64,000 nucleotides of DNA from Candidatus Omnitrophota bacterium. GTDB taxonomy: Bacteria; Omnitrophota; Gorgyraeia; Zapsychrales; Zapsychraceae. The DNA lies in assembly GCA_029261065.1 (NCBI GenBank), contig JAJDCB010000022.1, forward strand, positions 443-64,442. Direction: 5' to 3'. This document shows, one piece after another, positions 1-64,000 of the stretch. Position numbers and translations under genes: made by a program. Within the stretch, counting starts at the first letter, position 1. Each line of letters begins with the position of its first letter. The notes beneath the pieces are model-generated. The model was not told the origin of the DNA and did no database searches. It saw only the letters and a list, made by a program, of their open reading frames with translations.

Positions 1-210
1 AGACCGGATGTTAGACAATTCCTTAAATATTCGTTGGGGGAGAGTATGTGGGTGGTTGTACAGATTTGTTTGAAGCTTATAAAAATGGAGAATTGCAAAA
101 AAGTTTAAAAAATATGATGTGAGTTTTGATGAATCAATCGGTTGTGATCCCTCTTCGTTCTTACCTTCTTGGTGCGCCTCTCGATAAGAAGAACATGCTT
201 TCTTGTTTTT

Positions 211-253
211 AAAATACAAAAATTTAAAAAACGATAAATTATTTTTGTATTTT
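211..253. promoter_or_regulatory. Perfect 13-bp inverted repeat (aaaatacaaaaat / atttttgtatttt) with a 17-nt spacer, about 60 nt upstream of the hybrid kinase start. Candidate operator or upstream terminator.
   Basis: Both arms read directly from the sequence. No T-run follows, so function is unresolved. Confidence 0.25.
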
Positions 254-313
254 AAGTGCTTGGTGTTATTCTACTTAAGGCCCCTTTATCAACTTAATTA
301 ATCAAATTTTGAT

Positions 314-3300
314 ATGCTTAAAAAATTAAATATTGGTTCAAAACTAGCCATCATTTTAATAGGGGTGGCGATGATACCCTTGATAGCAGTCATTAGTTAT
401 AACTTTATTGCATTCAAAAGTAAAATTCAACGTAACATGCTTAACCGCTTAAAATCCACCAACAATTCCCGTGTCGCCCATATTCAGAGTTTAATCCAAT
501 TACGACAAGAGCAGGCAAAATCTATTGCAGGTGATTTCATTTTAAAACAATTGAAAAGCGATGGGTTAAATGATCCGCAACATGTTGAAAATATTCAGAA
601 GAATATTGAATACATTTATAAAGAAATGAAGAACATTTCTACGGGGTTAGAGAGGAATAAGAGTCAACCATCTGCGATGGAGATTATTGGGGTATGGGAC
701 AGATCTGGGAAGATTATTGCCAATACAAATATAGATCTGGTAGGCAAAAAGATGCCAGAACATTATTTGAATCAGGTGCAAAAGTTAGGCGAGTATTTTG
801 GTGGATTTGAAAAGGATTCTCTTACGGGTAAGAATTTTTTAATTTTTTTACATGAAATACGTAATCATGCAACAAATGCATTCTCAGGCGCGGTCATTCT
901 AAAAGTTAAAGCAGAAATTCTTAACCAAGTTACAACAGATCGAGAAGGATTGGGGGAAACGGGGGAAACCTACATTGTCGACCGGAAGTATCGCATGGTG
1001 ACAAAATCACGATTTATAGAAAATGCCATCTTGGCACTAGAGGTGAAAACAGCAGGCACAGAAGCATGTTTTAATAACGTAAAAGCTCCTATTCATTACG
1101 CTGATTATCGTGGGGTTAGTGTGTTTGGTGCGTCAAAATATTTGCCGGATGAGGACTGGTGTTTGCTGACAGAGATTGAGGAAAAAGAGGCGTTTTCTGA
1201 AGTGGTGGATTTACGCAATCAAATGTTTCTATTTGGCTTGGCTGTGTTTTTATTTCTGATTCTTTTATCAAACAGGTTAGGGCGTTTTATAGCAAGTCCT
1301 ATACAACAATTGATGAATATAACCAAAAAGGTTGCGAAAGGTGATTTTAAAGCAAGAATAAAAGTTTCTCAAAACGATGAGTTAGGAGAGTTATCGCAAT
1401 CATTTAATGAGATGGCCCAAAAGTTGGAACAGCATACAGAAGAGTTGGAGGATATGAAATTTAGTTTAGATCAACATTCAATTGTGGGGGTTACCGATCA
1501 GACCGGTAAAATAACATATGCGAATGATAAATTTAGCGAAATATCCCAGTATTCTCAGGAAGAACTTTTAGGGCAAGATCACCGTATTTTAAATTCGGGA
1601 TATCATCCAAAAGAATTTATGAGAGATATGTGGAGAACCATTGCGCAAGGTAAGGTTTGGAAAGGAGAGGTGAAAAATAAAAAGAAAAACGGAGAATACT
1701 ATTGGGTGAATACCTCGATTATTCCTTTTTTAAATAAGCAAGGTAAACCCTATCAATATGTGGCGATACGATCAGATATTACAGATCGGAAAAATGCAGA
1801 GTTACGTTTAAAACAACAAGAGGAGACTTCCAATTTGCTTCGTCAAGTTGCAGAATTAGCTAACTCAGCAAAGGATATGCGGCAAATTTATAAAGATACG
1901 TTAAGGTATGTTTGTGAATTTATGGGTTGGCCTATAGGGCATGTTTATGTTGAAGACAATAATAGAATGATACCAGGAAAGATTTGGTTTATACCTTCGA
2001 CGCATGAATTTGATGTTTTTAAAGAAGTTACAGAAAAAACATCGTTTGAGTCAGGTATTGGTTTACCTGGTCGTGTGCTAAAGAGCAAAGAGCCGGCTTG
2101 GATCATTGATGTTCATAAAGATCCAAACTTTCCCAGAAATAAGTTAGCCAATGATTTGGGTGTAAAGGCGGCTTTTGGATTTCCCGTCAAAATAAAAGGT
2201 GATGTTAAAGCTGTTCTTGAATTTTATGCAAAAGAGCCCTTGGACCTTGATCAAGATATTTTGGATTTGATGAAGAAGGTGAGTATTCACATGGGTCTGT
2301 TTGTGGAACGAGAAGAAATAACAAATCGGTTAAAAGAAGAAGAGAGTTCTTCACGTCAATTAGCGCAGGAAGCACTAAAAGCAGCGCAAGCAAAAAGTAA
2401 TTTTTTAGCAAATATGAGTCATGAGATCCGTACGCCAATGAATGCGATTTTAGGATTCAGTGATATTTTAGGCAAAACAAAACTTGATGATCAGCAAAGA
2501 CAGTATATTGATATCGTTGAATCGAGTGGTCAATTGTTATTAGGGATCATTAATGACATTTTGGATTTTTCTAAATTAGAGGCCGGAGGGGTTACTCTTG
2601 AGAGTATTAATTTTGATTTAGAGTATTTAGTCAATGATGTTTTTAAGATGATCGGCTCAAAGCTTCGGGATAAAAAAATTGATACTTATATCGATATCGA
2701 AAATAACGTTCATCGGTTTCTTTGCGGTGATCCAACGCGTTTAAGACAAATATTGGTTAATCTTTTGGGAAATGCTATTAAGTTTACAGACCAGGGAGAT
2801 ATTGGTGTGATTGTTCGGTTAGATAAAAAGGAAAGTTTTGAGGATGAGCTGGTGATTCATTTTACGGTTAAAGATTCAGGGATAGGGATTCCAGAAGATA
2901 AAAAAGATAAAATTTTTGCAGTTTTTAGTCAGGTGGATGAAACAACGACGCGTAAATTTGGAGGGACGGGTTTAGGTTTGTCGATATGTAAATCATTATC
3001 GGAAGCTATGGGAGGCAGTATTTGGGTAGAATCCCAGGAAGGAAAGGGGAGTGAATTTCATTTTAAGATTAAACTAAAAAAAGGACAAAAGATCGAACGT
3101 GAAGGTATTAAGCCTTTGACTTTATCAGAAATGCAGGGTAAAGAAGTACTCATCGTTGATGATAACAAAAATTCTAGGGATCTTTTAAAACGATATTGCG
3201 AAGAAGTAGGGTTAAAGGTTGTTGCATCTGTTGAATCTGGTAAAAGGGCTTTAAGGCGTATTGATCAAATGATTGATGATAATAATCTAGTAGATCTTAT

Positions 3301-3943
3301 TCTTAGTGATATTATGATGCCTGAAATGGATGGGCATGGTTTGATTGCAAAGATTAGGGCAAACAAAAAGTGCAAAGACATTAAAATTATTGCCATTTCA
3401 TCTGATATTCGTTTAGGTGAGGCTCAGCATGCACAAGAAGATGGTTTTAATGGATTTTTACCTAAACCAATATCTAGAGATGCACTCTTAAAAGTTATTA
3501 CGGTCGTGCTGGGAGATAATAGAGAGCAAGGTTCCATTGTTACGCGCCATATGGCAGAAGAGCTAGCTTGTAAGGGGATAAAGGTTTTGGTTGTTGAAGA
3601 TGTTCTTCCAAATCAAGCTTTAATCAAGGCGTATTTTCAACAATTTGGTTGTGAAGGAGATTATGCGAGTAATGGTCAGGAGGCCGTTGATATGTTGCGC
3701 AGTAATATAGATCAGTATGATTTATGTCTGATGGATATGCAAATGCCTGTTATGGACGGTTTGGAGGCGACAAGAATTATTCGTAAAGAAATTTCTAAGG
3801 ACTTTCCTATCATTGCTTTGACGGCGGCAGCTTTAAAAGAAGATCAGGATCAATGTTTCAAAGCGGGTATGACAGATTACATTTCTAAACCCATACAGAC
3901 TGAAAAGTTAAAAGAAAAAATTTTAGAGTACGCCAAGGAATAA
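314..3943 (+). CDS. Hybrid sensor histidine kinase: TM-flanked periplasmic sensor, HAMP, PAS, GAF, HisKA, HATPase_c and two C-terminal receiver domains
   Basis: 1209-aa ORF. N-terminal TM helix and a second hydrophobic segment around residue 300. H-box [10 protein letters not shown]-box GGTGLGLSI. Two CheY-like blocks (LIVDDN...[10 protein letters not shown] and LVVEDV...[10 protein letters not shown]). Confidence 0.9.
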
Positions 3944-4005
3944 TTTTTGTTTGATTGTTCCTTAAGTAAAAGTTATTTATTCAAATAAAGAGGGATAAGC
4001 TTTCT

Positions 4006-4860
4006 ATGTTTACAAGGAAATGTTGTGGATGGATTATTGGTTTTTGTTTGATTGTTTTTATTACTCCTGTTGTTCAAGCGGATGAGCTTTTTGAATTAAA
4101 AGAACGACTTCGAATTATTGAAGAAGAAAAACAGGACTTGATACAAGAAATTAGGAAGCTTGAGGCTAAAGACAATGTTGAAGATGAAAAAATTCAAGAG
4201 TCTGCAGTATCAAAAGTAACGCCCCCACCAGAAGATAAACCCTACAAGACAAATGTGGCTCTTAAATTGTATTGGGATACACGTGAATATAATACATTTG
4301 AGATCGCCACAAGCTCAACAGGTTTACCCTTAGGTTTTACTTTTTGGGGCTTTACTGATTTGCATGGAAATCAAGATCAAGTGGGTGATAGTTTTGATTT
4401 TGATCGGTTTTTTATGGAGTATCGTTTGAGTCGGGCCTTTGATCCAGAGTGGGTATTAGGAATAAAAGGTTTAGGTTACCAAATGGAATACAATGATACT
4501 AACGGTTCGGGTAATCAATTAGTGCGCTTTGGTCTTACATACAAACATGGGATTCCTTCTATAATAGAAAAAGAAGGTTGGTTACAGTTAAGAGCGTTTC
4601 CTTATGAATCAGATGGTAGTGGTCAACAAATGAGTTTGATTTATTACTTTCCATTGCATGAAAGAATTTGGATTAGTGGTTTTGTAGACTTAAATCTTCG
4701 AGAAGGAGCGGATGATCGTTGGGTTATCGAGCCTCAACTTAATATTAAATTAAATGATCGGTATACATTTTTAGTTGAGTATCGATATAGCGGCTCCGAT
4801 GATGCCAGTGCAACATTGGATGGGGATGGGGTTGCTTTTGGTATGAGCATGGGTTTTTAA
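4006..4860 (+). CDS. Secreted protein with an N-terminal coiled coil and a probable outer-membrane beta-barrel
   Basis: Signal peptide and coiled-coil ELFELKERLRIIEEEKQDL. Alternating hydrophobic beta-strand pattern. The C-terminus ends in an aromatic residue (..GMSMGF), typical of outer-membrane proteins. Confidence 0.5.
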   Translation: MFTRKCCGWIIGFCLIVFITPVVQADELFELKERLRIIEEEKQDLIQEIRKLEAKDNVEDEKIQESAVSKVTPPPEDKPYKTNVALKLYWDTREYNTFEIATSSTGLPLGFTFWGFTDLHGNQDQVGDSFDFDRFFMEYRLSRAFDPEWVLGIKGLGYQMEYNDTNGSGNQLVRFGLTYKHGIPSIIEKEGWLQLRAFPYESDGSGQQMSLIYYFPLHERIWISGFVDLNLREGADDRWVIEPQLNIKLNDRYTFLVEYRYSGSDDASATLDGDGVAFGMSMGF

Positions 4861-4894
4861 AATAAATTGCTGTGTATTAAGATGGGCAGAGAGA

Positions 4895-5971
4895 ATGAGC
4901 AAAAAAATTAAAATTTTGGTAGTGGAAGATGATATTGGTGATTTCACTTTATTAAAGGGGACTCTCGATCAAGAAATTACAAATGTATTTAATCTTATAC
5001 ATGTGGATAGTTTAGAGAAGGCGTTTAAACGGTTAGATGAAGAGGATTTTGATCTTATTTTGTTGGATTTGGCGTTACCAGATAGCATGGGTTTGGATAC
5101 GGTCACAAAAATTAATGATAAACGTCCTCAAGTGCCAGTTGTCGTATTAACAGGTTTGGACGATAAAGAAGTTGGTATTGCAACCGTAAAAAAAGGAGCT
5201 CAAGATTTTTTAATTAAAGGACAGATAACGTATGACTATTTTTTTAAATCTGTTAATTATGCTCTTGAACGTGTGCGACTGGAGAATTTCAAGAACGATA
5301 TCGTTAATAATATTTCACATGAATTAAGAACCCCTCTTACTATTGTCCGAGAGAGTATAAGCCAAGTATCTGACGGCATTTTTGGGGATATCAATGAGAA
5401 ACAAGATAAATATCTAAAGATGGCTTTAACTAATATTGATCGATTAAAAAAGATTATTGATAATTTACTAGATATGTCAAAAATTGATGCAGGTAAGCTT
5501 GAGATTTTTAAAGAAAAAATAGTCGTTGCAGTATTATTTGAGGATCTTGTGGCTGATTTTTTACTTAAAGTTAAAGCAAAAGAAAATTTGAATATAAAGA
5601 ATTCAACTTTAAGCGAGAAGCTTGAAATCTTTGCTGATCGAGATAATATCATTCAAGTTTTTACAAATTTGGTTGGTAATGCTCTAAAATTTACTGATAA
5701 GGGCCTTATCGAAGTCTCAGCTACTGAAAAAGATAACTTTGTTGAATGCCGTGTTAAGGATTCGGGGATAGGAATTTCTGAAGAAGATTTACCAAGAATT
5801 TTTGGAAAATTTGATCAAATCGGAAGGCAATCTGGTCCCGGAGGTAAGGGAACGGGGTTGGGTTTGGCTATTTCAAAAAGTATCATTGAGCTGCATGGCG
5901 GTAGTATATATGCTGAAAGTGAAAAGGGAAAAGGATCGACGTTTGTTTTTACATTACCTAAAAAAGAGTAA
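4895..5971 (+). CDS. Receiver-histidine kinase fusion (REC-HisKA-HATPase_c)
   Basis: N-terminal CheY-like domain (ILVVEDD...LILLDLALPD). H-box SHELRTPLT. HATPase N/G boxes (VGNALKFT, GTGLGLAISK). Confidence 0.85.
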   Translation: MSKKIKILVVEDDIGDFTLLKGTLDQEITNVFNLIHVDSLEKAFKRLDEEDFDLILLDLALPDSMGLDTVTKINDKRPQVPVVVLTGLDDKEVGIATVKKGAQDFLIKGQITYDYFFKSVNYALERVRLENFKNDIVNNISHELRTPLTIVRESISQVSDGIFGDINEKQDKYLKMALTNIDRLKKIIDNLLDMSKIDAGKLEIFKEKIVVAVLFEDLVADFLLKVKAKENLNIKNSTLSEKLEIFADRDNIIQVFTNLVGNALKFTDKGLIEVSATEKDNFVECRVKDSGIGISEEDLPRIFGKFDQIGRQSGPGGKGTGLGLAISKSIIELHGGSIYAESEKGKGSTFVFTLPKKE

Positions 5972-6005
5972 TTTGTTTTGAAATAATATAAAGGAAAGGA
6001 GTTTT

Positions 6006-6386
6006 ATGAAAAAAATTTTAGTTGTTGATGATGAACCAGAAATTATTGAGTTAGTGGAAAGTCGATTAAGCGTAAATAATTATCAAGTTATTTCAGCTAT
6101 GGATGGGAACGAGGGGATTAAAAAAGCAGAAAAAGAATCTCCGGACTTAATCCTTATGGATGTAATGATGCCCAAGATGTCCGGAGGGGATGCTTTGAGA
6201 ATTCTTAAGGCCAATGAAAAAACGAAAGACATACCGGTTGTTTTTTTAACGGGTGTTAAAAGTAATAAAGAGCCAACGGGAGAAGAAGATAAGGGCATTA
6301 ATGTGGGTGGGCAATATTATCCAGCTGTTGGAAAGCCTTTCGAATCAGAAAAGTTGTTATTAGCCATAGAGAAAAATCTTTCCTAG
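6006..6386 (+). CDS. Single-domain response regulator (CheY-like receiver)
   Basis: 126 aa. Motifs ILVVDDEPE, LILMDVMMPKMSG and a conserved K. RBS aaaggaaaggag. Confidence 0.85.
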   Translation: MKKILVVDDEPEIIELVESRLSVNNYQVISAMDGNEGIKKAEKESPDLILMDVMMPKMSGGDALRILKANEKTKDIPVVFLTGVKSNKEPTGEEDKGINVGGQYYPAVGKPFESEKLLLAIEKNLS

Positions 6387-6395
6387 ACTATCTTT

Positions 6396-6818
6396 TTATT
6401 TGATTATTTTTTTCTGAGGATTTTTTAAAGCCGCCTTTATTTCCTTAATCATCGCTTCGCGATCCTTTTTTATTCTTTTAATGATTGTAGGCGGTGCTGC
6501 TGTTTTAGCATCGTATGTTGCTCCCCAAACGGACATTTCAAGCATTACGGGAATTAAGTCAATTCCTTTCTGAGTCAATTCATAGAGATAAACCTTGGTG
6601 TTTTTAGGATCCTGCCGTTTTGTGATAATGCCCGTATCTTCTAAGAGGTTTAATCTATTCGCTAAAATATTTGTAGCAATGCCTTCCGGAGAATTTTTAA
6701 GCGCACCATAAGTCTTTTTCTTAAAAAAGATCAAGTCGCGAATAATAAGAAGTGTCCACTTATCGCCAAAAATTTCAAGCGCAAAATTGATCGGACAATG
6801 GGATCGGTTTGTTTTCAT
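6396..6818 (-). CDS. HxlR-family winged-helix transcriptional regulator
   Basis: N-terminal CPINFALEIFGDKWTLLIIRDL is the HxlR signature. It is divergent from the GST gene, with operators between them. Confidence 0.8.
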   Translation of the reverse strand: MKTNRSHCPINFALEIFGDKWTLLIIRDLIFFKKKTYGALKNSPEGIATNILANRLNLLEDTGIITKRQDPKNTKVYLYELTQKGIDLIPVMLEMSVWGATYDAKTAAPPTIIKRIKKDREAMIKEIKAALKNPQKKIIK

Positions 6819-6837
6819 AGAAATAGTTTAAACTTAT

Positions 6838-6856
6838 TACTTGCAAAATGCAAGCA
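6838..6856. promoter_or_regulatory. Palindromic operator 1 (tacTTGCAaaaTGCAAgca) in the hxlR-GST divergent intergenic region
   Basis: Perfect inverted repeat CTTGCA-N3-TGCAAG, read directly from the sequence. Confidence 0.5.
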
Positions 6857-6873
6857 TGGGTGTATACTTATTT

Positions 6874-6892
6874 TACTTGCAAAAAGCAAGTA
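6874..6892. promoter_or_regulatory. Palindromic operator 2 (tACTTGCaaaaaGCAAGTa), a second copy 36 bp from operator 1
   Basis: Perfect inverted repeat ACTTGC-N5-GCAAGT sharing the TTGCA core with operator 1. Confidence 0.5.
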
Positions 6893-6926
6893 AAACTAAG
6901 CGTCTCAAAAATCAAGGAGGAGAGTT

Positions 6927-7574
6927 ATGAAAATTTATGGTCTTGATGTATCCAATCCCACGAATAAAGTTCGATATGTAGCTAATGCGTTGGGTCTCGA
7001 TTATGAATTTGAATTAAAGATGCCATTTAGTGAGCAAGTTCAAAATGATGAATATCAATCTCTTCATCCAGCAAGTAAAGTTCCAGCTCTTGAGGATGGA
7101 TCATTTAAGTTATTTGAAAGTAATGCCATTATCCGATATCTCGCCCAGAAAAGTAACTCAGATTTGTACCCACAAGATTTAGAGAAGAGGGCTAAGGTTG
7201 ATCAGTGGATGGATTTTGTCACTGTTCATATTCGTAATGCGTATGGACGAGTGTTTTGGAATCGAGTAGGGGTGAAGTTTATGAAAGAGGAGCCGGATGT
7301 TAATTCGTTGAATGAAGGATTAAAATTTTTAGACCGATTTCTACCAATTATTGACGATCAGCTAGGTAAGTCAAAATATTTAGCGAGTGATGATTTGACT
7401 ATTGCAGATTTTAATTTGCTCGCGGAACTGGATGGGGCGGAGGTCTGTGAGATCGATTTATTAAAATACAAAAATCTAACGGCTTGGAGAGAAAATCTTC
7501 AAAATCAAGATTTTTATCAAGTCGATCGATCTGTTGGCGCGGCCATATTTGAAGAGATTTTAGCCCAAAAGTAG
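6927..7574 (+). CDS. Glutathione S-transferase
   Basis: GST N-terminal thioredoxin-like fold (KVPALEDGSFKLFESNAIIRYL) plus an alpha-helical C-terminal domain. Strong RBS aaggagg. Confidence 0.8.
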   Translation: MKIYGLDVSNPTNKVRYVANALGLDYEFELKMPFSEQVQNDEYQSLHPASKVPALEDGSFKLFESNAIIRYLAQKSNSDLYPQDLEKRAKVDQWMDFVTVHIRNAYGRVFWNRVGVKFMKEEPDVNSLNEGLKFLDRFLPIIDDQLGKSKYLASDDLTIADFNLLAELDGAEVCEIDLLKYKNLTAWRENLQNQDFYQVDRSVGAAIFEEILAQK

Positions 7575-7707
7575 ATCTATGGCACTCTTGACACACCCCT
7601 CTAAGTTATGTTACCTTTGAAGTATAGATGTTATCTTAAGCCTTTCTGGGAGAAATAGATATATACAGGAAAGGCAAATTTAGAGTGTTTTGGAAGAATA
7701 AATCAAA

Positions 7708-8073
7708 ATGAGAACTAACTTTAAAAAACTTACGATTTTTAGCATCATTTTAACAATCCTGTTTGCAGCAACGTTTTGTTGCTGCCTAACAGGTTCCTCA
7801 CAGGCGGCTGAATCTATACCTGCCTGTCATCAATCGATGGATGATAATGATGCGTCACAAAATTCTGATGAATGCAATTGTAATCAATCTCTTGCTGTTC
7901 TTGAAAAAAATGTAGACAATTTTAATGTGCTTAAAGTTGTCAGTTTATTAGATATTGAAAAGCAAGTTGGCCAAGAATTTAATGGTATGCGTTTAATAGC
8001 CAAGAATCATCCCCCACCTATGATTTACGACACCTCACCCCTTTATATCAAACACACCATCCTTCGTATTTAG
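7708..8073 (+). CDS. Small secreted Cys-rich protein heading the metal-efflux operon (function unknown; possible periplasmic metal-binding protein)
   Basis: Signal peptide with a Cys triplet (FCCCLTGSS). Mature region contains CHQSMDD...DECNCNQS, i.e. Cys/His/Asp-rich. Sits immediately upstream of the outer-membrane efflux gene. Confidence 0.4.
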   Translation: MRTNFKKLTIFSIILTILFAATFCCCLTGSSQAAESIPACHQSMDDNDASQNSDECNCNQSLAVLEKNVDNFNVLKVVSLLDIEKQVGQEFNGMRLIAKNHPPPMIYDTSPLYIKHTILRI

Positions 8074-8154
8074 TATCTTCATAATATTGCTGTCATTTCT
8101 GTTAATTAAATAATGAGAAAGGACTCTTAATGAGCGATGTTATGGGGATAAAAA

Positions 8155-9441
8155 ATGAATAATCAAATGATTAAATTAAGAACGATGGTTTTTACAATTG
8201 TTTTATGTCTACCACCTGTGTTTGTTATGGCAGACAACAATGAAGGTAAACTTCTGGATGTTTTTATAGAAGAAGCCACACAAAACAATCCAAAAATTCA
8301 AGAAGCTTTTCATGCTTGGAAGGCGAGTGAGTATAAAACGAAACACGTCCGAAGTTTAGACGATCCGATGGCCATCTATGGCAAGTTTGGCGAAGAGGTG
8401 CAAACGAGAGTGGGACCTCAAGAGCAGAAGTTTGGAGTGTCTCAAAAAATTCCTTTTCCAGGGAAACGGAGTTTAAAAGGAAAGGCGCAGGCCAAACATG
8501 CGGCTATGCTTAAAGAAAAGTATGAAGCCACAAAACAGGAAATTATCAAAGATGTTAAATTTTCCTACTTTGATTTATTTTGGGTTGATCAGGCTCTTGA
8601 AATTAATGAAGAAGAGAAATCTATTCTAGAGAGGGTCGAAAAAGTTGCTCAACGTAAATATGAATCTAACCAAGTTCCGCAGCAAGATGTGATTAAGGTT
8701 CAGGTTGAATTATCCAAGATTATACAGAAGTTATTTCTCTTAAAGCAGAACCGACAAAGTATTGTTGTTAAGTTAAATACGTTATTGAATCGTTCCTATG
8801 GTTTTGAAATATCTAGAATTTTGACAGTTGATGATGTGTCATTTGATTATGAGCTTGATGATTTGATGGCGCACGTTAAAAATACAAGACAAGAATTACT
8901 AGCGGCTCACTTGTCTGTAGAAAAAGCAGGATACGAAAAGTCTTTAGCTAAAATGGCGTATCTTCCTGATTTTATTTTTGGCGCTGAGTATATAGAGATT
9001 GGAGGCGGTTCAACAGCGTTGTCTAATGACGGCGATGATGCATGGATGGGAATGGTGTCTGTGAATGTGCCGATATGGTTTGGCAAGTTAAAGGCTCAGG
9101 TTAAAGAGAAAGAAGAAGCTCTTTTTGCTGAGCAAAAGAATAAAGAAGATGTGGAAAGTCGTGTCGCGTTTGAAGTGCAAGATATCTATTTCAAAATTAA
9201 AACCTACCAAGATATTGTACTTCTCTATGAGACAGCGCTCATACCGCAAGCGCAACAAGCCTTTGATGCTTCACAAACAGGTTTTGAAACAGGTTCCATT
9301 TCATTCTTGGATTGGTTGGACACAGAAAGAACTTCTCTACAAACACGACTTGCTTATTATAAAGTTATAACCGATTATCATAAGTCCATCGCCTATCTGC
9401 AAAGAGTTCTTGGCGGTGATTTTCAAGGAGATCGAAAATGA
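8155..9441 (+). CDS. Outer-membrane efflux protein (TolC/CusC-like OMF)
   Basis: Signal peptide. Two-repeat helical OEP architecture. 4-nt overlap (ATGA) with the downstream adaptor gene. Confidence 0.75.
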   Translation: MNNQMIKLRTMVFTIVLCLPPVFVMADNNEGKLLDVFIEEATQNNPKIQEAFHAWKASEYKTKHVRSLDDPMAIYGKFGEEVQTRVGPQEQKFGVSQKIPFPGKRSLKGKAQAKHAAMLKEKYEATKQEIIKDVKFSYFDLFWVDQALEINEEEKSILERVEKVAQRKYESNQVPQQDVIKVQVELSKIIQKLFLLKQNRQSIVVKLNTLLNRSYGFEISRILTVDDVSFDYELDDLMAHVKNTRQELLAAHLSVEKAGYEKSLAKMAYLPDFIFGAEYIEIGGGSTALSNDGDDAWMGMVSVNVPIWFGKLKAQVKEKEEALFAEQKNKEDVESRVAFEVQDIYFKIKTYQDIVLLYETALIPQAQQAFDASQTGFETGSISFLDWLDTERTSLQTRLAYYKVITDYHKSIAYLQRVLGGDFQGDRK

Positions 9442-10625
9442 GAAATAAGATAAGGGTATTTGGAGTTATCATTTTATGTATAACATCATCTGTTTATGCT
9501 CAAGAAGGACATAAAGGAAGTCATGTGGATGGTGTTCATGAGATGATTCCTGCTGTAACAGAGGACGGGGAGATATCTCATTACACCTGTGGCATGCATC
9601 CCAGCGTTAAGGTATCTGTCGAAAATTATGAGAATGGCGATACAAAATGTCCTATTTGTTTTATGCCGTTAACGGCTGTTAAATCATCAGGAATGCGGAG
9701 CCAAGCCTTTGATGAGAATGTCATTAGTAAAGTTGAAATAAAGGCTCGCGAACTAAAATTGGCGGGAGTGCAGACAGAAGTTGTTATCAAACGACAATTG
9801 TTTAAAGAGATAAGATCTGTTGGCACGGTTGCTTATGATCCTCAATTAGCCATTGCTCAAGATGAATTGGTTTCAGCCATTAGATCTTTAGACAAAGCTA
9901 AAACAGGTGCTGTTAGGGAAATTGCAGATCGTTCGCAATCAATGGTTGATTCATCCAAAAGAAAATTATTACTTTTAGGGTTAAGTGCGGAGCAAATTGC
10001 AGAATTGGAAAAATCAAAAGAAGTTCAAACAAATCTTATATTGCCCGGTGAGAAAATGTGGATTTATGGAGATATTTATGAATATGAATTGCCTTGGGTG
10101 AAAAAAGGATCTTACATTAAGGCTAAACCGATCGGGTTTGCGGGAGAAGAGTTTTATGGAGAGGTTGTTTCCATTAATCCTGTTATTGATCCGCGAACAC
10201 GCTCTGTTCGTTTTCGCGCGTTAATTGAGAACCCAGGTAGTAAGTTAAAGCCTGAGATGTATGTTGATGTTGAGATCCTGAGTAAGTATGTTGATCCCGA
10301 TGGTCAAGAGGAAGTTATCGCCTTACCTAAAAGTGCATTGCTTGATACCGGTCGTCGAAGAATTGTATGGGTTAATAAGGGGAATGGTCAGTTCGAAGGA
10401 CGAGCCGTTGTTGTTGGTCCAGAATCGGTGTCTCACTCCAATGAATTGCTTAAATTTTATCCTGTTCTTAAAGGAATCAAAGAAGGTGAGAAGGTTGTGA
10501 TTAAGGGAAACTTTCTGATTGATTCCCAAAGTCAAATTACAGGTGTCGTAGCTTCTTCCTTTGGAGGAACATTAGAACCAACAGAGCAAAAAGGTTCCAT
10601 GAAAGGAAGTCCTTCAGGCCATTAA
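9438..10625 (+). CDS. RND efflux periplasmic adaptor (CusB/CzcB-like) with an N-terminal heavy-metal-binding domain
   Basis: HYTCGMHP...KCPICFMPL matches the YHTCPMHP-type metal-binding motif of CusB/CzcB adaptors. Followed by the MFP beta-barrel/lipoyl fold. Confidence 0.8.
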   Translation: MRNKIRVFGVIILCITSSVYAQEGHKGSHVDGVHEMIPAVTEDGEISHYTCGMHPSVKVSVENYENGDTKCPICFMPLTAVKSSGMRSQAFDENVISKVEIKARELKLAGVQTEVVIKRQLFKEIRSVGTVAYDPQLAIAQDELVSAIRSLDKAKTGAVREIADRSQSMVDSSKRKLLLLGLSAEQIAELEKSKEVQTNLILPGEKMWIYGDIYEYELPWVKKGSYIKAKPIGFAGEEFYGEVVSINPVIDPRTRSVRFRALIENPGSKLKPEMYVDVEILSKYVDPDGQEEVIALPKSALLDTGRRRIVWVNKGNGQFEGRAVVVGPESVSHSNELLKFYPVLKGIKEGEKVVIKGNFLIDSQSQITGVVASSFGGTLEPTEQKGSMKGSPSGH

Positions 10626-10640
10626 GGAGCGGAGATTATT

Positions 10641-13600
10641 ATGATTAATAAAATTATAGAAGGTTGTCTAAGAAACAGATTTTTAGTGATCGCAGCCTTT
10701 GTTCTTGTTTTTGTTTTTGGTGTCTCATCCATGAAAAATACGCCGGTTGATGCTATTCCAGATATAGGAGAGTTGCAGGTCATTGTGTATGCGGAGTGGC
10801 CGGGAAGAAGTCCTCAAGATGTTGAAGACCAAGTTATTTATCCCCTAACAACAGGATTAATGGGGACACCAAAAGTTAAAGTTGTTCGATCTTCTGCGGG
10901 ATTTGGTTTTGGTCTGGTGAATATGATTTTTGAGGATGCGACGGATTATTATTGGGCGAGGACAAGAGTATTAGAAAGATTAGACTTTGCTAAGAAAGAT
11001 ATGCCTCAAGATGCGGTTGTAACGTTGGGACCAGATGCCACAGCACTTGGTCAAATTTTTTGGTACACCGTTGAAGGTAAAGATAAAAGTCTTGATGAAC
11101 TAAGGTCCATTCAAGATTGGTTTGTTAGATATCAATTAACATCCGTTGAAGGTGTGTCGGAGGTTGCCTCCGTTGGTGGTTATGTCAAACAATATCAAGT
11201 GGACGTTGATCCCAATAGGTTGAATGTTTTCAACGTTAGTCTTTTACATGTCATGGAGGCGATTAAGCTTTCTAATATTGATGTGGGCGCGAAAGTATTT
11301 GAAGAAGGTGGTGTTGAATATGTTGTGCGAGGATTAGGTTTCATTAAAAGTATCGAAGATATTGAACAAATTGTTATTGGGGTGCATCAGGGGACGCCGT
11401 TAACGATTAAAGATGTAGGTCAAGTGACACTTGGTCCTGACTTTCGACGAGGAGCTTTAGATAAAAATGGCCGTGAAGTCACAGGTGGCGTTGTCTTAAT
11501 GCGTTTTGGAGAAAATCCTTTAAAAGTTATTGAAAGGATTAAAACAAAGATCGAAGAGATTTCAGTTGGTTTGCCTGAAGGGGTCACAATTGTTCCTTTT
11601 TATGATCGCACAGGACTTATCAAAGATTCTATTCATACGTTAAGCAGTGCTTTGACACAAGAGATGATTATTACGGTGTTTGTTATTGCCGTATTTTTAT
11701 TTCATCTTGGGGGAAGTATTATTATTTCCATGGTTCTTCCTATAGGTGTTTTGATTGCCTTTATTTTGATGCGGCAAGTCGGTGTCGATGCCAACATTAT
11801 GTCGTTGGGAGGAATCGCAATCGCTATTGGTGTTATGGTCGACTCGGGCTGTGTTTTAGTTGAAAATATTTATCGGAAACTTGTCGAGAAACGAGAAGAA
11901 AGAAATGTTAATAAGTTATCTAGTGAAGAAAGATTAAACGTATGTATTGAGGCGTCCCAAGAAGTGGGAAGACCTGTTTTGTTTGCTTTGTTAACCACGA
12001 TTGTAAGTTTTGTGCCTGTTTTTGTTTTAACGGGACAAGCGGGGAGATTATTTAGCCCATTAGCTTACACAAAAACGTTTGCCATGATTGGAGCGGCTAT
12101 TATTGCACTAACGTTGCTGCCTACTCTGTGTTATTTTTTCTTAAGAGGACGATTGCGTGCCGTCAAAGATAACAAAACAGCAAAAATATTACATAAAAAC
12201 TATACACCCATGCTTCGATGGTCATTAAAGAATAAAAAAATAGTCGTTATTATTTCTCTTATTGTATTGGTCACAGGGTTGTCTTTAGGATCGATCATGA
12301 AACAAGAGTTTATGCCGCCTTTAAATGAAGGTGATTTGTTGTTTATGCCGGTTTTGATGCCGGGAGCATCATTAACCCAAGTTATGGAGGTGATGCAGAA
12401 ACAAAATATTATTATTAAAGATGAAATCCCAGAGGTTAAACAAGTCGTCGGAAAGCTTGGACGCGCTGAGACCGCGACAGATCCCGCTCCTGTCGTCATG
12501 ATTGAGAGTATTATCAATCTTAAAGACAAAAAGTATTGGCGAAAAGGGATGACGCGAGAAAAACTGATTGTCGAAATTCAAGAAAAAACAAAGATGCCAG
12601 GTGTGAGTCCCATTATGACACAACCGATACGTAATCGTATTGATATGTTAGCCACAGGAATCCAAACACCTGTTGGTATTAAAGTTTTTGGAGCTGATCT
12701 AAAAGAAATAGAAAAAATTGGGATTCAGTTAGAAGGTATTGTTGCTCAAGTTGATGGTGCTGTTGCCCCTTACGCGGAACGTATCGGTGGTCGCGCCTAT
12801 TTTGAAATGGACATTGATCGTGAACAAGCCGCTCGTTACGGCATTCATGTTCAAGATATTCAGGATTTAATCATGACAGGTATTGGTGGGATGAATGTCA
12901 CAACGACGGTGGAAGGTCGTGAGCGTTATCCTGTTCGCGTTCGGTATATGCGCGAGTTGCGTGATAATCCCGAAGATCTAAAACGTATTTTCGTCCCAAC
13001 CCGTTGGAAGTGGGAAAACGCACCGGGACCATTACAAATCCCGTTAGCTCAATTGGTTGACTTTAGAAAGGTTGCTGGACCTTCGATGATTTTATCTGAG
13101 AACACCATGCCGTATGCCCGTGTCTTTGTTAATGTTGATCAAAGTAAAGTGGGGCTTGTTGATTTTGTAAAAAAAGCTCAACAAAAAGTTGAAGAAGAAA
13201 TTAATCAAGGCCGTCTAAATATTCCTGCTGGATATTACATCAGTTGGTCAGGGCAGTTTGAAGCAGAGTTAGAATCAAGAAAGAAATTATTGCCTTCGAT
13301 GATGATTGCTTTACTTGTGATTCTCATTTTACTTTACATGGCGTTTAAGAATTTTAGAGTGTTAGGAATATTAGCGGGTGTCCTTCCGTTATCCTTGATG
13401 GGAGGGATTATTTTACTATTTGTTTTAAACTTTAAGTTTTCGACAGCGGTATGGGTTGGTTTTATAGCCTTGTTTGGTGTTGCGACCGATAATGCAGTTG
13501 TATTGCTTTCAACTCTTGAGAATTTATTTAAAGAAAGACTGCCCAAAACAGTAGAAGATATTAGAGCGACAGTTACTGAAGCTGGGTTATTAAGAGTTCG

Positions 13601-13793
13601 ACCTGCGATGATGACAACTATGACGACCATTATCGCTTTACTCCCCGTCATGTTTGCCACCGGCAGCGGTTCAGAAATCATGAAACCCATGGCCGCACCA
13701 ACGGTAGGTGGTCTTGTTACGGCAACCTTGGCCAATTTAATATTGGTGCCTGTGTTGTATGCATGGATTAAAGAAAAAGAAATACAAGACTAA
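10641..13793 (+). CDS. Heavy-metal efflux RND transporter (CusA/CzcA family)
   Basis: 1050 aa with 12-TM RND topology. N-terminus IIEGCLRNRFLVIAAF...AIPDIGELQVIVYAEWPG is typical of the HME-RND family. Confidence 0.9.
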   Translation: MINKIIEGCLRNRFLVIAAFVLVFVFGVSSMKNTPVDAIPDIGELQVIVYAEWPGRSPQDVEDQVIYPLTTGLMGTPKVKVVRSSAGFGFGLVNMIFEDATDYYWARTRVLERLDFAKKDMPQDAVVTLGPDATALGQIFWYTVEGKDKSLDELRSIQDWFVRYQLTSVEGVSEVASVGGYVKQYQVDVDPNRLNVFNVSLLHVMEAIKLSNIDVGAKVFEEGGVEYVVRGLGFIKSIEDIEQIVIGVHQGTPLTIKDVGQVTLGPDFRRGALDKNGREVTGGVVLMRFGENPLKVIERIKTKIEEISVGLPEGVTIVPFYDRTGLIKDSIHTLSSALTQEMIITVFVIAVFLFHLGGSIIISMVLPIGVLIAFILMRQVGVDANIMSLGGIAIAIGVMVDSGCVLVENIYRKLVEKREERNVNKLSSEERLNVCIEASQEVGRPVLFALLTTIVSFVPVFVLTGQAGRLFSPLAYTKTFAMIGAAIIALTLLPTLCYFFLRGRLRAVKDNKTAKILHKNYTPMLRWSLKNKKIVVIISLIVLVTGLSLGSIMKQEFMPPLNEGDLLFMPVLMPGASLTQVMEVMQKQNIIIKDEIPEVKQVVGKLGRAETATDPAPVVMIESIINLKDKKYWRKGMTREKLIVEIQEKTKMPGVSPIMTQPIRNRIDMLATGIQTPVGIKVFGADLKEIEKIGIQLEGIVAQVDGAVAPYAERIGGRAYFEMDIDREQAARYGIHVQDIQDLIMTGIGGMNVTTTVEGRERYPVRVRYMRELRDNPEDLKRIFVPTRWKWENAPGPLQIPLAQLVDFRKVAGPSMILSENTMPYARVFVNVDQSKVGLVDFVKKAQQKVEEEINQGRLNIPAGYYISWSGQFEAELESRKKLLPSMMIALLVILILLYMAFKNFRVLGILAGVLPLSLMGGIILLFVLNFKFSTAVWVGFIALFGVATDNAVVLLSTLENLFKERLPKTVEDIRATVTEAGLLRVRPAMMTTMTTIIALLPVMFATGSGSEIMKPMAAPTVGGLVTATLANLILVPVLYAWIKEKEIQD

Positions 13794-13857
13794 GATTTGT
13801 AAGACCACTTAAAAACATCAACCTTTTAATTTTAAATTCTTCAGGTATAATCATTTT

Positions 13858-14811
13858 ATGTTTTCCACGATTATATTTAATATTCCTTTTTTCATATTTT
13901 ATTTTTATGCCATTAGTGTCTCTTTAGAGAAGCGCAAAGTTCAACAACAACCAGCGACATTAAGTTTAATAGTTTTCTCTGCATTTTTAGGGAAAGCTGT
14001 TATTGTTTTTATTTTGGTTCTACTTCTGCAAAGAGGCGGTGGTGGCGAGGGAGCTTCTAAGTCCTTATATCAAGTCATGATTGCCATCCATTATGTTTTA
14101 ATGGCGTTATTAATGTTTTGTATCTTTGGTTGGCGAAAATCAGAAGAAGCGACGTATAAACGACCAATTAAATTGACGGTTGTTGGTTTTGTTCTTATAG
14201 GTGTAGGCATATTATTCAGCATTTTTTTTCAGCGTATGTTTGTAGATGGAGGATTTAATGGTGATATTAAACTGTTTGCTGGTTTTAATGCTTTCTTCTC
14301 AATGATATTTGGTTTAGGATCATTAATATTTTTTCTAAAGGCTATCTTTGATAGTCGAGGTTATCCGGAAGCAAAACCTGCTGTTGTAACGGCGGGTCAA
14401 GGTAATGGATCTTCAGCTGATCAAATCAATGTTCAAGTTCCGCTAACAGGTCTTTTTGAAGAAAAGGATTTTATTCCTTATGTCGTTGGAATTATGGGGT
14501 TCGGTGGATTATTGATCATTCCTCTTTTGTGGGGTGGTTTTATGGGGATGGGATACGAGAGATCGATGTTTCCTGCTTTACTTTCGTGTGGCATTTTTGC
14601 TTTCTCTCATGACAAGCGTGGTAATTTTTTGTGGGGACGCTTTATATTTTTATCCATTTATGTTTTTTTTATGATTATGCGTACGGCAGCCAAGTATGGT
14701 GGTGGTGGAAAACCTATGTTTCTTGCTGGTGGTTTTTTAGGATATGTTGTTATGTTTGGCTGTGGTTGGTTGGGTATTGCTATCAATCGGTTTTTGTTTA
14801 AAAAGAAATAG
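13858..14811 (+). CDS. Polytopic membrane protein with Gly-rich loops, function unknown
   Basis: About 8 hydrophobic helices and GGGG motifs. No recognisable catalytic motif. Confidence 0.5.
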   Translation: MFSTIIFNIPFFIFYFYAISVSLEKRKVQQQPATLSLIVFSAFLGKAVIVFILVLLLQRGGGGEGASKSLYQVMIAIHYVLMALLMFCIFGWRKSEEATYKRPIKLTVVGFVLIGVGILFSIFFQRMFVDGGFNGDIKLFAGFNAFFSMIFGLGSLIFFLKAIFDSRGYPEAKPAVVTAGQGNGSSADQINVQVPLTGLFEEKDFIPYVVGIMGFGGLLIIPLLWGGFMGMGYERSMFPALLSCGIFAFSHDKRGNFLWGRFIFLSIYVFFMIMRTAAKYGGGGKPMFLAGGFLGYVVMFGCGWLGIAINRFLFKKK

Positions 14812-14851
14812 TTTATTAATAATATATTAAATAAGAAATGTAATTTTTAAT

Positions 14852-15775
14852 ATGGATACTATTCTCTCCGTTAAAAATTTAAATAAAGTTTATGCCGATG
14901 GCTTTCAAGCCCTTAAGAATATCAATCTTGAGATTCGTAAAGGGGAGATTTTTGCCTTGCTTGGGCCTAATGGGGCCGGTAAGACAACGTTGATTAGCGC
15001 GATTTGTGGGTTAGTTAATCCTACCGATGGTCAGATTCTTGTTAATGGGCATGATATCAATGAAAACTTTCGACAAACACGGACATTAATTGGTCTTGTC
15101 CCACAAGAATTGTGCGTCGAAACGTTTGAACCTGTTTGGGACACGGTTAACTTTAGTCGTGGCTTGTTTGGGCTGGCACCAAATCGTGAGTACGTTGAAG
15201 ATATTTTAAAGAAATTAACTCTGTGGGATAAAAGAAAAAGTCGTATTTTAACATTATCGGGTGGTATGAAAAGAAGGGTTATGATAGCAAAGGCCTTATC
15301 TCACGAACCTCAATTATTATTTCTTGATGAGCCTACAGCAGGAGTTGATGTTGAGCTTAGAAAAGATATGTGGAATCAAGTTAAAGAGTTAAAGAATATG
15401 GGTGTTACAATCATTCTTACGACGCATTATATAGATGAGGCGGAACAGATGGCAGATAGAATAGGGGTGATCAATAAGGGAGAAATTATTGTTACAGAAA
15501 ACAAGAAAGATCTTATGCACCAATTTGGCCGAAAAAAACTAACATTGGATTTAAATGTCGTGATAAAGGTTGTTCCAAAGCAACTTGACCAATGGGATTT
15601 GAATTTAAATGAGGAAGGGTCACAGATGAGTTATTCTTATGATGCTTCTGTAGAGGACAACGGTATTTCACAACTTTTAGCTGATTTAGCTTCGGCTGGC
15701 ATTTCTTATAAAGATATTCAAACCAAACAAAGTTCCTTAGAAGAAATTTTTATTCAATTGGTGAATCAATCATGA
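14852..15775 (+). CDS. ABC transporter ATP-binding protein (ABC-2 exporter type)
   Basis: Walker [10 protein letters not shown], signature LSGGMKRR, Walker B LLFLDEPT. 4-nt overlap with the permease gene. Confidence 0.9.
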
Positions 15776-16533
15776 ACTTTTATGCTGTCCGCTCAATTTA
15801 TTATTTTGAAATGGCTCGTACTTGGCGAACGATCGCTCAAAGTATAGCGTCACCTGTTATATCAACGACTTTATACTTTGTTGTCTTTGGTTCGGCTATT
15901 GGTTCGCGTATCAGCGAAATTGATGGTATCAGTTACGGTTCGTTTATTGTGCCGGGTCTAATTATGTTATCGATTTTGACAGAAAGCATCTCAAATGCAT
16001 CTTTTGGCATTTATTTTCCTAAGTTTACCGGAACTATTTACGAAATTCTATCAGCGCCTGTTTCTTATGTTGAAATTTTGTTGGGATATGTTGGAGCCGC
16101 CGCAACGAAGTCGATTATTGTTGGATTACTTATTTTAACAACAGCCAGTTTTTTCGTGCCTCTTGAAATAAAACATCCGGGCCTCATGATTCTTTTTCTG
16201 GTGCTGACGGCGGTCACATTTAGTCTCTTTGGTTTTATCATCGGTGTCTGGGCTGATGGATTTGAAAAGCTTCAAATTATTCCTATGTTAATTATCACAC
16301 CGCTAACCTTTTTGGGAGGAAGCTTTTATAGTATCAAAATGCTCCCCGAATTCTGGCAAAAAGTATCTTTATTCAACCCTGTCGTTTATTTAATCAGTGG
16401 TTTTCGCTTTAGCTTCTATGAAAAATCAGATGTTAATTTAAGTGTTAGCCTTTGTATGATCTTTATATTTTTAAGTACGTGTATTATTTTGGCAAGATGG
16501 ATGTTGAAATCGGGGTATCGTTTGAAGAGTTAA
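15772..16533 (+). CDS. ABC-2 family transporter permease
   Basis: 6-TM protein translationally coupled to the upstream ATPase. ABC-2 membrane-domain pattern. Confidence 0.75.
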
Positions 16534-16637
16534 TAGTAACAGGTTTTACGTCGTAACAATTTAAGAAAAAGATAGGTTCTCTGCGGCTCTGGATCGGAAG
16601 GTTTTGGAGGGACGGTATAAAAGTGATTTTAATATAT

Positions 16638-16678
16638 AAAAAAGGTGATAACCATAACGGTTATCACCTTTTTTATAA
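16638..16678. terminator. Bidirectional rho-independent terminator between convergent genes
   Basis: Stem ggtgataacc / ggttatcacc with a 5-nt loop, an A-run upstream and a T-run downstream. Confidence 0.75.
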
Positions 16679-16694
16679 AAAACGATACTGATTA

Positions 16695-17438
16695 TTACAT
16701 TCCAGCAGGTAATTGCATAATAAGAACCCCTACCAAAGTATCTCCATCAAATACAGGAGCTCCCATGAAGCGAGCTGGATCTTCATAAGATGGTGTGTAA
16801 GGTTCCATATCCACAAAGTTTGTCATGTCTTTGTCTGAGGTGCCTTTTATAGCATCATAAACACGAGCAAAGTTTGTATCGGCATAGGGCCCATCTTTTA
16901 AACTCGTTGTAAAGTCTAGTTCTTTAAAGACACTATAAACAATATCTCCGGATTCGATATCAATAAGAAAGATATCATATAGCCCAAATTCTTCTAAATA
17001 AGCGCGGAATTTAGGGTGATATTTTTCATGAATCGTTGACCACTTTGATTTGTCACTTCCTTTATCGAGTTTGTCCTTTGACCCTAAAGGGTTTGAGTTT
17101 TCTATGATGTAATAGTATTGCATTGCAATCGTATCATCATCAAGAGAATCAAACATTTTACTTATAGGGGCTTCTTTTCCGTTATTTCTTTTTTTGTACT
17201 CAGCACCATATTGATCGGTGTAGTACGCCTTGAGTTTAGGTTTCATTTCTTCAACAGATTCAATGGCATTATCCGAACGAAAGGTCTTAAATGCTTCATT
17301 AAACTCTTTCATAGCGCTAACGACATAATCTTGTTGCGCGAAACTTTGACATTGAATTTCTTCAACACTCATGGCAAAGGCCTGCGTTGAGCAGAACATG
17401 CTCACAGCAAGTGTTAACATACAGATGATTTTTTTCAT
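16695..17438 (-). CDS. Secreted periplasmic protein, possibly a stand-alone Cache-like ligand-binding domain
   Basis: Signal peptide MKKIICMLTLAVSMFCSTQAFA. Motifs YDIFLIDIESGDIVYSV and GAPVFDGDTLVGVLIMQL resemble Cache-type sensor folds. The assignment is tentative. Confidence 0.4.
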   Translation of the reverse strand: MKKIICMLTLAVSMFCSTQAFAMSVEEIQCQSFAQQDYVVSAMKEFNEAFKTFRSDNAIESVEEMKPKLKAYYTDQYGAEYKKRNNGKEAPISKMFDSLDDDTIAMQYYYIIENSNPLGSKDKLDKGSDKSKWSTIHEKYHPKFRAYLEEFGLYDIFLIDIESGDIVYSVFKELDFTTSLKDGPYADTNFARVYDAIKGTSDKDMTNFVDMEPYTPSYEDPARFMGAPVFDGDTLVGVLIMQLPAGM

Positions 17439-17752
17439 TTTTTCTCCGTTTAGTAAAAGTTTTTATTTTTACTTATCTATGTTTTGTTTCATTATTGTTG
17501 AGTGTAAGTGAGAAATAGGGAATAGTCAATTTTTTTTCATTTTATTTTTAATAGTATAAAGTGAGCGTTTTTATTTACATAAGTATTTGCAGTGTAACAG
17601 TTTATGTTAGTAAATGTTTTGGAAAATGAAGGTTTGATTGTATTTATCTTAATCCTCTTTAATCAATAGCGAAGTGTATTGCATAGATATTACTTATAAA
17701 ATAAGGATGGAAAAGTGTTAAGTTTCAAGTTTAATGTATTTTTATACATTTC

Positions 17753-17797
17753 TTGACAAGGCGTTATTTATATTATATATTTAACCATATGGTTAAA
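17753..17797 (+). promoter_or_regulatory. Sigma70-like promoter (TTGACA-17-TATATT) with an 18-bp perfect palindrome tTTAACCATATGGTTAAa (17780..17797) overlapping the arsR start codon
   Basis: Read directly from the sequence. The palindrome centre CATATG contains the ATG of the ArsR gene. Confidence 0.6.
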
Positions 17798-18127
17798 CAA
17801 AAAGAGCAACATATCAATGATATTTTTCATGCTTTAGCAGATCCTACGAGGCGAAAAATTCTTAAAATGCTTTCAGAGAAGGATTGCCAAGCTACGGAAT
17901 TGGCGCAGGCTTTTGAAATGTCGTTTCCTGCAGTATCTAAGCATTTAAAAGTATTAGAGAAGGCTCAGTTTATCAGAAGAAAGGTGAATGGGCGTATTCA
18001 TCGATTCTATTTTGAGGAAAAAACGATGAAAGAAGTTTATCATTGGGTGAAATTTTATGAAAAATTCTGGTTACAAAATTTGAGTAATCTGGATGATTTT
18101 CTTAATAAAAAAGGTCGTCAAGAGTAG
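17789..18127 (+). CDS. ArsR/SmtB-family metalloregulator-type transcriptional repressor
   Basis: HTH signature LADPTRRKILKML...ELAQAFEMSFPAVSKHLKVL. The ATG at 17789 is preferred over the upstream in-frame ATG at 17753. Confidence 0.8.
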   Translation: MVKQKEQHINDIFHALADPTRRKILKMLSEKDCQATELAQAFEMSFPAVSKHLKVLEKAQFIRRKVNGRIHRFYFEEKTMKEVYHWVKFYEKFWLQNLSNLDDFLNKKGRQE

Positions 18128-18188
18128 TGATTTTTGTCGAACCTCGTCATTTCTTACAGATAATGACGAAAATGCTAGGAGATAACAA

Positions 18189-18629
18189 ATGACACTACAC
18201 AATTTATCAGAAACATCACTTAAAATAGAACGAGAGTTTGCGGCAAAGAGAGAAGATGTCTTTTCGGCATGGACGGATCCGGCAAAAATGGTTCAGTGGA
18301 TGGGGCCAGGTGAGGTTAATTGTGGAGGTGTTGATATCGATTTAAAGGTGGGAGGCTGTTATAGCATTCAAATGCTGACGCCTGATAATGAAAATCCGAT
18401 TGCCGTTGGTGAATATAAAGAGATTGTTCCAAATGAAAAACTTCAATTTACATGGACCTGGAAGGGCGGCGAGATGCCAGATACCCTTGTAACGTTAACG
18501 TTTGAAGATGCCAATGGTAATACAAAGTTAACGCTTTTGCATGAAAACTTCCCAGCCAAGGAAGCTGCAGAGAAACATACACATGGGTGGAATGGGTGTC
18601 TTGATAAGTTAGGGAAATTTGTTCAATAA
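18189..18629 (+). CDS. SRPBCC/AHSA1-family (Aha1-like) protein
   Basis: About 146 aa. Conserved W...W pattern (FSAWTDPAKMVQW) typical of the AHSA1 domain, which is commonly operonic with ArsR. Confidence 0.7.
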   Translation: MTLHNLSETSLKIEREFAAKREDVFSAWTDPAKMVQWMGPGEVNCGGVDIDLKVGGCYSIQMLTPDNENPIAVGEYKEIVPNEKLQFTWTWKGGEMPDTLVTLTFEDANGNTKLTLLHENFPAKEAAEKHTHGWNGCLDKLGKFVQ

Positions 18630-18830
18630 ATAGTTAGGAGTAAAAAAATTAAACCCTGTTTTCCTTTTTAAGGAGAGCAGGGTTTTTCTTTGTGCGGAAT
18701 CTCGGCAAAACAGAGAACTATTTGAAAAATAAACGAGTACTTTTATATTTGATGATATAATTGTTTGATTATCATCCATAAACTTTACTTATAAATTCTA
18801 AGTAGTATTATTTAACGAAAGGATTTACAG

Positions 18831-19415
18831 ATGTCAGACAAAGTTAAAATTCTAGCTTTTGCTGGTAGCGCTAGGGCTCAATCGTTTAATAAAATGTTAG
18901 TTAATGTTGCTGCCAAAGGTGCCGTTGAGGCTGGGGCTGAAGTCACGGTTATTGATTTAAAAGATTATCCTATGCCGTTATTGGATCAAGATTTGGAAAC
19001 AAATGAAGGAATGCCGGAGAATGCAAAAAAAGTAAAACAGTTAATGATTGAACATGATGGTTTTTTAATCGCCTGCCCGGAATATAACAGTTCCATCACA
19101 CCTCTTTTAAAAAATACAATTGATTGGGCTTCAAGGCCAACAGAAAAAGATGAGCCCATGTTAAAAGCCTACACAGGTAAGATAACAGCCATTATGAGTG
19201 CATCTCCAGGAGGGCTTGGAGGATTACGTGGCCTTGTTCATGTTAGATCAATTTTTGAAAATATTAATGTTATAGTTTTGCCTAATCAGCGTGCTATTGG
19301 AAGTGCATATAACGCATTTGATGATCAAGGGAATCTAAAAGATGAAAAGCAAAACAATGCCGTGAAGGCCTTGGGTGGGGAGCTGGCCAACTTTATTAAA
19401 AAGATTAAAGGGTAG
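18831..19415 (+). CDS. NAD(P)H-dependent FMN reductase (flavodoxin-like fold)
   Basis: KILAFAGSARAQSFN... flavodoxin-like motif of the FMN_red family. Confidence 0.75.
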   Translation: MSDKVKILAFAGSARAQSFNKMLVNVAAKGAVEAGAEVTVIDLKDYPMPLLDQDLETNEGMPENAKKVKQLMIEHDGFLIACPEYNSSITPLLKNTIDWASRPTEKDEPMLKAYTGKITAIMSASPGGLGGLRGLVHVRSIFENINVIVLPNQRAIGSAYNAFDDQGNLKDEKQNNAVKALGGELANFIKKIKG

Positions 19416-19422
19416 ATGAGAT

Positions 19423-19977
19423 ATGAAACTTATTGGTTCTACGACATCTCCTTATGTTCGACGCATCAGACTTCAGTTGAAGGATCAAGATCATGAGTTT
19501 AGGTGTGTTAATATTTTTACAAAAGAAGGTCAAATGGAGGTGGCTCAATATACGACTACGGGGCGCATTCCTCTTTTGGTTGATGATAATAAGGTGATAT
19601 GGGATTCATTTTTGATTGCACAGTATTTAGCGCCTAAGCCACTTGCCTTAGATCTTCAAAAGGATTTGGTTCTTATCAATGAAATGACTGATGCTGGTGT
19701 GCAGTTGTTTCAGTTGAGAAAGTTTGAAATTGACGTTGAAGATAAGGGGCTTTTTTCCAAAAATAATTTAAGACGCATAAAAAATATCCTTAGCTATTTT
19801 GAAGCTAAAAAATTAGTAGAGTGGAATATCCTTACTCAATGGCTTTATTGCACGCTAGATTGGTTTGATTTCCGTAATGTTTTTAAATGGCGTGATGATC
19901 ATCCGCGACTTGTGAGTTTTTATAATACATATTGTGAGCATATCAAAATTAAAGAAACGGAACCACGGCAAAATTAG
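19423..19977 (+). CDS. Glutathione S-transferase-like protein
   Basis: N-terminal thioredoxin-like GST fold (LIGSTTSPYVRRIRLQL...IPLLVDDNKVIWDSFLIAQYL). Confidence 0.6.
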   Translation: MKLIGSTTSPYVRRIRLQLKDQDHEFRCVNIFTKEGQMEVAQYTTTGRIPLLVDDNKVIWDSFLIAQYLAPKPLALDLQKDLVLINEMTDAGVQLFQLRKFEIDVEDKGLFSKNNLRRIKNILSYFEAKKLVEWNILTQWLYCTLDWFDFRNVFKWRDDHPRLVSFYNTYCEHIKIKETEPRQN

Positions 19978-20003
19978 AAATTAACTTTAAAAAGAAGGTG
20001 ATT

Positions 20004-21248
20004 ATGTCAAAAATTTTGGATCAGGATATATTAAAGAAAAAAAGATTCGTTAATATTTTTCACAATCCGATTACAGCTTGGATCATATTGGGAACTTCCT
20101 TGGGGTTAACATTTTTCGCCTATAGAATATCAAGCGACTTTGTCCATAAACGTGCGGAGGATAGATTTATTTTTAGACTGCACGAAATTAAGCAAGCCAT
20201 TAAAGATAGATTGGATGTTTATGAACAAGTTCTTTGGAGTGGTGTTGGCTTAATGTATGCTTCTGAAAATTTGAAAAGAGAAGGATTTAGTAAGTTTGTT
20301 GAAGCTTTAAATATTCAGAGGCATTGGCCTGGCATACAAGGTGTGGGTTTTAGTGTTTTTTTAAAACCCGAGGAGAAACAAGCTCATATTGATGCGATTC
20401 GTGCTCAAGGATTTCCAAATTTTCAGATTAAGCCTGAGGGTGAGCGAGAGATGTATTCCTCAATTGTTTATTTGGAACCCTTTGATTGGCGCAATAAACG
20501 AGCTTTTGGCTATGACATGTGGTCAAATGATATGCGTCAAGAAGCAATGAAGCGTGCACGTGATGAAGCGGTTGCAGCGACATCAGGTATTATCACACTG
20601 GTGCAGGAGACGAACGATGATGTGCAAAAAGGTTTTTTAACTTATGTTCCAGTATATAAGAGTAAGAGCATTCCAAGAACGCTCGAAGAGCGGAGAAACC
20701 AATTTCTCGGCTGGGTTTATGCTCCTTATCGGACGGGTAATTTAATGAAAGGTATTCTGGGAGCGGAGGATCCCAATATTGAATTTGAAATCTTTGATGG
20801 GGAGAACATGAATCAAGAGTCGCTTCTTTTTGATAGCAATGATGAATTGCATATATCTTTATCGAATGATAAGCCAGATTTCGAAAAAGTTATTAAAGTT
20901 GTTAATCAAGGGCGAACATGGACGTTATATTTTAGTACTCCTTATAATTATTTAAGTAACAGTGAAAAAAATCAACCTCGTTTTGTGGCGATCGCGGGAC
21001 TTATAGTAGATGTTCTTCTTTTTTACGTTATTTATTCGTTATATTTTATCAATCGACGAGCAGAGGCAATGGCCCGTGAATTAACAAAAGATGCTAAAGA
21101 GGATAAAGAAAGTTTAATGCAGGCTCTTAAGGAAGCTGAAGGTAAGGCCGATGAGCTTAAGAAAACAAATGAAGTTATGGTTAATCGTGAAGCTAAGATG
21201 GTCGAGCTAAAAAAAGAAATTATTGAGCTTAAAAAAAGAGTAAAGTAA
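20004..21248 (+). CDS. CHASE-domain membrane protein with no output domain (TM - CHASE - TM - cytoplasmic coiled coil)
   Basis: Periplasmic region carries the CHASE signature (W..RAFGYDMWS...AMKRARDEAVAATSGIITLVQE). The 70-aa C-terminal tail is charged coiled coil only. A GTG at 19998 is an alternative start. Confidence 0.7.
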   Translation: MSKILDQDILKKKRFVNIFHNPITAWIILGTSLGLTFFAYRISSDFVHKRAEDRFIFRLHEIKQAIKDRLDVYEQVLWSGVGLMYASENLKREGFSKFVEALNIQRHWPGIQGVGFSVFLKPEEKQAHIDAIRAQGFPNFQIKPEGEREMYSSIVYLEPFDWRNKRAFGYDMWSNDMRQEAMKRARDEAVAATSGIITLVQETNDDVQKGFLTYVPVYKSKSIPRTLEERRNQFLGWVYAPYRTGNLMKGILGAEDPNIEFEIFDGENMNQESLLFDSNDELHISLSNDKPDFEKVIKVVNQGRTWTLYFSTPYNYLSNSEKNQPRFVAIAGLIVDVLLFYVIYSLYFINRRAEAMARELTKDAKEDKESLMQALKEAEGKADELKKTNEVMVNREAKMVELKKEIIELKKRVK

Positions 21249-21251
21249 ATT

Positions 21252-23522
21252 ATGAAAGTAAGACAACAATGTGTGATCGCTTTAATTTTTGTAATGGGCG
21301 TTGGTTTTTCTTTATTCGGGTATCGAATGGCTCTTCAATGGGAAAATAGTCGTAGAGAATTATTTTTTGAGAGCGCTGCCAAGGAGGAAATTAAAGCATT
21401 ACAAGAAGCTATTAAGGATGATTTGGATTATTTAGATTCCATAAAGGGTTTTTACAATGCTTCTACTTTTGTTGATCGGCATGAGTTTCAAATTTTCACA
21501 CAAGATATACTTGCACGGAATCGAACCATTCAGGCTTTAGAATGGATTCCTCGTGTGAGGTTAGAAGAAGTGCCTAAATATGTGAATTTAGCAAAAGCCG
21601 ATGGGTATAATAACTTTCAAATTTTAGAAAAAGATAAAGTTGGGAAAATGAAAGCAGTAGGTGTCAGGAAAGAATACTTTCCTGTTTATTATGTGGAACC
21701 AATGTTGGGCAATGAGAACGCTTTTGGATTTGATTTGGCCAGTAATAAAGCTCGTAAAGATAGTTTGACGATGGCACGCGATACAGGCGAAATGAAAGCA
21801 ACCGCGAGTATAACCTTAGTGCAGGAGGAAAAAAATCAAAAAGGTTTTTTGGTTTTTAATCCGATATATAAGGACAATTCTTGGAATACTACGGTAGAAG
21901 ACCGTCGGGAAATGTTAGTAGGTTTTGTGCTAGGTGTTTATAGCGTTAAAGATCTTGTAGATGGGAGTCTCATCAGGCTTAAAACGACGGATCTAAAATT
22001 TTTTGTATATGAATTGTTTGAGAATAATGAAAAAAATCTTTTATATATTCACGGAGAAAAAAATGAAGGACATTTAAAAGATGAAATAAATGAACGTAAG
22101 GTAGAAGACTCAAGATATTTGAAATACGGTCAAATTATTGATGTTGCCGGAAAAAAATGGGAAGTTGTAGCGCAACCGTTGAATAATACTTTTGGGAAAA
22201 AAACGAGCCAACCTATTCTTGTACTAGTAATTTGTCTTATGATTACTATATTTTTAGTTGGTTTTACATTTTCTAATATGAGAAAAACAGCTGATATTGA
22301 GAAATTGGTCAAGTTGCGAACGCGAGAGTTGATGGAGGCTAAGCAGAGTTTAGAAAAAAATAAAGTTAAGATTGAATCGGCCCTTACTTATGCTGAGAAA
22401 ACTAAGCTTGCATTACAAAATGTTATGGAAGACTTAGAAGCGGAACGTGTAAAATTAGCGTCGAGTGAAGAGAGATTTGCAATAGCCAATTTTTCAGCAA
22501 AAGTTGGTATTTGGGATTGGGATGTTGTTAATAATCATATCATTTGGGATAAGGCTATGTATGGACTTTATGGAATCAAGGAGGGAGATTTTGGAGGCGC
22601 TATTGAAGCTTGGGAAGCTGGTCTTCATCCTGAAGATGCCAAAAGGTGTCAAGTTGAAATTCAAGCAGCACTAAAGGGGGAGAAGAATTTTGATACTGAC
22701 TTTCGAATTGTTTGGCCTGAAGATAAATCCATTCATCACATTCGGGCGCATGCAACAGTTCAGAGAGATGAGAAAGGTGAGGCTATTCGGATGCTTGGGA
22801 CAAACTGGGATATTACTGAGCTTAAGAGTTTGGCACAACGTTTAGCTTCTTCTAATCAAGAGCTTGAACAATTTGCTTATGTGGCATCGCATGATTTGCA
22901 AGAGCCGATACGTAAGATCGTTGGATTTACACAATTGTTTTCAAATTTGTTTGAAGGAGAGATGGATGGGAAGAAAAAAGAATATATGCATTATATTGTA
23001 GATGGTGCGAAACGAATGCAGTTGTTGATTCAAGATTTGTTGCAATACTCAAGAGTTGGAAGCACGCAATTGGATTTTGAGGAATTTGATTTTACCTCGA
23101 TTGTTGAAGAAGCTAAAGCCAATCTTGAATTAATTATTGATGAAACGGATACTAAAATTACGTATAAGCAACTACCAAGTTTAAAAGTTCATAGAGGTTT
23201 TATGGTCAGATTAATTCAAAATTTGATTAACAATTCAATAAAATATAGAAGTGAGGCTCCTCCTGAGATTAATATATTAGCTGAGTTAAAAAATCGTCGC
23301 TGGGAATTTACGATTTCTGATAATGGCATTGGTATTGCTGAAGAATTTTTTGAGCAGGTCTTTGTCGTATTTAAACGGTTACATGGAAAGGGCGAATATT
23401 CAGGTACGGGTATTGGACTGGCTATTTGCAGACGCATTGTTGAAAGGCATGGGGGAAGGATTTGGATTAAAAAATCGATGTCTAGCAAAGGGACAACTTT
23501 TAAATTTTATCTTCCCGAATAG
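21252..23522 (+). CDS. CHASE-domain sensor histidine kinase (TM-CHASE-TM-PAS-HisKA-HATPase_c)
   Basis: CHASE signature (ALEWIPRV...AFGFDLASN...ARDTGEMKATASITLVQE). PAS (VGIWDWDVVNNHIIWD). H-box ASHDLQEPIRKI. G-boxes GTGIGLAICRRIV. The gap to the upstream CHASE gene is only 3 nt. Confidence 0.85.
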   Translation: MKVRQQCVIALIFVMGVGFSLFGYRMALQWENSRRELFFESAAKEEIKALQEAIKDDLDYLDSIKGFYNASTFVDRHEFQIFTQDILARNRTIQALEWIPRVRLEEVPKYVNLAKADGYNNFQILEKDKVGKMKAVGVRKEYFPVYYVEPMLGNENAFGFDLASNKARKDSLTMARDTGEMKATASITLVQEEKNQKGFLVFNPIYKDNSWNTTVEDRREMLVGFVLGVYSVKDLVDGSLIRLKTTDLKFFVYELFENNEKNLLYIHGEKNEGHLKDEINERKVEDSRYLKYGQIIDVAGKKWEVVAQPLNNTFGKKTSQPILVLVICLMITIFLVGFTFSNMRKTADIEKLVKLRTRELMEAKQSLEKNKVKIESALTYAEKTKLALQNVMEDLEAERVKLASSEERFAIANFSAKVGIWDWDVVNNHIIWDKAMYGLYGIKEGDFGGAIEAWEAGLHPEDAKRCQVEIQAALKGEKNFDTDFRIVWPEDKSIHHIRAHATVQRDEKGEAIRMLGTNWDITELKSLAQRLASSNQELEQFAYVASHDLQEPIRKIVGFTQLFSNLFEGEMDGKKKEYMHYIVDGAKRMQLLIQDLLQYSRVGSTQLDFEEFDFTSIVEEAKANLELIIDETDTKITYKQLPSLKVHRGFMVRLIQNLINNSIKYRSEAPPEINILAELKNRRWEFTISDNGIGIAEEFFEQVFVVFKRLHGKGEYSGTGIGLAICRRIVERHGGRIWIKKSMSSKGTTFKFYLPE

Positions 23523-23634
23523 TTGTACGAAAGCATTAAAAATCTTCTCGTTTACATTATTTCTAGAACATGCTTTAATGTTTTTATATAAAAGTTTAAT
23601 CGTCATTATATTTTTGAAATAGAAAGGAGTTTGT

Positions 23635-24300
23635 ATGCGAAAGATTTTGCTGATGGTTTTTGTTGGATTGTTTTTGGCTTTTTCGAGTAATGCCATAGCG
23701 AGTGAGGTTTGTGATGGTATGAAAGATCGTGCTGTTCGTGGTGTGACTAATTTGGTTACAGGTATCGTTGAATGGCCTTTTCAAATAAAGAAAGGTTATA
23801 CCAATGGGGTAAGTTTTATCGAAAATGAAGCGGGTTCCAAAACGGTTGGAACAATTCTTGGGTTTTTTAGAGGAATTGGTCATGCCGGTGGCCGTATGAG
23901 TTCTGGAGCAGTAGAACTTTTTGGATTTTGGGCGGTTAGTCCTGATGATAATGATGGTGTTGGCGTTCCTCTTGATGCAGAATATGCTTGGGAAGAAGGC
24001 GAACAATACAGCATTTTTAAACCAAATCTTACTGAAGGTGTCAAACCATGGTTCCGTAAGTTAGGACGCGGTTTGGGTAATGGTTTTCTTGGTATTTTAG
24101 AAGTTCCAGGCCAAATTAAAAAAGGCGCTGATGATGGTAATGTTGCCAAAGGTGTTGGCAAGGGTGTCTGGTATTGGTTTTCGCGAGAAGTTTATGGAAT
24201 GGGAGATATCATGTCATCCTTTGTTCCCAATCCAGAAGATAATATGGGAGCCGTTCATTTTGAAGAAGAGTGGCCATGGGAGGCTTTAACAGCAGAATAA
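23635..24300 (+). CDS. Secreted protein with an internal two-fold repeat, function unknown
   Basis: Signal peptide. Repeat units RGVTNLVTGIVEWPFQIKKGYTNG and RGLGNGFLGILEVPGQIKKGADDG. Gly/Trp-rich. Confidence 0.45.
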   Translation: MRKILLMVFVGLFLAFSSNAIASEVCDGMKDRAVRGVTNLVTGIVEWPFQIKKGYTNGVSFIENEAGSKTVGTILGFFRGIGHAGGRMSSGAVELFGFWAVSPDDNDGVGVPLDAEYAWEEGEQYSIFKPNLTEGVKPWFRKLGRGLGNGFLGILEVPGQIKKGADDGNVAKGVGKGVWYWFSREVYGMGDIMSSFVPNPEDNMGAVHFEEEWPWEALTAE

Positions 24301-24327
24301 TAAAATTACTTATGATGATTTTTAATA

Positions 24328-24368
24328 AAAAACCCAGTCAACAAAAAGAAGTTGGCTGGGTTTTTTAT
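24328..24368 (+). terminator. Rho-independent terminator
   Basis: Stem cccagtcaac / gttggctggg (one G-U pair) followed by a T7 run. Confidence 0.7.
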
Positions 24369-24402
24369 TAAATTAAATGAATTATGTAAGAAAGGTGTGG
24401 CG

Positions 24403-24939
24403 ATGGCAAAATTTTATGATGAGTTAGATGAAAAGTTAACAGCATTTATTAAAGACCAAAAAATATTTTTTACAGCGACAGCGTGTGACTCAGGAAGAAT
24501 TAATTTAAGTCCAAAGGGGATGGATACGTTTTGTATCCTTTCAGAGAGACAAGTTGCCTTCTTAAGCCTTACAGGTAGTGGCAATGAGACAGCCGCACAT
24601 CTTAAAGTTAATGGTAGGATAACGTTAATGTTCTGTGGTTTTGAAAAAAATCCTTTAATATTGCGAATATATGGTAAGGGGCAATGCATTTACACAGATG
24701 ACGCGCAGTGGGGGGCGTATCAACAACATTTTCCAAACTTAGCAGGAGCAAGGCAAATATTTGTAATCGATATCGAATCCATTCAAACCTCTTGTGGTTT
24801 TGCGGTTCCTTTTTATGAGTTTAAAGGGGATCGAGATGCGCTGGTAAGATGGGCGGAACAAAAGGGAGAGGAGGGTGTTCGACAATATTGGCAAGACAAT
24901 AATATCCAAAGCATTGATGGTCTTTCAACAGGGATGTAA
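24403..24939 (+). CDS. Pyridoxamine 5'-phosphate oxidase-family FMN-binding protein
   Basis: PNPOx-like split-barrel motif region. The ATG at 24403 with RBS aaaggtg is preferred over the ATG at 24352. Confidence 0.7.
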   Translation: MAKFYDELDEKLTAFIKDQKIFFTATACDSGRINLSPKGMDTFCILSERQVAFLSLTGSGNETAAHLKVNGRITLMFCGFEKNPLILRIYGKGQCIYTDDAQWGAYQQHFPNLAGARQIFVIDIESIQTSCGFAVPFYEFKGDRDALVRWAEQKGEEGVRQYWQDNNIQSIDGLSTGM

Positions 24940-25013
24940 AGATGTGTTATGAAAAAGGATAGTCTTTTTATGCAACATGCGGTCTATGTATAACATTAAG
25001 TTTGTAAAACAAT

Positions 25014-25658
25014 TTAGATGGTCATAGCCGTTATAACAAGATCATTTTCAAATATAAATTTTCCGTTAAAGTGTAAATGTTCTTTCAGGGTATTTTTGGA
25101 TGGGTTGGTGATAGTGGCTTTAAATGCATAGATCGTAGGATCTATGCTAATAAGAACATCTTTAAAGTTTAGCCAGTTTTGAGTTAAAGGAAATTGGCAT
25201 TTATAAAAACATTCTTTAGCGCTGAAAATAAGGGCTAAATATTTTTGCCGTTCTTCATCGGGTAATGTTTGAACCCATTGCCATTCATCATTTTGACAAA
25301 TATGATCATGAATATTGGAATTAACTCTACTTATTTTTTCTGCATCAATTCCTATACTTTGAATGTCATTTTTTAAAGCAATAGTTACGGCACAATAACT
25401 ATTTGTGTGAGTAATGCTGCCGCAGATATTCTCAGGCCAAAGCGGAGCGCGATGTTCTCCCATAAGTAAGGGGAAGTCTTGGATGTCAAATTGAGAAAGT
25501 AATGTTTTAGCTAAGAGGCGGGAAGCGCAAAATTCTCGTTTGCGTTTATCTCCCATTTTATGCGTAAGCGAATGCTCTTGAGGGTGCAGGGAGCCTTCAA
25601 CGTGGGATGGATTAGCACTTGCAATTTTAACGGTTGAGGGTAATATTTTTTCTAACAT
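25014..25658 (-). CDS. 4'-phosphopantetheinyl transferase (Sfp/EntD type)
   Basis: Motifs KRKREFCASRLLAK, WPENICGSITHT and IGIDAEKI match the PPTase signature boxes. Confidence 0.75.
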   Translation of the reverse strand: MLEKILPSTVKIASANPSHVEGSLHPQEHSLTHKMGDKRKREFCASRLLAKTLLSQFDIQDFPLLMGEHRAPLWPENICGSITHTNSYCAVTIALKNDIQSIGIDAEKISRVNSNIHDHICQNDEWQWVQTLPDEERQKYLALIFSAKECFYKCQFPLTQNWLNFKDVLISIDPTIYAFKATITNPSKNTLKEHLHFNGKFIFENDLVITAMTI

Positions 25659-25958
25659 AGTAGGATAATTATAACATATGAAGTTTTTTTTAGAATTTTA
25701 TCTCGAATGACATCTGGCAGCGTAATTAGTGGGTGTTGTGTGGTCATTTTATCTTTAACAAATCCTAATAAGAGTATTTTTGACGTTGGTTATCAAGGAG
25801 CGACAGATCGGCTGCACGTAATTCTTATGACTATCTTTACCACCTTAGTTGGACTTCCTCTCAGTAGCTTACAGCCTTAGATTAAAAGTATAGTGCTTTA
25901 AGTAACAATAATTCTGTAAATAGTTAAGAAAAAAGGGTTTATTATTTGAATTATTTAC

Positions 25959-25987
25959 TTGACATATCAAACATTGATATGTTAAAC
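25959..25987 (+). promoter_or_regulatory. Candidate promoter (TTGACA...) with the palindrome CATATCAA-aca-TTGATATG (25963..25981) as a putative MarR operator
   Basis: 8-bp perfect inverted arms with a 3-nt spacer overlap the -35/spacer region about 35 nt upstream of the marR ATG. Confidence 0.5.
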
Positions 25988-26015
25988 TTTGTTTAGGTTA
26001 AACAAAGGAGAAAAA

Positions 26016-26516
26016 ATGGCAGCCATGAAGAACTTTTATTTAGATACCGTTAAAGGAAGGGTGAGTGCCGAGGCCTTTAATGGATTAATTTGTGTCTACT
26101 CACTTTTACAAAGAAAAATGGAAGAGTACTTTAAGCCCTATGCGTTGACACCGGTTAAATTTAATACGCTTATGCTGATACGCCATTTGGGTGCTGATCA
26201 AGGGGTCTCTCAGAATGAAATTTGTCACCATCTTATTGTTAGTCCTTCCAATATCACACGTCTTATTGATCGTATGATTGCTGATGAATATGTAGAGAGG
26301 ACGATATCTGAAAAAGATCGAAGAGTTAAGTTGATAAAGATAACAAAGAAGGGAACTAAAGTTTTAGATACGGTCTTTCATGGGTATGGCGAGATGATTC
26401 AACAATCCGCTTATGTCTTAGAACGATCAGATGTGGAGAAGTTATCTGAATTGTTATTGAAATGGTTTTCAAAGTTAGAGTCTTCTTTTAAAAAAGATGA
26501 GGTCGATGATGAATAA
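26016..26516 (+). CDS. MarR-family transcriptional regulator
   Basis: Winged-HTH MarR pattern (LTPVKFNTLMLIRHLG...SQNEICHHLIVSPSNITRLIDRM). RBS aaggag. An upstream in-frame ATG at 25989 is the alternative. Confidence 0.8.
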   Translation: MAAMKNFYLDTVKGRVSAEAFNGLICVYSLLQRKMEEYFKPYALTPVKFNTLMLIRHLGADQGVSQNEICHHLIVSPSNITRLIDRMIADEYVERTISEKDRRVKLIKITKKGTKVLDTVFHGYGEMIQQSAYVLERSDVEKLSELLLKWFSKLESSFKKDEVDDE

Positions 26517-26847
26517 GAAAAATTTATTGTTAATTCTTTTTGCTGGCTTATCTTTTGGTATGGTTGCTTTAGTTGTTAATACTTCTTTAAAGAGTAATCT
26601 TTTTGAAGTTCTTCCATATCTAAATTCAGAACCATGGTTTGTGACAACAATTGTTGATTTTTATTTTAATATTGTGATCATCTCTGTTTGGGTTGTCTAT
26701 AAAGAGAAAAGCCATTTTAAGGCTTTGATTTGGATTATTTCATTTATTTTATTAGGAAGTATATCAACGGCATTTTATGTGTTTCTTCAAATAATAACTT
26801 TAAAACAAAATGACACAATGGATCAAGTTGTATTAAGAAAGGTGTAA
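26497..26847 (+). CDS. Small integral membrane protein (3 TM), function unknown
   Basis: Hydrophobic helices. Overlaps the marR stop, so it sits in the operon with the lipid-modification genes. Confidence 0.45.
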   Translation: MRSMMNKKNLLLILFAGLSFGMVALVVNTSLKSNLFEVLPYLNSEPWFVTTIVDFYFNIVIISVWVVYKEKSHFKALIWIISFILLGSISTAFYVFLQIITLKQNDTMDQVVLRKV

Positions 26848-26851
26848 GGAT

Positions 26852-27655
26852 ATGAGTCAGGTAATATTACATACTATTGCTTTGGGAACGATAAGCGTGA
26901 TTAGCATGTTTTTTATTATTTGGGTTGTTCATATATTTCTAAAGAATGCTGGTGTTGTTGATGTCGGTTGGGGGTTAGGTTTTATGATTCTTTGTGGAAT
27001 CTATGTCTTGATGGGGGAGGGTTTTAATTTGCGTAATACAATCCTTTTTCTTATGGTTTCTTTATGGGGCTTACGGATTGTATTGTTTTTGTTTAAAAGA
27101 TTAACACTCGAAGGCCATGAAGATCGTCGGTATCAGAAAATTCGTAAAGAGTGGGGTGGTAATGTAACTCTCAAGTTTTTGTTCTTCTTTGAGTTTCAAG
27201 CCGTTCTTGAAATCATCCTAGCTATTCCGTTTTTAATTGTTAGTTTAAATCCTGCCTCGGGGTTATCTGTGCTTGAAATTTTTGGCGTAATCATATTTTC
27301 TGTGGCTCTTATTGGAGAGACGATCGCGGATGAACAATTACAAAGTTTTAAAAATAATTCCGAAAATAAAGGTAAGACGTGTAATGTCGGGTTGTGGAAC
27401 TATTCGCGACATCCGAATTATTTCTTTGAATGGCTTGTATGGATGGGCATTTTTGTCTTTGCTATTGCGAGTCCCTACGGTTGGGTATCATTTGTTAGTC
27501 CACTACTAATGTATTACTTAATGGTTTATGTCAGTGGAGTTCCTTTGGCAGAGGAACAATCCATTCTTTCACGCGGTGATAATTATAGAGAATATCAAAA
27601 GACAACAAGCATGTTTTTTCCTATGCCTAAAAGGAAAATTAAGGAGGTCCTATGA
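26852..27655 (+). CDS. DUF1295 / steroid-5-alpha-reductase-like membrane protein
   Basis: C-terminal NxxRHPNYFFEWLVW motif characteristic of the DUF1295/ICMT-like family. Confidence 0.7.
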   Translation: MSQVILHTIALGTISVISMFFIIWVVHIFLKNAGVVDVGWGLGFMILCGIYVLMGEGFNLRNTILFLMVSLWGLRIVLFLFKRLTLEGHEDRRYQKIRKEWGGNVTLKFLFFFEFQAVLEIILAIPFLIVSLNPASGLSVLEIFGVIIFSVALIGETIADEQLQSFKNNSENKGKTCNVGLWNYSRHPNYFFEWLVWMGIFVFAIASPYGWVSFVSPLLMYYLMVYVSGVPLAEEQSILSRGDNYREYQKTTSMFFPMPKRKIKEVL

Positions 27656-28698
27656 GAACAATGGCTCAAGTTACTAATCGGTTATTAGAGAAAGGCGTTA
27701 TTCCTGATCCATTGATTCGTTTTGGTATACGAGGATTACTTAAAGATAAACTAAAAGAAGAAAGAAAGAATAAAAAAAGTTTTGGAGAAAAAAACAAGTT
27801 CGAATTAATTGAATTGTTAAAAACGTCCCCTATTGCTGTCAATACTACGGATGCAAATGAACAACATTATGAGTTGCCCACTGAATTCTTTAAATTTGTG
27901 ATGGGTAAACACATGAAATACAGTTGTGGTTTATGGAAGGAGGGGACAACAAGTTTTGATACCTCTGAGGAGGATATGCTTCAATTAACAGTAGAACGCG
28001 CTCAAATTTTAGATGGGCAACGTGTTCTTGAATTGGGCTGTGGTTGGGGTTCTTTAACATTGTTTATGGCCCAGAAATTTCCAAAGTGTCAAATTCTTGG
28101 CGTATCAAATTCTTCAACACAAAAGCAATACATATTAAGAGAAGCGAAGAAAAGACAATTAACAAATGTTCGTATTATGACAGCTGATATGAATGATTTT
28201 CTAACAGAAGAAAATTTTGATCGCATCGTCTCAGTGGAGATGTTTGAACATATGCGAAATTATAAAAAGTTACTTGGAAAAATCTCAGATTTTCTTAACA
28301 AGGAAGGTAAGTTGTTTATTCATATTTTCACACATAAAGAGTTTGCTTATCTTTATAAAGAAGAGGATGAGAATGATTGGATAGCAAAATATTTCTTTAC
28401 GGGAGGCATTATGCCCTCAGATGATTTGTTATTCCATTTTCAAGATCATCTCAAGGTCGAGGAGCATTGGCATGTAAATGGGAGTCATTATCAAAAAACA
28501 TCAGAAGAATGGCTTAAGAACATGGATCGAAATAAAGATAAGATAATGCCTATTTTAAAAAATACATATGGTGAAGATTATCGTAAATGGTGGGTTTATT
28601 GGAGGGTGTTTTTTATGTCGTGTGCGGAGTTGTGGGGTTATAACAATGGGACTGAATGGATTGTGAGTCATTATCGACTTATAAAGGAGTCACGTTAG
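27652..28698 (+). CDS. Cyclopropane-fatty-acyl-phospholipid synthase-family SAM-dependent methyltransferase (short paralog, UfaM-like candidate)
   Basis: SAM motif I VLELGCGWGSLTL. CMAS-family C-terminal region. ATGA overlap with the upstream gene. Confidence 0.8.
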   Translation: MRTMAQVTNRLLEKGVIPDPLIRFGIRGLLKDKLKEERKNKKSFGEKNKFELIELLKTSPIAVNTTDANEQHYELPTEFFKFVMGKHMKYSCGLWKEGTTSFDTSEEDMLQLTVERAQILDGQRVLELGCGWGSLTLFMAQKFPKCQILGVSNSSTQKQYILREAKKRQLTNVRIMTADMNDFLTEENFDRIVSVEMFEHMRNYKKLLGKISDFLNKEGKLFIHIFTHKEFAYLYKEEDENDWIAKYFFTGGIMPSDDLLFHFQDHLKVEEHWHVNGSHYQKTSEEWLKNMDRNKDKIMPILKNTYGEDYRKWWVYWRVFFMSCAELWGYNNGTEWIVSHYRLIKESR

Positions 28699-29948
28699 TG
28701 CAAACTATTGCCATTATAGGAACAGGGATATCAGCGATGGGTGCTGCTTACTTTCTTAAGGATAAGTATGATATTTCTTTTTATGAAAAAAATAATTACC
28801 CAGGTGGGCATACCAACACGTTAACTATTGAAGAAGAAGGTGAGCCAATATATATCGATTCCGCGTTTATGGTTTACAACGAACGGACATATCCCAATTT
28901 AACGCGATTATTTAAAGAGCTTGATGTTAAGGCCAAGGATGCCGATATGTCTTTTAGCGTCCAACATAAGGCTAGCAATTTAGAATATTGTGGGACAGGT
29001 TTAAATGGATTGTTTGCTCAACGGAAAAATATTTTTAGCTTAAGTCATTGGAAGCTTATTCTTGAGATGGACCGTTTTAATAAAGAGGCGTTAGAAGTTT
29101 TAGATGACGATCGGTATCTCTCTTATTCGTTACTAAAATATGTCACAGAAAAAAGTTATAGCAAAAATTTTGTAAATAGATTCTTAACACCCATATCTTC
29201 GGCAGTTTGGTCAACGCCTCCTGATTTGATGCTTGAATTTCCTGTTGTTACATTAGTTCGGTTTTTTAAAAATCATGGTTTCTTGGGATTACGTGGTCAT
29301 TATCAATGGAAGACGGTTAGGGAAGGCTCGCAACGTTATCGAGATAAAATTTTGGGAGGTTTTAAGGGTCAAGTATTTTTAAATCGAGCAGCAGTGAGGG
29401 TTTATCGAGAAGATTCCAAGGGGGTTGTTGTCGATCAGCAGGGTGATAAAAAGACGTATGATAAAGTTATTATGGCGTCGCATGCGGATGATACTTTGAA
29501 AGTATTAGATGATGCCAATCCAGAAGAAAAAAAATTGTTATCAAAATTTTCTTATCAAAAAAATAGAGTAACGTTACATTGTGATGAAACAATCATGCCT
29601 CGTATGCGTTTGGCGTGGAGTTCGTGGAATTATCTTATAACAGAAAAAGGTCCTTCAACCATTTATTGGATGAATAATCTTCAAGGTGTGTCTAAACAAA
29701 AAAATTATTTTGTTTCCATTAATGACAATGATTTGGTAGATGAATCAAAAATAATTTGGGACTCAAGTTATGAACACCCATTATTTAACGTTGAGGCGAT
29801 CAAGACACAAAAGCAGTTGCCCAAACTAAATGAAGATGGTCCGATATATTTTTGTGGAGCCTATTTTAAATATGGATTTCATGAAGATGGTCTGACTGCG
29901 GGCTTAAATGTGGCAAGATCAATTACAGGTGAGACGATATGGAATTAA
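28698..29948 (+). CDS. FAD/NAD(P)-binding amine-oxidase-like oxidoreductase (UfaD-like fatty-acyl desaturase candidate)
   Basis: Rossmann dinucleotide motif IAIIGTGISAMGAAYFL...YEKNNYPGGH. GTG start at 28698 overlaps the preceding stop. The first in-frame ATG at 28656 is the alternative. Confidence 0.75.
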   Translation: MQTIAIIGTGISAMGAAYFLKDKYDISFYEKNNYPGGHTNTLTIEEEGEPIYIDSAFMVYNERTYPNLTRLFKELDVKAKDADMSFSVQHKASNLEYCGTGLNGLFAQRKNIFSLSHWKLILEMDRFNKEALEVLDDDRYLSYSLLKYVTEKSYSKNFVNRFLTPISSAVWSTPPDLMLEFPVVTLVRFFKNHGFLGLRGHYQWKTVREGSQRYRDKILGGFKGQVFLNRAAVRVYREDSKGVVVDQQGDKKTYDKVIMASHADDTLKVLDDANPEEKKLLSKFSYQKNRVTLHCDETIMPRMRLAWSSWNYLITEKGPSTIYWMNNLQGVSKQKNYFVSINDNDLVDESKIIWDSSYEHPLFNVEAIKTQKQLPKLNEDGPIYFCGAYFKYGFHEDGLTAGLNVARSITGETIWN

Positions 29949-30733
29949 CATCTTCTTTATATGAAACAGAAATCATGCATCATCGACTGACACCAAAAGA
30001 ACATAAGTTTTCTTATCGCTTTTTTTCGTTTTACATCAATTTAGATGAAATTGATGAGCTTACAAGTCGTATTACTTTATTAAGTCACAATAAATTTAAC
30101 ATTTATTCTTTCTTTGATAAAGACCATATGGAGGTAGGTGATAAAACAATTAAAGAAAAGATTCTTAATTATTTAGCAGAGCAGGGCATTGATTTAACAA
30201 ATGGACGGATCATGTTGCTGACTTATTTACGTACTTTTGGCTATGTTTTTAATCCAGTTTCCTTTTATTATTGCTTTGATGAAAACGACTCCCCTGTATG
30301 CGTCGTACCAGAGATCGGAAACACATTTGGAGAAATAAAAGCCTTTTTTATTAATCAAAATCATTTAGTGGGAAATAAATTTAAAGATTGTCAAGACAAG
30401 TACTACTATATATCACCATTTACACGACTGAATGATCAATTAGATTTTAAACTAACTATACCAAGTGAATATTTAGATGTTCGTATCAATACATCAAGAG
30501 ATGGTGAAAATATTCTTCTTACATCAATGATGGGGCCTAAAAAGGAATTAAATAATGTGCAATTATTTTGGATGACCTTAAAGTTTCCTTTTGTGACCTT
30601 AAAAGTTATTGTTTTGATTCATTGGCATGCCTTATTGTTGTGGTTTAAGAAAATTGTTTTTAAAAATAAAGAAGAACATATGGATTTACAAAGAGACGTT
30701 CTTAGAAAAAATATTCATCTTAAGCCTCAGTAG
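29939..30733 (+). CDS. DUF1365-family protein (UfaO-like candidate)
   Basis: N-terminal LYETEIMHHRLTPKEHKFSYRFF pattern typical of DUF1365. 10-nt overlap with the oxidoreductase gene. Confidence 0.7.
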   Translation: MELTSSLYETEIMHHRLTPKEHKFSYRFFSFYINLDEIDELTSRITLLSHNKFNIYSFFDKDHMEVGDKTIKEKILNYLAEQGIDLTNGRIMLLTYLRTFGYVFNPVSFYYCFDENDSPVCVVPEIGNTFGEIKAFFINQNHLVGNKFKDCQDKYYYISPFTRLNDQLDFKLTIPSEYLDVRINTSRDGENILLTSMMGPKKELNNVQLFWMTLKFPFVTLKVIVLIHWHALLLWFKKIVFKNKEEHMDLQRDVLRKNIHLKPQ

Positions 30734-30758
30734 ATGATTTAAAAAAGGGAAGGTTAAT

Positions 30759-32027
30759 ATGCCTGGAATAAAAACTATTCACAAAAGAAATAAAGGTGCC
30801 CATAAAAGATTAAGTCTATATCAAAAAATTATTGATAAAGTTTTTCGGCCGATGACTTTAGGGGGATTAACAATTACGTTGCCTGATGGTGATTTATTAG
30901 AATATGGAGATGGGAATGGCGTTATCGCTAATGTTCGTGTTTTAGATAATGTTTTCTTTAAAAAGTGTGTTCTCTACGGTGATGTGGGTTTTGGTGAGTC
31001 TTATGTTGATGGTGATTGGGAGACGGAGGACATCACAAAGGTCATCGAATGGATGATTACGAATGTTGAAAACCACCCAACACTTATGTCAGATAAGATT
31101 AAGAAATCTCCGGTTAATTTTTTTAAAATGTTTAATGATGCCATTTCGTTATTTCGTAAAAATTCTATGCAAGGAAGTCGTAAGAATATAAGTGCTCATT
31201 ATGATTTAGGGAATGATTTTTATCAGAAATTTCTCGATCCGAGTATGACTTATTCTGCCGCGTATTTTAAAAAATCTAGTGATTCGTTAGAAGAGGCTCA
31301 ATATCAAAAATATGAACAGCTTTGTCAAAAGGTGTGCCTTAAACAGACAGACCATCTTTTGGAAATTGGAAGTGGATGGGGCGGTTTCGCTATTTACGCA
31401 GCCAAAAACTTTGGATGTCGCGTAACAACAGTGACGGTATCGCAGCAACAATATGATTTTGCTTTAGCAAAGATACGTCACGAAGGTTTAGAAGATAAGA
31501 TTACAATTAAGTTTCAAGATTATCGTCAGATAGAAGGTTTGTATGATAAAATTGTATCCATTGAGATGTTAGAGGCAGTAGGACATGATTTTTATGAGAT
31601 TTACTTTAAGCAATGTCACCGTTTACTTAAAAAAGATGGAATGTTAGCTTTGCAGGTCATAACATCACCTGATAACCGATATGAATCATTTCGAAGAAGT
31701 ACGGATTGGATACAAAAGTATATTTTTCCAGGAAGCCTTCTGCCTTCGGTATCCGTTATTCAAGAAAATATTTGTAAGACAGGAGATTTGACGTTGTTAG
31801 ATTTTGAAGACATGAGCAAACATTACGCCAGAACTTTACATGAATGGTTTTTAGAGTTTAATTTAAAATTAGATGACATTAAAAATTTGGGATTGTCGGA
31901 AGAATTTGTTAGAAAGTGGAATTATTATTGGTGTTATTGTATGGCAGCCTTCAAGACGAGAAACATTAGTGTAGCGCAGCTTGTATATACTCGACCCAAC
32001 AACTTATCTCTTGGAGGCACAATATGA
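30759..32027 (+). CDS. cfa: Cyclopropane-fatty-acyl-phospholipid synthase
   Basis: Full-length CMAS architecture with SAM motif LLEIGSGWGGFAIYAAK and the C-terminal YWxYC motif. Confidence 0.85.
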   Translation: MPGIKTIHKRNKGAHKRLSLYQKIIDKVFRPMTLGGLTITLPDGDLLEYGDGNGVIANVRVLDNVFFKKCVLYGDVGFGESYVDGDWETEDITKVIEWMITNVENHPTLMSDKIKKSPVNFFKMFNDAISLFRKNSMQGSRKNISAHYDLGNDFYQKFLDPSMTYSAAYFKKSSDSLEEAQYQKYEQLCQKVCLKQTDHLLEIGSGWGGFAIYAAKNFGCRVTTVTVSQQQYDFALAKIRHEGLEDKITIKFQDYRQIEGLYDKIVSIEMLEAVGHDFYEIYFKQCHRLLKKDGMLALQVITSPDNRYESFRRSTDWIQKYIFPGSLLPSVSVIQENICKTGDLTLLDFEDMSKHYARTLHEWFLEFNLKLDDIKNLGLSEEFVRKWNYYWCYCMAAFKTRNISVAQLVYTRPNNLSLGGTI

Positions 32028-32587
32028 AAAAAATAATTTTAGCATTAGTGATCGTTTTATTATCGCAAGGATCATCTGCTAATTCTCCAAAAGAGCTCCA
32101 TGGTATTCGTTTTGCGGGTGATTACGTTTACGAGGGAGAGGAGCTGGTTCTACAAGGTGTTGCTTTAAAAAGACATTTCTTTATTAAAGCCTTTGTTGCT
32201 GGCTTATATTTAGGGGAACCTGTTATTACTGATGATTTTTTTGAGAATGTTCCTATAAGGATTGAAGTGTCCTATTTTGTAAATATTCCTGGCAAAAAAT
32301 TATCAAAGTATACAAGAGGTTTGATGCGCAAAAATGTAACAAAAGAGGAATATCAATCTATTAATAAAGAAATAAATATGATGAATCAATATTTTGTGGA
32401 TTTGAAACCCGGGGATCGTTATGCCTTAACGTATATCCCAGAAATAGGAACTCAATTTGAATATAATGGCGATTTTGTTGGTGTGATACCTGGAAAAGAT
32501 TTTGCTAACGGATTGTTCTCAACATGGATTGGTGTTCATCCTATGGATAAAAAAGTTAAACAACAGATATTGGGTTTGGCCTCATAA
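32024..32587 (+). CDS. Chalcone-isomerase-like (fatty-acid-binding) periplasmic protein
   Basis: Signal peptide plus a CHI-like fold pattern (HGIRFAGDYVYEGEELVLQGVALKRHFFIKAFVAGLY). ATGA overlap with cfa. Confidence 0.6.
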   Translation: MKKIILALVIVLLSQGSSANSPKELHGIRFAGDYVYEGEELVLQGVALKRHFFIKAFVAGLYLGEPVITDDFFENVPIRIEVSYFVNIPGKKLSKYTRGLMRKNVTKEEYQSINKEINMMNQYFVDLKPGDRYALTYIPEIGTQFEYNGDFVGVIPGKDFANGLFSTWIGVHPMDKKVKQQILGLAS

Positions 32588-32670
32588 ATATATTGTTTGC
32601 AATAATTTTTGTTTTGAGTAAAATAAATAATTCTTACATTTTATTTTAATTCAACAGCCAAAAAATATTA

Positions 32671-33042
32671 GTGAATCATAAACTCACAAAGAAAGTTGTA
32701 TCGCTTCTCGTTTCTATTTTGTTTTTTATTTGGATTCTTCCTTTAGGGGCGTTTATTGCACCGGAGAAAGAAGAGGCTGCGTGTAATGGGCAACGCGGTA
32801 TTTGTTTGTGCTCTCACTTGATTGCAAAGCATGTTGCTGAGACTGTGGCTCAAGCAGGATCGGTATTTAAGAGTGGAGGAGCGGCTCAAAAAGAAAAGAA
32901 TGGCTTCTCCTCTCTTAATGATTTTCTTGTTCTAAAACAGAGTTTTTCTCACAATATTTTAATAAAGGCATGTTCAAAAGAGTTGGCATCATCCTACCAA
33001 TATGCTTTTATCCGACCTATTGATCATATTCCTAAGGTTTAA
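32671..33042 (+). CDS. Hypothetical membrane-anchored protein
   Basis: N-terminal TM helix. Cys-containing region CNGQRGICLCSHL. No known domain recognised. Confidence 0.35.
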   Translation: MNHKLTKKVVSLLVSILFFIWILPLGAFIAPEKEEAACNGQRGICLCSHLIAKHVAETVAQAGSVFKSGGAAQKEKNGFSSLNDFLVLKQSFSHNILIKACSKELASSYQYAFIRPIDHIPKV

Positions 33043-33094
33043 ATTTTCTCCCTCATTCAATTTTTACTTATTTTAATTACATTAGGAGATATTT

Positions 33095-34096
33095 ATGAAA
33101 TTAAAAAGGATATTTCTTTTTATCCTAGCTGGAATTAGTGTTTTTATATCCCATGGACTATCCTTTGCCGGTGAAGTTGAAGATCATGCCCCTATTGGTG
33201 TGATGGGTGATCATCAACACAAAAAAGGCGAGTGGATGGCATCTTACCGGTATATGCGTATGGACATGCCCGAACATTACACGGGTACAAAAAAACAATC
33301 CATCTCAGATGTACATAATGATTTTGTGGTATCTCCTGTCGATATGACTATGGAGATGCATATGTTGGGATTGATGTATGGCGTGTCTGATGAGTTAACC
33401 TTGATGGTGATGGTTCCGTATTTAATTAAAGATATGGAACATCGCAGAAGAACAGACAGCAAACAGTTTAGTACGCATTCTCAAGGTTTGGGGGATGTTA
33501 AGTTATCTGGGATGTATTCTTTAAAAGAGATGACGGAGTTGCCTCTCCATTTAAACATGGGTATTAGCGCGCCTACAGGCTCGATTAATCGAACGGATCG
33601 AACGTTGTTGGGGCCGGATAGAAATTTGCCTTATCCGATGCAATTAGGATCTGGTACGGTTGATTTTCATCCAGGTGTTACGTATTTGGATAAATCAGAG
33701 AATTGGTCTTGGGGTGCTCAAGCTAATTCGATTGTTCGTTTCGGTAGAAATGAGCAGAAGTATAAATTGGGCAATGCCTATGACGCGAGTTCTTGGTTAG
33801 CATATAAGTTTAACGAGCTCGTTAGTTCATCGATACGTGTTAAGGGAAGCATTTGGGGCAATGTCGATGGAGCGGATCCTAGGTTAAACGTTAATTTAGT
33901 TCCAACAGCCGATCCTAATTTGCAAGGTGGGGAAAGGGTTGATATGTTTTTAGGAGTTAACCTTCTTTCACATAAAGGAGCTCTTAAAGATCATCGCTTA
34001 GCACTTGAAGTTGGATATCCTGTTTATCAAAATCTAACAGGGCCGCAACTTGGTGTTGGTCTTCAAGGAACTGTTGGTTGGCAAAAAGCTTGGTAA
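33095..34096 (+). CDS. Outer-membrane beta-barrel protein of the MetA-pathway/Phenol_MetA_deg-like transporter family
   Basis: Signal peptide. N-terminal HAPIGVMGDHQHKKGEWMASYRYMRM motif. C-terminal aromatic residue (..QKAW). Confidence 0.65.
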   Translation: MKLKRIFLFILAGISVFISHGLSFAGEVEDHAPIGVMGDHQHKKGEWMASYRYMRMDMPEHYTGTKKQSISDVHNDFVVSPVDMTMEMHMLGLMYGVSDELTLMVMVPYLIKDMEHRRRTDSKQFSTHSQGLGDVKLSGMYSLKEMTELPLHLNMGISAPTGSINRTDRTLLGPDRNLPYPMQLGSGTVDFHPGVTYLDKSENWSWGAQANSIVRFGRNEQKYKLGNAYDASSWLAYKFNELVSSSIRVKGSIWGNVDGADPRLNVNLVPTADPNLQGGERVDMFLGVNLLSHKGALKDHRLALEVGYPVYQNLTGPQLGVGLQGTVGWQKAW

Positions 34097-34113
34097 ACAA
34101 ATCAACAAAGCAT

Positions 34114-34150
34114 AAAAAAGCTCTGAGATATCATTCTCAGAGCTTTTTTA
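34114..34150. terminator. Bidirectional rho-independent terminator
   Basis: Stem agctctgaga / tctcagagct flanked by A6 and T6 runs. Confidence 0.75.
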
Positions 34151-34166
34151 TGTTTCGTATTGCTTA

Positions 34167-34200
34167 ATTTAGGAATTTCGAAGCTTTAACGAAATTCCAG
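34167..34200. repeat. 34-nt interspersed hairpin repeat, copy 1 (atttaggaatttcgaagctttaacgaaattccag)
   Basis: Identical to the reverse complement of 43089..43122. Contains a 9-bp stem ggaatttcg / cgaaattcc. Confidence 0.7.
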
Positions 34201-34246
34201 GTTTGTTTAAAACCCCTGTAGTTTGCTCAGCGGTTCATGCCTTTAA

Positions 34247-34453
34247 TTAAGCAAGGATATCGTGTCTACGGATAGTCTTTCTTCCGTTAGCGGCGCATCT
34301 AGCTTGCGCTTGGGCTACTAGCCAATATACGTAATCATTAAGACCTTCAAGAGCATCAGATGATACATTAAAAGTGTTCTTGCCACTTCCCTTAAGAGCT
34401 TCTTTAGTTTTAGAACCAACCAACAACATATCTTTTGATTTTCCCTTAGCCAT
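34247..34453 (-). CDS. Small basic protein, possibly DUF1931-type histone-fold-like DNA-binding protein
   Basis: 68 aa, Lys-rich N-terminus. Segment DYVYWLVAQAQARCAANGRKTIRRHDI resembles a histone-fold helix. Confidence 0.4.
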   Translation of the reverse strand: MAKGKSKDMLLVGSKTKEALKGSGKNTFNVSSDALEGLNDYVYWLVAQAQARCAANGRKTIRRHDILA

Positions 34454-34607
34454 AATACTTATCCTTTTGTTAAAAATTTAAGTTAAATTAATAGATAGAA
34501 TTTAGTGTAAAATTCTCTTTTCGTCAAGGAAAATATATTTTGATATTTGTGGGGTGATTGTTATAATCAAAACATTATTAACAAAAAGGATAAAAGTTAG
34601 AGGAAGC

Positions 34608-34940
34608 ATGGACCGAAAAGAAATAGTTCTAAAATATTTAGAATGTTTTTGTAAGCCAGATGTCGCCTCATTGGAAAATTTGTTAAGTCCCGACTTTCAA
34701 CTTATTGGACCATTATTTCAATTTTCATCATCGCAATCCTATATATCTGCATTAAAGCAAGACCCTCCAGAAAAATCTAAGTTCAATGTTCAACAAATTT
34801 ATGAAAACGATCAAGGTGTTTGTGTTGTCTATGAGTACGTTAAATCAAAGGATTCCATGCTCATTGCGCAAACATTTCAATTTCAAGATAATAAAATAAG
34901 TTCGACTCTTCTAATTTTTGATGGGAGAGTTAACTCTTAA
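34608..34940 (+). CDS. NTF2/SnoaL-like fold protein, function unknown
   Basis: About 110 aa with alpha+beta cone-fold-like hydrophobic periodicity. ATG at 34608 with RBS agagga is preferred over the ATG at 34554. Confidence 0.4.
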   Translation: MDRKEIVLKYLECFCKPDVASLENLLSPDFQLIGPLFQFSSSQSYISALKQDPPEKSKFNVQQIYENDQGVCVVYEYVKSKDSMLIAQTFQFQDNKISSTLLIFDGRVNS

Positions 34941-34953
34941 CAGAGGATAAATT

Positions 34954-36033
34954 GTGGAACCATTAAAAGACATTTATATGAATAAGGATATATTGCGTCA
35001 GTTTGCTCGCGATATGAAGAAAGTCTATCCTAAGCTTAATGAGAAAGAATTTTATCAAGCTCTCATTAAGGGGCTAGATCAATTGGAACTCAAGGCGAGG
35101 ATTGAAAGGGCGGCTGATGTGGCTTATCGTTATTTGCCGTCATCGTATGAACAAGGATTGAATGTTCTTTATCGGTTTGTAGAGGGAAAAGATAATAAGT
35201 TGCTTTATTTGTTTCTTCCTAATTTTATAGCAAAATATGGACAAGAAGATTATGAGCGCTCTATTAAAGCTATTAGAGATTTTACTCAGTATTCATCATC
35301 AGAGGAAGGTGTGAGGATATTTTTGGAATTGAATTTGAATAAGACAATTAATTACATGATGAAATGGACAACATCAAAAAATGTTCATATTCGACGGCTG
35401 GCCTCTGAAGGATCACGGCCAAGGTTGCCATGGGCAAAAAAGATTTCAGCCTTTATTGAAGATCCGCAATTGGCTTGGCCAATATTAGAAGCGCTGAAAG
35501 AGGATTGTGAAAAATATGTTCAAAAATCGGTAGCAAATCACATTAATGATATTTCAAAAGATCATCCGGATTGGGTGGTTAAGAAGGTAAGTCAATGGGA
35601 TCGTTCTTGTGAACCAACAGCCTGGATTGTTAAACATGGGATGCGTAGTCTGATAAAGAGGGGGCATAAGGGTGCGTTAAAGTTATTTGGAACTCATCAA
35701 TTGCCTAAGGTTGAACTTAGGGAAGTGAATTGGAAGAAAAGCGTGAAGATAGGGCAGGTGTTTAATTTTCAAGTAGAAATAGTATCAAAGTCGAAAAAAG
35801 AGCAAGTCTTAATGATTGATTATATTATGCATTTTGTTAAGAACAACGGGAAATCATCGGCAAAGGTTTTTAAATTAAAGAAATGCAAGTTATCTTCAAA
35901 AGAAAGTGTTCTTCTTAAATCTAAATATACATTTAAGGATTTATCAACGCGAAAACATTACACGGGCAGGCATAGTTGGCAATTAAAGATTAATGGAGAG
36001 GCGATGCAAAGTTATGCTTTTGAGGTAATGTAA
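34954..36033 (+). CDS. DNA alkylation repair enzyme-family (AlkC/AlkD-like HEAT-repeat) protein with a C-terminal extension
   Basis: HEAT-like helical repeats. Region VHIRRLASEGSRPRLPWAKK matches the AlkD-family signature. Confidence 0.6.
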   Translation: MEPLKDIYMNKDILRQFARDMKKVYPKLNEKEFYQALIKGLDQLELKARIERAADVAYRYLPSSYEQGLNVLYRFVEGKDNKLLYLFLPNFIAKYGQEDYERSIKAIRDFTQYSSSEEGVRIFLELNLNKTINYMMKWTTSKNVHIRRLASEGSRPRLPWAKKISAFIEDPQLAWPILEALKEDCEKYVQKSVANHINDISKDHPDWVVKKVSQWDRSCEPTAWIVKHGMRSLIKRGHKGALKLFGTHQLPKVELREVNWKKSVKIGQVFNFQVEIVSKSKKEQVLMIDYIMHFVKNNGKSSAKVFKLKKCKLSSKESVLLKSKYTFKDLSTRKHYTGRHSWQLKINGEAMQSYAFEVM

Positions 36034-36160
36034 GGGAAAATTTTTTAGATACAATTGTAGATAAATGTTAAAAATAGTTAAAAAAAATAGTATTTCTATA
36101 AATAATTGATATTATAAATTATGTGTATAGGTAGGAGGGATCTTTCAGGTTTTTGAGAAA

Positions 36161-36607
36161 ATGCCTTTAATTGGAGTTGTAATGGAAAAAATTCGAGGAG
36201 CGTGTTTACAAGAATTTCCTTCTAAAGAGGAAATGACGGAGGCATCAACACAAGATAAAGTGTGGGGGATTGCAAGCAGTTTTGATATATATGATTGCAA
36301 TCCTGAGTCCATTCGAAGTGAAGCGAAGATTAAGCAATTTGTCAAAGAGCTGTGCGAGCTTATTGAAATGAAAAGATTTGGAGAAACGCAAGTCGTTCAT
36401 TTTGGAGAGGAAGATCGCGTAGCTGGATTTTCCATGGTTCAGCTAATCGAGACATCTCTCATTTCAGCTCATTTTGCGAATTTAACGAACACGGTTTATC
36501 TTGATGTTTTTAGTTGTAAACCATACGATTTAAAAGCAGTAGAAGATTTTTCAAAATTATTTTTCGGCGGCAAAGAATGCATAACAAATGTCAAGTATCG
36601 TCATTGA
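36161..36607 (+). CDS. Pyruvoyl-dependent decarboxylase of the SpeH/AdoMetDC class 1b family
   Basis: About 148 aa. Putative self-cleavage/pyruvoyl site around ETSLISAH. C-terminal YLDVFSCK motif as in small S-adenosylmethionine decarboxylase proenzymes. Confidence 0.55.
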   Translation: MPLIGVVMEKIRGACLQEFPSKEEMTEASTQDKVWGIASSFDIYDCNPESIRSEAKIKQFVKELCELIEMKRFGETQVVHFGEEDRVAGFSMVQLIETSLISAHFANLTNTVYLDVFSCKPYDLKAVEDFSKLFFGGKECITNVKYRH

Positions 36608-36621
36608 TTAGGTCACGTCAT

Positions 36622-36845
36622 TTGACAATTAAAAAAAGTTATGTTAAACTTCTTAAACTATGAATCAATTTACGAATTTCAAAATGCACATGACTTGCTT
36701 ACCTGTCGCCAAGACAGGTATTCTGCTTTCACCTACGTGGAGAAAGTATGCAAGAGGAGGTGTGTTTTGATTCGTTAAGTAGTTACTAGTAATGAAATTT
36801 TTCAAAACCACCGATTCTTAATCAGAATTGGTGGTTTTTTTTTGC
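36622..36845 (+). other. Self-contained small transcription unit: TTGACA-17-TAAACT promoter (36622..36650), a 36-codon ORF (36660..36770, MNQFTNFKMHMTCLPVAKTGILLSPTWRKYARGGVF) containing a 7-bp perfect hairpin, and a strong terminator (36808..36843). Candidate sRNA or micro-protein.
   Basis: Promoter hexamers and the terminator (ccaccgattc / gaattggtgg + T9) are read directly from the sequence. The ORF has no convincing RBS. Confidence 0.35.
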
Positions 36846-36948
36846 CTTGGCGCAGCCGGGCAACGTCTTTGAAGCCCCCAAATGTAAGTTTTGGGGCGCA
36901 GAAGGGTCCTTGGTATCCTGGATTAGTAAATAGATAAAGAGAACAACA

Positions 36949-37815
36949 ATGATACACATAAAATTAATAATTATGGCCCTTTTATGGGCAGGAGGTCTTA
37001 TCGCCGGCAAGCTTATTGCAAGTCAAGCAGGCCCATTTACGATTTCATTTCTTCGATTTCTCGTAGCCACTTTTGTTTTAGCGGCTTTGGTTCATCGAAG
37101 AGGGGAGAATCGCGTGATTCCAGGGGGGGTATTGATATATGCTTTTATCGCTGCCTTTTTTGGGGTATTTTGTTACAACTATTTATTTTTCTCTGGAATT
37201 AAGCTTATCGAGGCAAGTCGAGGTTCCGTTATCATTAGCATGGTCCCTATTGTCATAGCACTTTTTTCATACATTGTTTTCCGAGAGAAAATGAATTTTA
37301 TAAAGGTTATAGGAATTGTGTTGTCAGTGCTGGGGGCTAGCATTGTTGTCTCAAAAGGTGAGTTAGCTTCTATTTTTGGAAAGGCCCTTGGGCTTGGTGA
37401 GATCTATTTAGTCTTATGTGTATTTTGTGCCGCTACGTTTACTTTGCTTTCTAAAAAATTGTTACAAGCCCTGACACCTTTGGTCACAATGACGATGATC
37501 TCAGCGATCGGAACCTGTTTTTTATTTGGACCGGCTTTATTAGAAATTAGCCAAATCCAAAATAGCCCGGTGTCCTATACTTTTTTCTTAAATTTATTGT
37601 ACTTGGCTATTGGACCTTCAGTGATCGCTGTCACATTTTATTATGAAGCCATTTGTGTCGTCGGACCGTCAAGGGCTAGTCAGTACATGAATCTTATGCC
37701 AGTGTTCGCTGTTGTCTTGGCATTTATATTCTTAGGCGAAAACGTTACGACATCATTAATGTTAGGCGGGGGGTTAGTGACAACAGGGTTGTATGTAACC
37801 AATATAACGAGTTAA
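36949..37815 (+). CDS. DMT-superfamily (EamA-like) transporter
   Basis: 10-TM protein with two EamA-type repeats. Confidence 0.8.
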   Translation: MIHIKLIIMALLWAGGLIAGKLIASQAGPFTISFLRFLVATFVLAALVHRRGENRVIPGGVLIYAFIAAFFGVFCYNYLFFSGIKLIEASRGSVIISMVPIVIALFSYIVFREKMNFIKVIGIVLSVLGASIVVSKGELASIFGKALGLGEIYLVLCVFCAATFTLLSKKLLQALTPLVTMTMISAIGTCFLFGPALLEISQIQNSPVSYTFFLNLLYLAIGPSVIAVTFYYEAICVVGPSRASQYMNLMPVFAVVLAFIFLGENVTTSLMLGGGLVTTGLYVTNITS

Positions 37816-37937
37816 GAAAGGAGGTGATACTTATGGAGCTTACAGTGTTAAACGTGCTTATGTTAACAGATTACTTTTATACAGGTGAAAGTTAGACGTT
37901 GTTAACTAAATTAAACAATATAAAAGGAGGTAAAAGC

Positions 37938-38207
37938 ATGAAAGAAAATGCTATTTTAAAAAGTAAAAATAAAAATAAAAAATCGGTTTTTCCTGATGAA
38001 GCTTCAAAGGTGACAAACTTGTTACGTTTAAAGGATTCTTTGTTAAGGCAAGAGTTCGAGCAAAGTGCTGAACTTATTGAGTTGGCAAGGAGTTTTGGAG
38101 CAAGTAATAAGGAGGTGAAAACTGTCATCAATGAAAGTATAAGAAGGTTAAAAAATGGCCTGAGGTATGAGGCAAATCAAAGCAGGACTAATCGATCTAG
38201 ATTCTAG
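37938..38207 (+). CDS. Small hypothetical protein (Lys-rich N-terminus)
   Basis: ATG at 37938 preceded by a strong RBS aaaggagg. The upstream ATG at 37899 lacks an RBS. Confidence 0.4.
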   Translation: MKENAILKSKNKNKKSVFPDEASKVTNLLRLKDSLLRQEFEQSAELIELARSFGASNKEVKTVINESIRRLKNGLRYEANQSRTNRSRF

Positions 38208-38242
38208 GGAGGATCTAAAATTATGCCTCATGTCTGTTATTA

Positions 38243-38279
38243 AAGAGGACAGTTCAAAATTTGAGCTGTCCTCTTTTTG
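38243..38279 (+). terminator. Rho-independent terminator
   Basis: Stem aagaggacag / ctgtcctctt followed by a T5 run. Confidence 0.7.
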
Positions 38280-38380
38280 TATAAACTTTTTATAAAATTA
38301 GCAAAGTGGTAGATAGTTGATTTTTATAATTTGTTGTATATCAACAGTTTGCGATTAAACGAGGGATGTGAGTTTTATTG

Positions 38381-38409
38381 TTGACAAATATATCAAAATA
38401 GGTCATACT
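38381..38409 (+). promoter_or_regulatory. Sigma70-like promoter TTGACA-17-CATACT for the cold-shock gene, followed by a 130-nt leader
   Basis: Hexamers and 17-nt spacing read directly from the sequence. Confidence 0.55.
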
Positions 38410-38444
38410 TGCAATCGAGTAAATCAGCGGGTTGAAATTTTAGA

Positions 38445-38484
38445 CCGTAAGATAGAAGGATTTATCTTACGGCTTTTTTATTTT
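38445..38484 (+). terminator. Hairpin plus T-run inside the csp 5' leader (candidate attenuator)
   Basis: Stem ccgtaagata / tatcttacgg followed by cttttttatttt. Lies between the promoter and the csp RBS. Confidence 0.5.
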
Positions 38485-38538
38485 CGTTCTGTCATCGTTT
38501 ACTCAGTTTGTTATTTTAGAGAAAGGAGGGAGTAAATA

Positions 38539-38739
38539 ATGGCACAAGGAAAAGTAAAGTGGTTTAACGCTACAAAAGGATTCGGTTTTATCGAACAAGA
38601 ATCAGGCCAAGATCTTTTTGTACATCACAATGAGATTCAAGGCGAAGGCTATAAGACATTAGACGAAGGTCAAGCAGTTGAATTCGAGGTTGCATCAGGA
38701 CCAAAGGGTGACTACGCAACGAATGTCGTAAAGCAATAA
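38539..38739 (+). CDS. cspA: Cold-shock protein (CspA family)
   Basis: 66 aa. RNP1/RNP2 motifs KGFGFI and VFVHH. Confidence 0.95.
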
Positions 38740-38760
38740 GAAGTAAAAAGTTAGAGTAAA

Positions 38761-38822
38761 AAAGGCAACTTGATGATGTACTTAATCTCAAGATTAGGTG
38801 CATCATTCAAGTTGCCTTTTCT
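38761..38822 (+). terminator. Long hairpin terminator after csp
   Basis: Stem aggcaacttgatgatg / catcattcaagttgcct followed by tttt. Partial read-through into the helicase gene is likely. Confidence 0.55.
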
Positions 38823-38844
38823 ATTGAAAGGATGTTTGTAAGCA

Positions 38845-40449
38845 ATGGGATCATTTGAAAAATTAGGATTATCACAAGACACTCTTGGTGTATTAAAGCG
38901 TAAAGGTTTTGAAGAACCTACGCCCATACAAGAAAAGGCGATTCCCGCCGTATTATTAGGGAAAAAAGATATTGTTGGGCAAGCTCAGACAGGGACTGGA
39001 AAAACGGCGGCTTTTGGATTGCCTATTATTGAGTTATTAAAAGAGAAGTCAAAAGCTGTTCAGGCCATTGTTCTAGCTCCAACCCGCGAGTTGGCTATTC
39101 AGGTGGCTGAGGAGATGCATTCTCTAAAGGGAAAGAAAAAGTTAAGTATTATTCCTATTTATGGTGGGCAATCTATCGATCTTCAGTTAAGACGATTACG
39201 TAAAGGTGTTGATATCGTTGTTGGTACACCAGGGCGAGTATTAGATCATCTTAAAAGACGGACATTAAAATTAGATCAGATTTCTTTTATGGTATTAGAT
39301 GAAGCGGATGAAATGTTGAATATGGGATTTTTTGAGGATGTTAAAGCCATTATGGATCAGACTTCGCAAGACAAACGTGTGATGCTATTTTCTGCTACGA
39401 TGCCTAATGAAATTATGCAAATTTCTAAAAAGTATATGAAGGATTATGAAATTCTCAAAGTGGTCTCTGATCAGCTAACAGGTAGTCGAACCGATCAATT
39501 ATATTTTGAAGTGGCGGCCCAAGATAAATTTGAATCTTTATGTCGCATTATTGATATTGAAGATAATTTTTATGGGCTTGTATTTTGTCGAACAAAAATT
39601 GATGTTGATAAAGTGGCTAATCATCTTATGGAACGCGGTTATGATTCAGCCGCCCTTCATGGAGACATGTCGCAAACGTTAAGAGAAAGAATTTTAAATA
39701 AGTTTAAAAAAAGACAAGTTAACATTCTTGTTGCAACAGATGTCGCGGCCCGAGGTATTGATGTTCAGGATATATCACATGTCATCAATTTTGCTCTTCC
39801 TCAAGATTCTGAATCGTATGTTCACAGAATTGGACGCACGGGTCGTGCGGGTAAGGAAGGCGTTGCGATTACTTTTGTGACACCAGAAGAATATCGAAAG
39901 CTAAAAGTTATCACAAGAAAAGTAAAGACAGATATTCGTAAGGCTAAGCTTCCTAAAGTTAGCGATATTATTGAATCAAAGCGAAAAAAGATTAAAACGC
40001 AGTTAGGGGAAATCGTTCGTTCTGATCGAAAGCAAGAATATACCGATCTTGCTCAAGAACTTTTAAAGGAAAATGACTCCCAAGAGATATTGGGAGCCTT
40101 GTTACAACATACATTTCAAGGTGTGCTAGATGTCAGCAGTTATGCTCTAGTTGAAGAAGGGGTTGTTGATAGAAAGGGTAAGACTCGACTTTTTGTTCAG
40201 CAGGGAAAAGATAATGGGCTGACTAACGCGAAGCTTGTTAAAATTATTGTAGATAAATGTTCCATTACAAGTGAAAAAATTCGCGATATTCAAATTTTTG
40301 ATAGATTTGCGTTTGTCACGTTGCCGTTTCATGAAGCAGAAACGGTTCTAAGTTTTTTTAAGAGAAATAGACAGTCAGGCTTTTATATTACAAAAGCAAA
40401 GCAAGATCGTACACGTACAAGTGCACGTACACGTACACGAAGACGATAA
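38845..40449 (+). CDS. DEAD-box ATP-dependent RNA helicase (DeaD/CsdA-like) with a C-terminal DbpA-type RNA-binding domain
   Basis: Q motif, Walker A AQTGTGKT, DEAD (VLDEAD), SAT, HRIGRTGR. C-terminal DbpA-like domain and a basic RTRTRRR tail. Confidence 0.95.
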   Translation: MGSFEKLGLSQDTLGVLKRKGFEEPTPIQEKAIPAVLLGKKDIVGQAQTGTGKTAAFGLPIIELLKEKSKAVQAIVLAPTRELAIQVAEEMHSLKGKKKLSIIPIYGGQSIDLQLRRLRKGVDIVVGTPGRVLDHLKRRTLKLDQISFMVLDEADEMLNMGFFEDVKAIMDQTSQDKRVMLFSATMPNEIMQISKKYMKDYEILKVVSDQLTGSRTDQLYFEVAAQDKFESLCRIIDIEDNFYGLVFCRTKIDVDKVANHLMERGYDSAALHGDMSQTLRERILNKFKKRQVNILVATDVAARGIDVQDISHVINFALPQDSESYVHRIGRTGRAGKEGVAITFVTPEEYRKLKVITRKVKTDIRKAKLPKVSDIIESKRKKIKTQLGEIVRSDRKQEYTDLAQELLKENDSQEILGALLQHTFQGVLDVSSYALVEEGVVDRKGKTRLFVQQGKDNGLTNAKLVKIIVDKCSITSEKIRDIQIFDRFAFVTLPFHEAETVLSFFKRNRQSGFYITKAKQDRTRTSARTRTRRR

Positions 40450-40453
40450 GACT

Positions 40454-41170
40454 ATGATTAATTTATTAGATGGTGATATTCAACATTCTAATCTTTTTGT
40501 TCATATGCCTTTGTTCGACGAAATCTTTTACGAAGGATTTCTAGAGGGAAAGGTAAGAAAGTATAGAGCTGTTCGTGAAGATCAACCTTGTCAGATATTA
40601 GTGCTTAATGTTATCCGCAAAGATGAAGATGTTGTTTGGGATGCGATGGAAGATTTGTTAAAACGTAGTGTCATTGAAGCCAAGCATAGTGCACATGGGG
40701 TATATGTCTTAGATTTGTTAACACTCGATATTCATAGTGAAATTCAAACGTTTAATCCTAATGAACTTACAACAACTATTCTTAATCATACACGTAAGTG
40801 TGCGCCTGGCGAACAGCGGCTAATCAAATATTCATCTGTGTATGGAATGTTACAAAAGACACTTGCTGAAGATTGGGGGAAAATTATTTTTAAAACGGCT
40901 GTTGAGGTTTTTAAAGATAAGCCCCACTTTCTAGACGTTTTGGTAAAACAATTGTTGAAAAACTTTGAGTTTTCCAACGATCCTGGTATTCTACTGTTAA
41001 ACGATCTGAGTTTAGATCCCCTTTTTAATGCTGAAGATTCACTTCAGGTTGAACGTTTAAATAAAGTTATTGAAAAACAAATACCTAAATCTATTGATTT
41101 CCCGCCTGAGGTTTATATTCAAGATAAAAATGGTGTTAGAGAGTTACTCTCAGGCTCGGTCATCCATTAA
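40454..41170 (+). CDS. Hypothetical cytoplasmic protein
   Basis: ATG at 40454 just after the helicase stop. No recognised domain. Confidence 0.45.
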   Translation: MINLLDGDIQHSNLFVHMPLFDEIFYEGFLEGKVRKYRAVREDQPCQILVLNVIRKDEDVVWDAMEDLLKRSVIEAKHSAHGVYVLDLLTLDIHSEIQTFNPNELTTTILNHTRKCAPGEQRLIKYSSVYGMLQKTLAEDWGKIIFKTAVEVFKDKPHFLDVLVKQLLKNFEFSNDPGILLLNDLSLDPLFNAEDSLQVERLNKVIEKQIPKSIDFPPEVYIQDKNGVRELLSGSVIH

Positions 41171-41192
41171 AAGTTGATATAAAAATTACGCA

Positions 41193-42107
41193 ATGCCTCT
41201 TCCAGTAAAAAAAAGAGACCTTTTAAATACCCTTGCCATTACAAGTCTATTTTTCGTCCAATGGATTATCAGTCATCTCCCCTTTAAATTTGTTAGTTTT
41301 TTTATGGAAATTCAATTTAACATCGCTTGTTTAATGATGCCACGTGTGTCTAATATTTGCGAAAGAACTTTGGAGTCCGTGTATGGGGCTTCAAAAACTA
41401 AAAGTGAATATAAAGAAATGAGATGCGAGTGTATTAAAAACATTGGTCGATGTATGATTGATTTGAATTATTACCTGGATCATACAGACCTTCTGGCCAA
41501 GAGATCGACTGTGCATAATGAACATCATTTACAAAAAGCATTGGAGGCAGGAAAGGGCGCGATTGTTATTACGGGTCATATGGGAAATTTTCCTTTGATG
41601 TTTGTTCAACTTATTAAGATGGGATATAAGGTAAATGTTGTTATTCGGCCTATGCGCAGTAACGCATTTGGTGATTTTATGTATCGTTTGTGTGCGCGAG
41701 GCGAAGTTAATATGATAGAGACTTCTCCTCCAAGAGAGTTTTTTAAGCGGTCTTTAACAGCATTGAGAAATAATGAATTGTTATTTATTTTGTATGATGA
41801 GCCTTTGGAGGCGGGAGATGGTGCTGAGGTGGATTTTTTAGGAGGAAAAGTAGTAAGACCTAGGGGTCCTTTGATGTTACATGAAAGGTCCAAAGCTCCT
41901 ATTTTGCCGATGTTTATTGTCAAAGATGAAAAGTCTCACTTTCAAATATTTATAGAAGATGTGTTAGCTGTTGGGCAATCTAATACCGAAAGAGATAACT
42001 ATATATCTCAATTAACGCAGACGATTGAGGAATATGTACGTAAATACCCGTTACAATGGGGTGGTTGGTTAAACAAAAGAAATATTAGAAGCAGTGTTTC
42101 CAAATGA
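41193..42107 (+). CDS. Lipid A biosynthesis late acyltransferase-family (LpxL/HtrB-like lysophospholipid acyltransferase)
   Basis: Catalytic HX4D-type motif in ITGHMGNFPLM. C-terminal YPLQWGGW motif typical of the LpxL family. Confidence 0.7.
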   Translation: MPLPVKKRDLLNTLAITSLFFVQWIISHLPFKFVSFFMEIQFNIACLMMPRVSNICERTLESVYGASKTKSEYKEMRCECIKNIGRCMIDLNYYLDHTDLLAKRSTVHNEHHLQKALEAGKGAIVITGHMGNFPLMFVQLIKMGYKVNVVIRPMRSNAFGDFMYRLCARGEVNMIETSPPREFFKRSLTALRNNELLFILYDEPLEAGDGAEVDFLGGKVVRPRGPLMLHERSKAPILPMFIVKDEKSHFQIFIEDVLAVGQSNTERDNYISQLTQTIEEYVRKYPLQWGGWLNKRNIRSSVSK

Positions 42108-42127
42108 CATTATTTTCTTTATAATAT

Positions 42128-42679
42128 TTGATACCTATGGAAGGCAGCGCTTTGAAGACAAAAAAAATAAAATTGATTCTTGGTCATGCAGGCAAACAAC
42201 ACGATGATGCTTTAACTTTAGATATTGATTCTCAGCATAATCCAGACGTTGTGCATGATTTAAACACTGTTCCCTATCCTTTTAAAGATAACCAATTTGA
42301 AATTATTGTCTGCCATCACGTTCTTGAACACTTAAACGATCTTCCGCCAGTTATGGATGAGTTGTATCGTATTTGTTCGCCGCAAGGAGAAGTTTGTATT
42401 GAAGTGCCTCATCATAGTTCTTGGATGGCTGATGTGCCAGAACATAAATTGCGTTTTAATTACTTTGCTTTTGATGGTTATATTAAGGATGGAACCAATA
42501 AGTGGCTTTTGGGTAAAAAATATAGATGTCTTAAAAAAGAAATTACTTTTCATAGACGTTTTAGGCGATTAGGTTTGCATAAACTTTTTAATCGTTATCC
42601 AAAAGAGTATGAAAGTTTTTGGAAATTTATGTGTCCAGCTGAACATCTTAAGGTAACGCTACAACCTTTAAAGGATTAA
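42128..42679 (+). CDS. Class I SAM-dependent methyltransferase-like protein
   Basis: Region DVVHDLNTVPYPFKDNQFEIIVCHHVLEHL matches the motif II/III region of small Methyltransf_11/23-type enzymes. Confidence 0.5.
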   Translation: MIPMEGSALKTKKIKLILGHAGKQHDDALTLDIDSQHNPDVVHDLNTVPYPFKDNQFEIIVCHHVLEHLNDLPPVMDELYRICSPQGEVCIEVPHHSSWMADVPEHKLRFNYFAFDGYIKDGTNKWLLGKKYRCLKKEITFHRRFRRLGLHKLFNRYPKEYESFWKFMCPAEHLKVTLQPLKD

Positions 42680-42681
42680 CC

Positions 42682-43065
42682 ATGGACGATGATCTAAAAC
42701 CATTTTTTATTGCAACAGAAAAAGACGATTTCATTATTGTAGAGATGGGTGGGGTTCTTAATGCATCCACGGCTCCAGAATCACGAAAGATGATTGAGGC
42801 TATAATTGAGAAGCATGAGATATATAAACGCAGAAATTTAAAAATATTAGTTGATTACAAGCAGGTCAAAGATGTAGATAGTTCTACTATTGCTGGTATC
42901 CTCGATCGAATTAACGAACACAAGAAGCATTATCATACCATTGCTTTTATTAATGTTCCGGAAGATTTTAAAAGTATTATCGAAATTAATAAGTTGGAGG
43001 GTGAGGTTTTAATTTTTGATACGGAGAAAGAGGCGATCTTGGAGTTAAAGAAGAAGTCTCAATAG
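42682..43065 (+). CDS. STAS-domain protein (anti-sigma-factor antagonist-like)
   Basis: SpoIIAA-like pattern (FIIVEMGGVLNASTAPESRKMIEAII...VDSSTIAGIL). Confidence 0.55.
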   Translation: MDDDLKPFFIATEKDDFIIVEMGGVLNASTAPESRKMIEAIIEKHEIYKRRNLKILVDYKQVKDVDSSTIAGILDRINEHKKHYHTIAFINVPEDFKSIIEINKLEGEVLIFDTEKEAILELKKKSQ

Positions 43066-43088
43066 ATAATCAAGGGTATTAAACCTAT

Positions 43089-43122
43089 CTGGAATTTCGT
43101 TAAAGCTTCGAAATTCCTAAAT
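43089..43122. repeat. 34-nt interspersed hairpin repeat, copy 2 (inverted relative to copy 1)
   Basis: ctggaatttcgttaaagcttcgaaattcctaaat is the exact reverse complement of 34167..34200. Confidence 0.7.
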
Positions 43123-43161
43123 AAACGTAGTTTTGGCAAAATAGAGATAAGCCTTTTTTTG

Positions 43162-43190
43162 TTGACGAACTAGTAATCTTGATTCATAAT
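43162..43190 (+). promoter_or_regulatory. Sigma70-like promoter TTGACG-17-CATAAT for the second cold-shock gene
   Basis: Hexamers and 17-nt spacing read directly from the sequence. Leader is about 125 nt. Confidence 0.55.
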
Positions 43191-43226
43191 TTGGATTGAG
43201 TAAATGAAGCATGCGGGATCTTTAAC

Positions 43227-43262
43227 CGCCAGGAAAGTGTTCTGGTTCTTGGCGTGTTTTTT
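43227..43262 (+). terminator. Hairpin plus T-run inside the second csp leader (candidate attenuator)
   Basis: Stem cgccaggaa / ttcttggcg (one G-U pair) followed by tgtttttt. Confidence 0.45.
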
Positions 43263-43317
43263 AGTTCTTCTGCTTACTGTTATTTGCTCGTTAATTTTTA
43301 AAAGGAGGCAGTAAATA

Positions 43318-43518
43318 ATGGTAAAAGGAACAGTAAAGTGGTTTAGTAACCAAAAAGGCTATGGTTTCATTACACCAGAGTCAGGTAAAGATGTGTTTGT
43401 TCACCACTCAGAAATTCAAGGAGATGGCTACAAAACATTGGAAGAAGGAGAAGCGGTTGAGTTTGAGGTTGAGGATGGAGAAAAAGGTGAGCAAGCTAAA
43501 AATGTCGTAAAATCATAA
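43318..43518 (+). CDS. cspA: Cold-shock protein (CspA family), second copy
   Basis: 66 aa. RNP1/RNP2 motifs KGYGFI and VFVHH. Shine-Dalgarno context identical to the first csp. Confidence 0.95.
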
Positions 43519-43534
43519 TTGAAATAAAAGAAAA

Positions 43535-43563
43535 GGCCCAGCCAAAAGCTGGGTCTTTTTTTA
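43535..43563 (+). terminator. Rho-independent terminator
   Basis: Stem gcccagc / gctgggt followed by a T9 run. Confidence 0.75.
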
Positions 43564-43873
43564 TGCAAAAAATGGGATCTTTAAGCTCCACTTTAAAAAT
43601 TCCTTGACTTTTAAATGAATTTTTAATAAAGTGTTTTTAAATAAGTTGACATCTAACTTATTTAATTAAGAAAATATTTTATTTTCTTATCACCCAAGTC
43701 TAATCATTTGGAAGGATTTGGGTTTTTATTTCACAATATATAAGTTGATATACGACTTATTTGTATTGATACATTGATATATTTTTATATAAGTTTAATG
43801 TTATCAGTAATTTACGCGTCTAGATGTGCGGAGCAAATTTTTTTAATTACTTTAATCAACAATGGAGGAGTAA

Positions 43874-45235
43874 ATGAAGAAGGTTAGAATATTGGTTGCA
43901 GCAATTATGATTTTGTTATTAATGGGGCAGCCCGTGTTTGCTAATGATGTTGGCGAATTAAAAGCGATGGTTGAGCAATTGCGTCATGATTATGAGACAA
44001 AAATCGAATTTCTTGAGTCGAAGATTGAACAGCTAGAATCTAATCATAATCAGCAAGTTCAAGAACAGGTAGCTGAGTTAACCGAACAAATCAAAGAAGA
44101 TATTAAAGAAGAAAGTATGAACGTAGAATACGTTGGCCGGCACAACGCCGATTTTGGACATGGTGGGGTTGTTGTTGATAGTTTGATGGGTGATGCGCAA
44201 GTTGCTGTTGGTGGTTATACAGATATGGAATATCGAGATTTAAATAATTCCGAATCAACGTTTCGTCAACATCGGTTTGTTATTAATGTGGCAGCTCAAG
44301 TGACAGATCGTATTCGTTTTAATTCGGAATTTGAACTCGAGTATGGCGGTCCTGATGCTGCCGCTGGTGATGGAGAGGCAAAAGTTGAGCAAGCGTATGT
44401 GGATTATCTTATTAATGATATGATTAATGTTCGCGGTGGAGCGATTTTAGCGCCGTTTGGTCGTTATAATCTTTATCACGATTCTGATTCAGTAGATTTA
44501 ACAGACAGACCTTTGCTGGCACGTGACATTATTCCAACAACGTGGACAGAGGCTGGTTTCGGATTGTTTGGAGAGTTTGATCCTGTCTTTGGTTCTTATG
44601 AAGATATGTTAGTTAATTATGAAGTCTATGCGGTTAATGGACTTGATGCGGGTTTTTCAGATACAGGATTTCGAGGAGCGCGTAATAGTTTAAAAACAGA
44701 TAACAATGACGGTAAAGCCGTTGTTGGGCGAGCCGTTCTCAGCCCTTTTCTTAGCCAAGAGTTTGGAGTCAGTGGCTACTGGGGAGAATACAATGGTTCA
44801 GGAGATGCGATCACCGGTGTTGCTTTTGATACCTTTAATTCGTTAGGCCCTGTTGAACTTATTTCAGAGTATGCCTATTTTGATGTTGAAGAATCTCCAA
44901 CAGCATCAAGTGATGTGGCCAATTATTTACAAGGGGCGTATGTTCAATTGAATTATCATTTCTGGCCTAAATTTTTAAATGGTACGTTTTTAGGAAGAAA
45001 CTTTGAGGATCCTACCTTTACACTTGTTAGTCGCTATGGATGGGCCAATATTAAAGATGATATTGATGCAGCCTCAGGTGACAACGAAGAAAAACGTTAT
45101 ACTTTTGGTTTCAATTATCGTCCTATTGATAACTTTGTCGTAAAGTTTGAATATCAATTGAATGATACGGATAACGAATCTCTTGAGGCCGGAGATGGGG
45201 ATGGTTTTATAACATCTTTTGCATTAGGATTTTAA
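43874..45235 (+). CDS. Outer-membrane porin-like beta-barrel with an N-terminal coiled coil (Porin_O_P-like)
   Basis: Signal peptide, coiled coil (LKAMVEQLRHDYETKIEFLESKIEQLE), amphipathic beta strands and a C-terminal ..FALGF. Confidence 0.55.
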   Translation: MKKVRILVAAIMILLLMGQPVFANDVGELKAMVEQLRHDYETKIEFLESKIEQLESNHNQQVQEQVAELTEQIKEDIKEESMNVEYVGRHNADFGHGGVVVDSLMGDAQVAVGGYTDMEYRDLNNSESTFRQHRFVINVAAQVTDRIRFNSEFELEYGGPDAAAGDGEAKVEQAYVDYLINDMINVRGGAILAPFGRYNLYHDSDSVDLTDRPLLARDIIPTTWTEAGFGLFGEFDPVFGSYEDMLVNYEVYAVNGLDAGFSDTGFRGARNSLKTDNNDGKAVVGRAVLSPFLSQEFGVSGYWGEYNGSGDAITGVAFDTFNSLGPVELISEYAYFDVEESPTASSDVANYLQGAYVQLNYHFWPKFLNGTFLGRNFEDPTFTLVSRYGWANIKDDIDAASGDNEEKRYTFGFNYRPIDNFVVKFEYQLNDTDNESLEAGDGDGFITSFALGF

Positions 45236-45237
45236 GA

Positions 45238-45822
45238 ATGAACAAAGTTTCTTTTTCAAATAATGTTCGTAATGGAAGGGTTGTATTTTTATTGCTAGCC
45301 GTGTTTATCAGCAGCCTGCTAATATCATCGAATATTTATGCTGAAGAAATACTCATATCACGGGATAAAGCCTTAGCCCAAGCTTTTCCAAATGCTAGCC
45401 GTTTTACAAAAGAAGAATTTGTTCTCACCCCAGATCAAATAAGGAAATTAAAAACTGAAGCCAAGATTCGGATTGGTCCGAAACATCAATCGAAAATCAC
45501 CTTGTTTACCGCCAAAAAAGACGAGCAGGTTCTTGGTTATGTCTTTGAAGATGTTGTTCTGGGTAAGTGGGGTATCATTCATTATGTGTTGGCATTGAAT
45601 AAAAAGGGCGCCGTCTTAAAGGTGATCATTCTCGATTATTCAGAGATCCGAGGTCGTCCGATTGCCAGAAATCGGTTCTTAAAGCAATATAAAGGAAAGA
45701 CTTACAGAAATCCTGTGCGCTTAAAAAAAGACATTGATGGCATCTCAGGAGCAACCATATCATCTCGTTCTATTACAGATGGTATCCGAAAATTGTTACA
45801 TATTTTTAAAGATTACAAATAA
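45238..45822 (+). CDS. FMN-binding-domain protein (membrane-anchored/periplasmic), likely covalently flavinylated
   Basis: C-terminal DGISGATISSRSITDG matches the FMN_bind [S/T]GAT flavinylation motif. N-terminal signal/anchor. Confidence 0.65.
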   Translation: MNKVSFSNNVRNGRVVFLLLAVFISSLLISSNIYAEEILISRDKALAQAFPNASRFTKEEFVLTPDQIRKLKTEAKIRIGPKHQSKITLFTAKKDEQVLGYVFEDVVLGKWGIIHYVLALNKKGAVLKVIILDYSEIRGRPIARNRFLKQYKGKTYRNPVRLKKDIDGISGATISSRSITDGIRKLLHIFKDYK

Positions 45823-45841
45823 ATTCTTACCTATTTTTGGG

Positions 45842-45872
45842 TTGACACAGCATTGTTGTTTGATTACAATCA
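45842..45872 (+). promoter_or_regulatory. Candidate feo promoter TTGACA-17-TACAAT with an overlapping Fur-box-like palindrome TGATTacAATCA (45861..45872)
   Basis: Hexamers read directly from the sequence. The palindrome overlaps the -10. A second inverted repeat aataagt..acttatt lies just downstream. Confidence 0.4.
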
Positions 45873-45915
45873 AATAAGTCATTTGAGAACTTATTTCAAT
45901 GAGAAGTGCGAATGG

Positions 45916-45941
45916 ACCCCGCCAAAGGCGTGGTTTTTTTC
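45916..45941 (+). terminator. GC-rich hairpin plus T7 run (accccgcc aaa ggcgtggt tttttt) in the feo leader
   Basis: Stem with one mismatch. Member of the CCCCGC..GCGGGG hairpin family seen at 55401 and 56893. Confidence 0.5.
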
Positions 45942-45956
45942 TAGGAGAATGTGGTT

Positions 45957-46097
45957 ATGCAAATGGCTGTCGTTATATTATTAATCATTTTGAGTGTGCT
46001 TTATTTAACCAGGCATTTTCTTTTAAAATTCACACAGACAAAAAATGGCGGTTGTTCAACGTGTGGTGTCGATAAGAGTGACAACAAAGGACTATAA
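45957..46097 (+). CDS. FeoB-associated Cys-rich membrane protein (small TM peptide with a C-terminal GGCSxCG motif)
   Basis: 46-aa ORF MQMAVVILLIILSVLYLTRHFLLKFTQTKNGGCSTCGVDKSDNKGL, absent from the ORF track. RBS aggag 9 nt upstream. TAATG overlap with feoA. Confidence 0.55.
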   Translation: MQMAVVILLIILSVLYLTRHFLLKFTQTKNGGCSTCGVDKSDNKGL

Positions 46098-46351
46098 TGG
46101 AAACAGATTATCTTCAAGCAGATAACAGTACTGAAAAAAATCTTTGTGATGTTAGTTGTGGTGCTTGTGTTCGTATTACAGAACTTGTAGGTGACCCCGA
46201 ACTGTGTAAACGCCTTCGAGAGATGGGGCTTTGTGAGAGTGAAAGTATTCGAAAAGTTTCTGATCAAGGCGCTTTAATCTGTGATGTCAAAAATAGTCGT
46301 GTTGCTATTAGTCAACACGTCGCTCAAAGTATTAAAGTTCTTGAAATTTAA
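46097..46351 (+). CDS. feoA: FeoA-domain protein
   Basis: About 84-aa SH3-like FeoA pattern (ITELVGDPELCKRLREMGLCESESIRKV). Confidence 0.7.
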   Translation: METDYLQADNSTEKNLCDVSCGACVRITELVGDPELCKRLREMGLCESESIRKVSDQGALICDVKNSRVAISQHVAQSIKVLEI

Positions 46352-46373
46352 TAATCCTCTATAAAAACTCACC

Positions 46374-46622
46374 ATGAACGCTGTGCAAAAAGAATCAAAA
46401 TTATTAAGTGATCTAAAAAAAGGCGATCAAGCTGAAATCGTCAATTTTGTTGACGATGGTCCTCTTTCACAACGACTAGCAGAGATGGGTGTGACCCCGG
46501 GTGAAAAAGTTGAGATTATTCGTTTTGCTCCTTTAGGTGATCCTATTGAAATCAAAATCAGAGGCTATAATCTTTCATTACGTAAAGAAGAAGCCGATCT
46601 CATCAAAGTAAGCATGTCATAA
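46374..46622 (+). CDS. feoA: FeoA-domain protein (second copy)
   Basis: FeoA pattern (AEIVNFVDDGPLSQRLAEMGVTPGEKVEIIRFAPLGDPIEIKIRGY). Confidence 0.8.
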   Translation: MNAVQKESKLLSDLKKGDQAEIVNFVDDGPLSQRLAEMGVTPGEKVEIIRFAPLGDPIEIKIRGYNLSLRKEEADLIKVSMS

Positions 46623-46633
46623 CCCTATTTGCT

Positions 46634-48754
46634 ATGAATGAAAAAAATCCTTCCTCTCATTTATCCCAAAACAAAAATTTAACAATCGCTCTTGCCGGAA
46701 ATCCCAATTGCGGAAAAACAACGTTATTTAATGCGTTGACGAAATTAAAACAGAAGGTTGGGAATTACCCTGGAGTAACTGTTGAAAAAAAGACAGGGTC
46801 TTTTGATCTTGCTTCTGGCAGAGAAGTAGAAGTTATTGATTTACCTGGTACATACAGTTTATCTGTTCGCACACCCGATGAAGAGGTTGCTCGAGAGGTT
46901 TTGTTAGGAAGAGAGCCTGGAACGGAAAGACCAGATTTGGTTGTATGCATCGTGGATGCGGGAAACTTAGAGCGAAATCTTTATCTCGTTTCACAAATTC
47001 AAGACCTACAGATTCCGATGGTTGTTGCATTAAACATGATGGATGAGGTTGAAAGCCAAGGATGTAAGATTGATGTAGAGAGATTTTCAAAATTGTTAGG
47101 ACTTCCTGTTATCCCGATGGTGGCTAATCAAGGACAGGGAATAGGGGAGCTAAAAAAAGTTTTAGATCAGGGGGTTGAGGTTACTTACGAACGCCATTGG
47201 CGTATGTCCGCCTTAATGGAGGAGGATTTAGAAAGTATTGTTCAACTGCTTATGGAGAAAGGTGATTTAGATCGTTCTCAAGCTTTTTTTGAGGCTGTAT
47301 TTTTAATATCTAGTGCAGCTCAAATTCCAGATGACAATAAGTTGCATGGTGTGGATATGACGTTTTCAAAAGAAGTGAAAGGGGAGTTGAATCAAATTCA
47401 TGCTCGATTAGTTCGACAAGGTGTAAGAGCGCGTTCGGCTGCTATTGAAGCACGATATGAATGGATTAAATCCGTTGTTAAGAAAACAGTTGTTGAACCC
47501 TTAACGCCTTTGATGAATTGGACGCATAAGATTGATTCGGTATTAACGCATAAAGTTTGGGGTTGGTTTGCTTTTCTTGGCATGATGGCTTTTATGTTTT
47601 ACATGATTTTTACTGTAGCGACTTATCCGATGGATTTGATTGATACCACGTTTAGTTCGTTATCTAATTACGTCACACAAATTATGCCACCTGGTGATTT
47701 ACGTGATCTTATTACTGATGGTATTTTAGCTGGTGTGGGTGGCGTTATTATTTTTTTACCACAAATTTTGATCTTATTCTTTTTTATCGGACTTCTTCAA
47801 GATACGGGTTACATGGCACGAGCAGCTTTTATTATGGATAGACTCATGAGTAAGGTGGGGCTTCATGGAAAATCGTTTATACCTCTCTTAAGTTCTTTTG
47901 CATGTGCGATACCTGGTATTATGGCAGCAAGAACAATTGAAAATCCTAAAGATCGTTTGGTGACCATTTTAGTTGCCCCCTTAATGAGTTGTTCGGCACG
48001 ACTTCCTGTTTATACCATTTTGATTGCCGTATTACTTCCTCAAGCTTCAGCATGGGAGAAATCAGGTATTATGCTCATTATGTATTTGTTAGGAATTGTC
48101 GGTGCTTGTTTGATGGGGTGGTTGTTTAAGAAAACATTACTGCGAGGTCAAAAACCTTCTTTTATTATGGAGCTGCCACCCTATCGTTTTCCATCTGTAA
48201 AAGTTATCATATTGCAGATGTGGGAGAGAAGCCGATTATTCGTAAAGCGTGCCGGAACCATTATTCTGACACTTTCAATTGTGTTGTGGGCCTTAATGAG
48301 TTTTCCTAAACATGAAACGCTAGAACCCTCACAAGCTTTAAAACAAAGTTACGCGGGTCAAATGGGAACCGCTTTGGAGCCTATCATTAAACCTCTAGGA
48401 TATGATTGGCGTGTTGGCATTGGATTAATTGGATCTTTCGCAGCACGTGAGGTGTTTGTTAGTACGATGAGCATAGTATTTAATCTAGATGAGGATGCCG
48501 AGGATCTGACATTGCGCGATGCATTTTCAAAGGCTCATTGGCCGGATGGACGAACGCTATTTACGCCATTGGTCTGTGTGAGTTTAATGGTCTTTTATGT
48601 TTTTGCCTTACAATGTGTCAGTACAATTGTCGTGGTTTTTAAAGAAACTGAGAGTTGGCGCTGGACACTTTTTCAGCTTGTTTATATGACGGCCTTAGCC
48701 TACTTCTGTGCTTTCCTTGTGTTTCAAGGCGGGAGAATGTTTGGCTTTAGTTAG
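46634..48754 (+). CDS. feoB: Ferrous iron transporter FeoB
   Basis: G-domain GNPNCGKTTLFN, DLPG, NMMD, then polytopic nucleoside-transporter-like membrane domains. Confidence 0.95.
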   Translation: MNEKNPSSHLSQNKNLTIALAGNPNCGKTTLFNALTKLKQKVGNYPGVTVEKKTGSFDLASGREVEVIDLPGTYSLSVRTPDEEVAREVLLGREPGTERPDLVVCIVDAGNLERNLYLVSQIQDLQIPMVVALNMMDEVESQGCKIDVERFSKLLGLPVIPMVANQGQGIGELKKVLDQGVEVTYERHWRMSALMEEDLESIVQLLMEKGDLDRSQAFFEAVFLISSAAQIPDDNKLHGVDMTFSKEVKGELNQIHARLVRQGVRARSAAIEARYEWIKSVVKKTVVEPLTPLMNWTHKIDSVLTHKVWGWFAFLGMMAFMFYMIFTVATYPMDLIDTTFSSLSNYVTQIMPPGDLRDLITDGILAGVGGVIIFLPQILILFFFIGLLQDTGYMARAAFIMDRLMSKVGLHGKSFIPLLSSFACAIPGIMAARTIENPKDRLVTILVAPLMSCSARLPVYTILIAVLLPQASAWEKSGIMLIMYLLGIVGACLMGWLFKKTLLRGQKPSFIMELPPYRFPSVKVIILQMWERSRLFVKRAGTIILTLSIVLWALMSFPKHETLEPSQALKQSYAGQMGTALEPIIKPLGYDWRVGIGLIGSFAAREVFVSTMSIVFNLDEDAEDLTLRDAFSKAHWPDGRTLFTPLVCVSLMVFYVFALQCVSTIVVVFKETESWRWTLFQLVYMTALAYFCAFLVFQGGRMFGFS

Positions 48755-48759
48755 AATTT

Positions 48760-49047
48760 ATGGACTTTGAATCGTATCAAAATTCGCTTAATAACCACAC
48801 TCCTCCAGAAGGTTTATCAACACTTCTTGAAGCTTTATGGTGGGATGCTAAAGGTAATTGGGAAAAGGCCCATCAATTAGCACAAGGTGTCAATAACACC
48901 GACGGTGCGTGGGTTCACGCTTATTTACATCGTAAAGAAGGCAATGATGGTAACGCGGGCTATTGGTACAGTCGATCCGGAAAATCTCACCCTCAGAAAT
49001 CTCTCGACGATGAATGGCTAGAAATTGTCGAATTTTTCCTCGATTAA
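48760..49047 (+). CDS. Small hypothetical protein downstream of feoB
   Basis: 95 aa, Trp/His-rich (EALWWDAKGNWEKAHQLAQ...WVHAYLHRKEG). No domain recognised. Confidence 0.45.
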   Translation: MDFESYQNSLNNHTPPEGLSTLLEALWWDAKGNWEKAHQLAQGVNNTDGAWVHAYLHRKEGNDGNAGYWYSRSGKSHPQKSLDDEWLEIVEFFLD

Positions 49048-49262
49048 TAACGTTATTTTTCTCAAGAAAACGCTTTCCTTAAACCCCTCTCGACGGGTTT
49101 TTTATTAAATAATATATGTCATACTATACATAGGGAGCCAGAACTTGGTTTAGTTTTCTTACCGGCTCATGTCTTTGAATTATATAAAGCTCGTTGTTTT
49201 GAACCGCAATGAATATCTCCTTGTTTTATAGAGGAGAAATCTTTTAAAGGTGGTGATAGCAA

Positions 49263-50282
49263 ATGAAGCGATTTGTTATTTACGTATGTGGTCTTCTGTT
49301 AGTTCCTACATTTTGTCTAGCCGAAGTTGTTTCTTCTCAAGACGGCCCTTCTCAGGGTATCAATTTACAAGAAGAAAATATCCAAATTTCTTATGGTGGT
49401 ACAACATTGAATTTTCTTAATGAAAATATCGTCTCTGTTGAGCTTGATGATGTTAAAGAGGAGAAGAAGTTTGTTATCCCTTTTTTACTTGGAGAGGCCG
49501 AAGCGGCACCAGAATCAACAAGCCATGTTATTCAGTCGTTTTTGGAATCTCAAAATACGATTCAAAATGCTTGGGCGTTAGATCAATTAAAGCAATATGT
49601 GTCGAAAGATTATTATCAATCTTTAAGTCAAAGAATCGATAATGGAGCAAACGAAAAGGTCGTTTTGTTGATGATGCAAAATTTACGACCTGATTTCGCG
49701 GAGGTTAGGGATGTTCGTATAAATGAAGGACAAGCTAAGCTGATTGCCGTTGGTGATTCTTCTTATGGGGAACTTTACGGTGTTATTGATTTAGTAAGGG
49801 AAGATACTCAATGGAAAATTAGCCGTGAAGCTTGGATGGCAGGGGATAAAGCACACATTCAAGAAAAAGCCCACATCGTTAGAGCTATTAATCCTGTGAA
49901 ATTGGAATCTATGAAAGAGCGTATCGATATCTCGACTTTTAACATGCAAATGCCTGCCTATAAATATAATACGAGTTTGTTGCCTTTAAAGCGTGTGCAT
50001 TCGTATGTGAAAAAGGAAGCTTTTATGTTTGTTTTTTTTAAAGAGCGAGGACAATCAATTGAAAAAAAGCTAAATGAAGAAGATTCGACAAGAAAACAGA
50101 TGCATGTCTTATGGACAGGACCAAAAGAGGTGTTGCCTGATCAAAAGTTGTATAAAGATCGGTATCCCATGGATATTTCTATTGCCAATCAAAAAGATGG
50201 CTATTCGCCTGGGATGTTAAATGTGCGTCTTCCTAAGAAAAAACCGAGAGAGGTTTGGGGTGCGTTTTTATACAATTTTTAG
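49263..50282 (+). CDS. Hypothetical secreted protein
   Basis: Signal peptide, 339 aa, RBS aaaggtgg. Confidence 0.5.
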   Translation: MKRFVIYVCGLLLVPTFCLAEVVSSQDGPSQGINLQEENIQISYGGTTLNFLNENIVSVELDDVKEEKKFVIPFLLGEAEAAPESTSHVIQSFLESQNTIQNAWALDQLKQYVSKDYYQSLSQRIDNGANEKVVLLMMQNLRPDFAEVRDVRINEGQAKLIAVGDSSYGELYGVIDLVREDTQWKISREAWMAGDKAHIQEKAHIVRAINPVKLESMKERIDISTFNMQMPAYKYNTSLLPLKRVHSYVKKEAFMFVFFKERGQSIEKKLNEEDSTRKQMHVLWTGPKEVLPDQKLYKDRYPMDISIANQKDGYSPGMLNVRLPKKKPREVWGAFLYNF

Positions 50283-50335
50283 ATAATTTTGACTAGATAT
50301 TGCATCAGATGTATTTTGTTTGTATAATTTAAGAG

Positions 50336-50626
50336 ATGAAACGACAAGGCGACTTACTTATTATTGCAGTTGAAGATATTCCGGCTAAAGCCAAGAAGTT
50401 AGATCATTTAATTTTGGCTGAAGGCGAGAAAACGGGCCATTTACATCAGTTAGATCATGGTGCAGTTTATGAAAAAGATGAGTATCTCTATTTCCAAGTT
50501 CCTTCCCTTAGTGAGGTCACCTTAACACATCCCGAACATGGTGCTGTTGTTTTTACACCAGGCCGCTATAAAGTTATTCGTCAACGTGAGTATGCGCCGG
50601 AAGGTTGGCGGTATGTACAAGACTAA
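50336..50626 (+). CDS. Small hypothetical protein (beta-rich, His-containing)
   Basis: 96-aa ORF whose end overlaps the start of the MORN-repeat gene. Confidence 0.4.
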   Translation: MKRQGDLLIIAVEDIPAKAKKLDHLILAEGEKTGHLHQLDHGAVYEKDEYLYFQVPSLSEVTLTHPEHGAVVFTPGRYKVIRQREYAPEGWRYVQD

Positions 50627-51482
50627 ATATATTTATACGCTTTTGCAAGAATCTAAACGCAAAGGCTTATTGCATTCTTACAAGAATGAAACCAATGCTT
50701 CATTAATCATTAATGAAGCATTTTTTAATGATGGGTCCAGGCGTTTTCAATATTCATTGTTAAACGGTAAATTGCATGGTGTTGGTCGTTTGTGGCATGA
50801 AAATGGTCAGCTTCTTGAAGAGGAGCCTTGGTATAAAGGGATTTATCATGGGCGATATAGAAAATGGTATGACAGTGGTCGTCTTTGTGAGGAGGCATTT
50901 TTTGTTAATAACGAATATAATCAAAGACACCGTTTTTGGTATGCAAATGGTAATCTAAAATCGGAATGTTTGTATGAATCGAATAAAATAAATGGTCTAT
51001 TTATGGAATGGTTTGAAAATGGCATGCCAAAATCGAGTGTGACGTATGTCAATGGTTTGAGGCACGGGATTGAAAAGGAATATGACGTTCAAGGTAAACT
51101 CATTTCAAGAAAATTGTATATACGGGGTGTTATGTTAACGGGAAAGACGGCGTTACTTATTAAGAAAAATCAGTTAACAGCGAAAAAGATCATGACGATG
51201 AAAAATGCGGCTGTTAGAAGGATTTGTTTAGAAGAAATGGGTTATGAACGGTTTTTAATGAATGTTGATCATAGTGTTATTGATCATAACGAAAAAGGTG
51301 ATCTTATTAAAATATGTTGGCACAAGAATGAAGAACCTCTTATGGTTGTGAAAGTACGATGCCCATCAACAGGAGCTTTCTACACTCTTCGCGTTCCCCC
51401 TCATATGCGCACAGCGCCAGAAGCGATTGCATGGACATTCGGCCTGCAAGAGCAAGATTATCAGCCTATTGAAGAAACTTAA
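50613..51482 (+). CDS. MORN/YwqK-type repeat protein with a conserved C-terminal domain of unknown function
   Basis: Repeats G.LHG....WHENGQL, YKGIYHGRYRKWYDSGRL, WYANGNLKSE, MEWFENGMPK. C-terminal block CPSTGAFYTLRVPP...EAIAWTFG. Start uncertain: in-frame ATGs at 50538, 50592 and 50613. Confidence 0.55.
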   Translation: MYKTKYIYTLLQESKRKGLLHSYKNETNASLIINEAFFNDGSRRFQYSLLNGKLHGVGRLWHENGQLLEEEPWYKGIYHGRYRKWYDSGRLCEEAFFVNNEYNQRHRFWYANGNLKSECLYESNKINGLFMEWFENGMPKSSVTYVNGLRHGIEKEYDVQGKLISRKLYIRGVMLTGKTALLIKKNQLTAKKIMTMKNAAVRRICLEEMGYERFLMNVDHSVIDHNEKGDLIKICWHKNEEPLMVVKVRCPSTGAFYTLRVPPHMRTAPEAIAWTFGLQEQDYQPIEET

Positions 51483-51493
51483 TCTAGGGAATT

Positions 51494-51590
51494 CCAACAG
51501 GACATAGGTAGTCGCGGTATTTCGAGCTCAAACAACTTCGCTTGCGCTCGTAACTCGCGCGAAATACCACGGTTGCCTATGTTCTGTTGG
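51494..51590. repeat. Large imperfect palindrome (31-nt arms ccaacaggacataggtagtcgcggtatttcg / cgaaataccacggttgcctatgttctgttgg around a GC-rich 35-nt centre)
   Basis: Arms read directly from the sequence; about 25 of 31 positions are complementary. Intergenic between two + strand genes. Confidence 0.5.
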
Positions 51591-51636
51591 TTGCAAGATT
51601 GGTAAACTTTTAATACCTTGACGCTATGTAAAGTTA

Positions 51637-52521
51637 ATGTTAAAAATACGTACTTATCTTAGACGATATTTTAAATTTAGAGAGGACTTTTCAGTGAATA
51701 AAATAATTATGGCTATATGTTTGTGTTTTTTGACAGGTTGCAGCGCAACGGTCCAAAATCGTGATGATATTTTCAAGCAATCTCAAAAAATAAAGCAAGC
51801 CAATGCTATCAAAGAGGAAGTCGTTGATCTAAAGAAACCATTGTTGCTCTTGCCGGAGTCTGAAGAACTAGTCTATAAAGCCAAATATCTAGGCATTACT
51901 GTCGGAGAGATGCGGACGAAGATTGTTGGAAAGACACAATTACGCGGTGTGGAGGTTACGCATTTTGAGATGACAGCCACTACAAATGCCTTTTTCTCCA
52001 AATTTTTTAAAGTCAACGATCGTTTTGTTGCGTATATGGATGTTAAGAATCATCGTGTTCTAAGGCATGAAGAATATAGGCACGAAGGTGGCTATAACAA
52101 AGAGGCGGTAGTTGATTTTTATTATGATGAAGGGATTGCGCATTTTAGAAATGCTGTTGATAATACAGAAAAGAAAGTCAAAATTCCTAAAGAAGGTGTA
52201 TTTGATATTTTAGGCGCGAATTATTATTTTCGTATGGTGCCGTGGGAATTAGGCGACACGGTTGAGTTTAAGCTTTATGTGGAGGAGAAGATTTATGGTT
52301 TTGTAGGATTAGTGAAATCAAAGACAAAGGTGCATGTTCATAAGCAAGGCAGAAAGGAAGCTTATAAATTTCTCCCGTACGCTTTCTTAAATGGAGATGA
52401 AGTTAAGGATGGATCAGCGATAGCTTTTTTCTCAACGGAAGAATATCGAATCCCGCTACGTGGTATGGTTAAAACACCAATATTTGGAAGCGCCTCTATA
52501 TCGCTGCACGAGACAAAGTAA
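51637..52521 (+). CDS. Putative lipoprotein, function unknown
   Basis: Lipobox-like FLTGCSA after a hydrophobic stretch. The real start is probably internal, near 51700. Confidence 0.45.
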   Translation: MLKIRTYLRRYFKFREDFSVNKIIMAICLCFLTGCSATVQNRDDIFKQSQKIKQANAIKEEVVDLKKPLLLLPESEELVYKAKYLGITVGEMRTKIVGKTQLRGVEVTHFEMTATTNAFFSKFFKVNDRFVAYMDVKNHRVLRHEEYRHEGGYNKEAVVDFYYDEGIAHFRNAVDNTEKKVKIPKEGVFDILGANYYFRMVPWELGDTVEFKLYVEEKIYGFVGLVKSKTKVHVHKQGRKEAYKFLPYAFLNGDEVKDGSAIAFFSTEEYRIPLRGMVKTPIFGSASISLHETK

Positions 52522-52526
52522 ATAAA

Positions 52527-53312
52527 ATGAAAAACAACGTTCCTAAAAGCACAGTATTTATTCAAGACGTCCAAAAGCTTCGTCGTAGGGAGCATCGATT
52601 GAGAATGGGATTAACGATTGTTGAAGGTTATCCTGAGTTACGAAAAGCTATGGATGCTGGTGTGCGGATCGAAACACTTTATATATGTAAGAAACTTTTT
52701 ACACCGAAGCCTAACGAGTTTGATAATGAAAATATTATCTATGTGACTGTTGATGAGTTTGATCAAATGGCATTTGGTGATCGTTTAAAGGGAATATTAG
52801 CTTTATGCGCTCCCAAGCAAAATACATTCGTTGATTTAAAATTTAAAAAAAATCCTTTTTTTGTCGTGTTAGAAGGCGTTGAAAAGCCAGGAAATCTTGG
52901 AGCTGTTGTTCGTACCTGTGATGGCGCCGGTGTCGATGGTGTTATTATGTGTGAGGGGCGGACAGATGTTTATAATCATAATGTCGTTCGATCCAGTTTA
53001 GGGACCATTTTTGTGGTGCCGACTTTGGCTGCAACTAAAGAAGAAACCTTTGCCTTTTTTAGAAAGCATAACGTGCGGATTTATGCGACAACATCAAAGG
53101 CGACCACGTATTATTCAAATTGTGATTTTAATCATCCTAGTGCCATTGTTGTTGGTAGCGAGCATGAAGGGTTGTCCTCTTTTTGGTTGGAGAACTCTGA
53201 TGACGTTGTAAAAATTCCGATGGCAGGTCAATCGAGTAGCTTAAATGTGGGGATAAGTGCTTCAATTCTCATTTATGAGGCTATGCGTCAAAGGCAATTC
53301 AAAAAATCGTAA
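52527..53312 (+). CDS. SpoU/TrmH-family RNA 2'-O-methyltransferase
   Basis: SPOUT motifs VLEGVEKPGNLGAVVRTCDGAG, VVGSEHEGLS and SLNVGISASI. Confidence 0.85.
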   Translation: MKNNVPKSTVFIQDVQKLRRREHRLRMGLTIVEGYPELRKAMDAGVRIETLYICKKLFTPKPNEFDNENIIYVTVDEFDQMAFGDRLKGILALCAPKQNTFVDLKFKKNPFFVVLEGVEKPGNLGAVVRTCDGAGVDGVIMCEGRTDVYNHNVVRSSLGTIFVVPTLAATKEETFAFFRKHNVRIYATTSKATTYYSNCDFNHPSAIVVGSEHEGLSSFWLENSDDVVKIPMAGQSSSLNVGISASILIYEAMRQRQFKKS

Positions 53313-53542
53313 GTAGCTCTCTTGTGAAACATTTTTTGGTAATTCTGTTAGTTTTATCCTTTTCAAATACTTCCGTAATATAGAATTATAAACATATGCA
53401 GTTAATATAGTTATGAGCGATAACTATTTTGAAAGGGTTCCAGATAGCAAAATTTTACTGGTTTTTTTAAGGATTTTCCATATAATAGACTCTCCTTTAT
53501 ATGCGGCTTACAATTTTTTAACGTTAAGGAGGCAAATCAGTT

Positions 53543-53731
53543 ATGGCGGAATTCTGGGAACAACAATTGATGGATAGGCTTCTAAATCTGGCATTTGAAT
53601 ATCGTGTCAGCGAAAAAGAAATTATGCCTGCCAAACAAGTCAATGAAGTGATGGATTTTGTGAAGTTTCTCTTAAAGGAACAAGAACAAATAACCATCGA
53701 GAAGATAAAATCGTCAAAAATTAGTATTTAA
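53543..53731 (+). CDS. Small hypothetical protein heading the sulfur-carrier cluster
   Basis: 62 aa. Strong RBS taaggagg. 30 nt upstream of the ThiS-like gene. Confidence 0.4.
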   Translation: MAEFWEQQLMDRLLNLAFEYRVSEKEIMPAKQVNEVMDFVKFLLKEQEQITIEKIKSSKISI

Positions 53732-53760
53732 CGACCTGCAATAATATTTCAAAAGAATAC

Positions 53761-54000
53761 TTGAGGAGTTTTTTTATGAAAATTACTGTCAATGGCAAAG
53801 AAGAGACTATAGAGGGCGCAACTCTTTCTGTGAAGGGTCTTCTCAGTGCTTTAAATGTGTCCCAGCCGGATATGGTGTCTGTGCAACTTAACGGGGCCTT
53901 TGTAAACAAAGAAAATTATGAAACAACAACTGTCAAAGAGGCGGATACGGTTGATTTTCTTTATTTTATGGGTGGGGGAGCTCATATCTTTTCATTATGA
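53761..54000 (+). CDS. ThiS/MoaD-like sulfur-carrier protein with a C-terminal extension beyond the Gly-Gly (HcyS/CysO-like)
   Basis: MKITVNGKEETIEG...VQLNGAFV...DTVDFLYFMGGG then AHIFSL before the stop. The stop overlaps the metY start (ATGA). Confidence 0.75.
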   Translation: MRSFFMKITVNGKEETIEGATLSVKGLLSALNVSQPDMVSVQLNGAFVNKENYETTTVKEADTVDFLYFMGGGAHIFSL

Positions 54001-55235
54001 AAGATCCAGATTTTATAACTAAAATTTTACATAATCGTTTTTTAAAAAGCGATCCACATGGTTCAATGCATATGCCTGTGTATGAAAACGTGGCGTTTGA
54101 ATTTGAGAGTGCGGAAGATATCGAATTAGCCTTTCAACGTAAGAAGCCGGCACATATGTACTCGAGAATCAGCAACCCAACGGTAGAAGCCTTTGAACAA
54201 CGTATCAGGGCTGTCACCGATGCTTCGGGTGTTATTGCTGTTTCCTCCGGAATGGCTGCCATTACAAATGTAATCATGACGATTGCAGGTCAAGGCGATA
54301 ACATTATTACAACCAAACATCTTTTTGGAAATACGTATTCTTTATTTGAGAAGACCTTTAAAGATTGGGGTTTGGAAGTTCGATTTGCGGATTTAACACA
54401 AGCGGAATCTCTAAGCCAACTCATTGATGGGAAAACCAAAGCTATCTTTTTTGAAACCATTACCAATCCACAATTAGAAATTGTTGATATCAAGGCTTTA
54501 TCGGAGGTTGCGAAGAAAAATAATGTGTTATTGTTAGCAGACACAACATTAACTCCTCCGTATGTCTTTGAATCAAAGAAATTTGGTGTTGATGTCGAGG
54601 TTCTTTCAAGTACAAAATATATTTCCGGTGGTGCTACAACTGTTGGCGGTCTTATTATTGATAATGGTTTCTTTGATTGGAGCAAAAATGAGAAGTTAGC
54701 CGATGATGCCAAACAATTTGGTCCTTTTGCTTTTATTAGTCGACTCAGACGACAAGTTTATCGTAATTTAGGTTCATGCATGTCAGCGCATTGTGCTTTT
54801 TTACAAAGTGTTGGTTTAGAGACTCTTCCTTTGAGGGTTGATGTTTCTTGTGCGAATGCATTAACTGTTGCAAATTATTTAGAAGAAAATCCTTTAGTTA
54901 AGAAGGTCGATTATCCTGGATTACAAAGTTCACCTTATCATGATATTGCTGAGCAACAATTTGGAGATAGGTCTGGGGGACTTTTAACGTTTGATTTAGA
55001 ATCGAAGGACGTTTGTTTTAAGTTTATGAATAAACTAAAACTTATCAGACGTTCTACTAATCTAAATGATAATCGAACACTTATTCTGCATCCGGCGTCG
55101 ACCATTTTTTGTGAATATGATGATGCGCTTAAAGAAGAGATGCATGTTAGAGAAACAATGATAAGGCTGTCTGTTGGTATTGAGGGTGTGCATGATTTGA
55201 TGAATGATATCGAACAAGCGTTAGCGGTCGGATAA
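53997..55235 (+). CDS. metY: O-acetylhomoserine sulfhydrylase / Cys-Met-metabolism PLP-dependent enzyme (MetY-like)
   Basis: PF01053-type pattern. N-terminal MHMPVYENVAFEF. PLP-lysine motif SSTKYISGG. Confidence 0.85.
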   Translation: MKDPDFITKILHNRFLKSDPHGSMHMPVYENVAFEFESAEDIELAFQRKKPAHMYSRISNPTVEAFEQRIRAVTDASGVIAVSSGMAAITNVIMTIAGQGDNIITTKHLFGNTYSLFEKTFKDWGLEVRFADLTQAESLSQLIDGKTKAIFFETITNPQLEIVDIKALSEVAKKNNVLLLADTTLTPPYVFESKKFGVDVEVLSSTKYISGGATTVGGLIIDNGFFDWSKNEKLADDAKQFGPFAFISRLRRQVYRNLGSCMSAHCAFLQSVGLETLPLRVDVSCANALTVANYLEENPLVKKVDYPGLQSSPYHDIAEQQFGDRSGGLLTFDLESKDVCFKFMNKLKLIRRSTNLNDNRTLILHPASTIFCEYDDALKEEMHVRETMIRLSVGIEGVHDLMNDIEQALAVG

Positions 55236-55253
55236 TTTTTAAATAGCATGAAA

Positions 55254-55356
55254 GATACAAGTAACAAGATACAAGACACAAAAAATAATCAATGACCAAA
55301 AAGAAAATAACCAAAGAGTTTGATTATTCAGTCATTGGATATTGATTATTTTTTGC
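55254..55356. repeat. MITE-like palindromic repeat, copy A (acaagNNacaag heptamer-like units plus the caaaaaataatcaa...aataaccaaa hairpin)
   Basis: Close match to the reverse complement of the right arm of copy B at 56326..56451. Internal inverted repeat caaaaaataatcaatgac / gtcattgg..attgattattttttg. Confidence 0.6.
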
Positions 55357-55360
55357 CAAA

Positions 55361-55435
55361 GCGTCAAGAGACGCTGGTTCGGCCGTAGGCCGAATAACTT
55401 GCCCCGCCTTTGGCGGGGTCCCGCTAACAGCGGGA
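55361..55435. repeat. Array of four consecutive GC-rich stem-loops (gcgtc..gacgc; ttcggcc..ggccgaa; gccccgcc..ggcggggtc; cccgct..agcggg)
   Basis: Read directly from the sequence. Strongly GC-rich relative to the local AT-rich context. REP-like or a structured RNA. Confidence 0.5.
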
Positions 55436-55498
55436 TACCTTGTACCTTGGTTATTTTATAGAATTCTGACAATATCTACTTTCGGTTGAGGAGACAAT

Positions 55499-56305
55499 AT
55501 GGATTTTAATGAAGAACAATTAGAGCGTTATAGCCGTCATATCATTTTGCAAGATGTGAGTATTGAAGGTCAGCAGAAGATTATGGAAGGTAAGGTGCTT
55601 ATTATAGGAATGGGAGGCTTAGGTGCGCCTGTTGCTCTTTATTTAGCCGCCGCTGGTGTTGGGACGCTTGGGCTCGTTGATGGTGATGTTGTTGATTTAA
55701 GTAATTTGCAACGACAAGTCATTCATTTTACGCCTGATGTTGGAAAGCCAAAGGTTCTTTCTGCTAAAGAGAAGATTGCTCAAATTAATCCGGATGTTAA
55801 GGTTGTTACGCATCAAGAGTTAGCTTTGGCTAACAATATTGCTGATTTAATTAAGGACTATGATTTCATTATTGATGGAACGGATAACTTTCCTGCCAAG
55901 TTTTTAGTGAACGATGCTTGCGTGTTTGGCAAAAAGCCATTTTCACATGGGGGTATTTTAAGATTTGATGGACAAACCATGACGCATGTTCCAGGGGAAG
56001 CCTGTTATCGATGTGTTTTTGGTTTTGCGCCACCCTTAAATGCTGTTCCGTCATGTTCACAAGCAGGTGTTCTTGGAGCGATTGCCGGAATGCTTGGAAC
56101 GATTCAAGCAACCGAAGCGCTTAAGTTTTTAGTCGGTAAAGGAGAGTTGTTAACCAATCGGTTGTTAGTTTTTAATGCGTTAAACATGAATTTTAGAACA
56201 GTGAATTTGAAAAAAAATGCGAACTGCCCTGTGTGTGGAGACAATCCTTCGATTACGGAGTTGAGGGATGAGGAGCAGAAGGCTTGTGATATTACGCAGA
56301 GGTAA
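55499..56305 (+). CDS. ThiF/MoeB/HesA-family E1-like adenylyltransferase with a C-terminal zinc tetrad
   Basis: Nucleotide-binding GMGGLGAPVALYLAAAGVG. CxxC...CxxC (CYRC, CPVC). Confidence 0.85.
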   Translation: MDFNEEQLERYSRHIILQDVSIEGQQKIMEGKVLIIGMGGLGAPVALYLAAAGVGTLGLVDGDVVDLSNLQRQVIHFTPDVGKPKVLSAKEKIAQINPDVKVVTHQELALANNIADLIKDYDFIIDGTDNFPAKFLVNDACVFGKKPFSHGGILRFDGQTMTHVPGEACYRCVFGFAPPLNAVPSCSQAGVLGAIAGMLGTIQATEALKFLVGKGELLTNRLLVFNALNMNFRTVNLKKNANCPVCGDNPSITELRDEEQKACDITQR

Positions 56306-56325
56306 AGTAGGTAAAGGGAAGCAAT

Positions 56326-56451
56326 AATCAAGTTACAAGTTACAAGTTACAAAAAATAATCAAAAACCAGACAACAACAATAACCAAACATTTGGTTATT
56401 TGTAATTGGTCATTGTTTCTTTTTTGTAACTTGTATCTTGTAACTTGTACC
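56326..56451. repeat. MITE-like 126-nt imperfect palindrome, copy B, with three tandem caagtta heptamers in the left arm and a central perfect hairpin aataaccaaa-cat-tttggttatt
   Basis: Left and right arms are diverged reverse complements of each other. Fills the thiF-like / JAMM intergenic region. Confidence 0.6.
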
Positions 56452-56471
56452 TTCTGCGAGGTAATTAAATT

Positions 56472-56867
56472 ATGAAAATTCAAAAACAAATTTTAGACAA
56501 TATTATTAAGCACGCCAAAACCGGCTTGCCTTTAGAAATTTGCGGTTATCTCGCATCAAAAGACGGCGTGGTTATCAAGCATTACGAGCTTACCAACATT
56601 GATCAAAGCGAAGAGCATTTTTCTTTTGATCCAGCAGAACAATTTGCCACCGTTAAAGATGCTCGGGCCAATGGATTAGAATTATCAGCTGTTTATCACA
56701 GTCATCCTGTTACACCCGCGAGGCCATCACAAGAAGATATCAAGTTGGCGTATGATCCAAACATTAGTTATGTGATTGTTTCTATGGCTGAGCGAGAAGG
56801 TGATGTGAAGTCGTTTAAGATTCGTGAGGGTGTTGTTGAGAAGGAAGAGATTGAGGTTGTTAGTTAA
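56472..56867 (+). CDS. JAMM/MPN+ metalloprotease (Mec+/HcyD-like)
   Basis: EICGYL plus JAMM motif HSHPvtparpSqeD (H-x-H-x7-S-x2-D). Confidence 0.85.
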   Translation: MKIQKQILDNIIKHAKTGLPLEICGYLASKDGVVIKHYELTNIDQSEEHFSFDPAEQFATVKDARANGLELSAVYHSHPVTPARPSQEDIKLAYDPNISYVIVSMAEREGDVKSFKIREGVVEKEEIEVVS

Positions 56868-56890
56868 TATTTGCTGTTTGACTCTTATGG

Positions 56891-56912
56891 GATCCCCGCT
56901 TCCGCGGGGACG
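56891..56912 (+). terminator. GC-rich hairpin tccccgc-ttcc-gcgggga after the JAMM gene (same family as 45916 and 55401)
   Basis: Perfect 7-bp stem. No strong T-run, so it is a terminator or REP-like element. Confidence 0.35.
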
Positions 56913-57013
56913 ACACTTTAAATTTTACTTGAAGTATATATATTATTTGCTATACTTTAAATAAGTTAAAAATAAACTTATTTAAGGGGTAATCCTTTAA
57001 TTGGAGAATTCAT

Positions 57014-59473
57014 ATGATTAAGAAATCAGCTAATGCATTAAAGACTCATACGTTACCAGATAATCTAGGTGATGAAATAAACGTGCTTGAAACTTATGTT
57101 GAGAGGTTTAAGAAAGATGACCTTTCCTTAATGGAATTTAAAGTTCAGCGCGTTCCATTTGGTGTCTATGAGCAACGTAAAAAAGACACTTATATGATTC
57201 GTATTCGTTGTGCAGGTGCCTGTGTTCGCCCTGACCAACTTAAAAAAATTGCAGAGATTTCTCAAGTTCATGGAGCTGATTACATCCATTTAACGTCTCG
57301 CCAAGAAATCCAATTACATTATGTTTTAGTTGATAGTATTGTTCCTGTTATGTGGGAACTTAAAGCCGCTGATTTGGCTTCTCGTGGAGGAGGAGGAAAT
57401 ACGGTTCGAAATATTATGGCTCAAGAAGATGCTGGTATCGCCGAAGATGAGGCTTTTGATGTAACGCCTTATGCCATTGAGTTAACGTCACGTTTAGTTG
57501 TAGAGCCGGATTCTTGGAACTTACCAAGAAAGTTTAAGTTTGCTTTCTCTGGATCTTCCGATGATCGCGGTTATGCAACTCTTCATGATGTTGGTTACAT
57601 CGCCAAAATCAAAGACGGTGTAAAAGGTTTTACTGTTTATGTCGCTGGAGGAATGGGAGCAAAAGCGATGTTAGGAAATCTTTTGTTTGATTTTATTCCT
57701 GATACGGAAGTTTACAATGTTGCTAAGGCCACAAAAAATCTTTTTTACAAAAATGGTAATAGAAAAAATAAACATGCCTCACGCCTACGTTTTTTGTGGA
57801 AACAATTAGGTGGAGATGAGTTTAAACGTATCTTTTTTGAAGAATACGAAGCTGTAAAGAAAGAAAACTATCTACCTCTAGCTGTAAAAGATATTGATAA
57901 TGTTGGTATTGACCCGAATTCGGATATTGAACAACCAGCGGATCAAAAAGACTATGAGTTGTGGAAAAAGCGTTTTGTTCAATCACAAAGACAAGAAGGG
58001 CTTAATGCGATTATTTTACCTATTCATTTAGGTCATGTTGATAATGACAAAGCGATTAAACTTGCTGAGTTTTTGATGCCATTTGGTGAAAACGTTATCC
58101 GTATTCGAAAAGATCAAAACTTTTTGATCAGAAATATTATGGATAAATATCTACCGAATCTTTATAACATGTTGAAAGATACATTTGATAACTTTAATAG
58201 ACCATTTATCATTGATAAAGTTTTAGCCTGTGCCGGTGCCTCAACATGCCAATTGGGTATTTGTTTATCACCTGGAGCAGCTACTGCAACCAAAAGATAT
58301 TTAGAAACTTGTGATCTTGATTTGGATGCGGTTTCAGATGCCAAAGTTAACATCTCAGGATGTCCAAACTCTTGTGGTCAGCACCATGTGGCTGATTTAG
58401 GTTTCTTTGGAAAGGTAGCGCGCCGAGGAGATAAGGTTCATCCAGCATATAATGTCTTAGTCGGTTCTCTTGTCAAAGAAGGCGAAACCGAATTTGCTCA
58501 AAAAGTAGGAGAGATTGCCGCACGCGATATGCCTTTTATTACAAAAGCTGTTTTTAAATCTTATTTAGGAAAAAGAGCGAAATACGAAACCTTTAGAGAT
58601 TATATGCGTAGTGATGAAGGTAAAGAAGACGTAAAAGCTCTTTGTGTGAAATATAAATCGGACATTCCTGATTATGAAGTGGATAAAAATTATTATCTTG
58701 ATTGGGGAACTGATAAAACGTTTTCAGTAGCTGAACGTGGTAAGGGTGAATGTTCAGCCGGGATTTTTGATTTGATTGAAAGTGATTTAGGTCACATTCA
58801 ACAAGCCAAAAAACTTCTTGAGGAAATTAATGAAAATGGTGGTGATATTGGGCAAAAGCAAACGCTGTTAAGAGACGTCATTTATTATAGCGCTCGAATC
58901 CTTTTGATTTCAAAGGCGCTTGAGCCGCAGAATGAAAAAGAAGTTTACAGTTATTTCCGTGAGCATTTTATCAATACGGGATTAATTGCTGCTTCCTTTG
59001 ATGAGATCATTAAATTAGCGGAAGCCGGAGATTTTAAGACGTTGATCGAAAAAGAAGATCAAGTGTTTGCCTTGGCAGATCGTCTTAAATACCTTTATGA
59101 TGTCATGGATAGTGCCTTTCGATATAAACTTAAAGAGGGCGACAGTCTTCATAACGATAAGGTTGATTTTATTCCTGTGGTCCATCAAGCGGCAAGTGCG
59201 TCTGCCAAAGCTAAGACAGCCTCAACGACAGCAACAAAAACCGCAGATCCTGCTTTAGTCAAAGATTTTCGAGGCGTGGGTTGTCCAATGAACTTTGTGA
59301 AGACAAAGATGGAGTTGGCAAAACTCAAGTCTAAAGATATTCTTGAAATATGGTTAGACGATGGCCAACCGATTGAAAATGTCCCTGGTTCCGTTCGTGA
59401 AGAAGGGCATACTGTTTTAGAACAACAAAAGACGGATGAAGGTTATTGGTCCGTTGTTATAGAGAAGCAATAA
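57014..59473 (+). CDS. Sulfite/nitrite reductase-family siroheme-[4Fe-4S] enzyme fused to a C-terminal TusA-like sulfur-carrier domain
   Basis: NIR_SIR ferredoxin-like and 4Fe-4S modules with Cys clusters CAGASTCQLGIC and SGCPNSCGQHH. The C-terminal 70 aa (FRGVGCPMNFVKTKMELAKL...WSVVIEK) match the TusA CPxP-type motif. Confidence 0.8.
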   Translation: MIKKSANALKTHTLPDNLGDEINVLETYVERFKKDDLSLMEFKVQRVPFGVYEQRKKDTYMIRIRCAGACVRPDQLKKIAEISQVHGADYIHLTSRQEIQLHYVLVDSIVPVMWELKAADLASRGGGGNTVRNIMAQEDAGIAEDEAFDVTPYAIELTSRLVVEPDSWNLPRKFKFAFSGSSDDRGYATLHDVGYIAKIKDGVKGFTVYVAGGMGAKAMLGNLLFDFIPDTEVYNVAKATKNLFYKNGNRKNKHASRLRFLWKQLGGDEFKRIFFEEYEAVKKENYLPLAVKDIDNVGIDPNSDIEQPADQKDYELWKKRFVQSQRQEGLNAIILPIHLGHVDNDKAIKLAEFLMPFGENVIRIRKDQNFLIRNIMDKYLPNLYNMLKDTFDNFNRPFIIDKVLACAGASTCQLGICLSPGAATATKRYLETCDLDLDAVSDAKVNISGCPNSCGQHHVADLGFFGKVARRGDKVHPAYNVLVGSLVKEGETEFAQKVGEIAARDMPFITKAVFKSYLGKRAKYETFRDYMRSDEGKEDVKALCVKYKSDIPDYEVDKNYYLDWGTDKTFSVAERGKGECSAGIFDLIESDLGHIQQAKKLLEEINENGGDIGQKQTLLRDVIYYSARILLISKALEPQNEKEVYSYFREHFINTGLIAASFDEIIKLAEAGDFKTLIEKEDQVFALADRLKYLYDVMDSAFRYKLKEGDSLHNDKVDFIPVVHQAASASAKAKTASTTATKTADPALVKDFRGVGCPMNFVKTKMELAKLKSKDILEIWLDDGQPIENVPGSVREEGHTVLEQQKTDEGYWSVVIEKQ

Positions 59474-59505
59474 TAAAAGTTATGTAGGTACCTATTTTTT
59501 TTGAA

Positions 59506-59826
59506 ATGGTATTTTTTCTAAAATACAAATCCATTAATGCGCAACAAGCAAAGAAGCTGCTTGATGAGAATCAAATAACATTAGTGGATACTCGCGAGCA
59601 TGAATCTTACCAAAAGTCTCATATTCCTGGGGCGATACATATTCACGATAATAATATTCATCAGCTGGATAGTTCAATAGATAAGACAAAGCCTATCCTT
59701 TGTTATTGTTATAAAGGAAAGGGAAGTCGATTAGTCTGCAAAAAATTATATAAGGCTGGGTTTCGCTTGGTATTTAACTTAAAGGGTGGATACGAGTCAT
59801 GGGAGATTGTATTTTCCACATTATGA
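59506..59826 (+). CDS. Single-domain rhodanese (sulfurtransferase)
   Basis: Rhodanese fold with the active-site loop CYCYKGKGS. The start may lie downstream of 59506. Confidence 0.7.
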   Translation: MVFFLKYKSINAQQAKKLLDENQITLVDTREHESYQKSHIPGAIHIHDNNIHQLDSSIDKTKPILCYCYKGKGSRLVCKKLYKAGFRLVFNLKGGYESWEIVFSTL

Positions 59827-61304
59827 AAAACACTAATAAACTCAAAAAGTACTATGCTAATATCGATTATATAAGATTGAATCCATTCTTTTTAATATTC
59901 TTTATTATTACCCTCTGGGCCTCCGTCAGCTTTGCAGACGCGGTTTACCTTCGACGAGGTGCTAAAATTATTGGAGAAATTGTTAGATATAACAATGAAG
60001 GCGTCAGCATTCAAGGGCAGGAAATTCTTTATTCTTATCCGTGGAATCATGTTGATCACATAGAGATTTTTTCTTTGAGGGATAAATTAAAGAAAAAGGA
60101 GCAGGTGCAGTTGTCTAAACATAAGGAAGATATTAGTCATTCAAAGAATCTTTATGCGCGAGCTCGTTCTTTAGTGAAAATACCAGCGCCGGGTTTTGGA
60201 CGCAAAACAAAATATTCCCTTTATGATCTTCAGAAGATTCTCTTGGGTTTTGATAAAGAAGACCCTCAAGTGTTGGCTTTATTGTTATTCAATTATGAGG
60301 CCATTGATTTATTTAAGAAAGCAATTGATCATTCGAGTGATAGGGATAGTGGGTACATTAGAAAGTTCCAACCGCTCTTTACTCTTCTTTTAATTCAAGC
60401 CCAAGATTATTTAGTGAATGGTCAAACAGCTAAGGCCGAGGAAAACTATAGATCTGCTGCTAAATTCATAAGGTTTCTTTGGCAAAGAGAAAATGCAAAA
60501 TATTCTTTCAATTCTTCTTCAATAAATGATCCAGCAACCTTGGACCGATGTCTCGATGATTTCTCACTCGAAATTTTGAAGGCCATGCAAGCCAATCAAC
60601 TGAGTAAAACATTTTATGAAAGCATTATCAAAGAATTGACAACGGTTAAAATTAGTGCAGAATCAGGAAAAATCCATCTGGCAGATGTATATCTTTATAC
60701 CGACAAGGAAATTAAAAAGGAAATGAGGGGTCTTGACCCGAGACTTTGGGACTCCGTTGAGGAGTACGCGCTCTTTTTTATGATCTTGGCAGATACGCCT
60801 CAACAGCAAAAAGAAATGAAAGAAGAGTTGCAAAGTTATTTTAAAGACCTTGATGCCAAAGATTCATCGGTATTTTTTCCAACATCAAACCACTATATTG
60901 CCGGTTCCATTCGCGCCTATTACCGTATTGCCGCAAAACATCACAATCTTTTATTGGCCGCAGCGATTCAAGCTTATCGAATGGAGTACAAAGATTTTCC
61001 GGAAAGCTTAAACGATTTGATTCCGAAATACCTGTCAGAGCTCCCGGTTGATCCATTTCGTAATTTTGAGCCAGTCACGTATTTAAAGAAGGAGAATGAT
61101 TTTTTACTCTACAGTATTGGACCTGATCTCATTGACCAAAAGGGGAAAATTGTGAGCCGTGATTATGGCAATGGTTGGGACAGTGTTGGTGATATTCTTT
61201 GGGGAAAAGATTATTCATTAAGAAGATTAGATACAAAGACAATCCCAGAAGAAGAGAAGGTCCCGGCAGATACTGTGCTTCCCGGCGGGCGCCGTACTCG
61301 CTAA
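59823..61304 (+). CDS. Membrane-anchored hypothetical protein with a C-terminal region resembling a type II secretion GspG-like pseudopilin domain
   Basis: ATGA overlap with the rhodanese gene. N-terminal TM. C-terminal VDPFRNFEPVTYLKKENDFLLYSIGPDLIDQKGK..GNGWDSVGDILW resembles the GspG DPW...Y.L.S.G.DG motif. Confidence 0.45.
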   Translation: MKNTNKLKKYYANIDYIRLNPFFLIFFIITLWASVSFADAVYLRRGAKIIGEIVRYNNEGVSIQGQEILYSYPWNHVDHIEIFSLRDKLKKKEQVQLSKHKEDISHSKNLYARARSLVKIPAPGFGRKTKYSLYDLQKILLGFDKEDPQVLALLLFNYEAIDLFKKAIDHSSDRDSGYIRKFQPLFTLLLIQAQDYLVNGQTAKAEENYRSAAKFIRFLWQRENAKYSFNSSSINDPATLDRCLDDFSLEILKAMQANQLSKTFYESIIKELTTVKISAESGKIHLADVYLYTDKEIKKEMRGLDPRLWDSVEEYALFFMILADTPQQQKEMKEELQSYFKDLDAKDSSVFFPTSNHYIAGSIRAYYRIAAKHHNLLLAAAIQAYRMEYKDFPESLNDLIPKYLSELPVDPFRNFEPVTYLKKENDFLLYSIGPDLIDQKGKIVSRDYGNGWDSVGDILWGKDYSLRRLDTKTIPEEEKVPADTVLPGGRRTR

Positions 61305-61351
61305 AACAGAATATTTTAATTAACAAATAGTATCAGAAGTGACCGTCACCT

Positions 61352-62377
61352 TTATTTAGAGTATTTTTTGATGAGAGTATCGATATCGGTTTGGTGAAGG
61401 TCTAAATCTTTTGTTTTAAGAAACTCTTCGGTATAGAGTTTGGAGAAGGAACGTTCTCCTAGATCACAGCTGAAAGTAACAATGCGTTTGCCTGGACCAT
61501 TTTCAATAGCAATTTTTAGGGCACCTGCAAGATTAAGAGCAGAGCTACTTCCTAATAAAATACCGTCGTGTTGTCTGACATATTGAGAGATGGTTACTAA
61601 GTCTTGATCGGGGAGGCTAAAGGCTTCATCAATCTGGGCTTTGGCAAAGTTAGCAACTAAACGCATAATCCCAATGCCTTCGGTGATCGATCCGCCTTCA
61701 GATTTAAATTCTTTGGTATGAACATAAGAGCAGAGTCCGGAACCACCTGGATCAACAAGAACGACTTTTAGGTTTGGTAGTTTTTCTTTAAGGAAAGAGG
61801 AGCAGCCTCCAATTGTGCCACCAGTTCCAGCGACGGAGACAAGATAATCAAGTTTTCCATCCGTTTGTTCCAAGATTTCAGGGCCAGTTCGTGTATAATG
61901 AGCTTTGTAGTTGCTTAAGTTTTCAAATTGATTCGCCCACCAGTATTTGTCAGAATCTTCTTCAGCTAAACGGCGAGCGGTGTGATAGAAATGGTTTTCG
62001 TTTTTAAAAGGGCAGGGATCAACCAATTTTAATTGGGCGCCATGAAGTTCGATCATACGTTGTTTTTCAATGGCTTGGTTGTTGGGCATAACGGCTAAGC
62101 AGTCATACCCTAAAGCCTTGGCCACTAAAGCGAGACCAATACCGGTGTTACCCGCTGTTCCTTCAACAATGGTCATACCTTTTTTTAGCTGACCAGACTC
62201 AATCGCATCAAGCGTCATTTGAAGGGCGGCGCGATCTTTAATGGAGCCACCGGGGTTTAGATGTTCGCATTTGACAAAGATGTCGCAACCAGTAAGTTCA
62301 CTAAGGGAAGGCACACGCAGTAACGGCGTGTTACCGATAAGTTCTGATAGATTTTTTGCTGGGGTGGATGTATTCAT
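61352..62377 (-). CDS. Cysteine synthase / cystathionine beta-synthase-family PLP enzyme (CysK/CysM-like)
   Basis: PALP motifs NPGGSIKDRAAL and GTAGNTGIGLA. Start set at the internal Met (62377) because the longest ORF (to 62443) would overlap the divergent gene start. Confidence 0.75.
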   Translation of the reverse strand: MNTSTPAKNLSELIGNTPLLRVPSLSELTGCDIFVKCEHLNPGGSIKDRAALQMTLDAIESGQLKKGMTIVEGTAGNTGIGLALVAKALGYDCLAVMPNNQAIEKQRMIELHGAQLKLVDPCPFKNENHFYHTARRLAEEDSDKYWWANQFENLSNYKAHYTRTGPEILEQTDGKLDYLVSVAGTGGTIGGCSSFLKEKLPNLKVVLVDPGGSGLCSYVHTKEFKSEGGSITEGIGIMRLVANFAKAQIDEAFSLPDQDLVTISQYVRQHDGILLGSSSALNLAGALKIAIENGPGKRIVTFSCDLGERSFSKLYTEEFLKTKDLDLHQTDIDTLIKKYSK

Positions 62378-62441
62378 AAGATTATGAATCAAAGTATATC
62401 TTGGAAGGGAAATCTGGTCAAGTTTATATTGAAAGGGGATC

Positions 62442-63233
62442 ATGGATAAATATCAGATTCTTGGAATTGTGCTTTTTACACTTATTCTTCTCGCGGAGAA
62501 CTTCTTTCCCTATAGAAAGCATTATAAGCACCGGATGCGACATTATGGACGTAACACTGTTTTATCAGCCGTGAATGGATTGATTATGGGATTGTCTGGG
62601 GCCTATATCACCGTGCATGTCTTTTTATGGGTGGCTGAGAATAAGATAGGAATGCTTAATCAATTTGAAGCCTCATTTGTTATTAAAGCTATCTTGGCTT
62701 TTTTGATCTTTGATGCGTGGACTTATTTCTGGCATCGGATCAATCATGTGATTCCTTTTCTGTGGCGATTTCATCGTGTGCACCACAATGATCCGGCGAT
62801 GGATGTTAGTACTGCGCTACGATTCCATCCAATCGAAATATTGTTATCAGCCATTATTAATCTCGGTATCATTGCGGCCTTTGGGATTCGCCTGGAGCAT
62901 CTCATCGTCTATAAACTTATTTTTCATACCAATGTTTTTTTCCATCACAGTAACGTCGCTATTTCTGATTCCGTTGATAAGATGTTACGTTACATCATCG
63001 TGACACCCAATATGCATAAAGTGCATCACTCCTGCAAACAAGAAGAAACAGATTCAAACTTTGCGAGTATTCTCTCATGGTGGGATCGTTTATTTGGTTC
63101 TTATTGTGAACGTGATCCAAAGTCGATTATATTTGGATTAGACTCTTATATGGAAGAGCGATGGCAAACCGTTAAGGGGTTGTTTAAGTTGCCGTTTGCA
63201 GGGCCTTGTAAGAAAAAAGAAGATAACGGTTAA
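62442..63233 (+). CDS. Fatty-acid hydroxylase / sterol-desaturase-family membrane di-iron enzyme
   Basis: Histidine boxes HRINH, HRVHHND and HKVHHS. Confidence 0.8.
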   Translation: MDKYQILGIVLFTLILLAENFFPYRKHYKHRMRHYGRNTVLSAVNGLIMGLSGAYITVHVFLWVAENKIGMLNQFEASFVIKAILAFLIFDAWTYFWHRINHVIPFLWRFHRVHHNDPAMDVSTALRFHPIEILLSAIINLGIIAAFGIRLEHLIVYKLIFHTNVFFHHSNVAISDSVDKMLRYIIVTPNMHKVHHSCKQEETDSNFASILSWWDRLFGSYCERDPKSIIFGLDSYMEERWQTVKGLFKLPFAGPCKKKEDNG

Positions 63234-63338
63234 TTTCGCAGAAAAAATTATTTTGACGAAATTCTTTCCTTTCCCTATAATGAGGACCTTCACACAAGGG
63301 AAATAACAAATCATTAATTACATTTAAGGAGCGATATT

Positions 63339-63974
63339 ATGGCTTTAAGATTAGGTGATACAGCGCCAGATTTCACGGCGGAAACAACAGAGGGGACTAT
63401 TAATTTTCATGAATGGTTGGGGACAAGTTGGGGTATTCTTTTTTCTCATCCTAAAGATTTCACGCCTGTGTGTACAACGGAGTTGGGTAAGGTTGCCAAG
63501 CTTAAAGGCGAGTTTGATAAAAGAGAGGTTAAAGTTATTGGGCTTAGTGTTGATAGTTTAGAGTCGCATCAAAAATGGGTGCCGGACATCAATGAAACAC
63601 AAGGGACAGCCGTTAACTTTCCTTTAATTGCGGATCCTGAAAGAAAGACAGCTATCCTTTATGATATGCTTGATCCTCAATCAGAAAATAATCTAACAGC
63701 ACGATCTGTTTATATTATTGGGCCTGATAAAAAAATTAAATTGATGATCGTATATCCTGCTTCAACAGGAAGAAATTTTGAAGAGGTTTTAAGGGCTATT
63801 GATTCCGTTCAATTAACAGCCAACTTTAGTGTCGCCACACCTGCGGATTGGAAAGATGGTGGAGAATGTATTATTGTTCCATCTGTGTCTGATGAAGATG
63901 CCCAAAAGAAATTTCCTAAAGGATTTAATCGGGTTAAGCCTTATCTTAGAACAACACCACAACCTAATCGGTAA
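63339..63974 (+). CDS. 1-Cys peroxiredoxin (Prx6-type)
   Basis: Peroxidatic Cys motif FTPVCTTE. N-terminal LGDTAPDF. Confidence 0.9.
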   Translation: MALRLGDTAPDFTAETTEGTINFHEWLGTSWGILFSHPKDFTPVCTTELGKVAKLKGEFDKREVKVIGLSVDSLESHQKWVPDINETQGTAVNFPLIADPERKTAILYDMLDPQSENNLTARSVYIIGPDKKIKLMIVYPASTGRNFEEVLRAIDSVQLTANFSVATPADWKDGGECIIVPSVSDEDAQKKFPKGFNRVKPYLRTTPQPNR

Positions 63975-64000
63975 TTTTTGATAAAAAGACAGAGATTCTG

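What the first reader, a model, noticed from the sequence alone, without database searches (positions are those of the whole stretch)
19998..23522. CHASE-only membrane protein encoded 3 nt upstream of a CHASE-PAS histidine kinase
Both ORFs have TM-CHASE-TM topology with clearly homologous periplasmic domains. The first ends in only a 70-residue charged coiled coil (no kinase, cyclase or MCP module). The second carries PAS-HisKA-HATPase. A sensor-domain paralog lacking output, and operonic with the kinase, suggests a co-receptor or decoy that modulates signalling.
Basis: partly seen in the sequence, partly recalled or inferred. Interest (0 to 1): 0.6.

Follow-up and report, generated by a model that had tools for sequence, protein, structure and literature searches.

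The report
Kinase-less CHASE co-sensor with docking tail
A membrane sensor that has no enzyme of its own sits directly in front of a sensor kinase, and it ends in a short conserved helix found on thousands of other output-less bacterial sensors, which probably lets it plug into a matching helix on the neighbouring kinase.

Summary
ORF1 (20004-21248, 414 aa) is TM-CHASE-TM plus a 65-residue helix. ORF2 (21252-23522, 756 aa) is TM-CHASE-TM-PAS-HisKA-HATPase. ORF1 is not a truncation or frameshift artefact. Of its 120 closest homologs, 46 are 412-503 aa proteins ending in the same conserved tail (K..ELE..N....GRE.R.IELK.E.N.L, often ...LG..PPY), 66 are fused kinases, and none has both.

The tail is an undescribed C-terminal module. 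It hits 18,430 protein clusters at E<=1e-3. In all 148 representatives examined it ends within 25 residues of the C-terminus. It is found only on input, receiver and linker domains (PAS, PocR, GAF, REC, CHASE, Cache, HAMP, ETR1_N) and never with a kinase or cyclase. No Pfam or NCBIfam model matches it.

In 8 of 8 distinct operons the CHASE-tail gene abuts a kinase. Only those kinases carry a juxtamembrane 'LxLMED' helix (ORF2: ALQNVMEDL). It is absent from 88 other kinases in the loci examined and from 119 ORF2 homologs. Natural fusions place this helix downstream of an internal tail (16 of 30, against 0 of 113 single-tail proteins).

Best reading: ORF1 is a second ligand sensor that controls ORF2 through a cytoplasmic tail-to-helix contact. 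The contact itself is inferred, not shown.

The parts
20004..21248 (+). ORF1: kinase-less CHASE sensor (414 aa; an alternative GTG start lies at 19998). Layout: TM1 (about residues 21-43), CHASE, TM2 (328-346), then one continuous cytoplasmic helix to the C-terminus.
   Evidence: AlphaFold2 model with pLDDT 86.7 and a single helix over residues 319-413. CHASE fold match to PcrK and AHK4.
20268..20837 (+). CHASE domain of ORF1 (Pfam residues 91-278 in the 416-aa numbering from the GTG start).
   Evidence: PF03924, 218.6 bits, E=8.2e-65.
21126..21245 (+). C-terminal tail module of ORF1: ...EGKADELKKTNEVMVNREAKMVELKKEIIELKKRVK. This is the short subtype without the PxY ending.
   Evidence: Tail HMM 42.6 bits, E=3e-12 among the ORFs of the loci held; it is the only tail in the 64 kb window. 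Family alignment. 18,430 clusters hit at E<=1e-3.
21252..23522 (+). ORF2: sensor histidine kinase (756 aa). Layout: TM1 (6-24), CHASE (74-265), TM2 (322-340), S-helix-like LRTRELMEAK, MED helix, PAS_3 (430-518), HisKA (538-603), HATPase_c (651-755).
22410..22451 (+). Juxtamembrane 'MED helix' of ORF2 (ALQNVMEDLEAERV, starting near residue 387), the proposed acceptor for the ORF1 tail.
   Evidence: The pattern is present in 12 of 13 kinases next to tail genes and in 0 of 88 other kinases. Its background is 9 chance hits in 814,383 residues. It is absent at this position from 119 ORF2 homologs.
21246..21254 (+). Gene junction TAA-ATT-ATG. The 3-nt spacer and shared frame are typical of translational coupling.
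   Evidence: Other operons have a 3-nt gap or a 17-30 nt overlap.

Best explanation
ORF1 is a dedicated accessory sensor for the kinase ORF2. It binds its own periplasmic ligand through a CHASE domain. The resulting conformational change travels down the continuous TM2-to-tail helix. The conserved C-terminal tail docks on the juxtamembrane 'LxLMED' helix that ORF2 carries between TM2 and its PAS domain. In this way ORF1 sets ORF2's kinase/phosphatase balance, and ORF2 integrates two periplasmic inputs (its own CHASE and ORF1's) plus a PAS input. Shown here: the domain content of both proteins, the conservation and strictly C-terminal position of the tail, its restriction to output-less sensor proteins, the conserved adjacency to kinases, the exclusive co-occurrence of tail genes with MED-helix kinases, and the tail-then-MED order in natural fusions. 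Inferred: the physical tail-MED contact, the direction and sign of regulation, and the ligands.
For: (1) Of the 120 closest ORF1 homologs, 46 carry the tail (412-503 aa), 66 carry a kinase core and none carries both. The tail therefore replaces the transmitter. (2) The tail profile finds 18,430 clusters at E<=1e-3 and 3,319 at E<=1e-10. In all 148 representatives examined the last copy ends within 25 residues of the C-terminus, median 8. (3) Pfam scans of 109 tail proteins list only input, receiver or linker domains among the 25 most frequent of 37 matched families. Motif scans find an H-box, GGDEF motif or G2 box in 0 of 148. (4) In 8 of 8 distinct operons the CHASE-tail gene abuts a kinase on the same strand. 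(5) The MED helix occurs in 12 of 13 kinases next to tail genes. That includes four loci (three distinct) found after the pattern was defined. It occurs in 0 of 88 other kinases in the same loci. The one apparent miss, L017, has two MED motifs in the ORF just upstream of its kinase. The helix is also absent from 119 ORF2 homologs and from all 120 ORF1 homologs. (6) Two MED-less ORF2 relatives have no tail-bearing neighbour. (7) Rosetta stone: a MED helix lies between the two tails in 16 of 30 proteins with well-separated copies, and in 0 of 113 single-tail proteins. About 0.6 chance matches are expected in the whole set. (8) Tail subtype and MED subtype co-vary in 8 of 8 pairs. (9) The partner kinases have unrelated sensor domains and two different H-box types, so shared kinase ancestry does not explain the MED helix.
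Against: No physical interaction was tested, and a heteromer could not be modelled with these tools. The MED pattern was partly derived from five of the partner kinases; only L025, L026, L028, L060 and L017 are independent of it. The co-variation sample is small and the lineages are related. Tail proteins outside the CHASE family are not always next to a kinase (L015, L016), so the tail may have other or more general partners. No response-regulator gene lies next to the window's pair, so the output of ORF2 is unknown. The nearest receiver genes are about 14 kb upstream.
Confidence: 0.55

Rival explanations
1. ORF1 modulates ORF2 through a periplasmic or membrane CHASE-CHASE heterodimer. In this reading the tail is only a homodimerising coiled-coil cap.
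For: Both proteins have TM-CHASE-TM topology. In 6 of 9 contexts the partner kinase also has a CHASE domain, and those CHASE domains form a distinct clade co-inherited with the tail gene. From general knowledge, the solved CHASE domains are dimers.
Against: CHASE-tail proteins also pair with kinases that have no CHASE domain (L009, L012, L013). An ETR1_N-tail protein, made only of the membrane-embedded ETR1_N domain and the tail, flanks the same kinase as a CHASE-tail protein. The same tail ends cytoplasmic PAS, GAF and REC proteins. Its invariant polar residues (R, E, K, N, G, Y) go beyond what a plain dimerisation coil needs.
Confidence: 0.15
2. The tail is an output module for a different, unlinked effector such as a shared hub protein or a small-molecule ligand. 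Its co-occurrence with MED-helix kinases would then reflect a common third partner or a shared lineage-specific linker style.
For: Some tail proteins have no adjacent kinase (L015, L016). The module is very abundant (18,430 clusters), which would suit a hub. Short-LOV proteins, the nearest loosely similar case, act on a transcription factor encoded next door (PMC9758184).
Against: The tail-to-MED association is very tight both in operons and in fusions. No other conserved neighbour gene was seen across the operons.
Confidence: 0.2
3. ORF1 is a ligand decoy or sink, or a decaying remnant of a duplicated kinase, with no signalling output.
For: It has no enzymatic domain.
Against: 46 homologs at 45-67% identity keep the full length and the tail. 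48 columns are invariant across the 41-member family alignment. Synteny with kinases is conserved. A decoy would not need a conserved cytoplasmic tail.
Confidence: 0.05
4. ORF1 and ORF2 are made as one polypeptide by read-through of the single TAA that separates them in frame.
For: The two ORFs share a frame and are separated only by TAA-ATT. L009 and the ETR1_N gene of L013 also have in-frame 3-nt gaps.
Against: In L011, L012, L025, L026 and L028 the genes overlap in different frames. Stop-plus-3-nt-plus-ATG is an ordinary coupling junction. No read-through signal was found, and Rfam finds nothing in the window.
Confidence: 0.03

Closest known systems
CHASE-domain sensor kinases (Arabidopsis AHK4/CRE1; Xanthomonas campestris PcrK)
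   Same: Same periplasmic fold and TM-CHASE-TM topology. The ORF1 model matches 6K62 and 3T4K, and Pfam CHASE scores far above the cutoff in both ORFs. ORF2 is an ordinary member of this kind.
   Different: ORF1 has no transmitter at all. CHASE was defined as a domain linked to cyclases and histidine kinases, and no CHASE-only signalling protein turned up in the literature searches.
Accessory membrane proteins and kinase-like proteins that regulate a histidine kinase by direct contact (UhpC-UhpB, DctA-DcuS, RetS-GacS, SafA-PhoQ, MzrA-EnvZ; all cited from general knowledge)
   Same: A separate membrane protein, encoded with or near the kinase, feeds a signal into the kinase by protein-protein contact rather than by phosphotransfer.
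   Different: Those partners are transporters, small peptides or full kinase-like proteins, each specific to one system. Here a bona fide ligand-binding sensor domain carries a portable 40-residue tail that recurs on many unrelated sensor domains, and the kinase carries a matching conserved helix.
Effector-less 'short LOV' proteins of Pseudomonas (PpSB1-LOV, PmSB-LOV)
   Same: A sensor core of PAS type followed only by a C-terminal helix, with no fused effector. PmSB-LOV acts on a regulator encoded next to it (PMC9758184). These gave the only PDB hits of the tail profile (2YON E=0.022; 7A6P E=0.5). Identifying those two entries as short LOV proteins rests on my memory.
   Different: The similarity covers only the generic heptad half of the profile and lacks the invariant Arg, Lys and Asn. 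The known partner is a LitR-type transcription factor and not a kinase. Homology is not established.
Signaling helix (S-helix; Anantharaman, Balaji and Aravind 2006, PMC1592074)
   Same: A helical segment of about 40 residues with heptad periodicity that follows sensor domains. CHASE-tail proteins also carry S-helix-like ERTxEL repeats upstream of the tail.
   Different: [quoted passage not shown] The tail is terminal in 148 of 148 representatives and has a different signature (N....GRE.R..ELK.E.N.L instead of ERT).

Membership tests
CHASE domain proteins (PF03924) | Profile match above Pfam's gathering score | tested here: met
   ORF1 218.6 bits and ORF2 164.9 bits, against a cutoff of 25.
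CHASE domain proteins (PF03924) | Extracytoplasmic location between two TM helices, with a long stalk helix and two PAS-like lobes | tested here: met
   Hydropathy gives TM2 at 328-346 in ORF1, and TM1 at 6-24 and TM2 at 322-340 in ORF2. ORF1's TM1 is weaker, with a Kyte-Doolittle mean of about 1.25 by hand calculation. The AlphaFold2 model matches PcrK with TM 0.86 and AHK4 with TM 0.74-0.76.
CHASE domain proteins (PF03924) | Linked in the same polypeptide to a cyclase, kinase or other transmitter (the origin of the name) | tested here: not met
   ORF1 has no transmitter, as is true of 46 of its 120 closest homologs. ORF2 meets this feature.
Classical sensor histidine kinase (ORF2) | HisKA with the phospho-acceptor His, plus the HATPase_c catalytic domain | tested here: met
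   HisKA 40.7 bits, HATPase_c 86.6 bits, H-box YVASHDLQEPIRK.
Classical sensor histidine kinase (ORF2) | A cognate response regulator encoded alongside | tested here: not met
   No receiver gene is adjacent. The nearest are at 4847-6383, about 14 kb upstream. In L025, L026, L028, L060 and L011 the orthologous kinase is followed by a REC gene.
Tail-terminated output-less sensors (proposed here; no database entry) | Match to the tail profile (K..ELE..N....GRE.R.IELK.E.N.L) ending at the C-terminus | tested here: met
   ORF1 scores 42.6 bits over residues 398-430 of the 431-residue stop-to-stop ORF. It belongs to the subtype without the LG..PPY ending.
Tail-terminated output-less sensors (proposed here; no database entry) | No transmitter or output domain in the same polypeptide | tested here: met
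   for ORF1; for the family.
Tail-terminated output-less sensors (proposed here; no database entry) | Physical binding of the tail to the MED helix of the partner kinase | not testable with these tools
   Only genomic association is available. Heteromer modelling and experiments were not possible.
S-helix (signaling helix) | Lies between an N-terminal sensor and a C-terminal effector domain, with an ERT signature | tested here: not met
   The tail is terminal in 148 of 148 representatives and its core is GRE rather than ERT (definition in PMC1592074).
HisKA/DHp remnant (tail as a degenerate H-box helix) | Profile-profile similarity between the tail and the linker-plus-DHp region of fused CHASE kinases | tested here: not met
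   hhalign of A3 against A4 gives probability 0.7% with one aligned column.

The most novel reading that the evidence does not exclude
The tail and the MED helix form a general, portable donor-acceptor docking pair. It would let bacteria build sensor kinases from separately encoded parts. Any sensor module (CHASE, ETR1_N, PAS, PocR, GAF, Cache, REC) that ends in the tail could plug into any kinase or PAS module that begins with a MED helix, either in trans from adjacent genes or in cis in fusions, possibly in daisy chains. That would be a previously unrecognised, very widespread layer of combinatorial wiring in two-component signalling. It would also give a function to thousands of 'PAS-only' and 'sensor-only' proteins.
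Probability: 0.35. Interest if true: 0.85.

Novelty: new variant of a known kind. Interest (0 to 1): 0.7.

Why it matters
Large numbers of bacterial proteins consist only of sensor domains (PAS, GAF, CHASE and others) with no recognisable output, and how they signal is a long-standing gap. The tail found here marks at least 18,430 such protein clusters. It comes with a specific, testable candidate acceptor on neighbouring kinases. If the tail-MED contact is real, three things follow. It explains how output-less sensors transmit. It predicts partner kinases from sequence alone. It also offers a compact, natural plug-and-socket pair for rewiring sensor kinases in synthetic biology. For this locus, it means ORF2 is a multi-input kinase whose activity cannot be understood without ORF1. 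The L013 operon places an ethylene-receptor-type sensor and a cytokinin-receptor-type sensor, both with tails, on either side of one kinase, which makes it an attractive test case.

Tried and rejected
(1) Tail as a degenerate HisKA H-box or DHp helix 1 ('ELExFNxxMVGRELR' against 'ELExFxYxxSHDLxEPLR'). Rejected: hhalign gives probability 0.7%, and the apparent register is off by one residue.

(2) Tail as a known domain. Pfam at E<=10 gives only coiled-coil noise, and NCBIfam gives nothing. The PDB profile search gives only weak hits to short-LOV C-terminal helices and to designed coiled coils.

(3) Stand-alone 55-80 aa 'mini-proteins' carrying the motif. These are the 3' pieces of sensor genes split by frameshifts or stops (HAMP, CHASE4, DUF4118-PAS). 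They are not a separate class.

(4) The alignment-based word-index search returned only short proteins, so it could not show architectures. The exhaustive profile search was needed.

(5) The genome-contig scan returned only fused CHASE kinases (L002-L008), with no tail loci.

(6) The reverse test, whether MED-bearing ORF2 orthologs also have tail partners, could not be run. No ORF2 homolog among the best 120 has the helix, so the last two look-ups served as negative controls.

(7) Organism identity. No names are attached to the exact proteins, and there are no rRNA or other Rfam hits in the window. It remains an unidentified bacterium of about 36% G+C, with ORF1 relatives in SAR324, 'Deltaproteobacteria' and Gammaproteobacteria MAGs.

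(8) The Logan contig L001 is 100% identical over 9,529 bp. It may derive from the same reads, so it is not counted as independent confirmation.

(9) The promoter and terminator scans are at background level. The only usable hint is a terminator-like hairpin at 18651-18685, which would allow co-transcription of 18831-23522.

(10) Literature searches for CHASE-only proteins, output-less sensors and split sensor/kinase pairs found no prior description.
Full report
OBSERVATION

The window holds two adjacent + strand ORFs. ORF1 runs from 19998 (GTG) or, more likely, 20004 (ATG, 414 aa) to 21248. The ATG is preceded by AAGAAGGTG, and the 414-aa form is the one called in a public assembly. ORF2 runs from 21252 to 23522 (756 aa).

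Pfam places CHASE (PF03924) in both, at 218.6 and 164.9 bits against a cutoff of 25. It adds PAS_3, HisKA and HATPase_c in ORF2 only. ORF1 has no other Pfam or NCBIfam domain. The two proteins align across TM1-CHASE-TM2 at 27% identity, E=3e-31.

An AlphaFold2 model of ORF1, built on a 41-sequence family alignment, has mean pLDDT 86.7. Its periplasmic part best matches the crystal structures of the CHASE domains of Xanthomonas PcrK (6K62, TM 0.86) and Arabidopsis AHK4 (3T4K). TM2 and everything after it form one uninterrupted helix, residues 319-413.

The genes are separated by TAA-ATT-ATG and share a reading frame.

ORF1 IS COMPLETE

This does not apply. ORF2 starts immediately with its own TM1. 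Among the 120 closest homologs of ORF1, drawn from many unrelated assemblies, 46 are proteins of 412-503 aa that stop at the same place. Another 66 are fused CHASE kinases, 8 are truncated or unclear, and none combines the two endings. A 100% identical 9.5 kb contig exists in a Logan assembly, but it may come from the same reads, so I do not count it as independent.

THE C-TERMINUS IS A CONSERVED MODULE

The short homologs share a C-terminal signature: K..ELE..N..(M/T).GRE.R(I/M/V).ELK.E(V/I)N.L...LG..PPY. Arg-Glu is invariant, and Leu-Lys and a further Leu are nearly so. There are two flavours, one ending in LG..PPY and a shorter one (MV.RE.(R/K)M.ELKK.(I/N)..LK) without it. ORF1 has the shorter kind: KADELKKTNEVMVNREAKMVELKKEIIELKKRVK.

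The same tail ends a 183-aa protein in locus L013 that is otherwise just an ethylene-receptor-type ETR1_N membrane domain (Pfam 105 bits).

A profile of 52 tails, searched exhaustively against 1.84 billion cluster representatives, found 18,430 proteins at E<=1e-3 and 3,319 at E<=1e-10. In all 148 new representatives among the 150 best hits listed, the last tail copy ends within 25 residues of the C-terminus (median 8), and 35 carry a second, internal copy.

Pfam scans of 109 of them matched 37 families. The 25 most frequent are all input, receiver or linker domains: PAS variants (up to 89 proteins), PocR 14, GAF 11, REC 10, CHASE 5, HAMP 5, dCache 4, SBP_bac_3 3, DUF4118 3, and also sCache, MASE3, ETR1_N, CHASE3 and Tll0287. 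Motif scans find no H-box, GGDEF or G2 box in any of the 148.

No Pfam or NCBIfam model recognises the tail. A profile search of PDB sequences gives only weak hits (E=0.02 and 0.5) to two 'sensory box protein' chains, plus designed coiled coils. From memory, those two chains are effector-less short LOV proteins of Pseudomonas.

The 55-80 aa 'mini-proteins' found are the 3' pieces of frameshifted sensor genes (HAMP, CHASE4, DUF4118-PAS).

The tail is therefore a widespread, apparently undescribed module that terminates sensor proteins lacking any known output.

GENOMIC CONTEXT

I examined every CHASE-tail locus I could obtain: the window, four loci through exact-protein look-ups, and four more among 80 metagenomic loci retrieved with the family alignment. 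In all 8 distinct operons the CHASE-tail gene abuts or overlaps a histidine kinase gene on the same strand, or is one gene away from it.
- Window: CHASE-tail | CHASE-PAS-kinase.
- L025, L026, L028, L060: CHASE-tail | CHASE-kinase | REC.
- L011: CHASE-tail | Peripla_BP_6 | CHASE-kinase | REC | REC-PAS-kinase.
- L009: CHASE-tail | ABC_sub_bind membrane protein | 4HB-HAMP-kinase | REC | REC-kinase | REC.
- L012: CHASE-tail | MASE3-PAS-kinase.
- L013: ETR1_N-tail | PAS-kinase | CHASE-tail | REC | REC-GGDEF-EAL.

A neighbour-joining tree of CHASE domains puts the partner kinases' CHASE domains (ORF2, L011, L025, L026, L028) in a separate deep clade. The CHASE-tail proteins sit among ordinary fused CHASE kinases. 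The pair is therefore an old, co-inherited two-gene module and not a recent local duplication.

A MATCHING HELIX ON THE KINASE

Every partner kinase carries a short helix of the type (A/L)L.(N/S)LMED...R, located between its membrane or HAMP region and its PAS or DHp domain. In ORF2 this is ALQNVMEDLEAER, starting near residue 387.

A pattern written from the first five partners matches 12 of 13 kinases next to tail genes. That includes four loci (three distinct) found afterwards. It matches 0 of 88 other kinases in the same loci, and 0 of 55 non-partner CHASE kinases.

The single miss is L017. There the ORF directly upstream of a sensor-less 326-aa kinase has two such motifs, so that kinase gene is probably frameshift-split.

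Background over all 5,801 ORFs held (814,383 residues) is 9 chance matches outside tail-linked loci, none in a kinase. The one other hit in the window is a porin.

None of 119 ORF2 homologs has the helix at the juxtamembrane position, and none of the 120 ORF1 homologs has it anywhere. Two MED-less relatives of ORF2 have no tail gene nearby.

The partner kinases have unrelated sensor domains and two different H-box types, so common kinase ancestry does not explain the helix.

Tail subtype tracks helix subtype in 8 of 8 pairs. Tails without PxY go with .N.M(E/D)D helices, and PxY tails go with .S(L/I)(M/F).D helices. This is suggestive only, because the sample is small and the lineages are related.

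ROSETTA-STONE FUSIONS

Thirty representatives carry two well-separated tails. In 16 of them a MED helix lies between the tails. The typical order is sensor-HAMP, tail, linker, PocR-like domain, AALSLAEDA helix, PAS, tail. None of 113 single-tail proteins has the helix. It precedes the first tail only once. About 0.6 chance matches are expected in the whole set. So the order tail then MED helix holds both between adjacent genes and within fused polypeptides.

MECHANISM

The most economical reading is that ORF1 is a second ligand sensor for ORF2. Ligand binding in ORF1's CHASE domain is transmitted along the continuous TM2-tail helix. From general knowledge of CHASE receptors, this is presumably a parallel dimeric coil. 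The tail then docks onto ORF2's MED helix, which sits where ORF2's own transmembrane signal enters the PAS-DHp relay, and biases kinase output.

Shown here: the domain content, the conservation and position of the tail, its restriction to output-less sensors, the synteny, the exclusive tail/MED co-occurrence, and the fusion order. Inferred: the physical contact, the sign of regulation and the ligands.

I put 0.55 on this specific mechanism, and about 0.8 on the looser statement that ORF1 is an accessory sensor of the adjacent kinase by some route.

RIVALS
It cannot be the general coupling, because CHASE-tail proteins also pair with CHASE-less kinases, an ETR1_N-tail protein (only the membrane-embedded ETR1_N domain plus the tail) pairs with the same kinase as a CHASE-tail protein, and the tail also ends cytoplasmic proteins.
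- The tail may address a third, unlinked partner. Some non-CHASE tail proteins have no adjacent kinase.
- A decoy or a decaying remnant is contradicted by the conservation of the family and its tail.
- Read-through fusion is contradicted by out-of-frame overlaps in other operons.
- My own idea that the tail is a degenerate H-box helix failed a profile-profile test.

COMPARISON WITH WHAT IS KNOWN

ORF2 is an ordinary CHASE-PAS histidine kinase apart from its MED helix and the lack of an adjacent response regulator. ORF1 has the CHASE fold but fails the feature that gave the domain its name, which is linkage to a cyclase or kinase.

Functionally it resembles accessory proteins that regulate kinases by contact, such as UhpC-UhpB, DctA-DcuS and RetS-GacS (general knowledge). 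It also resembles effector-less short LOV proteins, one of which acts on an adjacently encoded regulator (PMC9758184).

It differs from all of these in using a portable, widely shared terminal module together with a matching acceptor helix. It also departs from the S-helix, which is described as almost always lying between two signalling domains (PMC1592074).

Seven literature searches found no description of CHASE-only signalling proteins, of this tail or of the MED helix. The library is incomplete, so absence is not proof.

VERDICT

The finding is real. The arrangement is conserved. Interest 0.7.

Noticed in passing
L013 3588-9678 (ENA ERZ23498929 scaffold_49); the same arrangement occurs in L014: One operon encodes an ETR1_N (ethylene-receptor-type) membrane domain with a tail, a PAS histidine kinase with a MED helix, a CHASE (cytokinin-receptor-type) sensor with a tail, a REC protein and a REC-GGDEF-EAL protein. 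Two plant-hormone-type sensor domains, both without outputs, flank one kinase.
   Followed up: partly
Proteins P0149-P0186, e.g. P0153 residues 549-1013: Thirty-five of the top tail-bearing representatives carry two tails. The typical order is sensor-HAMP, tail, low-complexity linker, PocR-like Cys-rich domain, 'AALSLAEDA' helix, PAS, tail. This suggests that tail and MED modules can be chained.
   Followed up: partly
window 17753-19977: Upstream of the pair, on the same strand, lie an ArsR-type HTH gene (17753-18127), an AHSA1/SRPBCC gene (18189-18629), a terminator-like hairpin (18651-18685), an FMN-reductase/flavodoxin-like gene (18831-19415) and a GST-N-like gene (19423-19977, ending 26 nt before ORF1). 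The last two may be co-transcribed with ORF1 and ORF2. An AHSA1 gene also lies just upstream of the CHASE-tail gene in L011, and an ArsR-type gene lies upstream in L012.
   Followed up: no
window 302-6383: A separate phosphorelay cluster about 14 kb upstream: a 1213-aa dCache-HAMP-PAS-GAF-HisKA-HATPase-REC-REC hybrid kinase, a REC-HisKA-HATPase protein and a single-domain REC. These are the only receiver domains in the window, and they could in principle receive phosphate from the orphan kinase ORF2.
   Followed up: no
window 1-64000: GC skew is positive in every 2 kb bin (+0.08 to +0.34) at about 36% G+C, and most of the ORFs listed between 15 and 29 kb are on the + strand. This is consistent with a long leading-strand stretch. 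There are no Rfam matches at gathering thresholds anywhere in the window.
   Followed up: no
window 23635-24300 and 16695-17438 (- strand): Two proteins without any Pfam match flank the region. One is 221 aa and lies 112 nt downstream of ORF2. The other is 247 aa on the opposite strand. Both have N-terminal signal-peptide-like sequences.
   Followed up: no
L017 1085-8255 (ENA ERZ25039554 contig_114040): This contig carries two tail proteins in tandem (PAS-tail and DUF4118-PAS-tail). They are followed by an ORF with two MED motifs and then a bare HisKA-HATPase gene. Several of the genes look split by frameshifts, so this may be an error-prone assembly.
   Followed up: partly

Follow-up and report, generated by a model that had tools for sequence, protein, structure and literature searches.

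Within the 64,000-nucleotide stretch of Omnitrophota DNA analysed here (the window), eight genes on the forward strand follow a sigma-70-type promoter, and every junction between them is either an overlap or a gap of at most 25 nt, which bears out the overlapping junctions described in an earlier note on this DNA (Table 1). The eight domain assignments made there, from the MarR regulator at the operon head to the chalcone-isomerase-like protein at its end, all hold in a Pfam search, and the profile search that the note had proposed (CMAS, DUF1365, DUF1295, Amino_oxidase) upheld every DUF assignment. The true start of marR is the ATG at 26016, behind the ribosome-binding sequence AAGGAG, and the TTG at 25989 given by the ORF tool was set aside; the UfaD-like gene, reported by the tool as 28656-29948, likely starts at GTG 28698 behind AAAGGAG and then encodes 416 aa; and the DUF1475 gene, whose translation has three hydrophobic segments, may alternatively start at 26509. 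The DUF1365 gene overlaps the upstream FAD gene by 10 nt. Two further genes, one for a 123-aa protein of no family and one, behind a separate ribosome-binding site, for a 333-aa outer-membrane-like protein, precede the first strong terminator (34108-34155, 20-bp stem). They may be transcribed by read-through from the operon, and a promoter-like site lies between it and them at 32596-32624; linkage to the cluster in other loci was seen for neither gene, and in one related locus (L002) a homologue of the 333-aa protein lies 9 kb upstream. From these features and those set out below, we consider it probable that the region is a single transcription unit in which the gene for the repressor comes first and the genes of a complete pathway for furan fatty acids (FuFAs) come after it.

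Table 1. Features of the MarR-headed operon and its immediate surroundings, in window coordinates.
Feature	Position	Strand	Evidence or remarks
Sigma-70-type promoter	25959..25988	+	-35 TTGACA 25959-25964, 18-nt spacer, extended -10 TGtTAAACT 25980-25988
Putative MarR operator	25959..25985	.	Perfect 8-3-8 core CATATCAA-ACA-TTGATATG at 25963-25981
Predicted MarR-family winged-helix repressor, 166 aa, operon gene 1	26016..26516	+	Pfam MarR/MarR_2 1e-10
DUF1475 small integral membrane protein, 116 aa	26497..26847	+	Pfam 9e-15
DUF1295 membrane enzyme, ICMT / steroid-reductase superfamily	26852..27655	+	Pfam 1e-71; Steroid_dh 2e-7
Short CMAS-family methylase, predicted FufM-like SAM methyltransferase, 348 aa	27652..28698	+	Pfam; PDB match to CNMT
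Predicted UfaD-like FAD-dependent fatty-acyl desaturase	28698..29948	+	Pfam Amino_oxidase, NAD_binding_8
UfaO-like DUF1365 protein, 264 aa	29939..30733	+	Pfam 7e-69
Predicted UfaM-like long CMAS SAM methyltransferase, 422 aa	30759..32027	+	Pfam CMAS 9e-87
Chalcone_3 (chalcone-isomerase-like) protein, last conserved operon gene	32024..32587	+	Pfam 5e-32
Two downstream genes and first strong terminator	32671..34155	+	Outside conserved cluster

At the centre of the operon, the FAD oxidase, the DUF1365 protein and the long CMAS protein are encoded in an order identical to UfaD-UfaO-UfaM, as in Rhodobacter sphaeroides, where RSP1091 (UfaD) and RSP1090 (UfaO, a DUF1365 protein) are joined by the CMAS-type RSP1089, and in R. 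palustris, where RPA2571-2569 correspond to ufaD-ufaO-ufaM (Lemke 2020, PMC7380195). The methylase, FAD desaturase and DUF1365 trio proposed in the earlier note is thus present and in the order of the proven operons, with one refinement: it is the long CMAS protein, not the short methylase, whose gene stands where R. palustris has ufaM and R. sphaeroides has RSP1089, the latter being dispensable (PMC7380195). UfaM itself yields a methylated trans-olefin instead of a cyclopropane, and by its position the long CMAS protein is a candidate for that reaction. The window enzymes are reciprocal best matches of those in clusters flanking “sigma-70 factor + ChrR family anti-sigma-E factor” pairs on plasmids of Mesorhizobium terrae and Rhizobium tropici. 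One-to-one identities to the proteobacterial clusters span 33-47%, with 38-40% for the FAD oxidase against the FAD oxidoreductases of the sigmaE-ChrR-linked clusters, 33% for the DUF1365 protein against the rhizobial plasmid homologues, 38-42% for the long CMAS protein (38-39% for the ChrR-linked clusters), 36-37% for DUF1295 (36% for the ChrR-linked clusters) and 45-47% for the short methylase. That these nearest annotated clusters are no more similar than this counts against the FuFA reading. By this orthology, drawn to the characterised UfaM, UfaD, UfaO and FufM (UniProt Q3J4I7, Q3IYV7, Q3IYV8, Q6NBA4) via intermediates, we infer that the flavoprotein, the DUF1365 protein and the long CMAS protein have the functions of the enzymes described by Lemke 2020.

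Structural and family searches refine these assignments. The closest structure to the UfaD-like protein is the amine oxidase LkcE. Invariant residues common to the rhizobial DUF1365 homologues (H14, R16, H22, D36, N105, E125, N128, K154 and SPF159-161) are retained in the window protein; these shared residues look catalytic. The best PDB matches of the long CMAS protein are CFA synthases (1e-57); the label “full-length Cfa” that it had been given does not hold in the sense of an equivalog of E. coli Cfa, the score against NCBIfam NF008686 being 292.8 with a cut-off of 400. The short methylase, at 168.7, was likewise rejected as a Cfa equivalog. Described as CFA-synthase-like in the earlier note, this CMAS-family protein is closest to coclaurine-N-methyltransferase-type enzymes, with CNMT (6gkv) as its best PDB match over the full length (E 2.6e-82) as against 1e-30 for E. 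coli CFA synthase. The long and short window methylases are 27% identical, and 26% identity has been reported for UfaM and FufM (PMC7380195). FufM, a proven fatty-acyl methylase of the CNMT-like/LIME1 subfamily that makes dimethyl FuFA (PMC7380195, PMC10940516), is 38% identical to AT4G33110 (PMC10940516), a protein with the annotation “putative CNMT” in PMC3388832. Linked to FufM through this AT4G33110 literature, the short methylase appears to be FufM-like and to fall, within the CMAS superfamily, on the coclaurine-N-methyltransferase-like branch. The reaction predicted for it is the addition of a methyl group to the furan ring, which would turn monomethyl into dimethyl FuFA. With a FufM-like enzyme present, all four known FuFA enzyme types would be encoded at this locus.

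The scan of other genomes covered the 80 closest loci, none of those listed being alphaproteobacterial. Gene content was compared in 47 well-flanked loci (from Omnitrophota, Bacteroidota, Verrucomicrobiota and others). All 47 contain the trio of FAD oxidase, DUF1365 and long CMAS genes, and 44 contain DUF1295 together with the short methylase. In 37 of 43 cases the DUF1295 and short-methylase genes are neighbours, and DUF1295 is a constant companion of the FufM-like gene on its upstream side. DUF1475 lies in the cluster in 26 of the 47, in several phyla. Chalcone_3 genes stand at the end of or inside MarR-type clusters (L002, L003, L005, L012, L014, L016-L019, L101), and a chalcone isomerase family gene is found near the Acinetobacter plasmid cluster; in the window operon, the chalcone-isomerase-like protein is probably a lipid-binding accessory, and we group it with DUF1295 and DUF1475 as conserved accessories. 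Clusters of Bacteroidota, Verrucomicrobiota and Acinetobacter also carry a fatty acid desaturase, and other phyla have a desaturase at the cluster head. There is no fatty acid desaturase among the genes of the window operon, which counts against the FuFA reading because the operon would not supply the unsaturated substrate itself.

Two other readings of the enzyme set have to be weighed here. In the first, acyl chains would be modified without reaching a furan, yielding methyl-branched, methylene or cyclopropane fatty acids: CMAS methylation might, for example, be followed by reduction through a steroid-reductase-like DUF1295, with the FAD and DUF1365 proteins carrying out different chemistry in a low-oxygen host. 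Both methylases do belong to the CMAS superfamily, home of the cyclopropane and methyl-branch synthases, and UfaD and UfaO require O2 (PMC7380195); DUF1365 proteins, moreover, may serve other roles (Lemke 2020, PMC7380195). Yet the trio is invariant across the 47 loci and ordered as in proven FuFA operons, the long CMAS protein falls under the Cfa equivalog cut-off, and the invariant DUF1365 residues are kept. The match of DUF1295 to the Steroid_dh reductase family is weak and would fit an ICMT-type methyltransferase equally, the match to ICMT itself (4a2n, E 0.008) also being weak. An anaerobic way of life is generally assumed for many Omnitrophota, which sits uneasily with O2-dependent UfaD and UfaO chemistry; the window does, however, contain genes for a peroxiredoxin and for a fatty acid hydroxylase that depends on O2. 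On balance, we regard a pathway that stops short of furans as unlikely.

In the second, which we judge very unlikely, the target would be a non-acyl lipid (polyprenoid, quinone, hopanoid or sterol-like), or the operon would detoxify aromatics or quinones, with MarR as an MhqR-like sensor of quinones or catechols. It draws on the name “2-MHQ and catechol resistance regulon repressor” given by JGI to several MarR orthologues, on the YceI, lipocalin and 3-beta-HSD/NmrA genes carried by related operons, on the steroid-reductase-like character of DUF1295 and on the resemblance of the short methylase to alkaloid N-methyltransferases. The JGI names, however, were assigned automatically, FufM, with its proven fatty-acyl substrate, is itself a CNMT-like enzyme, the core trio matches a proven acyl-chain pathway, and a fatty acid desaturase heads the same cluster in other phyla.

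The regulator carries a MarR-family winged-helix DNA-binding domain, with Pfam MarR and MarR_2 both above their cut-offs. Its best PDB matches are generic MarR structures, with no OhrR structure among the 60 best listed, and it lies below every named equivalog cut-off: its best NCBIfam scores, 31-44 bits against cut-offs of 120-240, reach none of the named sensor subfamilies (OhrR, MhqR, FabT, MarR proper). Among 102 homologues, the N-terminus and the recognition helix are highly conserved in those of 60-82% identity. The strongly conserved N-terminal segment (FYLDTVKGRPSAE) and Cys26, which is mostly conserved and not invariant, set it apart from the known autoregulated MarR-family operons, as does its cargo, a lipid-modification pathway. 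It shares with them the winged-helix domain, the co-transcription of the repressor with the genes it would control, and a palindromic site of ~19-27 bp, here a putative operator, that overlaps the -35 and -10 elements from which the repressor gene itself is transcribed.

That the upstream 8-3-8 palindrome described in the earlier note exists is readily confirmed (Table 1), and it widens to 12-nt arms (TTGACATATCAA / TTGATATGTTAA, 25959-25970 / 25974-25985) with 92% complementarity. It fills the spacer of a promoter with 10 of 12 consensus matches plus TG in a consensus scan, overlapping both the -35 and the -10. By itself, such a palindrome is within chance, since 421 of 5000 shuffles of the intergenic sequence hold a perfect one with 8-nt arms; its significance comes from conservation across loci. 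It is the sole conserved block in otherwise unalignable upstream regions, the -35 and TGTTAA elements are kept in 14 aligned loci, and a degenerate operator pattern has a single occurrence in each of 16 MarR loci and is absent from all 88 others. In L017, a change in one arm is compensated in the other (ATATTAA..TTAATAT).

MarR orthologues of 51-82% identity lie within or head the cluster in 13 distinct loci, whose flanks, where present in the data, are unrelated; in some relatives (L014-L016, L018, L019) marR stands mid-cluster, so that the genes upstream of it there may escape MarR control. At the same position, sister clusters without MarR encode either an ECF sigma/anti-sigma pair or a PAS-LuxR protein, which argues against MarR being a co-transcribed passenger, or a regulator of something else, beside a block conserved as a strong promoter only. 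Such a block would indeed be expected to retain its -35 and -10. Its palindromic part, however, is the spacer, a stretch not usually conserved in promoters, and the palindrome is kept, compensatory change included, across these diverged MarR proteins and, in the loci scanned, occurs only where this MarR does; we hold the passenger interpretation to be highly unlikely. Because the linkage recurs in 13 distinct loci and a conserved putative operator lies inside the promoter, the proposal that MarR here takes the place of sigmaE/ChrR is supported. Consistent with it, the scanned window ORFs of at least 110 aa include no sigma factor, ChrR or other anti-sigma, MerR/LitR or photolyase, and with no Sigma70 or anti-sigma domain among them and a promoter of the sigma-70 type, the operon does not present as a member of a sigmaE-ChrR regulon.

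Judging from sequence, MarR most likely keeps the operon repressed by occluding its promoter, a block that a chemical signal would lift. A MarR dimer on the palindrome would cover the -35 and extended -10 and exclude RNA polymerase, so that the repressor would govern itself and the seven genes downstream; the signal would then free the promoter, the most plausible candidate inducers being oxidised lipids, fatty-acyl ligands and electrophiles of the quinone type. Once expressed, the UfaM-like long CMAS protein would methylate a monounsaturated acyl chain on a membrane phospholipid, the UfaD-like flavoprotein would add a conjugated second double bond, the UfaO-like DUF1365 protein would insert an oxygen atom from O2 and close the furan ring, and the FufM-like short methylase would add a second methyl group to give dimethyl FuFA.

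The known systems closest to the operon are under diverse control. In Cereibacter (Rhodobacter) sphaeroides and Rhodopseudomonas palustris, the FuFA pathway (UfaM, UfaD RSP1091, UfaO RSP1090, FufM RPA0924) is under sigmaE-ChrR (PMC7380195). It shares with the window operon the four enzyme families and the UfaD-UfaO-CMAS order, and the sigmaE-ChrR-linked rhizobial plasmid clusters also have the DUF1295 and short-methylase pair. The window operon differs in using MarR and a promoter-embedded putative operator instead of an ECF sigma factor with its ChrR anti-sigma, in having all genes, DUF1475 and a chalcone-isomerase-like gene among them, joined in a single operon, and in belonging to a candidate-phylum organism (Omnitrophota) whose product is predicted from genes. 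In the Chlamydomonas SAK1-dependent singlet-oxygen regulon and on Arabidopsis lipid droplets (AtUFAMD1, AtUFAO1, AtFUFM1/LIME1), the same families (CFA1, the CNMT-like CFA2/CPLD27, DUF1365, DUF1295) are co-induced or co-located (PMC4067076, PMC10940516), whereas these eukaryotic genes are dispersed, the plant UfaM and UfaD are fused, and regulation is by a nuclear signalling pathway.

In Pseudomonas putida and P. mendocina, the light-inducible phrB-ufaM cluster likewise contains ufaM, an FAD-dependent oxidoreductase gene and hypothetical genes, but is controlled by a class II LitR together with short LOV photoreceptors (PMC9758184); there a light-responsive MerR/LitR regulator accompanies a photolyase, whereas the scanned ORFs of the 64-kb window include MarR and neither photolyase nor LitR. 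In two relatives of the window cluster, L003 and L012, the MarR operon contains, in place of the Pseudomonas photolyase, an inserted pyrimidine-dimer excision gene (Pyr_excise, a UV-damage glycosylase), which may point to a link with UV or light damage parallel to the photolyase of the sigmaE and LitR regulons. The known role of the enzyme set is to provide membranes with antioxidant furan fatty acids, and the Pseudomonas cluster shows that the regulator of ufaM-type clusters changes from lineage to lineage (PMC9758184). The operon described here would put this already known pathway under a MarR switch rather than a stress sigma factor or light sensors.

Sequence comparisons mark the gene cluster headed by marR as a candidate-phylum version of a known lipid-modification pathway, new in its regulation. 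The G+C content of the AT-rich window is ~36%, almost every gene lies on the plus strand, and a Pfam search of the compact run of eight genes bore out, for every gene, the domains listed in an earlier note, which had described a MarR-headed operon resembling a furan or methylated-fatty-acid cluster; the observation is confirmed and its interpretation supported, with refinements. The gene order is MarR, DUF1475, DUF1295, a 348-aa CMAS-family methylase (the short methylase), an Amino_oxidase/NAD_binding_8 flavoprotein, DUF1365, a 422-aa CMAS (the long CMAS) and Chalcone_3, and successive genes overlap or are separated by no more than 25 nt. The start codons of marR and of the flavoprotein gene are corrected here, that of marR in agreement with the N-termini of its orthologues. 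A 123-aa protein without a family and a 333-aa outer-membrane-like protein are encoded 3' of the operon; they were rejected as members because neither is linked to the cluster in other loci. The divergent Sfp-type transferase neighbour is not conserved across related loci. Among the scanned window ORFs of at least 110 aa, none encodes a sigma factor, ChrR, a MerR/LitR regulator or a photolyase.

Features of the operon, its surroundings and related loci (window positions unless an L-handle, denoting a related locus, is given)
Feature	Location	Strand	Remarks
RND efflux system	8155-13793		Complete: outer membrane factor, HlyD-type adaptor, AcrB-type pump; HxlR regulator and GST gene upstream
Two adjacent CHASE-domain proteins	19998-23522		Upstream of operon; one a PAS histidine kinase; preceded by FMN reductase and GST-like gene
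Sfp-type 4'-phosphopantetheinyl transferase	25014-25658	-	Upstream neighbour, divergent from marR
Promoter-like site	25970-25941	-	Overlaps first palindrome
Eight-gene operon	25959-32587	+	
Predicted sigma-70-type promoter	25959-25988		TTGACA, 18-nt spacer, TAAACT preceded by TG
First palindrome (putative operator)	25963-25981		CATATCAA-ACA-TTGATATG
Second palindrome	25987-26007		CTTTGTTTA-GGT-TAAACAAAG; between -10 and marR RBS
marR start	26016	+	ATG after AAGGAG
Short methylase	27652-28698	+	
Flavoprotein start	28698	+	Most likely GTG, preceded by AAAGGAG
Long CMAS	30759-32027	+	
First strong terminator	34108-34155		3' of the 123-aa and 333-aa genes
Di-iron fatty acid hydroxylase family gene and 1-Cys/AhpC-type peroxiredoxin	62442-63974		At window end
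Pyr_excise pyrimidine-dimer DNA glycosylase	L003:11643-12095; L012:11635-12087		Inside MarR operons
PAS-LuxR(GerE) protein	L023:5617-6441; L049:5940-6821		Omnitrophota MAG; Planctomycetales-labelled MAG
Membrane fatty acid desaturase	L029:4986-5714; L045:7712-8692; L080:7599-8705; L025:2300-3046; L102:2924-3910		Heads cluster

Furan fatty acids (FuFAs) are membrane scavengers of radicals and singlet oxygen. To our knowledge, the bacterial pathway has been worked out in two alphaproteobacteria only, and its regulation is known solely through sigmaE-ChrR and LitR/LOV systems. UfaM methylates cis-vaccenate on the phospholipid, the FAD protein UfaD (RSP1091) yields a methylated diene, the DUF1365 protein UfaO (RSP1090) inserts O2-derived oxygen to give the furan, and a second methyl group comes from FufM (RPA0924), whose identity to UfaM is 26% (PMC7380195, Lemke et al. 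2020). The window order of flavoprotein, DUF1365 and long CMAS matches that of R. sphaeroides (RSP1091-1090-1089, the last a CMAS-type gene) and R. palustris (ufaD-ufaO-ufaM) (PMC7380195). The characterised Ufa and FufM proteins were reached via proxies, namely annotated rhizobial and Acinetobacter plasmid clusters. On plasmids of Mesorhizobium terrae and Rhizobium tropici CIAT 899, a pair annotated 'sigma-70 factor + ChrR family anti-sigma-E factor' is flanked by two sets of genes, one with FAD oxidoreductase, DUF1365 and CFA family genes, the other with DUF1295 and a short CFA family gene. Every one of these rhizobial proteins has its window counterpart as best match (38-40% identity for the FAD oxidase, 33% for DUF1365, 38-39% for the long CMAS, 36% for DUF1295 and 45-47% for the short methylase), the long and short paralogues do not cross-match, and a group of polar residues in DUF1365 is invariant in all lineages compared. 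Around the sigmaE-ChrR-linked clusters of these plasmids (L103, M. terrae; L104, R. tropici pRtrCIAT899a) lie genes for fasciclin, a SOUL-type heme-binding protein, DUF2177, lipocalin, TspO and MsrP; the fasciclin, SOUL and DUF2177 families also occur in the Chlamydomonas singlet-oxygen (SAK1) regulon (PMC4067076).

The two methylases of the operon share 27% identity, which fits the 26% published for UfaM versus FufM. By sequence, the short methylase comes closest to structures of plant coclaurine N-methyltransferases (6gkv, with E 2.6e-82 over the full length), with E. coli CFA synthase far behind at 1e-30. FufM itself shares a reported 38% identity with AT4G33110/LIME1 of Arabidopsis (PMC10940516), whose annotation is putative coclaurine N-methyltransferase (PMC3388832), and the singlet-oxygen-induced CFA2 of Chlamydomonas carries a CNMT-like label (PMC4067076). 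The long CMAS prefers CFA synthases as structural matches, and the earlier note had taken it for a full-length Cfa; its reading as a true cyclopropane synthase was set aside, since it scores under the NCBIfam Cfa equivalog cut-off and occupies the ufaM position. The short methylase is thus most readily taken as FufM-like and its long paralogue as UfaM-like, so that the operon would encode all four known FuFA enzymes, a set whose predicted product is a dimethyl furan fatty acid.

The 80 closest loci of a genome scan based on a DUF1365 alignment, all from phyla nearer than that of R. sphaeroides and R. palustris, placed the cluster in Omnitrophota, Bacteroidota, Verrucomicrobiota, Planctomycetales-labelled and other MAGs, and in Chthoniobacter flavus. 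Among the 47 of these loci flanked on both sides by 6 kb or more, the FAD oxidase, DUF1365 and the long CMAS are present in all 47, the short methylase and DUF1295 each in 44, DUF1475 in 26, and MarR and Chalcone_3 each in 2. DUF1295 is a member of the ICMT/steroid-reductase superfamily of membrane enzymes; of the 43 loci possessing both DUF1295 and the short methylase, 37 have the two side by side, and in Chlamydomonas singlet oxygen co-induces DUF1295 and DUF1365 with CFA1 and CFA2 (PMC4067076). A FufM-like methylase and DUF1295, often with DUF1475, accompany the UfaD-UfaO-UfaM-type trio in Omnitrophota, Bacteroidota, Verrucomicrobiota and rhizobia, which suggests that the capacity for dimethyl FuFAs may be commoner than stated. 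Clusters headed by a membrane fatty acid desaturase occur in Bacteroidota, Verrucomicrobiota and one Acinetobacter plasmid; the Omnitrophota operons, that of the window included, lack such a gene.

The palindrome that the earlier note had reported upstream of marR is real; its arms can be extended to 12 nt at 92% complementarity, and it spans from -35 to -10. Shuffling the intergenic region gives perfect palindromes with 8-nt arms in ~8% of cases, so that the palindrome alone is unremarkable and the evidence rests on comparison across related loci. Upstream of marR, TAcTTGACATATCAAAtATTGATATGTTAA is nearly invariant across the MarR loci while the surrounding DNA is unalignable, and in L017 both arms are changed compensatorily (ATATTAA...TTAATAT). 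Sixteen MarR-bearing loci each contain exactly one copy of a degenerate version of the motif, which is absent from all other 88 loci searched; L012 has a shifted variant outside this pattern. Further copies in the window amount to just two 2-mismatch matches, within chance. This conserved palindromic promoter spacer, restricted to the loci of this MarR, looks like an autoregulatory MarR operator and is designated putative. The second palindrome is perfect, yet conserved in no relative, and was rejected as part of the system. In many relatives (L003, L012-L016, L018) the marR start codon lies 5-8 nt past the -10, implying leaderless marR mRNAs; an RBS-containing leader precedes marR in the window, L002, L005, L017 and L101.

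The 102 MarR homologues are all metagenome- or MAG-derived, several labelled Candidatus Omnitrophica. All placeable orthologues of at least 58% identity adjoin the same cluster, the attached loci being L002, L003/L004, L005/L006, L012-L018, and L026 and L101, the last two from MAGs titled Candidatus Omnitrophota; the MarR of L019 (51% identity) is likewise attached. Where flanking DNA is available, genes outside the cluster are unrelated between MarR loci. The distant homologues P0099 and P0092 (45-49% identity) and P0102 (40%) show no cluster linkage. In L014, L015, L016, L018 and L019, Chalcone_3 and/or DUF1475 precede the operator, marR, DUF1295 and the remaining genes, and this mid-cluster position implies that the cluster is split there into at least two transcription units. 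Cluster linkage and the conserved putative operator together support the proposal that a MarR takes the role played elsewhere by sigmaE/ChrR. OhrR-like cysteine sensing by this MarR was rejected and left as speculation: the protein matches no subfamily, His takes the place of Cys26 in 2 of 30 aligned orthologues, and the SarZ match leaves the N-terminus uncovered. The Pyr_excise gene of L003 and L012, placed between DUF1295 and the short methylase, parallels the photolyase of other FuFA-cluster regulons and hints that the MarR signal accompanies UV or photo-oxidative damage.

Alphaproteobacteria regulate the FuFA cluster through sigmaE-ChrR, and Pseudomonas through a class II LitR with short LOV proteins (PMC9758184). 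A divergent ECF sigma/anti-sigma pair adjoins the cluster in L097, a Methylacidimicrobium-labelled MAG, and in L023 and L049 a PAS-LuxR(GerE) protein stands in MarR's place. The PAS domain of the latter matches LOV domains at ~1e-21, but its reading as a LOV blue-light photoreceptor was rejected as unsupported, since the photoactive motif GRNCRFLQG is replaced by GKTPGILQG or GETPKILQG, without the adduct-forming Cys; the protein may instead be a flavin or redox sensor. Regulators thus vary by lineage, and MarR control is one further solution. In the literature library searched, no paper connects MarR with the FuFA pathway.

In the mechanism we propose, MarR would occlude the promoter, repressing its own gene and the pathway, until freed by a chemical signal, whereupon the enzymes would turn monounsaturated acyl chains of membrane lipid into methylated FuFAs, using O2. 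The Omnitrophota lineage is generally regarded as largely anaerobic; the fatty acid hydroxylase and peroxiredoxin genes at the window end suggest that the host meets oxygen. Our fullest reading is tentative and rather unlikely to hold in every part: that MarR is a one-component sensor of an oxidised or electrophilic lipid, or of the FuFA itself, which replaces the sigmaE-ChrR and LitR/LOV sensors of light and singlet oxygen and induces a complete dimethyl FuFA pathway in Omnitrophota, with DUF1295 and DUF1475 as working parts not recognised before. The sharply defined, conserved putative operator offers a simple handle on the chemical signal that induces the pathway, a question that here concerns non-phototrophic, partly subsurface bacteria, and linkage to the FuFA trio nominates DUF1295 and DUF1475, as candidates, for study. 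The main value of the operon would therefore lie in a tractable way to the signal controlling FuFA synthesis and to functions for two conserved domains of unknown function.

What the first reader, a model, noticed from the sequence alone, without database searches (positions are those of the whole stretch)
53543..59826. ThiS-like / E1-like / JAMM sulfur-carrier system embedded with MetY, a TusA-fused sulfite reductase and a rhodanese
Seven co-directional genes: small ORF, ThiS-like carrier with residues after the Gly-Gly, metY overlapping by ATGA, ThiF/MoeB E1 with a Zn tetrad, JAMM protease, sulfite reductase with a C-terminal TusA domain, and rhodanese. The architecture matches protein-thiocarboxylate-dependent homocysteine/methionine biosynthesis (HcyS-HcyD-HcyF-MetY-Sir of Wolinella succinogenes; CysO-Mec+ of mycobacteria). 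It adds a longer carrier extension, a TusA fusion on the sulfite reductase and a rhodanese, which suggests a complete sulfide-to-thiocarboxylate relay. The same gene trio (Ub-like fold, E1, JAMM) also defines bacterial ubiquitin-like conjugation systems, so the carrier may have protein targets.
Basis: partly seen in the sequence, partly recalled or inferred. Interest (0 to 1): 0.85.

Follow-up and report, generated by a model that had tools for sequence, protein, structure and literature searches.

The report
Known thiocarboxylate methionine-sulfur operon, Omnitrophota copy
This is a well-conserved five-gene operon that makes homocysteine using a small ubiquitin-like sulfur-carrier protein, orthologous to the Wolinella succinogenes system characterised in 2011, so it is a new example of a known pathway rather than a new system.

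Summary
All seven ORFs and their domains are real. Five of them (carrier, MetY, E1, JAMM, Sir-TusA) are orthologues of the genes at the locus encoding the solved MetY structure 3ri6, which I take to be Wolinella succinogenes HcyS/MetY/HcyF/HcyD/Sir. Identities are 51/48/62/57/40%. The same order occurs in 40 of 68 assessable relatives from many phyla.

- The reference Sir already carries the C-terminal TusA domain, as do about 70 of 80 relatives.
- The carrier family ends in a conserved FLYFMGGG plus a non-conserved tail of 0-15 residues, so the six-residue AHIFSL tail is ordinary.
- The small upstream ORF and the rhodanese occur in none of 83 related loci. Relatives usually have DUF2061-CysH-CysD-CysN or siroheme synthase where the rhodanese sits.

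No sulfate-activation, thiamin or Moco genes lie in the 64 kb.

One thing is under-described. Between the reductase core and TusA, this Sir family carries a module of about 160 residues with no Pfam model. It is predicted to be a HEPN-like helical bundle with an invariant cysteine (GECSAG), which suggests a possible two-cysteine sulfur relay.

Verdict: new member of a known kind, low-to-moderate interest.

The parts
53776..54000 (+). HcyS-like ThiS-family sulfur-carrier protein, 74 aa. The mature end is predicted as ...FLYFMGGG (last Gly codon ends at 53979). The removable tail AHIFSL is encoded at 53980-53997.
   Evidence: TIGR01683 60 bits, above cutoff. 51% identical to the 69-aa carrier of the 3ri6 locus, which ends FLYFMGGG-A. 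E = 4e-19 to solved ThiS-family structures 2k5p/3cwi, which end FLYFMGGG-K. GAGGAG lies 7 nt before the ATG at 53776. Tail variability in 50 homologues.
53997..55235 (+). MetY (O-acetylhomoserine sulfhydrylase) of the carrier-linked clade. The start overlaps the carrier stop (ATGA). The PLP lysine lies in the S-T-K motif at residues 205-207.
   Evidence: PF01053 359 bits. Best solved structure is 3ri6 at 420 bits, against 294 or less for ordinary MetY. 48% identical to the 3ri6 protein. Operon-linked MetY in relatives score 289-717 bits, unlinked second copies 71-271.
55499..56305 (+). HcyF-like ThiF/MoeB-type E1 adenylyltransferase, 268 aa, with no rhodanese domain and a zinc tetrad C169/C172/C243/C246.
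   Evidence: PF00899 269 bits. 62% identical to the 272-aa ThiF of the 3ri6 locus. About 195 bits to ThiF 1zud and MoeB 1jw9. Motifs.
56472..56867 (+). HcyD-like JAMM/MPN+ metalloprotease, 131 aa, with Glu22 and H76xH78x7S86xxD89 intact.
   Evidence: Prok-JAB 86.5 bits. 57% identical to the 130-aa JAB of the 3ri6 locus. 116 bits to 2kks and a match to PfJAMM1 5ld9, with ligands aligned. Motif.
57014..59473 (+). Assimilatory siroheme-[4Fe-4S] sulfite reductase of the NirA/Sir type, 819 aa, with a C-terminal extension. The reductase core is about aa 1-545 (57014-58648).
   Evidence: NIR_SIR, NIR_SIR_ferr and TusA. Cluster cysteines C406x5C412 and C450x3C454. 40% identical over full length to the 764-aa Sir-TusA of the 3ri6 locus.
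58679..59149 (+). Middle module of Sir (aa ~556-712) with no Pfam model. It is a predicted helical bundle with HEPN-like topology. Invariant Cys580 (codon 58751-58753), in the GECSAGxFDL motif, sits at the N-cap of the first long helix.
59258..59470 (+). TusA (SirA-like) sulfur-carrier domain (aa ~749-819) with Cys757 (codon 59282-59284) in GVGCPMN. It is joined to the middle module by an Ala/Ser/Thr/Lys-rich variable linker (aa ~713-748).
   Evidence: PF01206 69 bits. 1jdq E = 3e-9. Invariant C757-P758 and N760. Linker variability is visible in the alignment.
59506..59826 (+). Single-domain GlpE-like rhodanese, 106 aa, active-site Cys68. It lies 32 nt after sir, has no clear ribosome-binding site, and its stop overlaps (ATGA) the start of an unknown 493-aa protein. 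It is a lineage-specific neighbour and its membership of the system is unproven.
   Evidence: PF00581 80.6 bits; GlpE model 75.5 bits, below the 102 cutoff. No standalone rhodanese follows Sir in the 83 related loci; the nearest is 2.4 kb downstream in L058. Junction sequences.
53543..53731 (+). Small 62-aa ORF with a strong AAGGAGG ribosome-binding site. It has a weak DUF2281/VapB-like similarity and is not part of the conserved system.
   Evidence: Only sub-threshold hits. No homologue in any related locus. Absent upstream of the carrier in the closest relatives.
55252..55360 (.). Partial copy of an AT-rich palindromic element (ACAAGWT heptamers plus a hairpin) in the metY-E1 gap. Three GC-rich mini-hairpins follow at 55377-55436.
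   Evidence: Repeats D12, I2 and I5. Folding z-scores of -3.6 and -4.3. Sequence.
56329..56453 (.). Full copy of the same palindromic element in the E1-JAMM gap, a ~125-nt near-perfect hairpin with three heptamer repeats on each arm.
   Evidence: Repeats I3 and I6. MFE -49.7 kcal/mol, z = -10.1. Alignment of the copies. The heptamer array occurs only at these two sites in the window.

Best explanation
Genes 53776-59473 form a five-gene operon for protein-thiocarboxylate-dependent homocysteine (methionine) synthesis. It is orthologous to HcyS-MetY-HcyF-HcyD-Sir of Wolinella succinogenes.

Proposed steps (all inferred by orthology; none shown here):
1. The JAMM protease removes the AHIFSL cap from the carrier and exposes ...FMGGG.
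2. The E1 adenylates that C-terminus.
3. Reduced sulfur made by the siroheme sulfite reductase converts the acyl-adenylate to carrier-COSH.
4. MetY adds the thiocarboxylate to O-acetylhomoserine.
5. After an S-to-N acyl shift, the JAMM protease releases homocysteine and recycles the carrier.

The HEPN-like Cys580 module and the TusA Cys757 domain on Sir are conserved parts of this family. They probably help pass sulfur from the reductase to the E1-carrier complex. The rhodanese and the small upstream ORF are lineage-specific neighbours, not core components.
For: - Domain assignments are all above the curated cutoffs.
- The catalytic and ligand residues are intact.
- MetY's closest solved structure is 3ri6, 126 bits ahead of ordinary MetY.
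- The locus encoding the 3ri6 protein holds ThiS(69)-ThiF(272)-JAB(130)-Sir(764, with TusA). Identities to the window proteins are 51/62/57/40%, and 48% for MetY.
- The canonical order ThiS-MetY-E1-JAMM-Sir occurs in 40 of 68 assessable loci spanning Omnitrophota, Bacteroidota, Acidobacteriota, Spirochaetota, Margulisbacteria, Planctomycetota, Desulfobacterota and others.
- It also occurs as an isolated five-gene unit in the three closest relatives.
- The conserved FLYFMGGG end with a variable cap fits JAMM processing.
- A database protein (P0157, 478 aa) carries both ThiS and Cys_Met_Meta_PP domains, a possible carrier-MetY fusion.
- The neighbourhood type was described by Iyer et al. 2006 (PMC1779556). 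The pathway is cited as established in PMC6225789 and PMC8191291.
Against: - No biochemistry exists for this organism.
- The window lacks sulfate-activation genes (CysD/N/H), siroheme synthase, metX/metA and metE/metH, so the sulfite source and the rest of the pathway are unseen.
- The operon is interrupted by palindromic inserts that could affect co-expression.
- The primary Wolinella papers could not be read here. The step-by-step mechanism and the assignment of 3ri6 to W. succinogenes rest partly on my own knowledge, on PMC8191291, and on the Campylobacterota neighbours of P0121.
Confidence: 0.85

Rival explanations
1. The carrier, E1 and JAMM act mainly or additionally as a ubiquitin-like protein-conjugation system of the SAMP/UbaA/HvJAMM1 or TtuB/TtuC type. 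The carrier would be attached to lysines of target proteins and removed by the JAMM protease.
For: The Ubl + E1 + JAMM trio is the minimal set of such systems. The E1's second-best NCBIfam hit is SAMP-activating E1 UbaA, and the JAMM's only NCBIfam hit is desampylase. Dual sulfur-carrier and modifier roles are known for archaeal and Thermus Ubls (background in PMC11323500).
Against: Both hits fall below the curated cutoffs (330 vs 450 bits; 73 vs 130 bits). No E2 or E3 is in the cluster. The trio is fixed in an operon with MetY and Sir in dozens of phyla, which points to a metabolic role. Orthology is to the Wolinella biosynthetic proteins.
Confidence: 0.1
2. The locus is a thiosulfate- or persulfide-assimilating variant. 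The rhodanese would split thiosulfate into sulfite, which Sir reduces, and a sulfane sulfur. That sulfur would pass via TusA Cys757 and Cys580 to the E1-bound carrier adenylate, replacing the sulfate-activation module that relatives carry at the same position.
For: The rhodanese sits 32 nt after sir, exactly where 29-34 of 80 relatives have DUF2061-CysH-CysD-CysN. No CysD/N/H lies in the 64 kb. The rhodanese is GlpE-like (thiosulfate sulfurtransferase model). The TusA domain has weak similarity to thiosulfate-handling YeeD/TsuB. TusA homologues can carry thiosulfonate (abstract of PMC4175335).
Against: Only this one lineage has the arrangement. The rhodanese lacks a clear ribosome-binding site and is translationally coupled to an unrelated unknown membrane or secreted protein rather than to sir. 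The closest relatives also lack nearby CysDNH and have no rhodanese. The GlpE score is below cutoff (75.5 vs 102). Sulfate genes may simply lie elsewhere in the genome.
Confidence: 0.15
3. The carrier and E1 are ordinary ThiS/ThiF (thiamin) or MoaD/MoeB (molybdopterin) proteins that merely sit beside sulfur-assimilation genes.
For: The carrier passes the TIGR01683 thiS equivalog cutoff, and the E1 passes one MoeB subfamily model (276 vs 266 bits). Automated annotation would name them that way, and the solved homologue 2k5p was deposited as ThiS.
Against: No ThiG/ThiH/ThiC/ThiE or MoaE/MoaA genes lie in the 64 kb. The capped C-terminus with a dedicated JAMM protease is not a ThiS or MoaD feature. 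The fixed operon with MetY and Sir spans phyla. The carrier is 51% identical to the carrier of the 3ri6 locus but scores only 21 bits against B. subtilis ThiS 1tyg.
Confidence: 0.03

Closest known systems
HcyS-HcyF-HcyD-MetY-Sir protein-thiocarboxylate methionine pathway of Wolinella succinogenes (Krishnamoorthy & Begley 2011; MetY structure 3ri6, Tran et al. 2011)
   Same: All five proteins are orthologous (51/62/57/48/40% identity). The carrier has the same FLYFMGGG end plus a cap. The E1 likewise lacks a rhodanese domain. The JAMM motif is the same. Sir has the same three-part architecture of reductase core, GECSAG helical module and TusA.
   Different: Gene order: in Wolinella metY is divergently transcribed and cysH-cysD-cysN precede hcyS, with siroheme synthase after sir. 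Here metY sits between the carrier and the E1, and no sulfate-activation or siroheme genes are nearby. The cap is six residues (AHIFSL) rather than one (Ala). A rhodanese follows sir, and palindromic inserts flank the E1 gene.
Neighbourhood type 4e of Iyer, Burroughs & Aravind 2006 (PMC1779556): ThiS/MoaD-like + JAB + E1 without rhodanese + SirA + sulfite reductase + O-acetylhomoserine sulfhydrylase + sulfate-assimilation genes
   Same: The component list matches, including the rule that the E1 lacks a rhodanese domain and a SirA (= TusA) is always present.
   Different: Sulfate transporter, ATP sulfurylase, PAPS reductase and APS kinase genes are absent from this window. A standalone rhodanese is present even though the class was defined as using SirA instead.
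CysO-CysM-Mec+-MoeZ cysteine pathway of Mycobacterium tuberculosis
   Same: A ThiS-like thiocarboxylate carrier, an E1, a JAMM protease and a PLP-dependent sulfhydrylase build a sulfur amino acid. Some relatives of this Sir in Acidobacteriota are followed by a CysK-JAMM-E1(+rhodanese) set of this type.
   Different: Here the sulfhydrylase is MetY (gamma-replacement on O-acetylhomoserine), not CysM. The E1 has no fused rhodanese. The carrier is capped.
Archaeal SAMP-UbaA-HvJAMM1 and Thermus TtuB-TtuC ubiquitin-like systems
   Same: A beta-grasp carrier with a Gly-Gly end, a ThiF-type E1 and a JAMM protease, with homology detectable by HMM.
   Different: Scores are below the family cutoffs. There is no evidence of conjugation, and the operon partners are metabolic enzymes.
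DsrAB-DsrC dissimilatory sulfite reduction (two-cysteine arm accepting sulfur at the siroheme site)
   Same: An analogy only. A siroheme sulfite reductase is associated with a flexible element that bears two conserved cysteines, here Cys580 and TusA Cys757 on the same polypeptide.
   Different: There is no sequence or fold relationship to DsrC. Sir here is the assimilatory NirA type. No evidence shows that either cysteine reaches the active site.

Membership tests
HcyS-type protein-thiocarboxylate homocysteine pathway (W. succinogenes) | ThiS-family beta-grasp carrier whose Gly-Gly(-Gly) C-terminus is capped by extra residue(s) | tested here: met
   TIGR01683 60 bits. 51% identical to the reference carrier. 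E = 4e-19 to solved 2k5p/3cwi.
HcyS-type protein-thiocarboxylate homocysteine pathway (W. succinogenes) | JAMM/MPN+ metalloprotease with intact E...HxHx7Sx2D encoded in the operon | tested here: met
   Prok-JAB 86.5 bits. Motif at residues 76-89. 57% identical to the reference JAB. Aligned to 2kks and 5ld9.
HcyS-type protein-thiocarboxylate homocysteine pathway (W. succinogenes) | ThiF/MoeB-type E1 without a C-terminal rhodanese domain | tested here: met
   ThiF covers residues 11-245 of 268, leaving no further domain. 62% identical to the reference ThiF. Zinc tetrad present.
HcyS-type protein-thiocarboxylate homocysteine pathway (W. succinogenes) | MetY of the carrier-linked clade | tested here: met
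   3ri6 scores 420 bits, the next solved MetY 294. 48% identity. Operon-linked and unlinked copies separate by score.
HcyS-type protein-thiocarboxylate homocysteine pathway (W. succinogenes) | Siroheme sulfite reductase with a C-terminal TusA/SirA domain in the same cluster | tested here: met
HcyS-type protein-thiocarboxylate homocysteine pathway (W. succinogenes) | Linkage to sulfate-activation genes (CysD/CysN/CysH), as in Wolinella and many relatives | tested here: not met
   phmmer with the reference CysN/D/H/G found nothing among all window ORFs. Pfam scans of the window's ORFs found none. This feature is accessory; the closest relatives also lack it.
HcyS-type protein-thiocarboxylate homocysteine pathway (W. 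succinogenes) | Carrier-COSH is the sulfur donor for MetY, and JAMM both uncaps the carrier and releases homocysteine | not testable with these tools
   Requires in vitro reconstitution and mass spectrometry.
CysO-CysM-Mec+-MoeZ cysteine pathway | CysM-type sulfhydrylase adjacent to the carrier, and an E1 fused to rhodanese | tested here: not met
   The adjacent PLP enzyme is MetY (PF01053), not PALP/CysM. The E1 lacks rhodanese. The only cysK-like gene (61352-62443) is on the opposite strand and is PRK10717-type. Relatives carry a TIGR01139 cysK upstream of the carrier.
Ubiquitin-like conjugation systems (SAMP/UbaA/JAMM; E2-containing bacterial systems) | Equivalog-level match to SAMP E1 or desampylase, or presence of an E2/E3 component | tested here: not met
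   UbaA model 330 bits vs cutoff 450, and desampylase 73 vs 130. No E2-like domain in any cluster protein.
Ubiquitin-like conjugation systems (SAMP/UbaA/JAMM; E2-containing bacterial systems) | Isopeptide conjugates of the carrier on target proteins | not testable with these tools
   Needs proteomics or immunoblotting.
ThiS/ThiF thiamin thiazole pathway | Co-occurrence with ThiG (and ThiH/ThiO, ThiC/E) | tested here: not met
   No such domains appear in the Pfam scans of the window's long ORFs, or among the Pfam-annotated genes around the cluster in the three closest relatives and the 3ri6 locus.
HEPN domain superfamily (for the Sir middle module) | Four-helix up-down bundle topology | tested here: inconclusive
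HEPN domain superfamily (for the Sir middle module) | Conserved Rx4-6H RNase motif | tested here: not met
   No histidine is invariant or nearly invariant in aa 545-712. The conserved residues are D563, E579, C580, S581, G583, F585, D586, D591, R628, R634 and Y695.

The most novel reading that the evidence does not exclude
The C-terminal arm of this Sir family may be a built-in two-cysteine sulfur relay. The arm consists of a HEPN-like helical module with invariant Cys580, a flexible linker, and a TusA domain with Cys757. It is conserved from Wolinella to Omnitrophota and, as far as I could find, is uncharacterised. It would capture reduced sulfur at or near the siroheme site and deliver it as a persulfide to the E1-bound carrier adenylate. 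Free sulfide would then never be released, in a formal analogy to DsrC in dissimilatory sulfite reduction. In this lineage the adjacent rhodanese would add a thiosulfate or persulfide entry point.
Probability: 0.2. Interest if true: 0.6.

Novelty: new member of a known kind. Interest (0 to 1): 0.27.

Why it matters
The pathway was predicted in 2006 and shown biochemically in 2011, so this locus is mainly an annotation gain. Genes that pipelines label ThiS, MoeB, a JAB-family peptidase and "TusA family protein" can be read as one methionine-sulfur operon, in a largely uncultured phylum (probably Omnitrophota) and in many others.

The comparison also shows how widespread and modular the five-gene unit is. 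At least 563 matching stretches were found among the GTDB species-representative genomes.

It also draws attention to a conserved reductase module with an invariant cysteine and no Pfam model, for which I found no functional study. That module gives a concrete, testable handle on how sulfur passes from sulfite reductase to a ubiquitin-like carrier.

Tried and rejected
- **Riboswitch or other RNA control.** Rfam gave nothing at gathering thresholds for the whole window. Relaxed thresholds gave only chance-level hairpin hits in the metY-E1 gap.
- **Promoter and terminator scans.** Nothing decisive: terminator-like sites were at the shuffled expectation, and promoter-like sites were only consensus matches.
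- **Sulfate-activation or siroheme genes in the window.** None.
- **Conservation of the small ORF, the rhodanese and the 493-aa ORF near Sir in relatives.** None, even with permissive phmmer settings.
- **Sequence relatives of the Sir middle module in PDB.** None.
- **The module outside Sir proteins.** Shorter hits exist, but without genomic context they cannot be told apart from gene fragments.
- **HEPN RNase motif in the module.** Absent.
- **AlphaFold-database fold search.** The library was unavailable.
- **Primary Wolinella papers PMC3089676 and PMC3176619.** Not held.
- **Literature on a Sir-TusA fusion or this pathway in Omnitrophota.** Nothing relevant.
- **More copies of the palindromic element.** None elsewhere in the window. 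No exact pattern match in JGI metagenomes.
- **Thiamin/Moco reading.** Considered and rejected.

Full report
**Observation.** Pfam and NCBIfam confirm every domain call:
- a ThiS-family carrier (TIGR01683 60 bits, cutoff 37);
- a Cys/Met PLP enzyme of the MetY type (359 bits);
- a ThiF/MoeB E1 with no extra domain (269 bits);
- a prokaryotic JAB protease (86.5 bits);
- a sulfite/nitrite reductase with a C-terminal TusA domain;
- a single-domain rhodanese (80.6 bits).

The small ORF at 53543 has only a sub-threshold DUF2281/VapB-like hit.

- the E1 CxxC...CxxC tetrad (C169/C172/C243/C246);
- the JAMM HxHx7Sx2D motif (residues 76-89);
- the Sir Cx5C...Cx3C cluster motif;
- the rhodanese active-site Cys68.

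The carrier stop and the metY start overlap as ATGA. There are two corrections. First, the carrier almost certainly starts at the ATG at 53776, seven bases after a GAGGAG. This gives MKITVNG..., like its homologues. Second, co-directionality means little, because nearly all long ORFs of the 64 kb lie on the + strand and GC skew is positive throughout.

**What it is.** MetY's best solved-structure match is 3ri6 at 420 bits. Ordinary MetY enzymes score 294 bits or less. PMC8191291 states that the only MetY structure described in the literature is the W. succinogenes enzyme, which uses a thiocarboxylated carrier protein instead of bisulfide. Linking the PDB code 3ri6 to that paper is my own knowledge. 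It is consistent with the Campylobacterota names of the nearest homologues.

I recovered the 3ri6 sequence and found the identical database protein P0121. Its locus reads:
- DUF2061, CysH, CysD, CysN;
- ThiS (69 aa), ThiF (272 aa), JAB (130 aa);
- Sir (764 aa, NIR_SIR domains plus TusA), then siroheme synthase;
- metY transcribed divergently.

Pairwise identities to the window proteins are 51% (carrier), 62% (E1), 57% (JAMM), 40% over full length (Sir) and 48% (MetY). The reference carrier ends FLYFMGGG-A, which matches the published HcyS-Ala precursor (name from my own knowledge). The window carrier ends FLYFMGGG-AHIFSL.

**Conservation.** A search with the Sir protein returned 4764 proteins at E ≤ 1e-10. 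Nearly all of the 120 best carry the same NIR_SIR + TusA domain set. Every hit that names an organism is Candidatus Omnitrophota or Omnitrophica. The nearest non-identical hit is 68% identical.

A scan of GTDB species-representative genomes found at least 563 matching stretches. The best 80 come from Omnitrophota, Bacteroidota, Acidobacteriota, Calditrichota, Spirochaetota, Margulisbacteria, Planctomycetota, Verrucomicrobiota, Fibrobacterota, Desulfobacterota and others.

Of the 68 loci with enough upstream sequence, 40 have ThiS-MetY-E1-JAMM directly before Sir in exactly that order. In 17 of these a canonical TIGR01139 cysK sits immediately upstream of the carrier.

The three closest metagenomic relatives (Sir 65-68% identical) have exactly the five genes and nothing else in common with the window's flanks. 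The conserved unit is therefore five genes, 53776-59473.

1. TusA fusion. This is not an addition. The reference Sir has it, and so do about 70 of the 80 relatives. Iyer, Burroughs and Aravind noted in 2006 that these neighbourhoods always contain SirA and an E1 without rhodanese (PMC1779556, Table 1 row 4e).
2. Longer carrier extension. In 50 homologous carriers the (D/E)FLYFMGGG end is nearly invariant. It is followed by a non-conserved tail of 0-15 residues. Six residues is unremarkable, and the lack of conservation fits a disposable cap.
3. Rhodanese. No standalone rhodanese follows Sir in any of the 83 related loci examined. At that position 29-34 of 80 relatives carry DUF2061-CysH-CysD-CysN, and 25 carry siroheme synthase nearby. 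The window's rhodanese lies 32 nt after sir. It has no clear ribosome-binding site. Its stop overlaps (ATGA) the start of an unrelated 493-aa protein with a hydrophobic N-terminus.
4. Small ORF. It has a good ribosome-binding site but no homologue in any related locus.

- Beta-grasp fold. The carrier matches solved ThiS-family structures 2k5p/3cwi at E = 4e-19 over its full length.
- JAMM ligands. They are intact and aligned to solved JAMM proteins.
- MetY substrate preference. This cannot be tested in silico.

**Context.** Pfam scans of the window's other long ORFs found two-component systems, an RND efflux pump, an ABC transporter, a cyclopropane-fatty-acid-type cluster, a DEAD-box helicase, FeoB, SpoU and a peroxiredoxin, among others. 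They found no thiamin, molybdopterin, sulfate-activation, siroheme, metX/metA or metE/metH genes. A direct phmmer search with the reference CysN/D/H/G proteins also found none. No Rfam family, including SAM riboswitches, reaches threshold anywhere in the window.

**An under-described part: the Sir C-terminal arm.** Between the reductase core (to about aa 545) and TusA (from about aa 749) lies a module of about 160 residues with no Pfam model. Its invariant residues include E579-C580-S581, G583, F585, D586, D591 and Y695. A variable Ala/Ser/Thr-rich linker follows.

- AlphaFold2 predicts a confident helical bundle (mean pLDDT 85, above 90 for the bundle) with Cys580 at the N-terminal cap of the first long helix.
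- The HEPN Rx4-6H motif is absent. This is therefore a fold resemblance, not membership.
- An exhaustive HMMER search found only 268 representative clusters. Most are ~770-810-aa proteins with the module at ~540-700, so it is essentially specific to this Sir family.
- The reference Sir has the same motif, GVGECSAGMYDL.
- Of the 80 relatives, 75 keep the motif and 70 keep the TusA cysteine motif.

Two conserved cysteines on a flexible arm of a sulfite reductase that always travels with an E1 and a carrier suggest a sulfur relay. This is inference only. I found no paper addressing it in the searchable library.

**Mechanism.** Shown here: orthology, intact catalytic residues and operon conservation. 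The rest is inferred from the Wolinella work, cited in PMC6225789 and PMC8191291, with step details from my own knowledge:
1. The JAMM protease removes AHIFSL.
2. The E1 adenylates the Gly C-terminus.
3. Sulfur from Sir converts the adenylate to carrier-COSH.
4. MetY couples it to O-acetylhomoserine.
5. An acyl shift follows, and JAMM cleavage releases homocysteine.

Confidence is 0.85 for the five-gene core.

**Rivals.**
- An additional ubiquitin-like conjugation role (0.10). HMM scores are below the SAMP-system cutoffs and there is no E2.
- A thiosulfate- or persulfide-fed variant that uses the rhodanese (0.15). It has a single-lineage arrangement only.
- A plain ThiS/ThiF or MoaD/MoeB reading (0.03). 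It is contradicted by the gene context.

**Side observation.** The unusually long gaps within the operon are 264, 166 and 146 nt, against median gaps of 0-11 nt in relatives. They hold structured inserts.
- A ~125-nt near-perfect palindrome built on ACAAGTT heptamers lies at 56329-56453 (MFE -49.7 kcal/mol, z = -10).
- A partial copy lies at 55252-55360, so the two flank the E1 gene in inverted orientation.
- GC-rich mini-hairpins lie at 55377-55436 and 56893-56911.
- No further copies were found in the window or in JGI metagenomes.
- Their function is unknown. They could be mobile inserts, processing or stability elements, or operators.

**Verdict.** This is a new member, probably from Omnitrophota, of a known and biochemically characterised system. 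The one open question is the role of the conserved Cys-bearing helical module plus TusA on Sir, and it applies to the whole family rather than to this locus. Interest is 0.27.

Noticed in passing
window 56329-56453 and 55252-55360: Two copies (one full, one partial) of an AT-rich palindromic element flank the E1 gene in inverted orientation. It starts with three tandem ACAAGWT heptamers. The full copy folds at -49.7 kcal/mol (z = -10). Relatives have these genes tightly packed. No other copy was found in the window or in JGI metagenomes. The heptamer arrays also match weak -35/-10-like patterns.
   Followed up: partly
window 55377-55436 and 56893-56911: Short GC-rich hairpins without T-tracts lie in a 37% GC genome. 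They are TTCGGCC/GGCCGAA, CCCCGCC/GGCGGGG, CCCGCT/AGCGGG and CCCCGC/GCGGGG, inside the metY-E1 and JAMM-sir gaps. The triple hairpin has a folding z-score of -4.3.
   Followed up: partly
window 59823-61304: A 493-aa ORF has a start that overlaps the rhodanese stop (ATGA). It has a hydrophobic N-terminus and no Pfam family. Its only hits are weak ones to Leptospira-named N-terminal domain models (NF047433, NF047503). No homologue lies near Sir in any relative.
   Followed up: partly
window 61352-62443 (- strand): A PRK10717-type cysteine synthase/CBS-like gene (448 bits, above cutoff) converges on the cluster. It is a different subfamily from the canonical TIGR01139 cysK that sits directly upstream of the carrier in 17 relatives.
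   Followed up: partly
loci L025, L026, L029, L031, L077, L079, L080 (Acidobacteriota): The same Sir family, some members lacking TusA, is followed here by CysK, a divergent JAMM and a larger E1 with a rhodanese-like region. This is a CysO/CysM/Mec-type set instead of the MetY set.
   Followed up: no
loci L009, L012, L016, L019-L021, L032, L034, L035, L039, L041, L044, L050 (L033 and L075 similar; mostly Bacteroidota): An extra standalone TusA gene of about 75 aa sits between the E1 and JAMM genes (in L033 just after JAMM), immediately before a Sir that mostly also carries the fused TusA.
   Followed up: no
protein P0157: A 478-aa database protein carries both ThiS (PF02597) and Cys_Met_Meta_PP domains. 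It is either a natural carrier-MetY fusion or a gene-calling artefact across an overlapping stop/start.
   Followed up: no
window 38522-38739 and 43301-43518: Two paralogous small genes share 5' regions that are 91% identical over the first 45 nt. Both start AAAGGAGG...ATGG, and their first residues (MAQGKVKWF / MVKGTVKWF) look like cold-shock proteins. Nearby is a 55-nt inverted repeat pair (34164-34218 / 43071-43125, 89% complementary).
   Followed up: no
window 1-64000: GC skew is strongly and uniformly positive (+0.08 to +0.34), and almost all long ORFs are on the + strand across the whole 64 kb. Shared gene direction therefore cannot be used as operon evidence here.
   Followed up: no
window 26497-32587: A co-directional lipid-modification-type cluster: DUF1475, DUF1295, CMAS methyltransferase, an amine-oxidase-like flavoprotein, DUF1365, a second CMAS and a chalcone-isomerase-like protein.
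   Followed up: no
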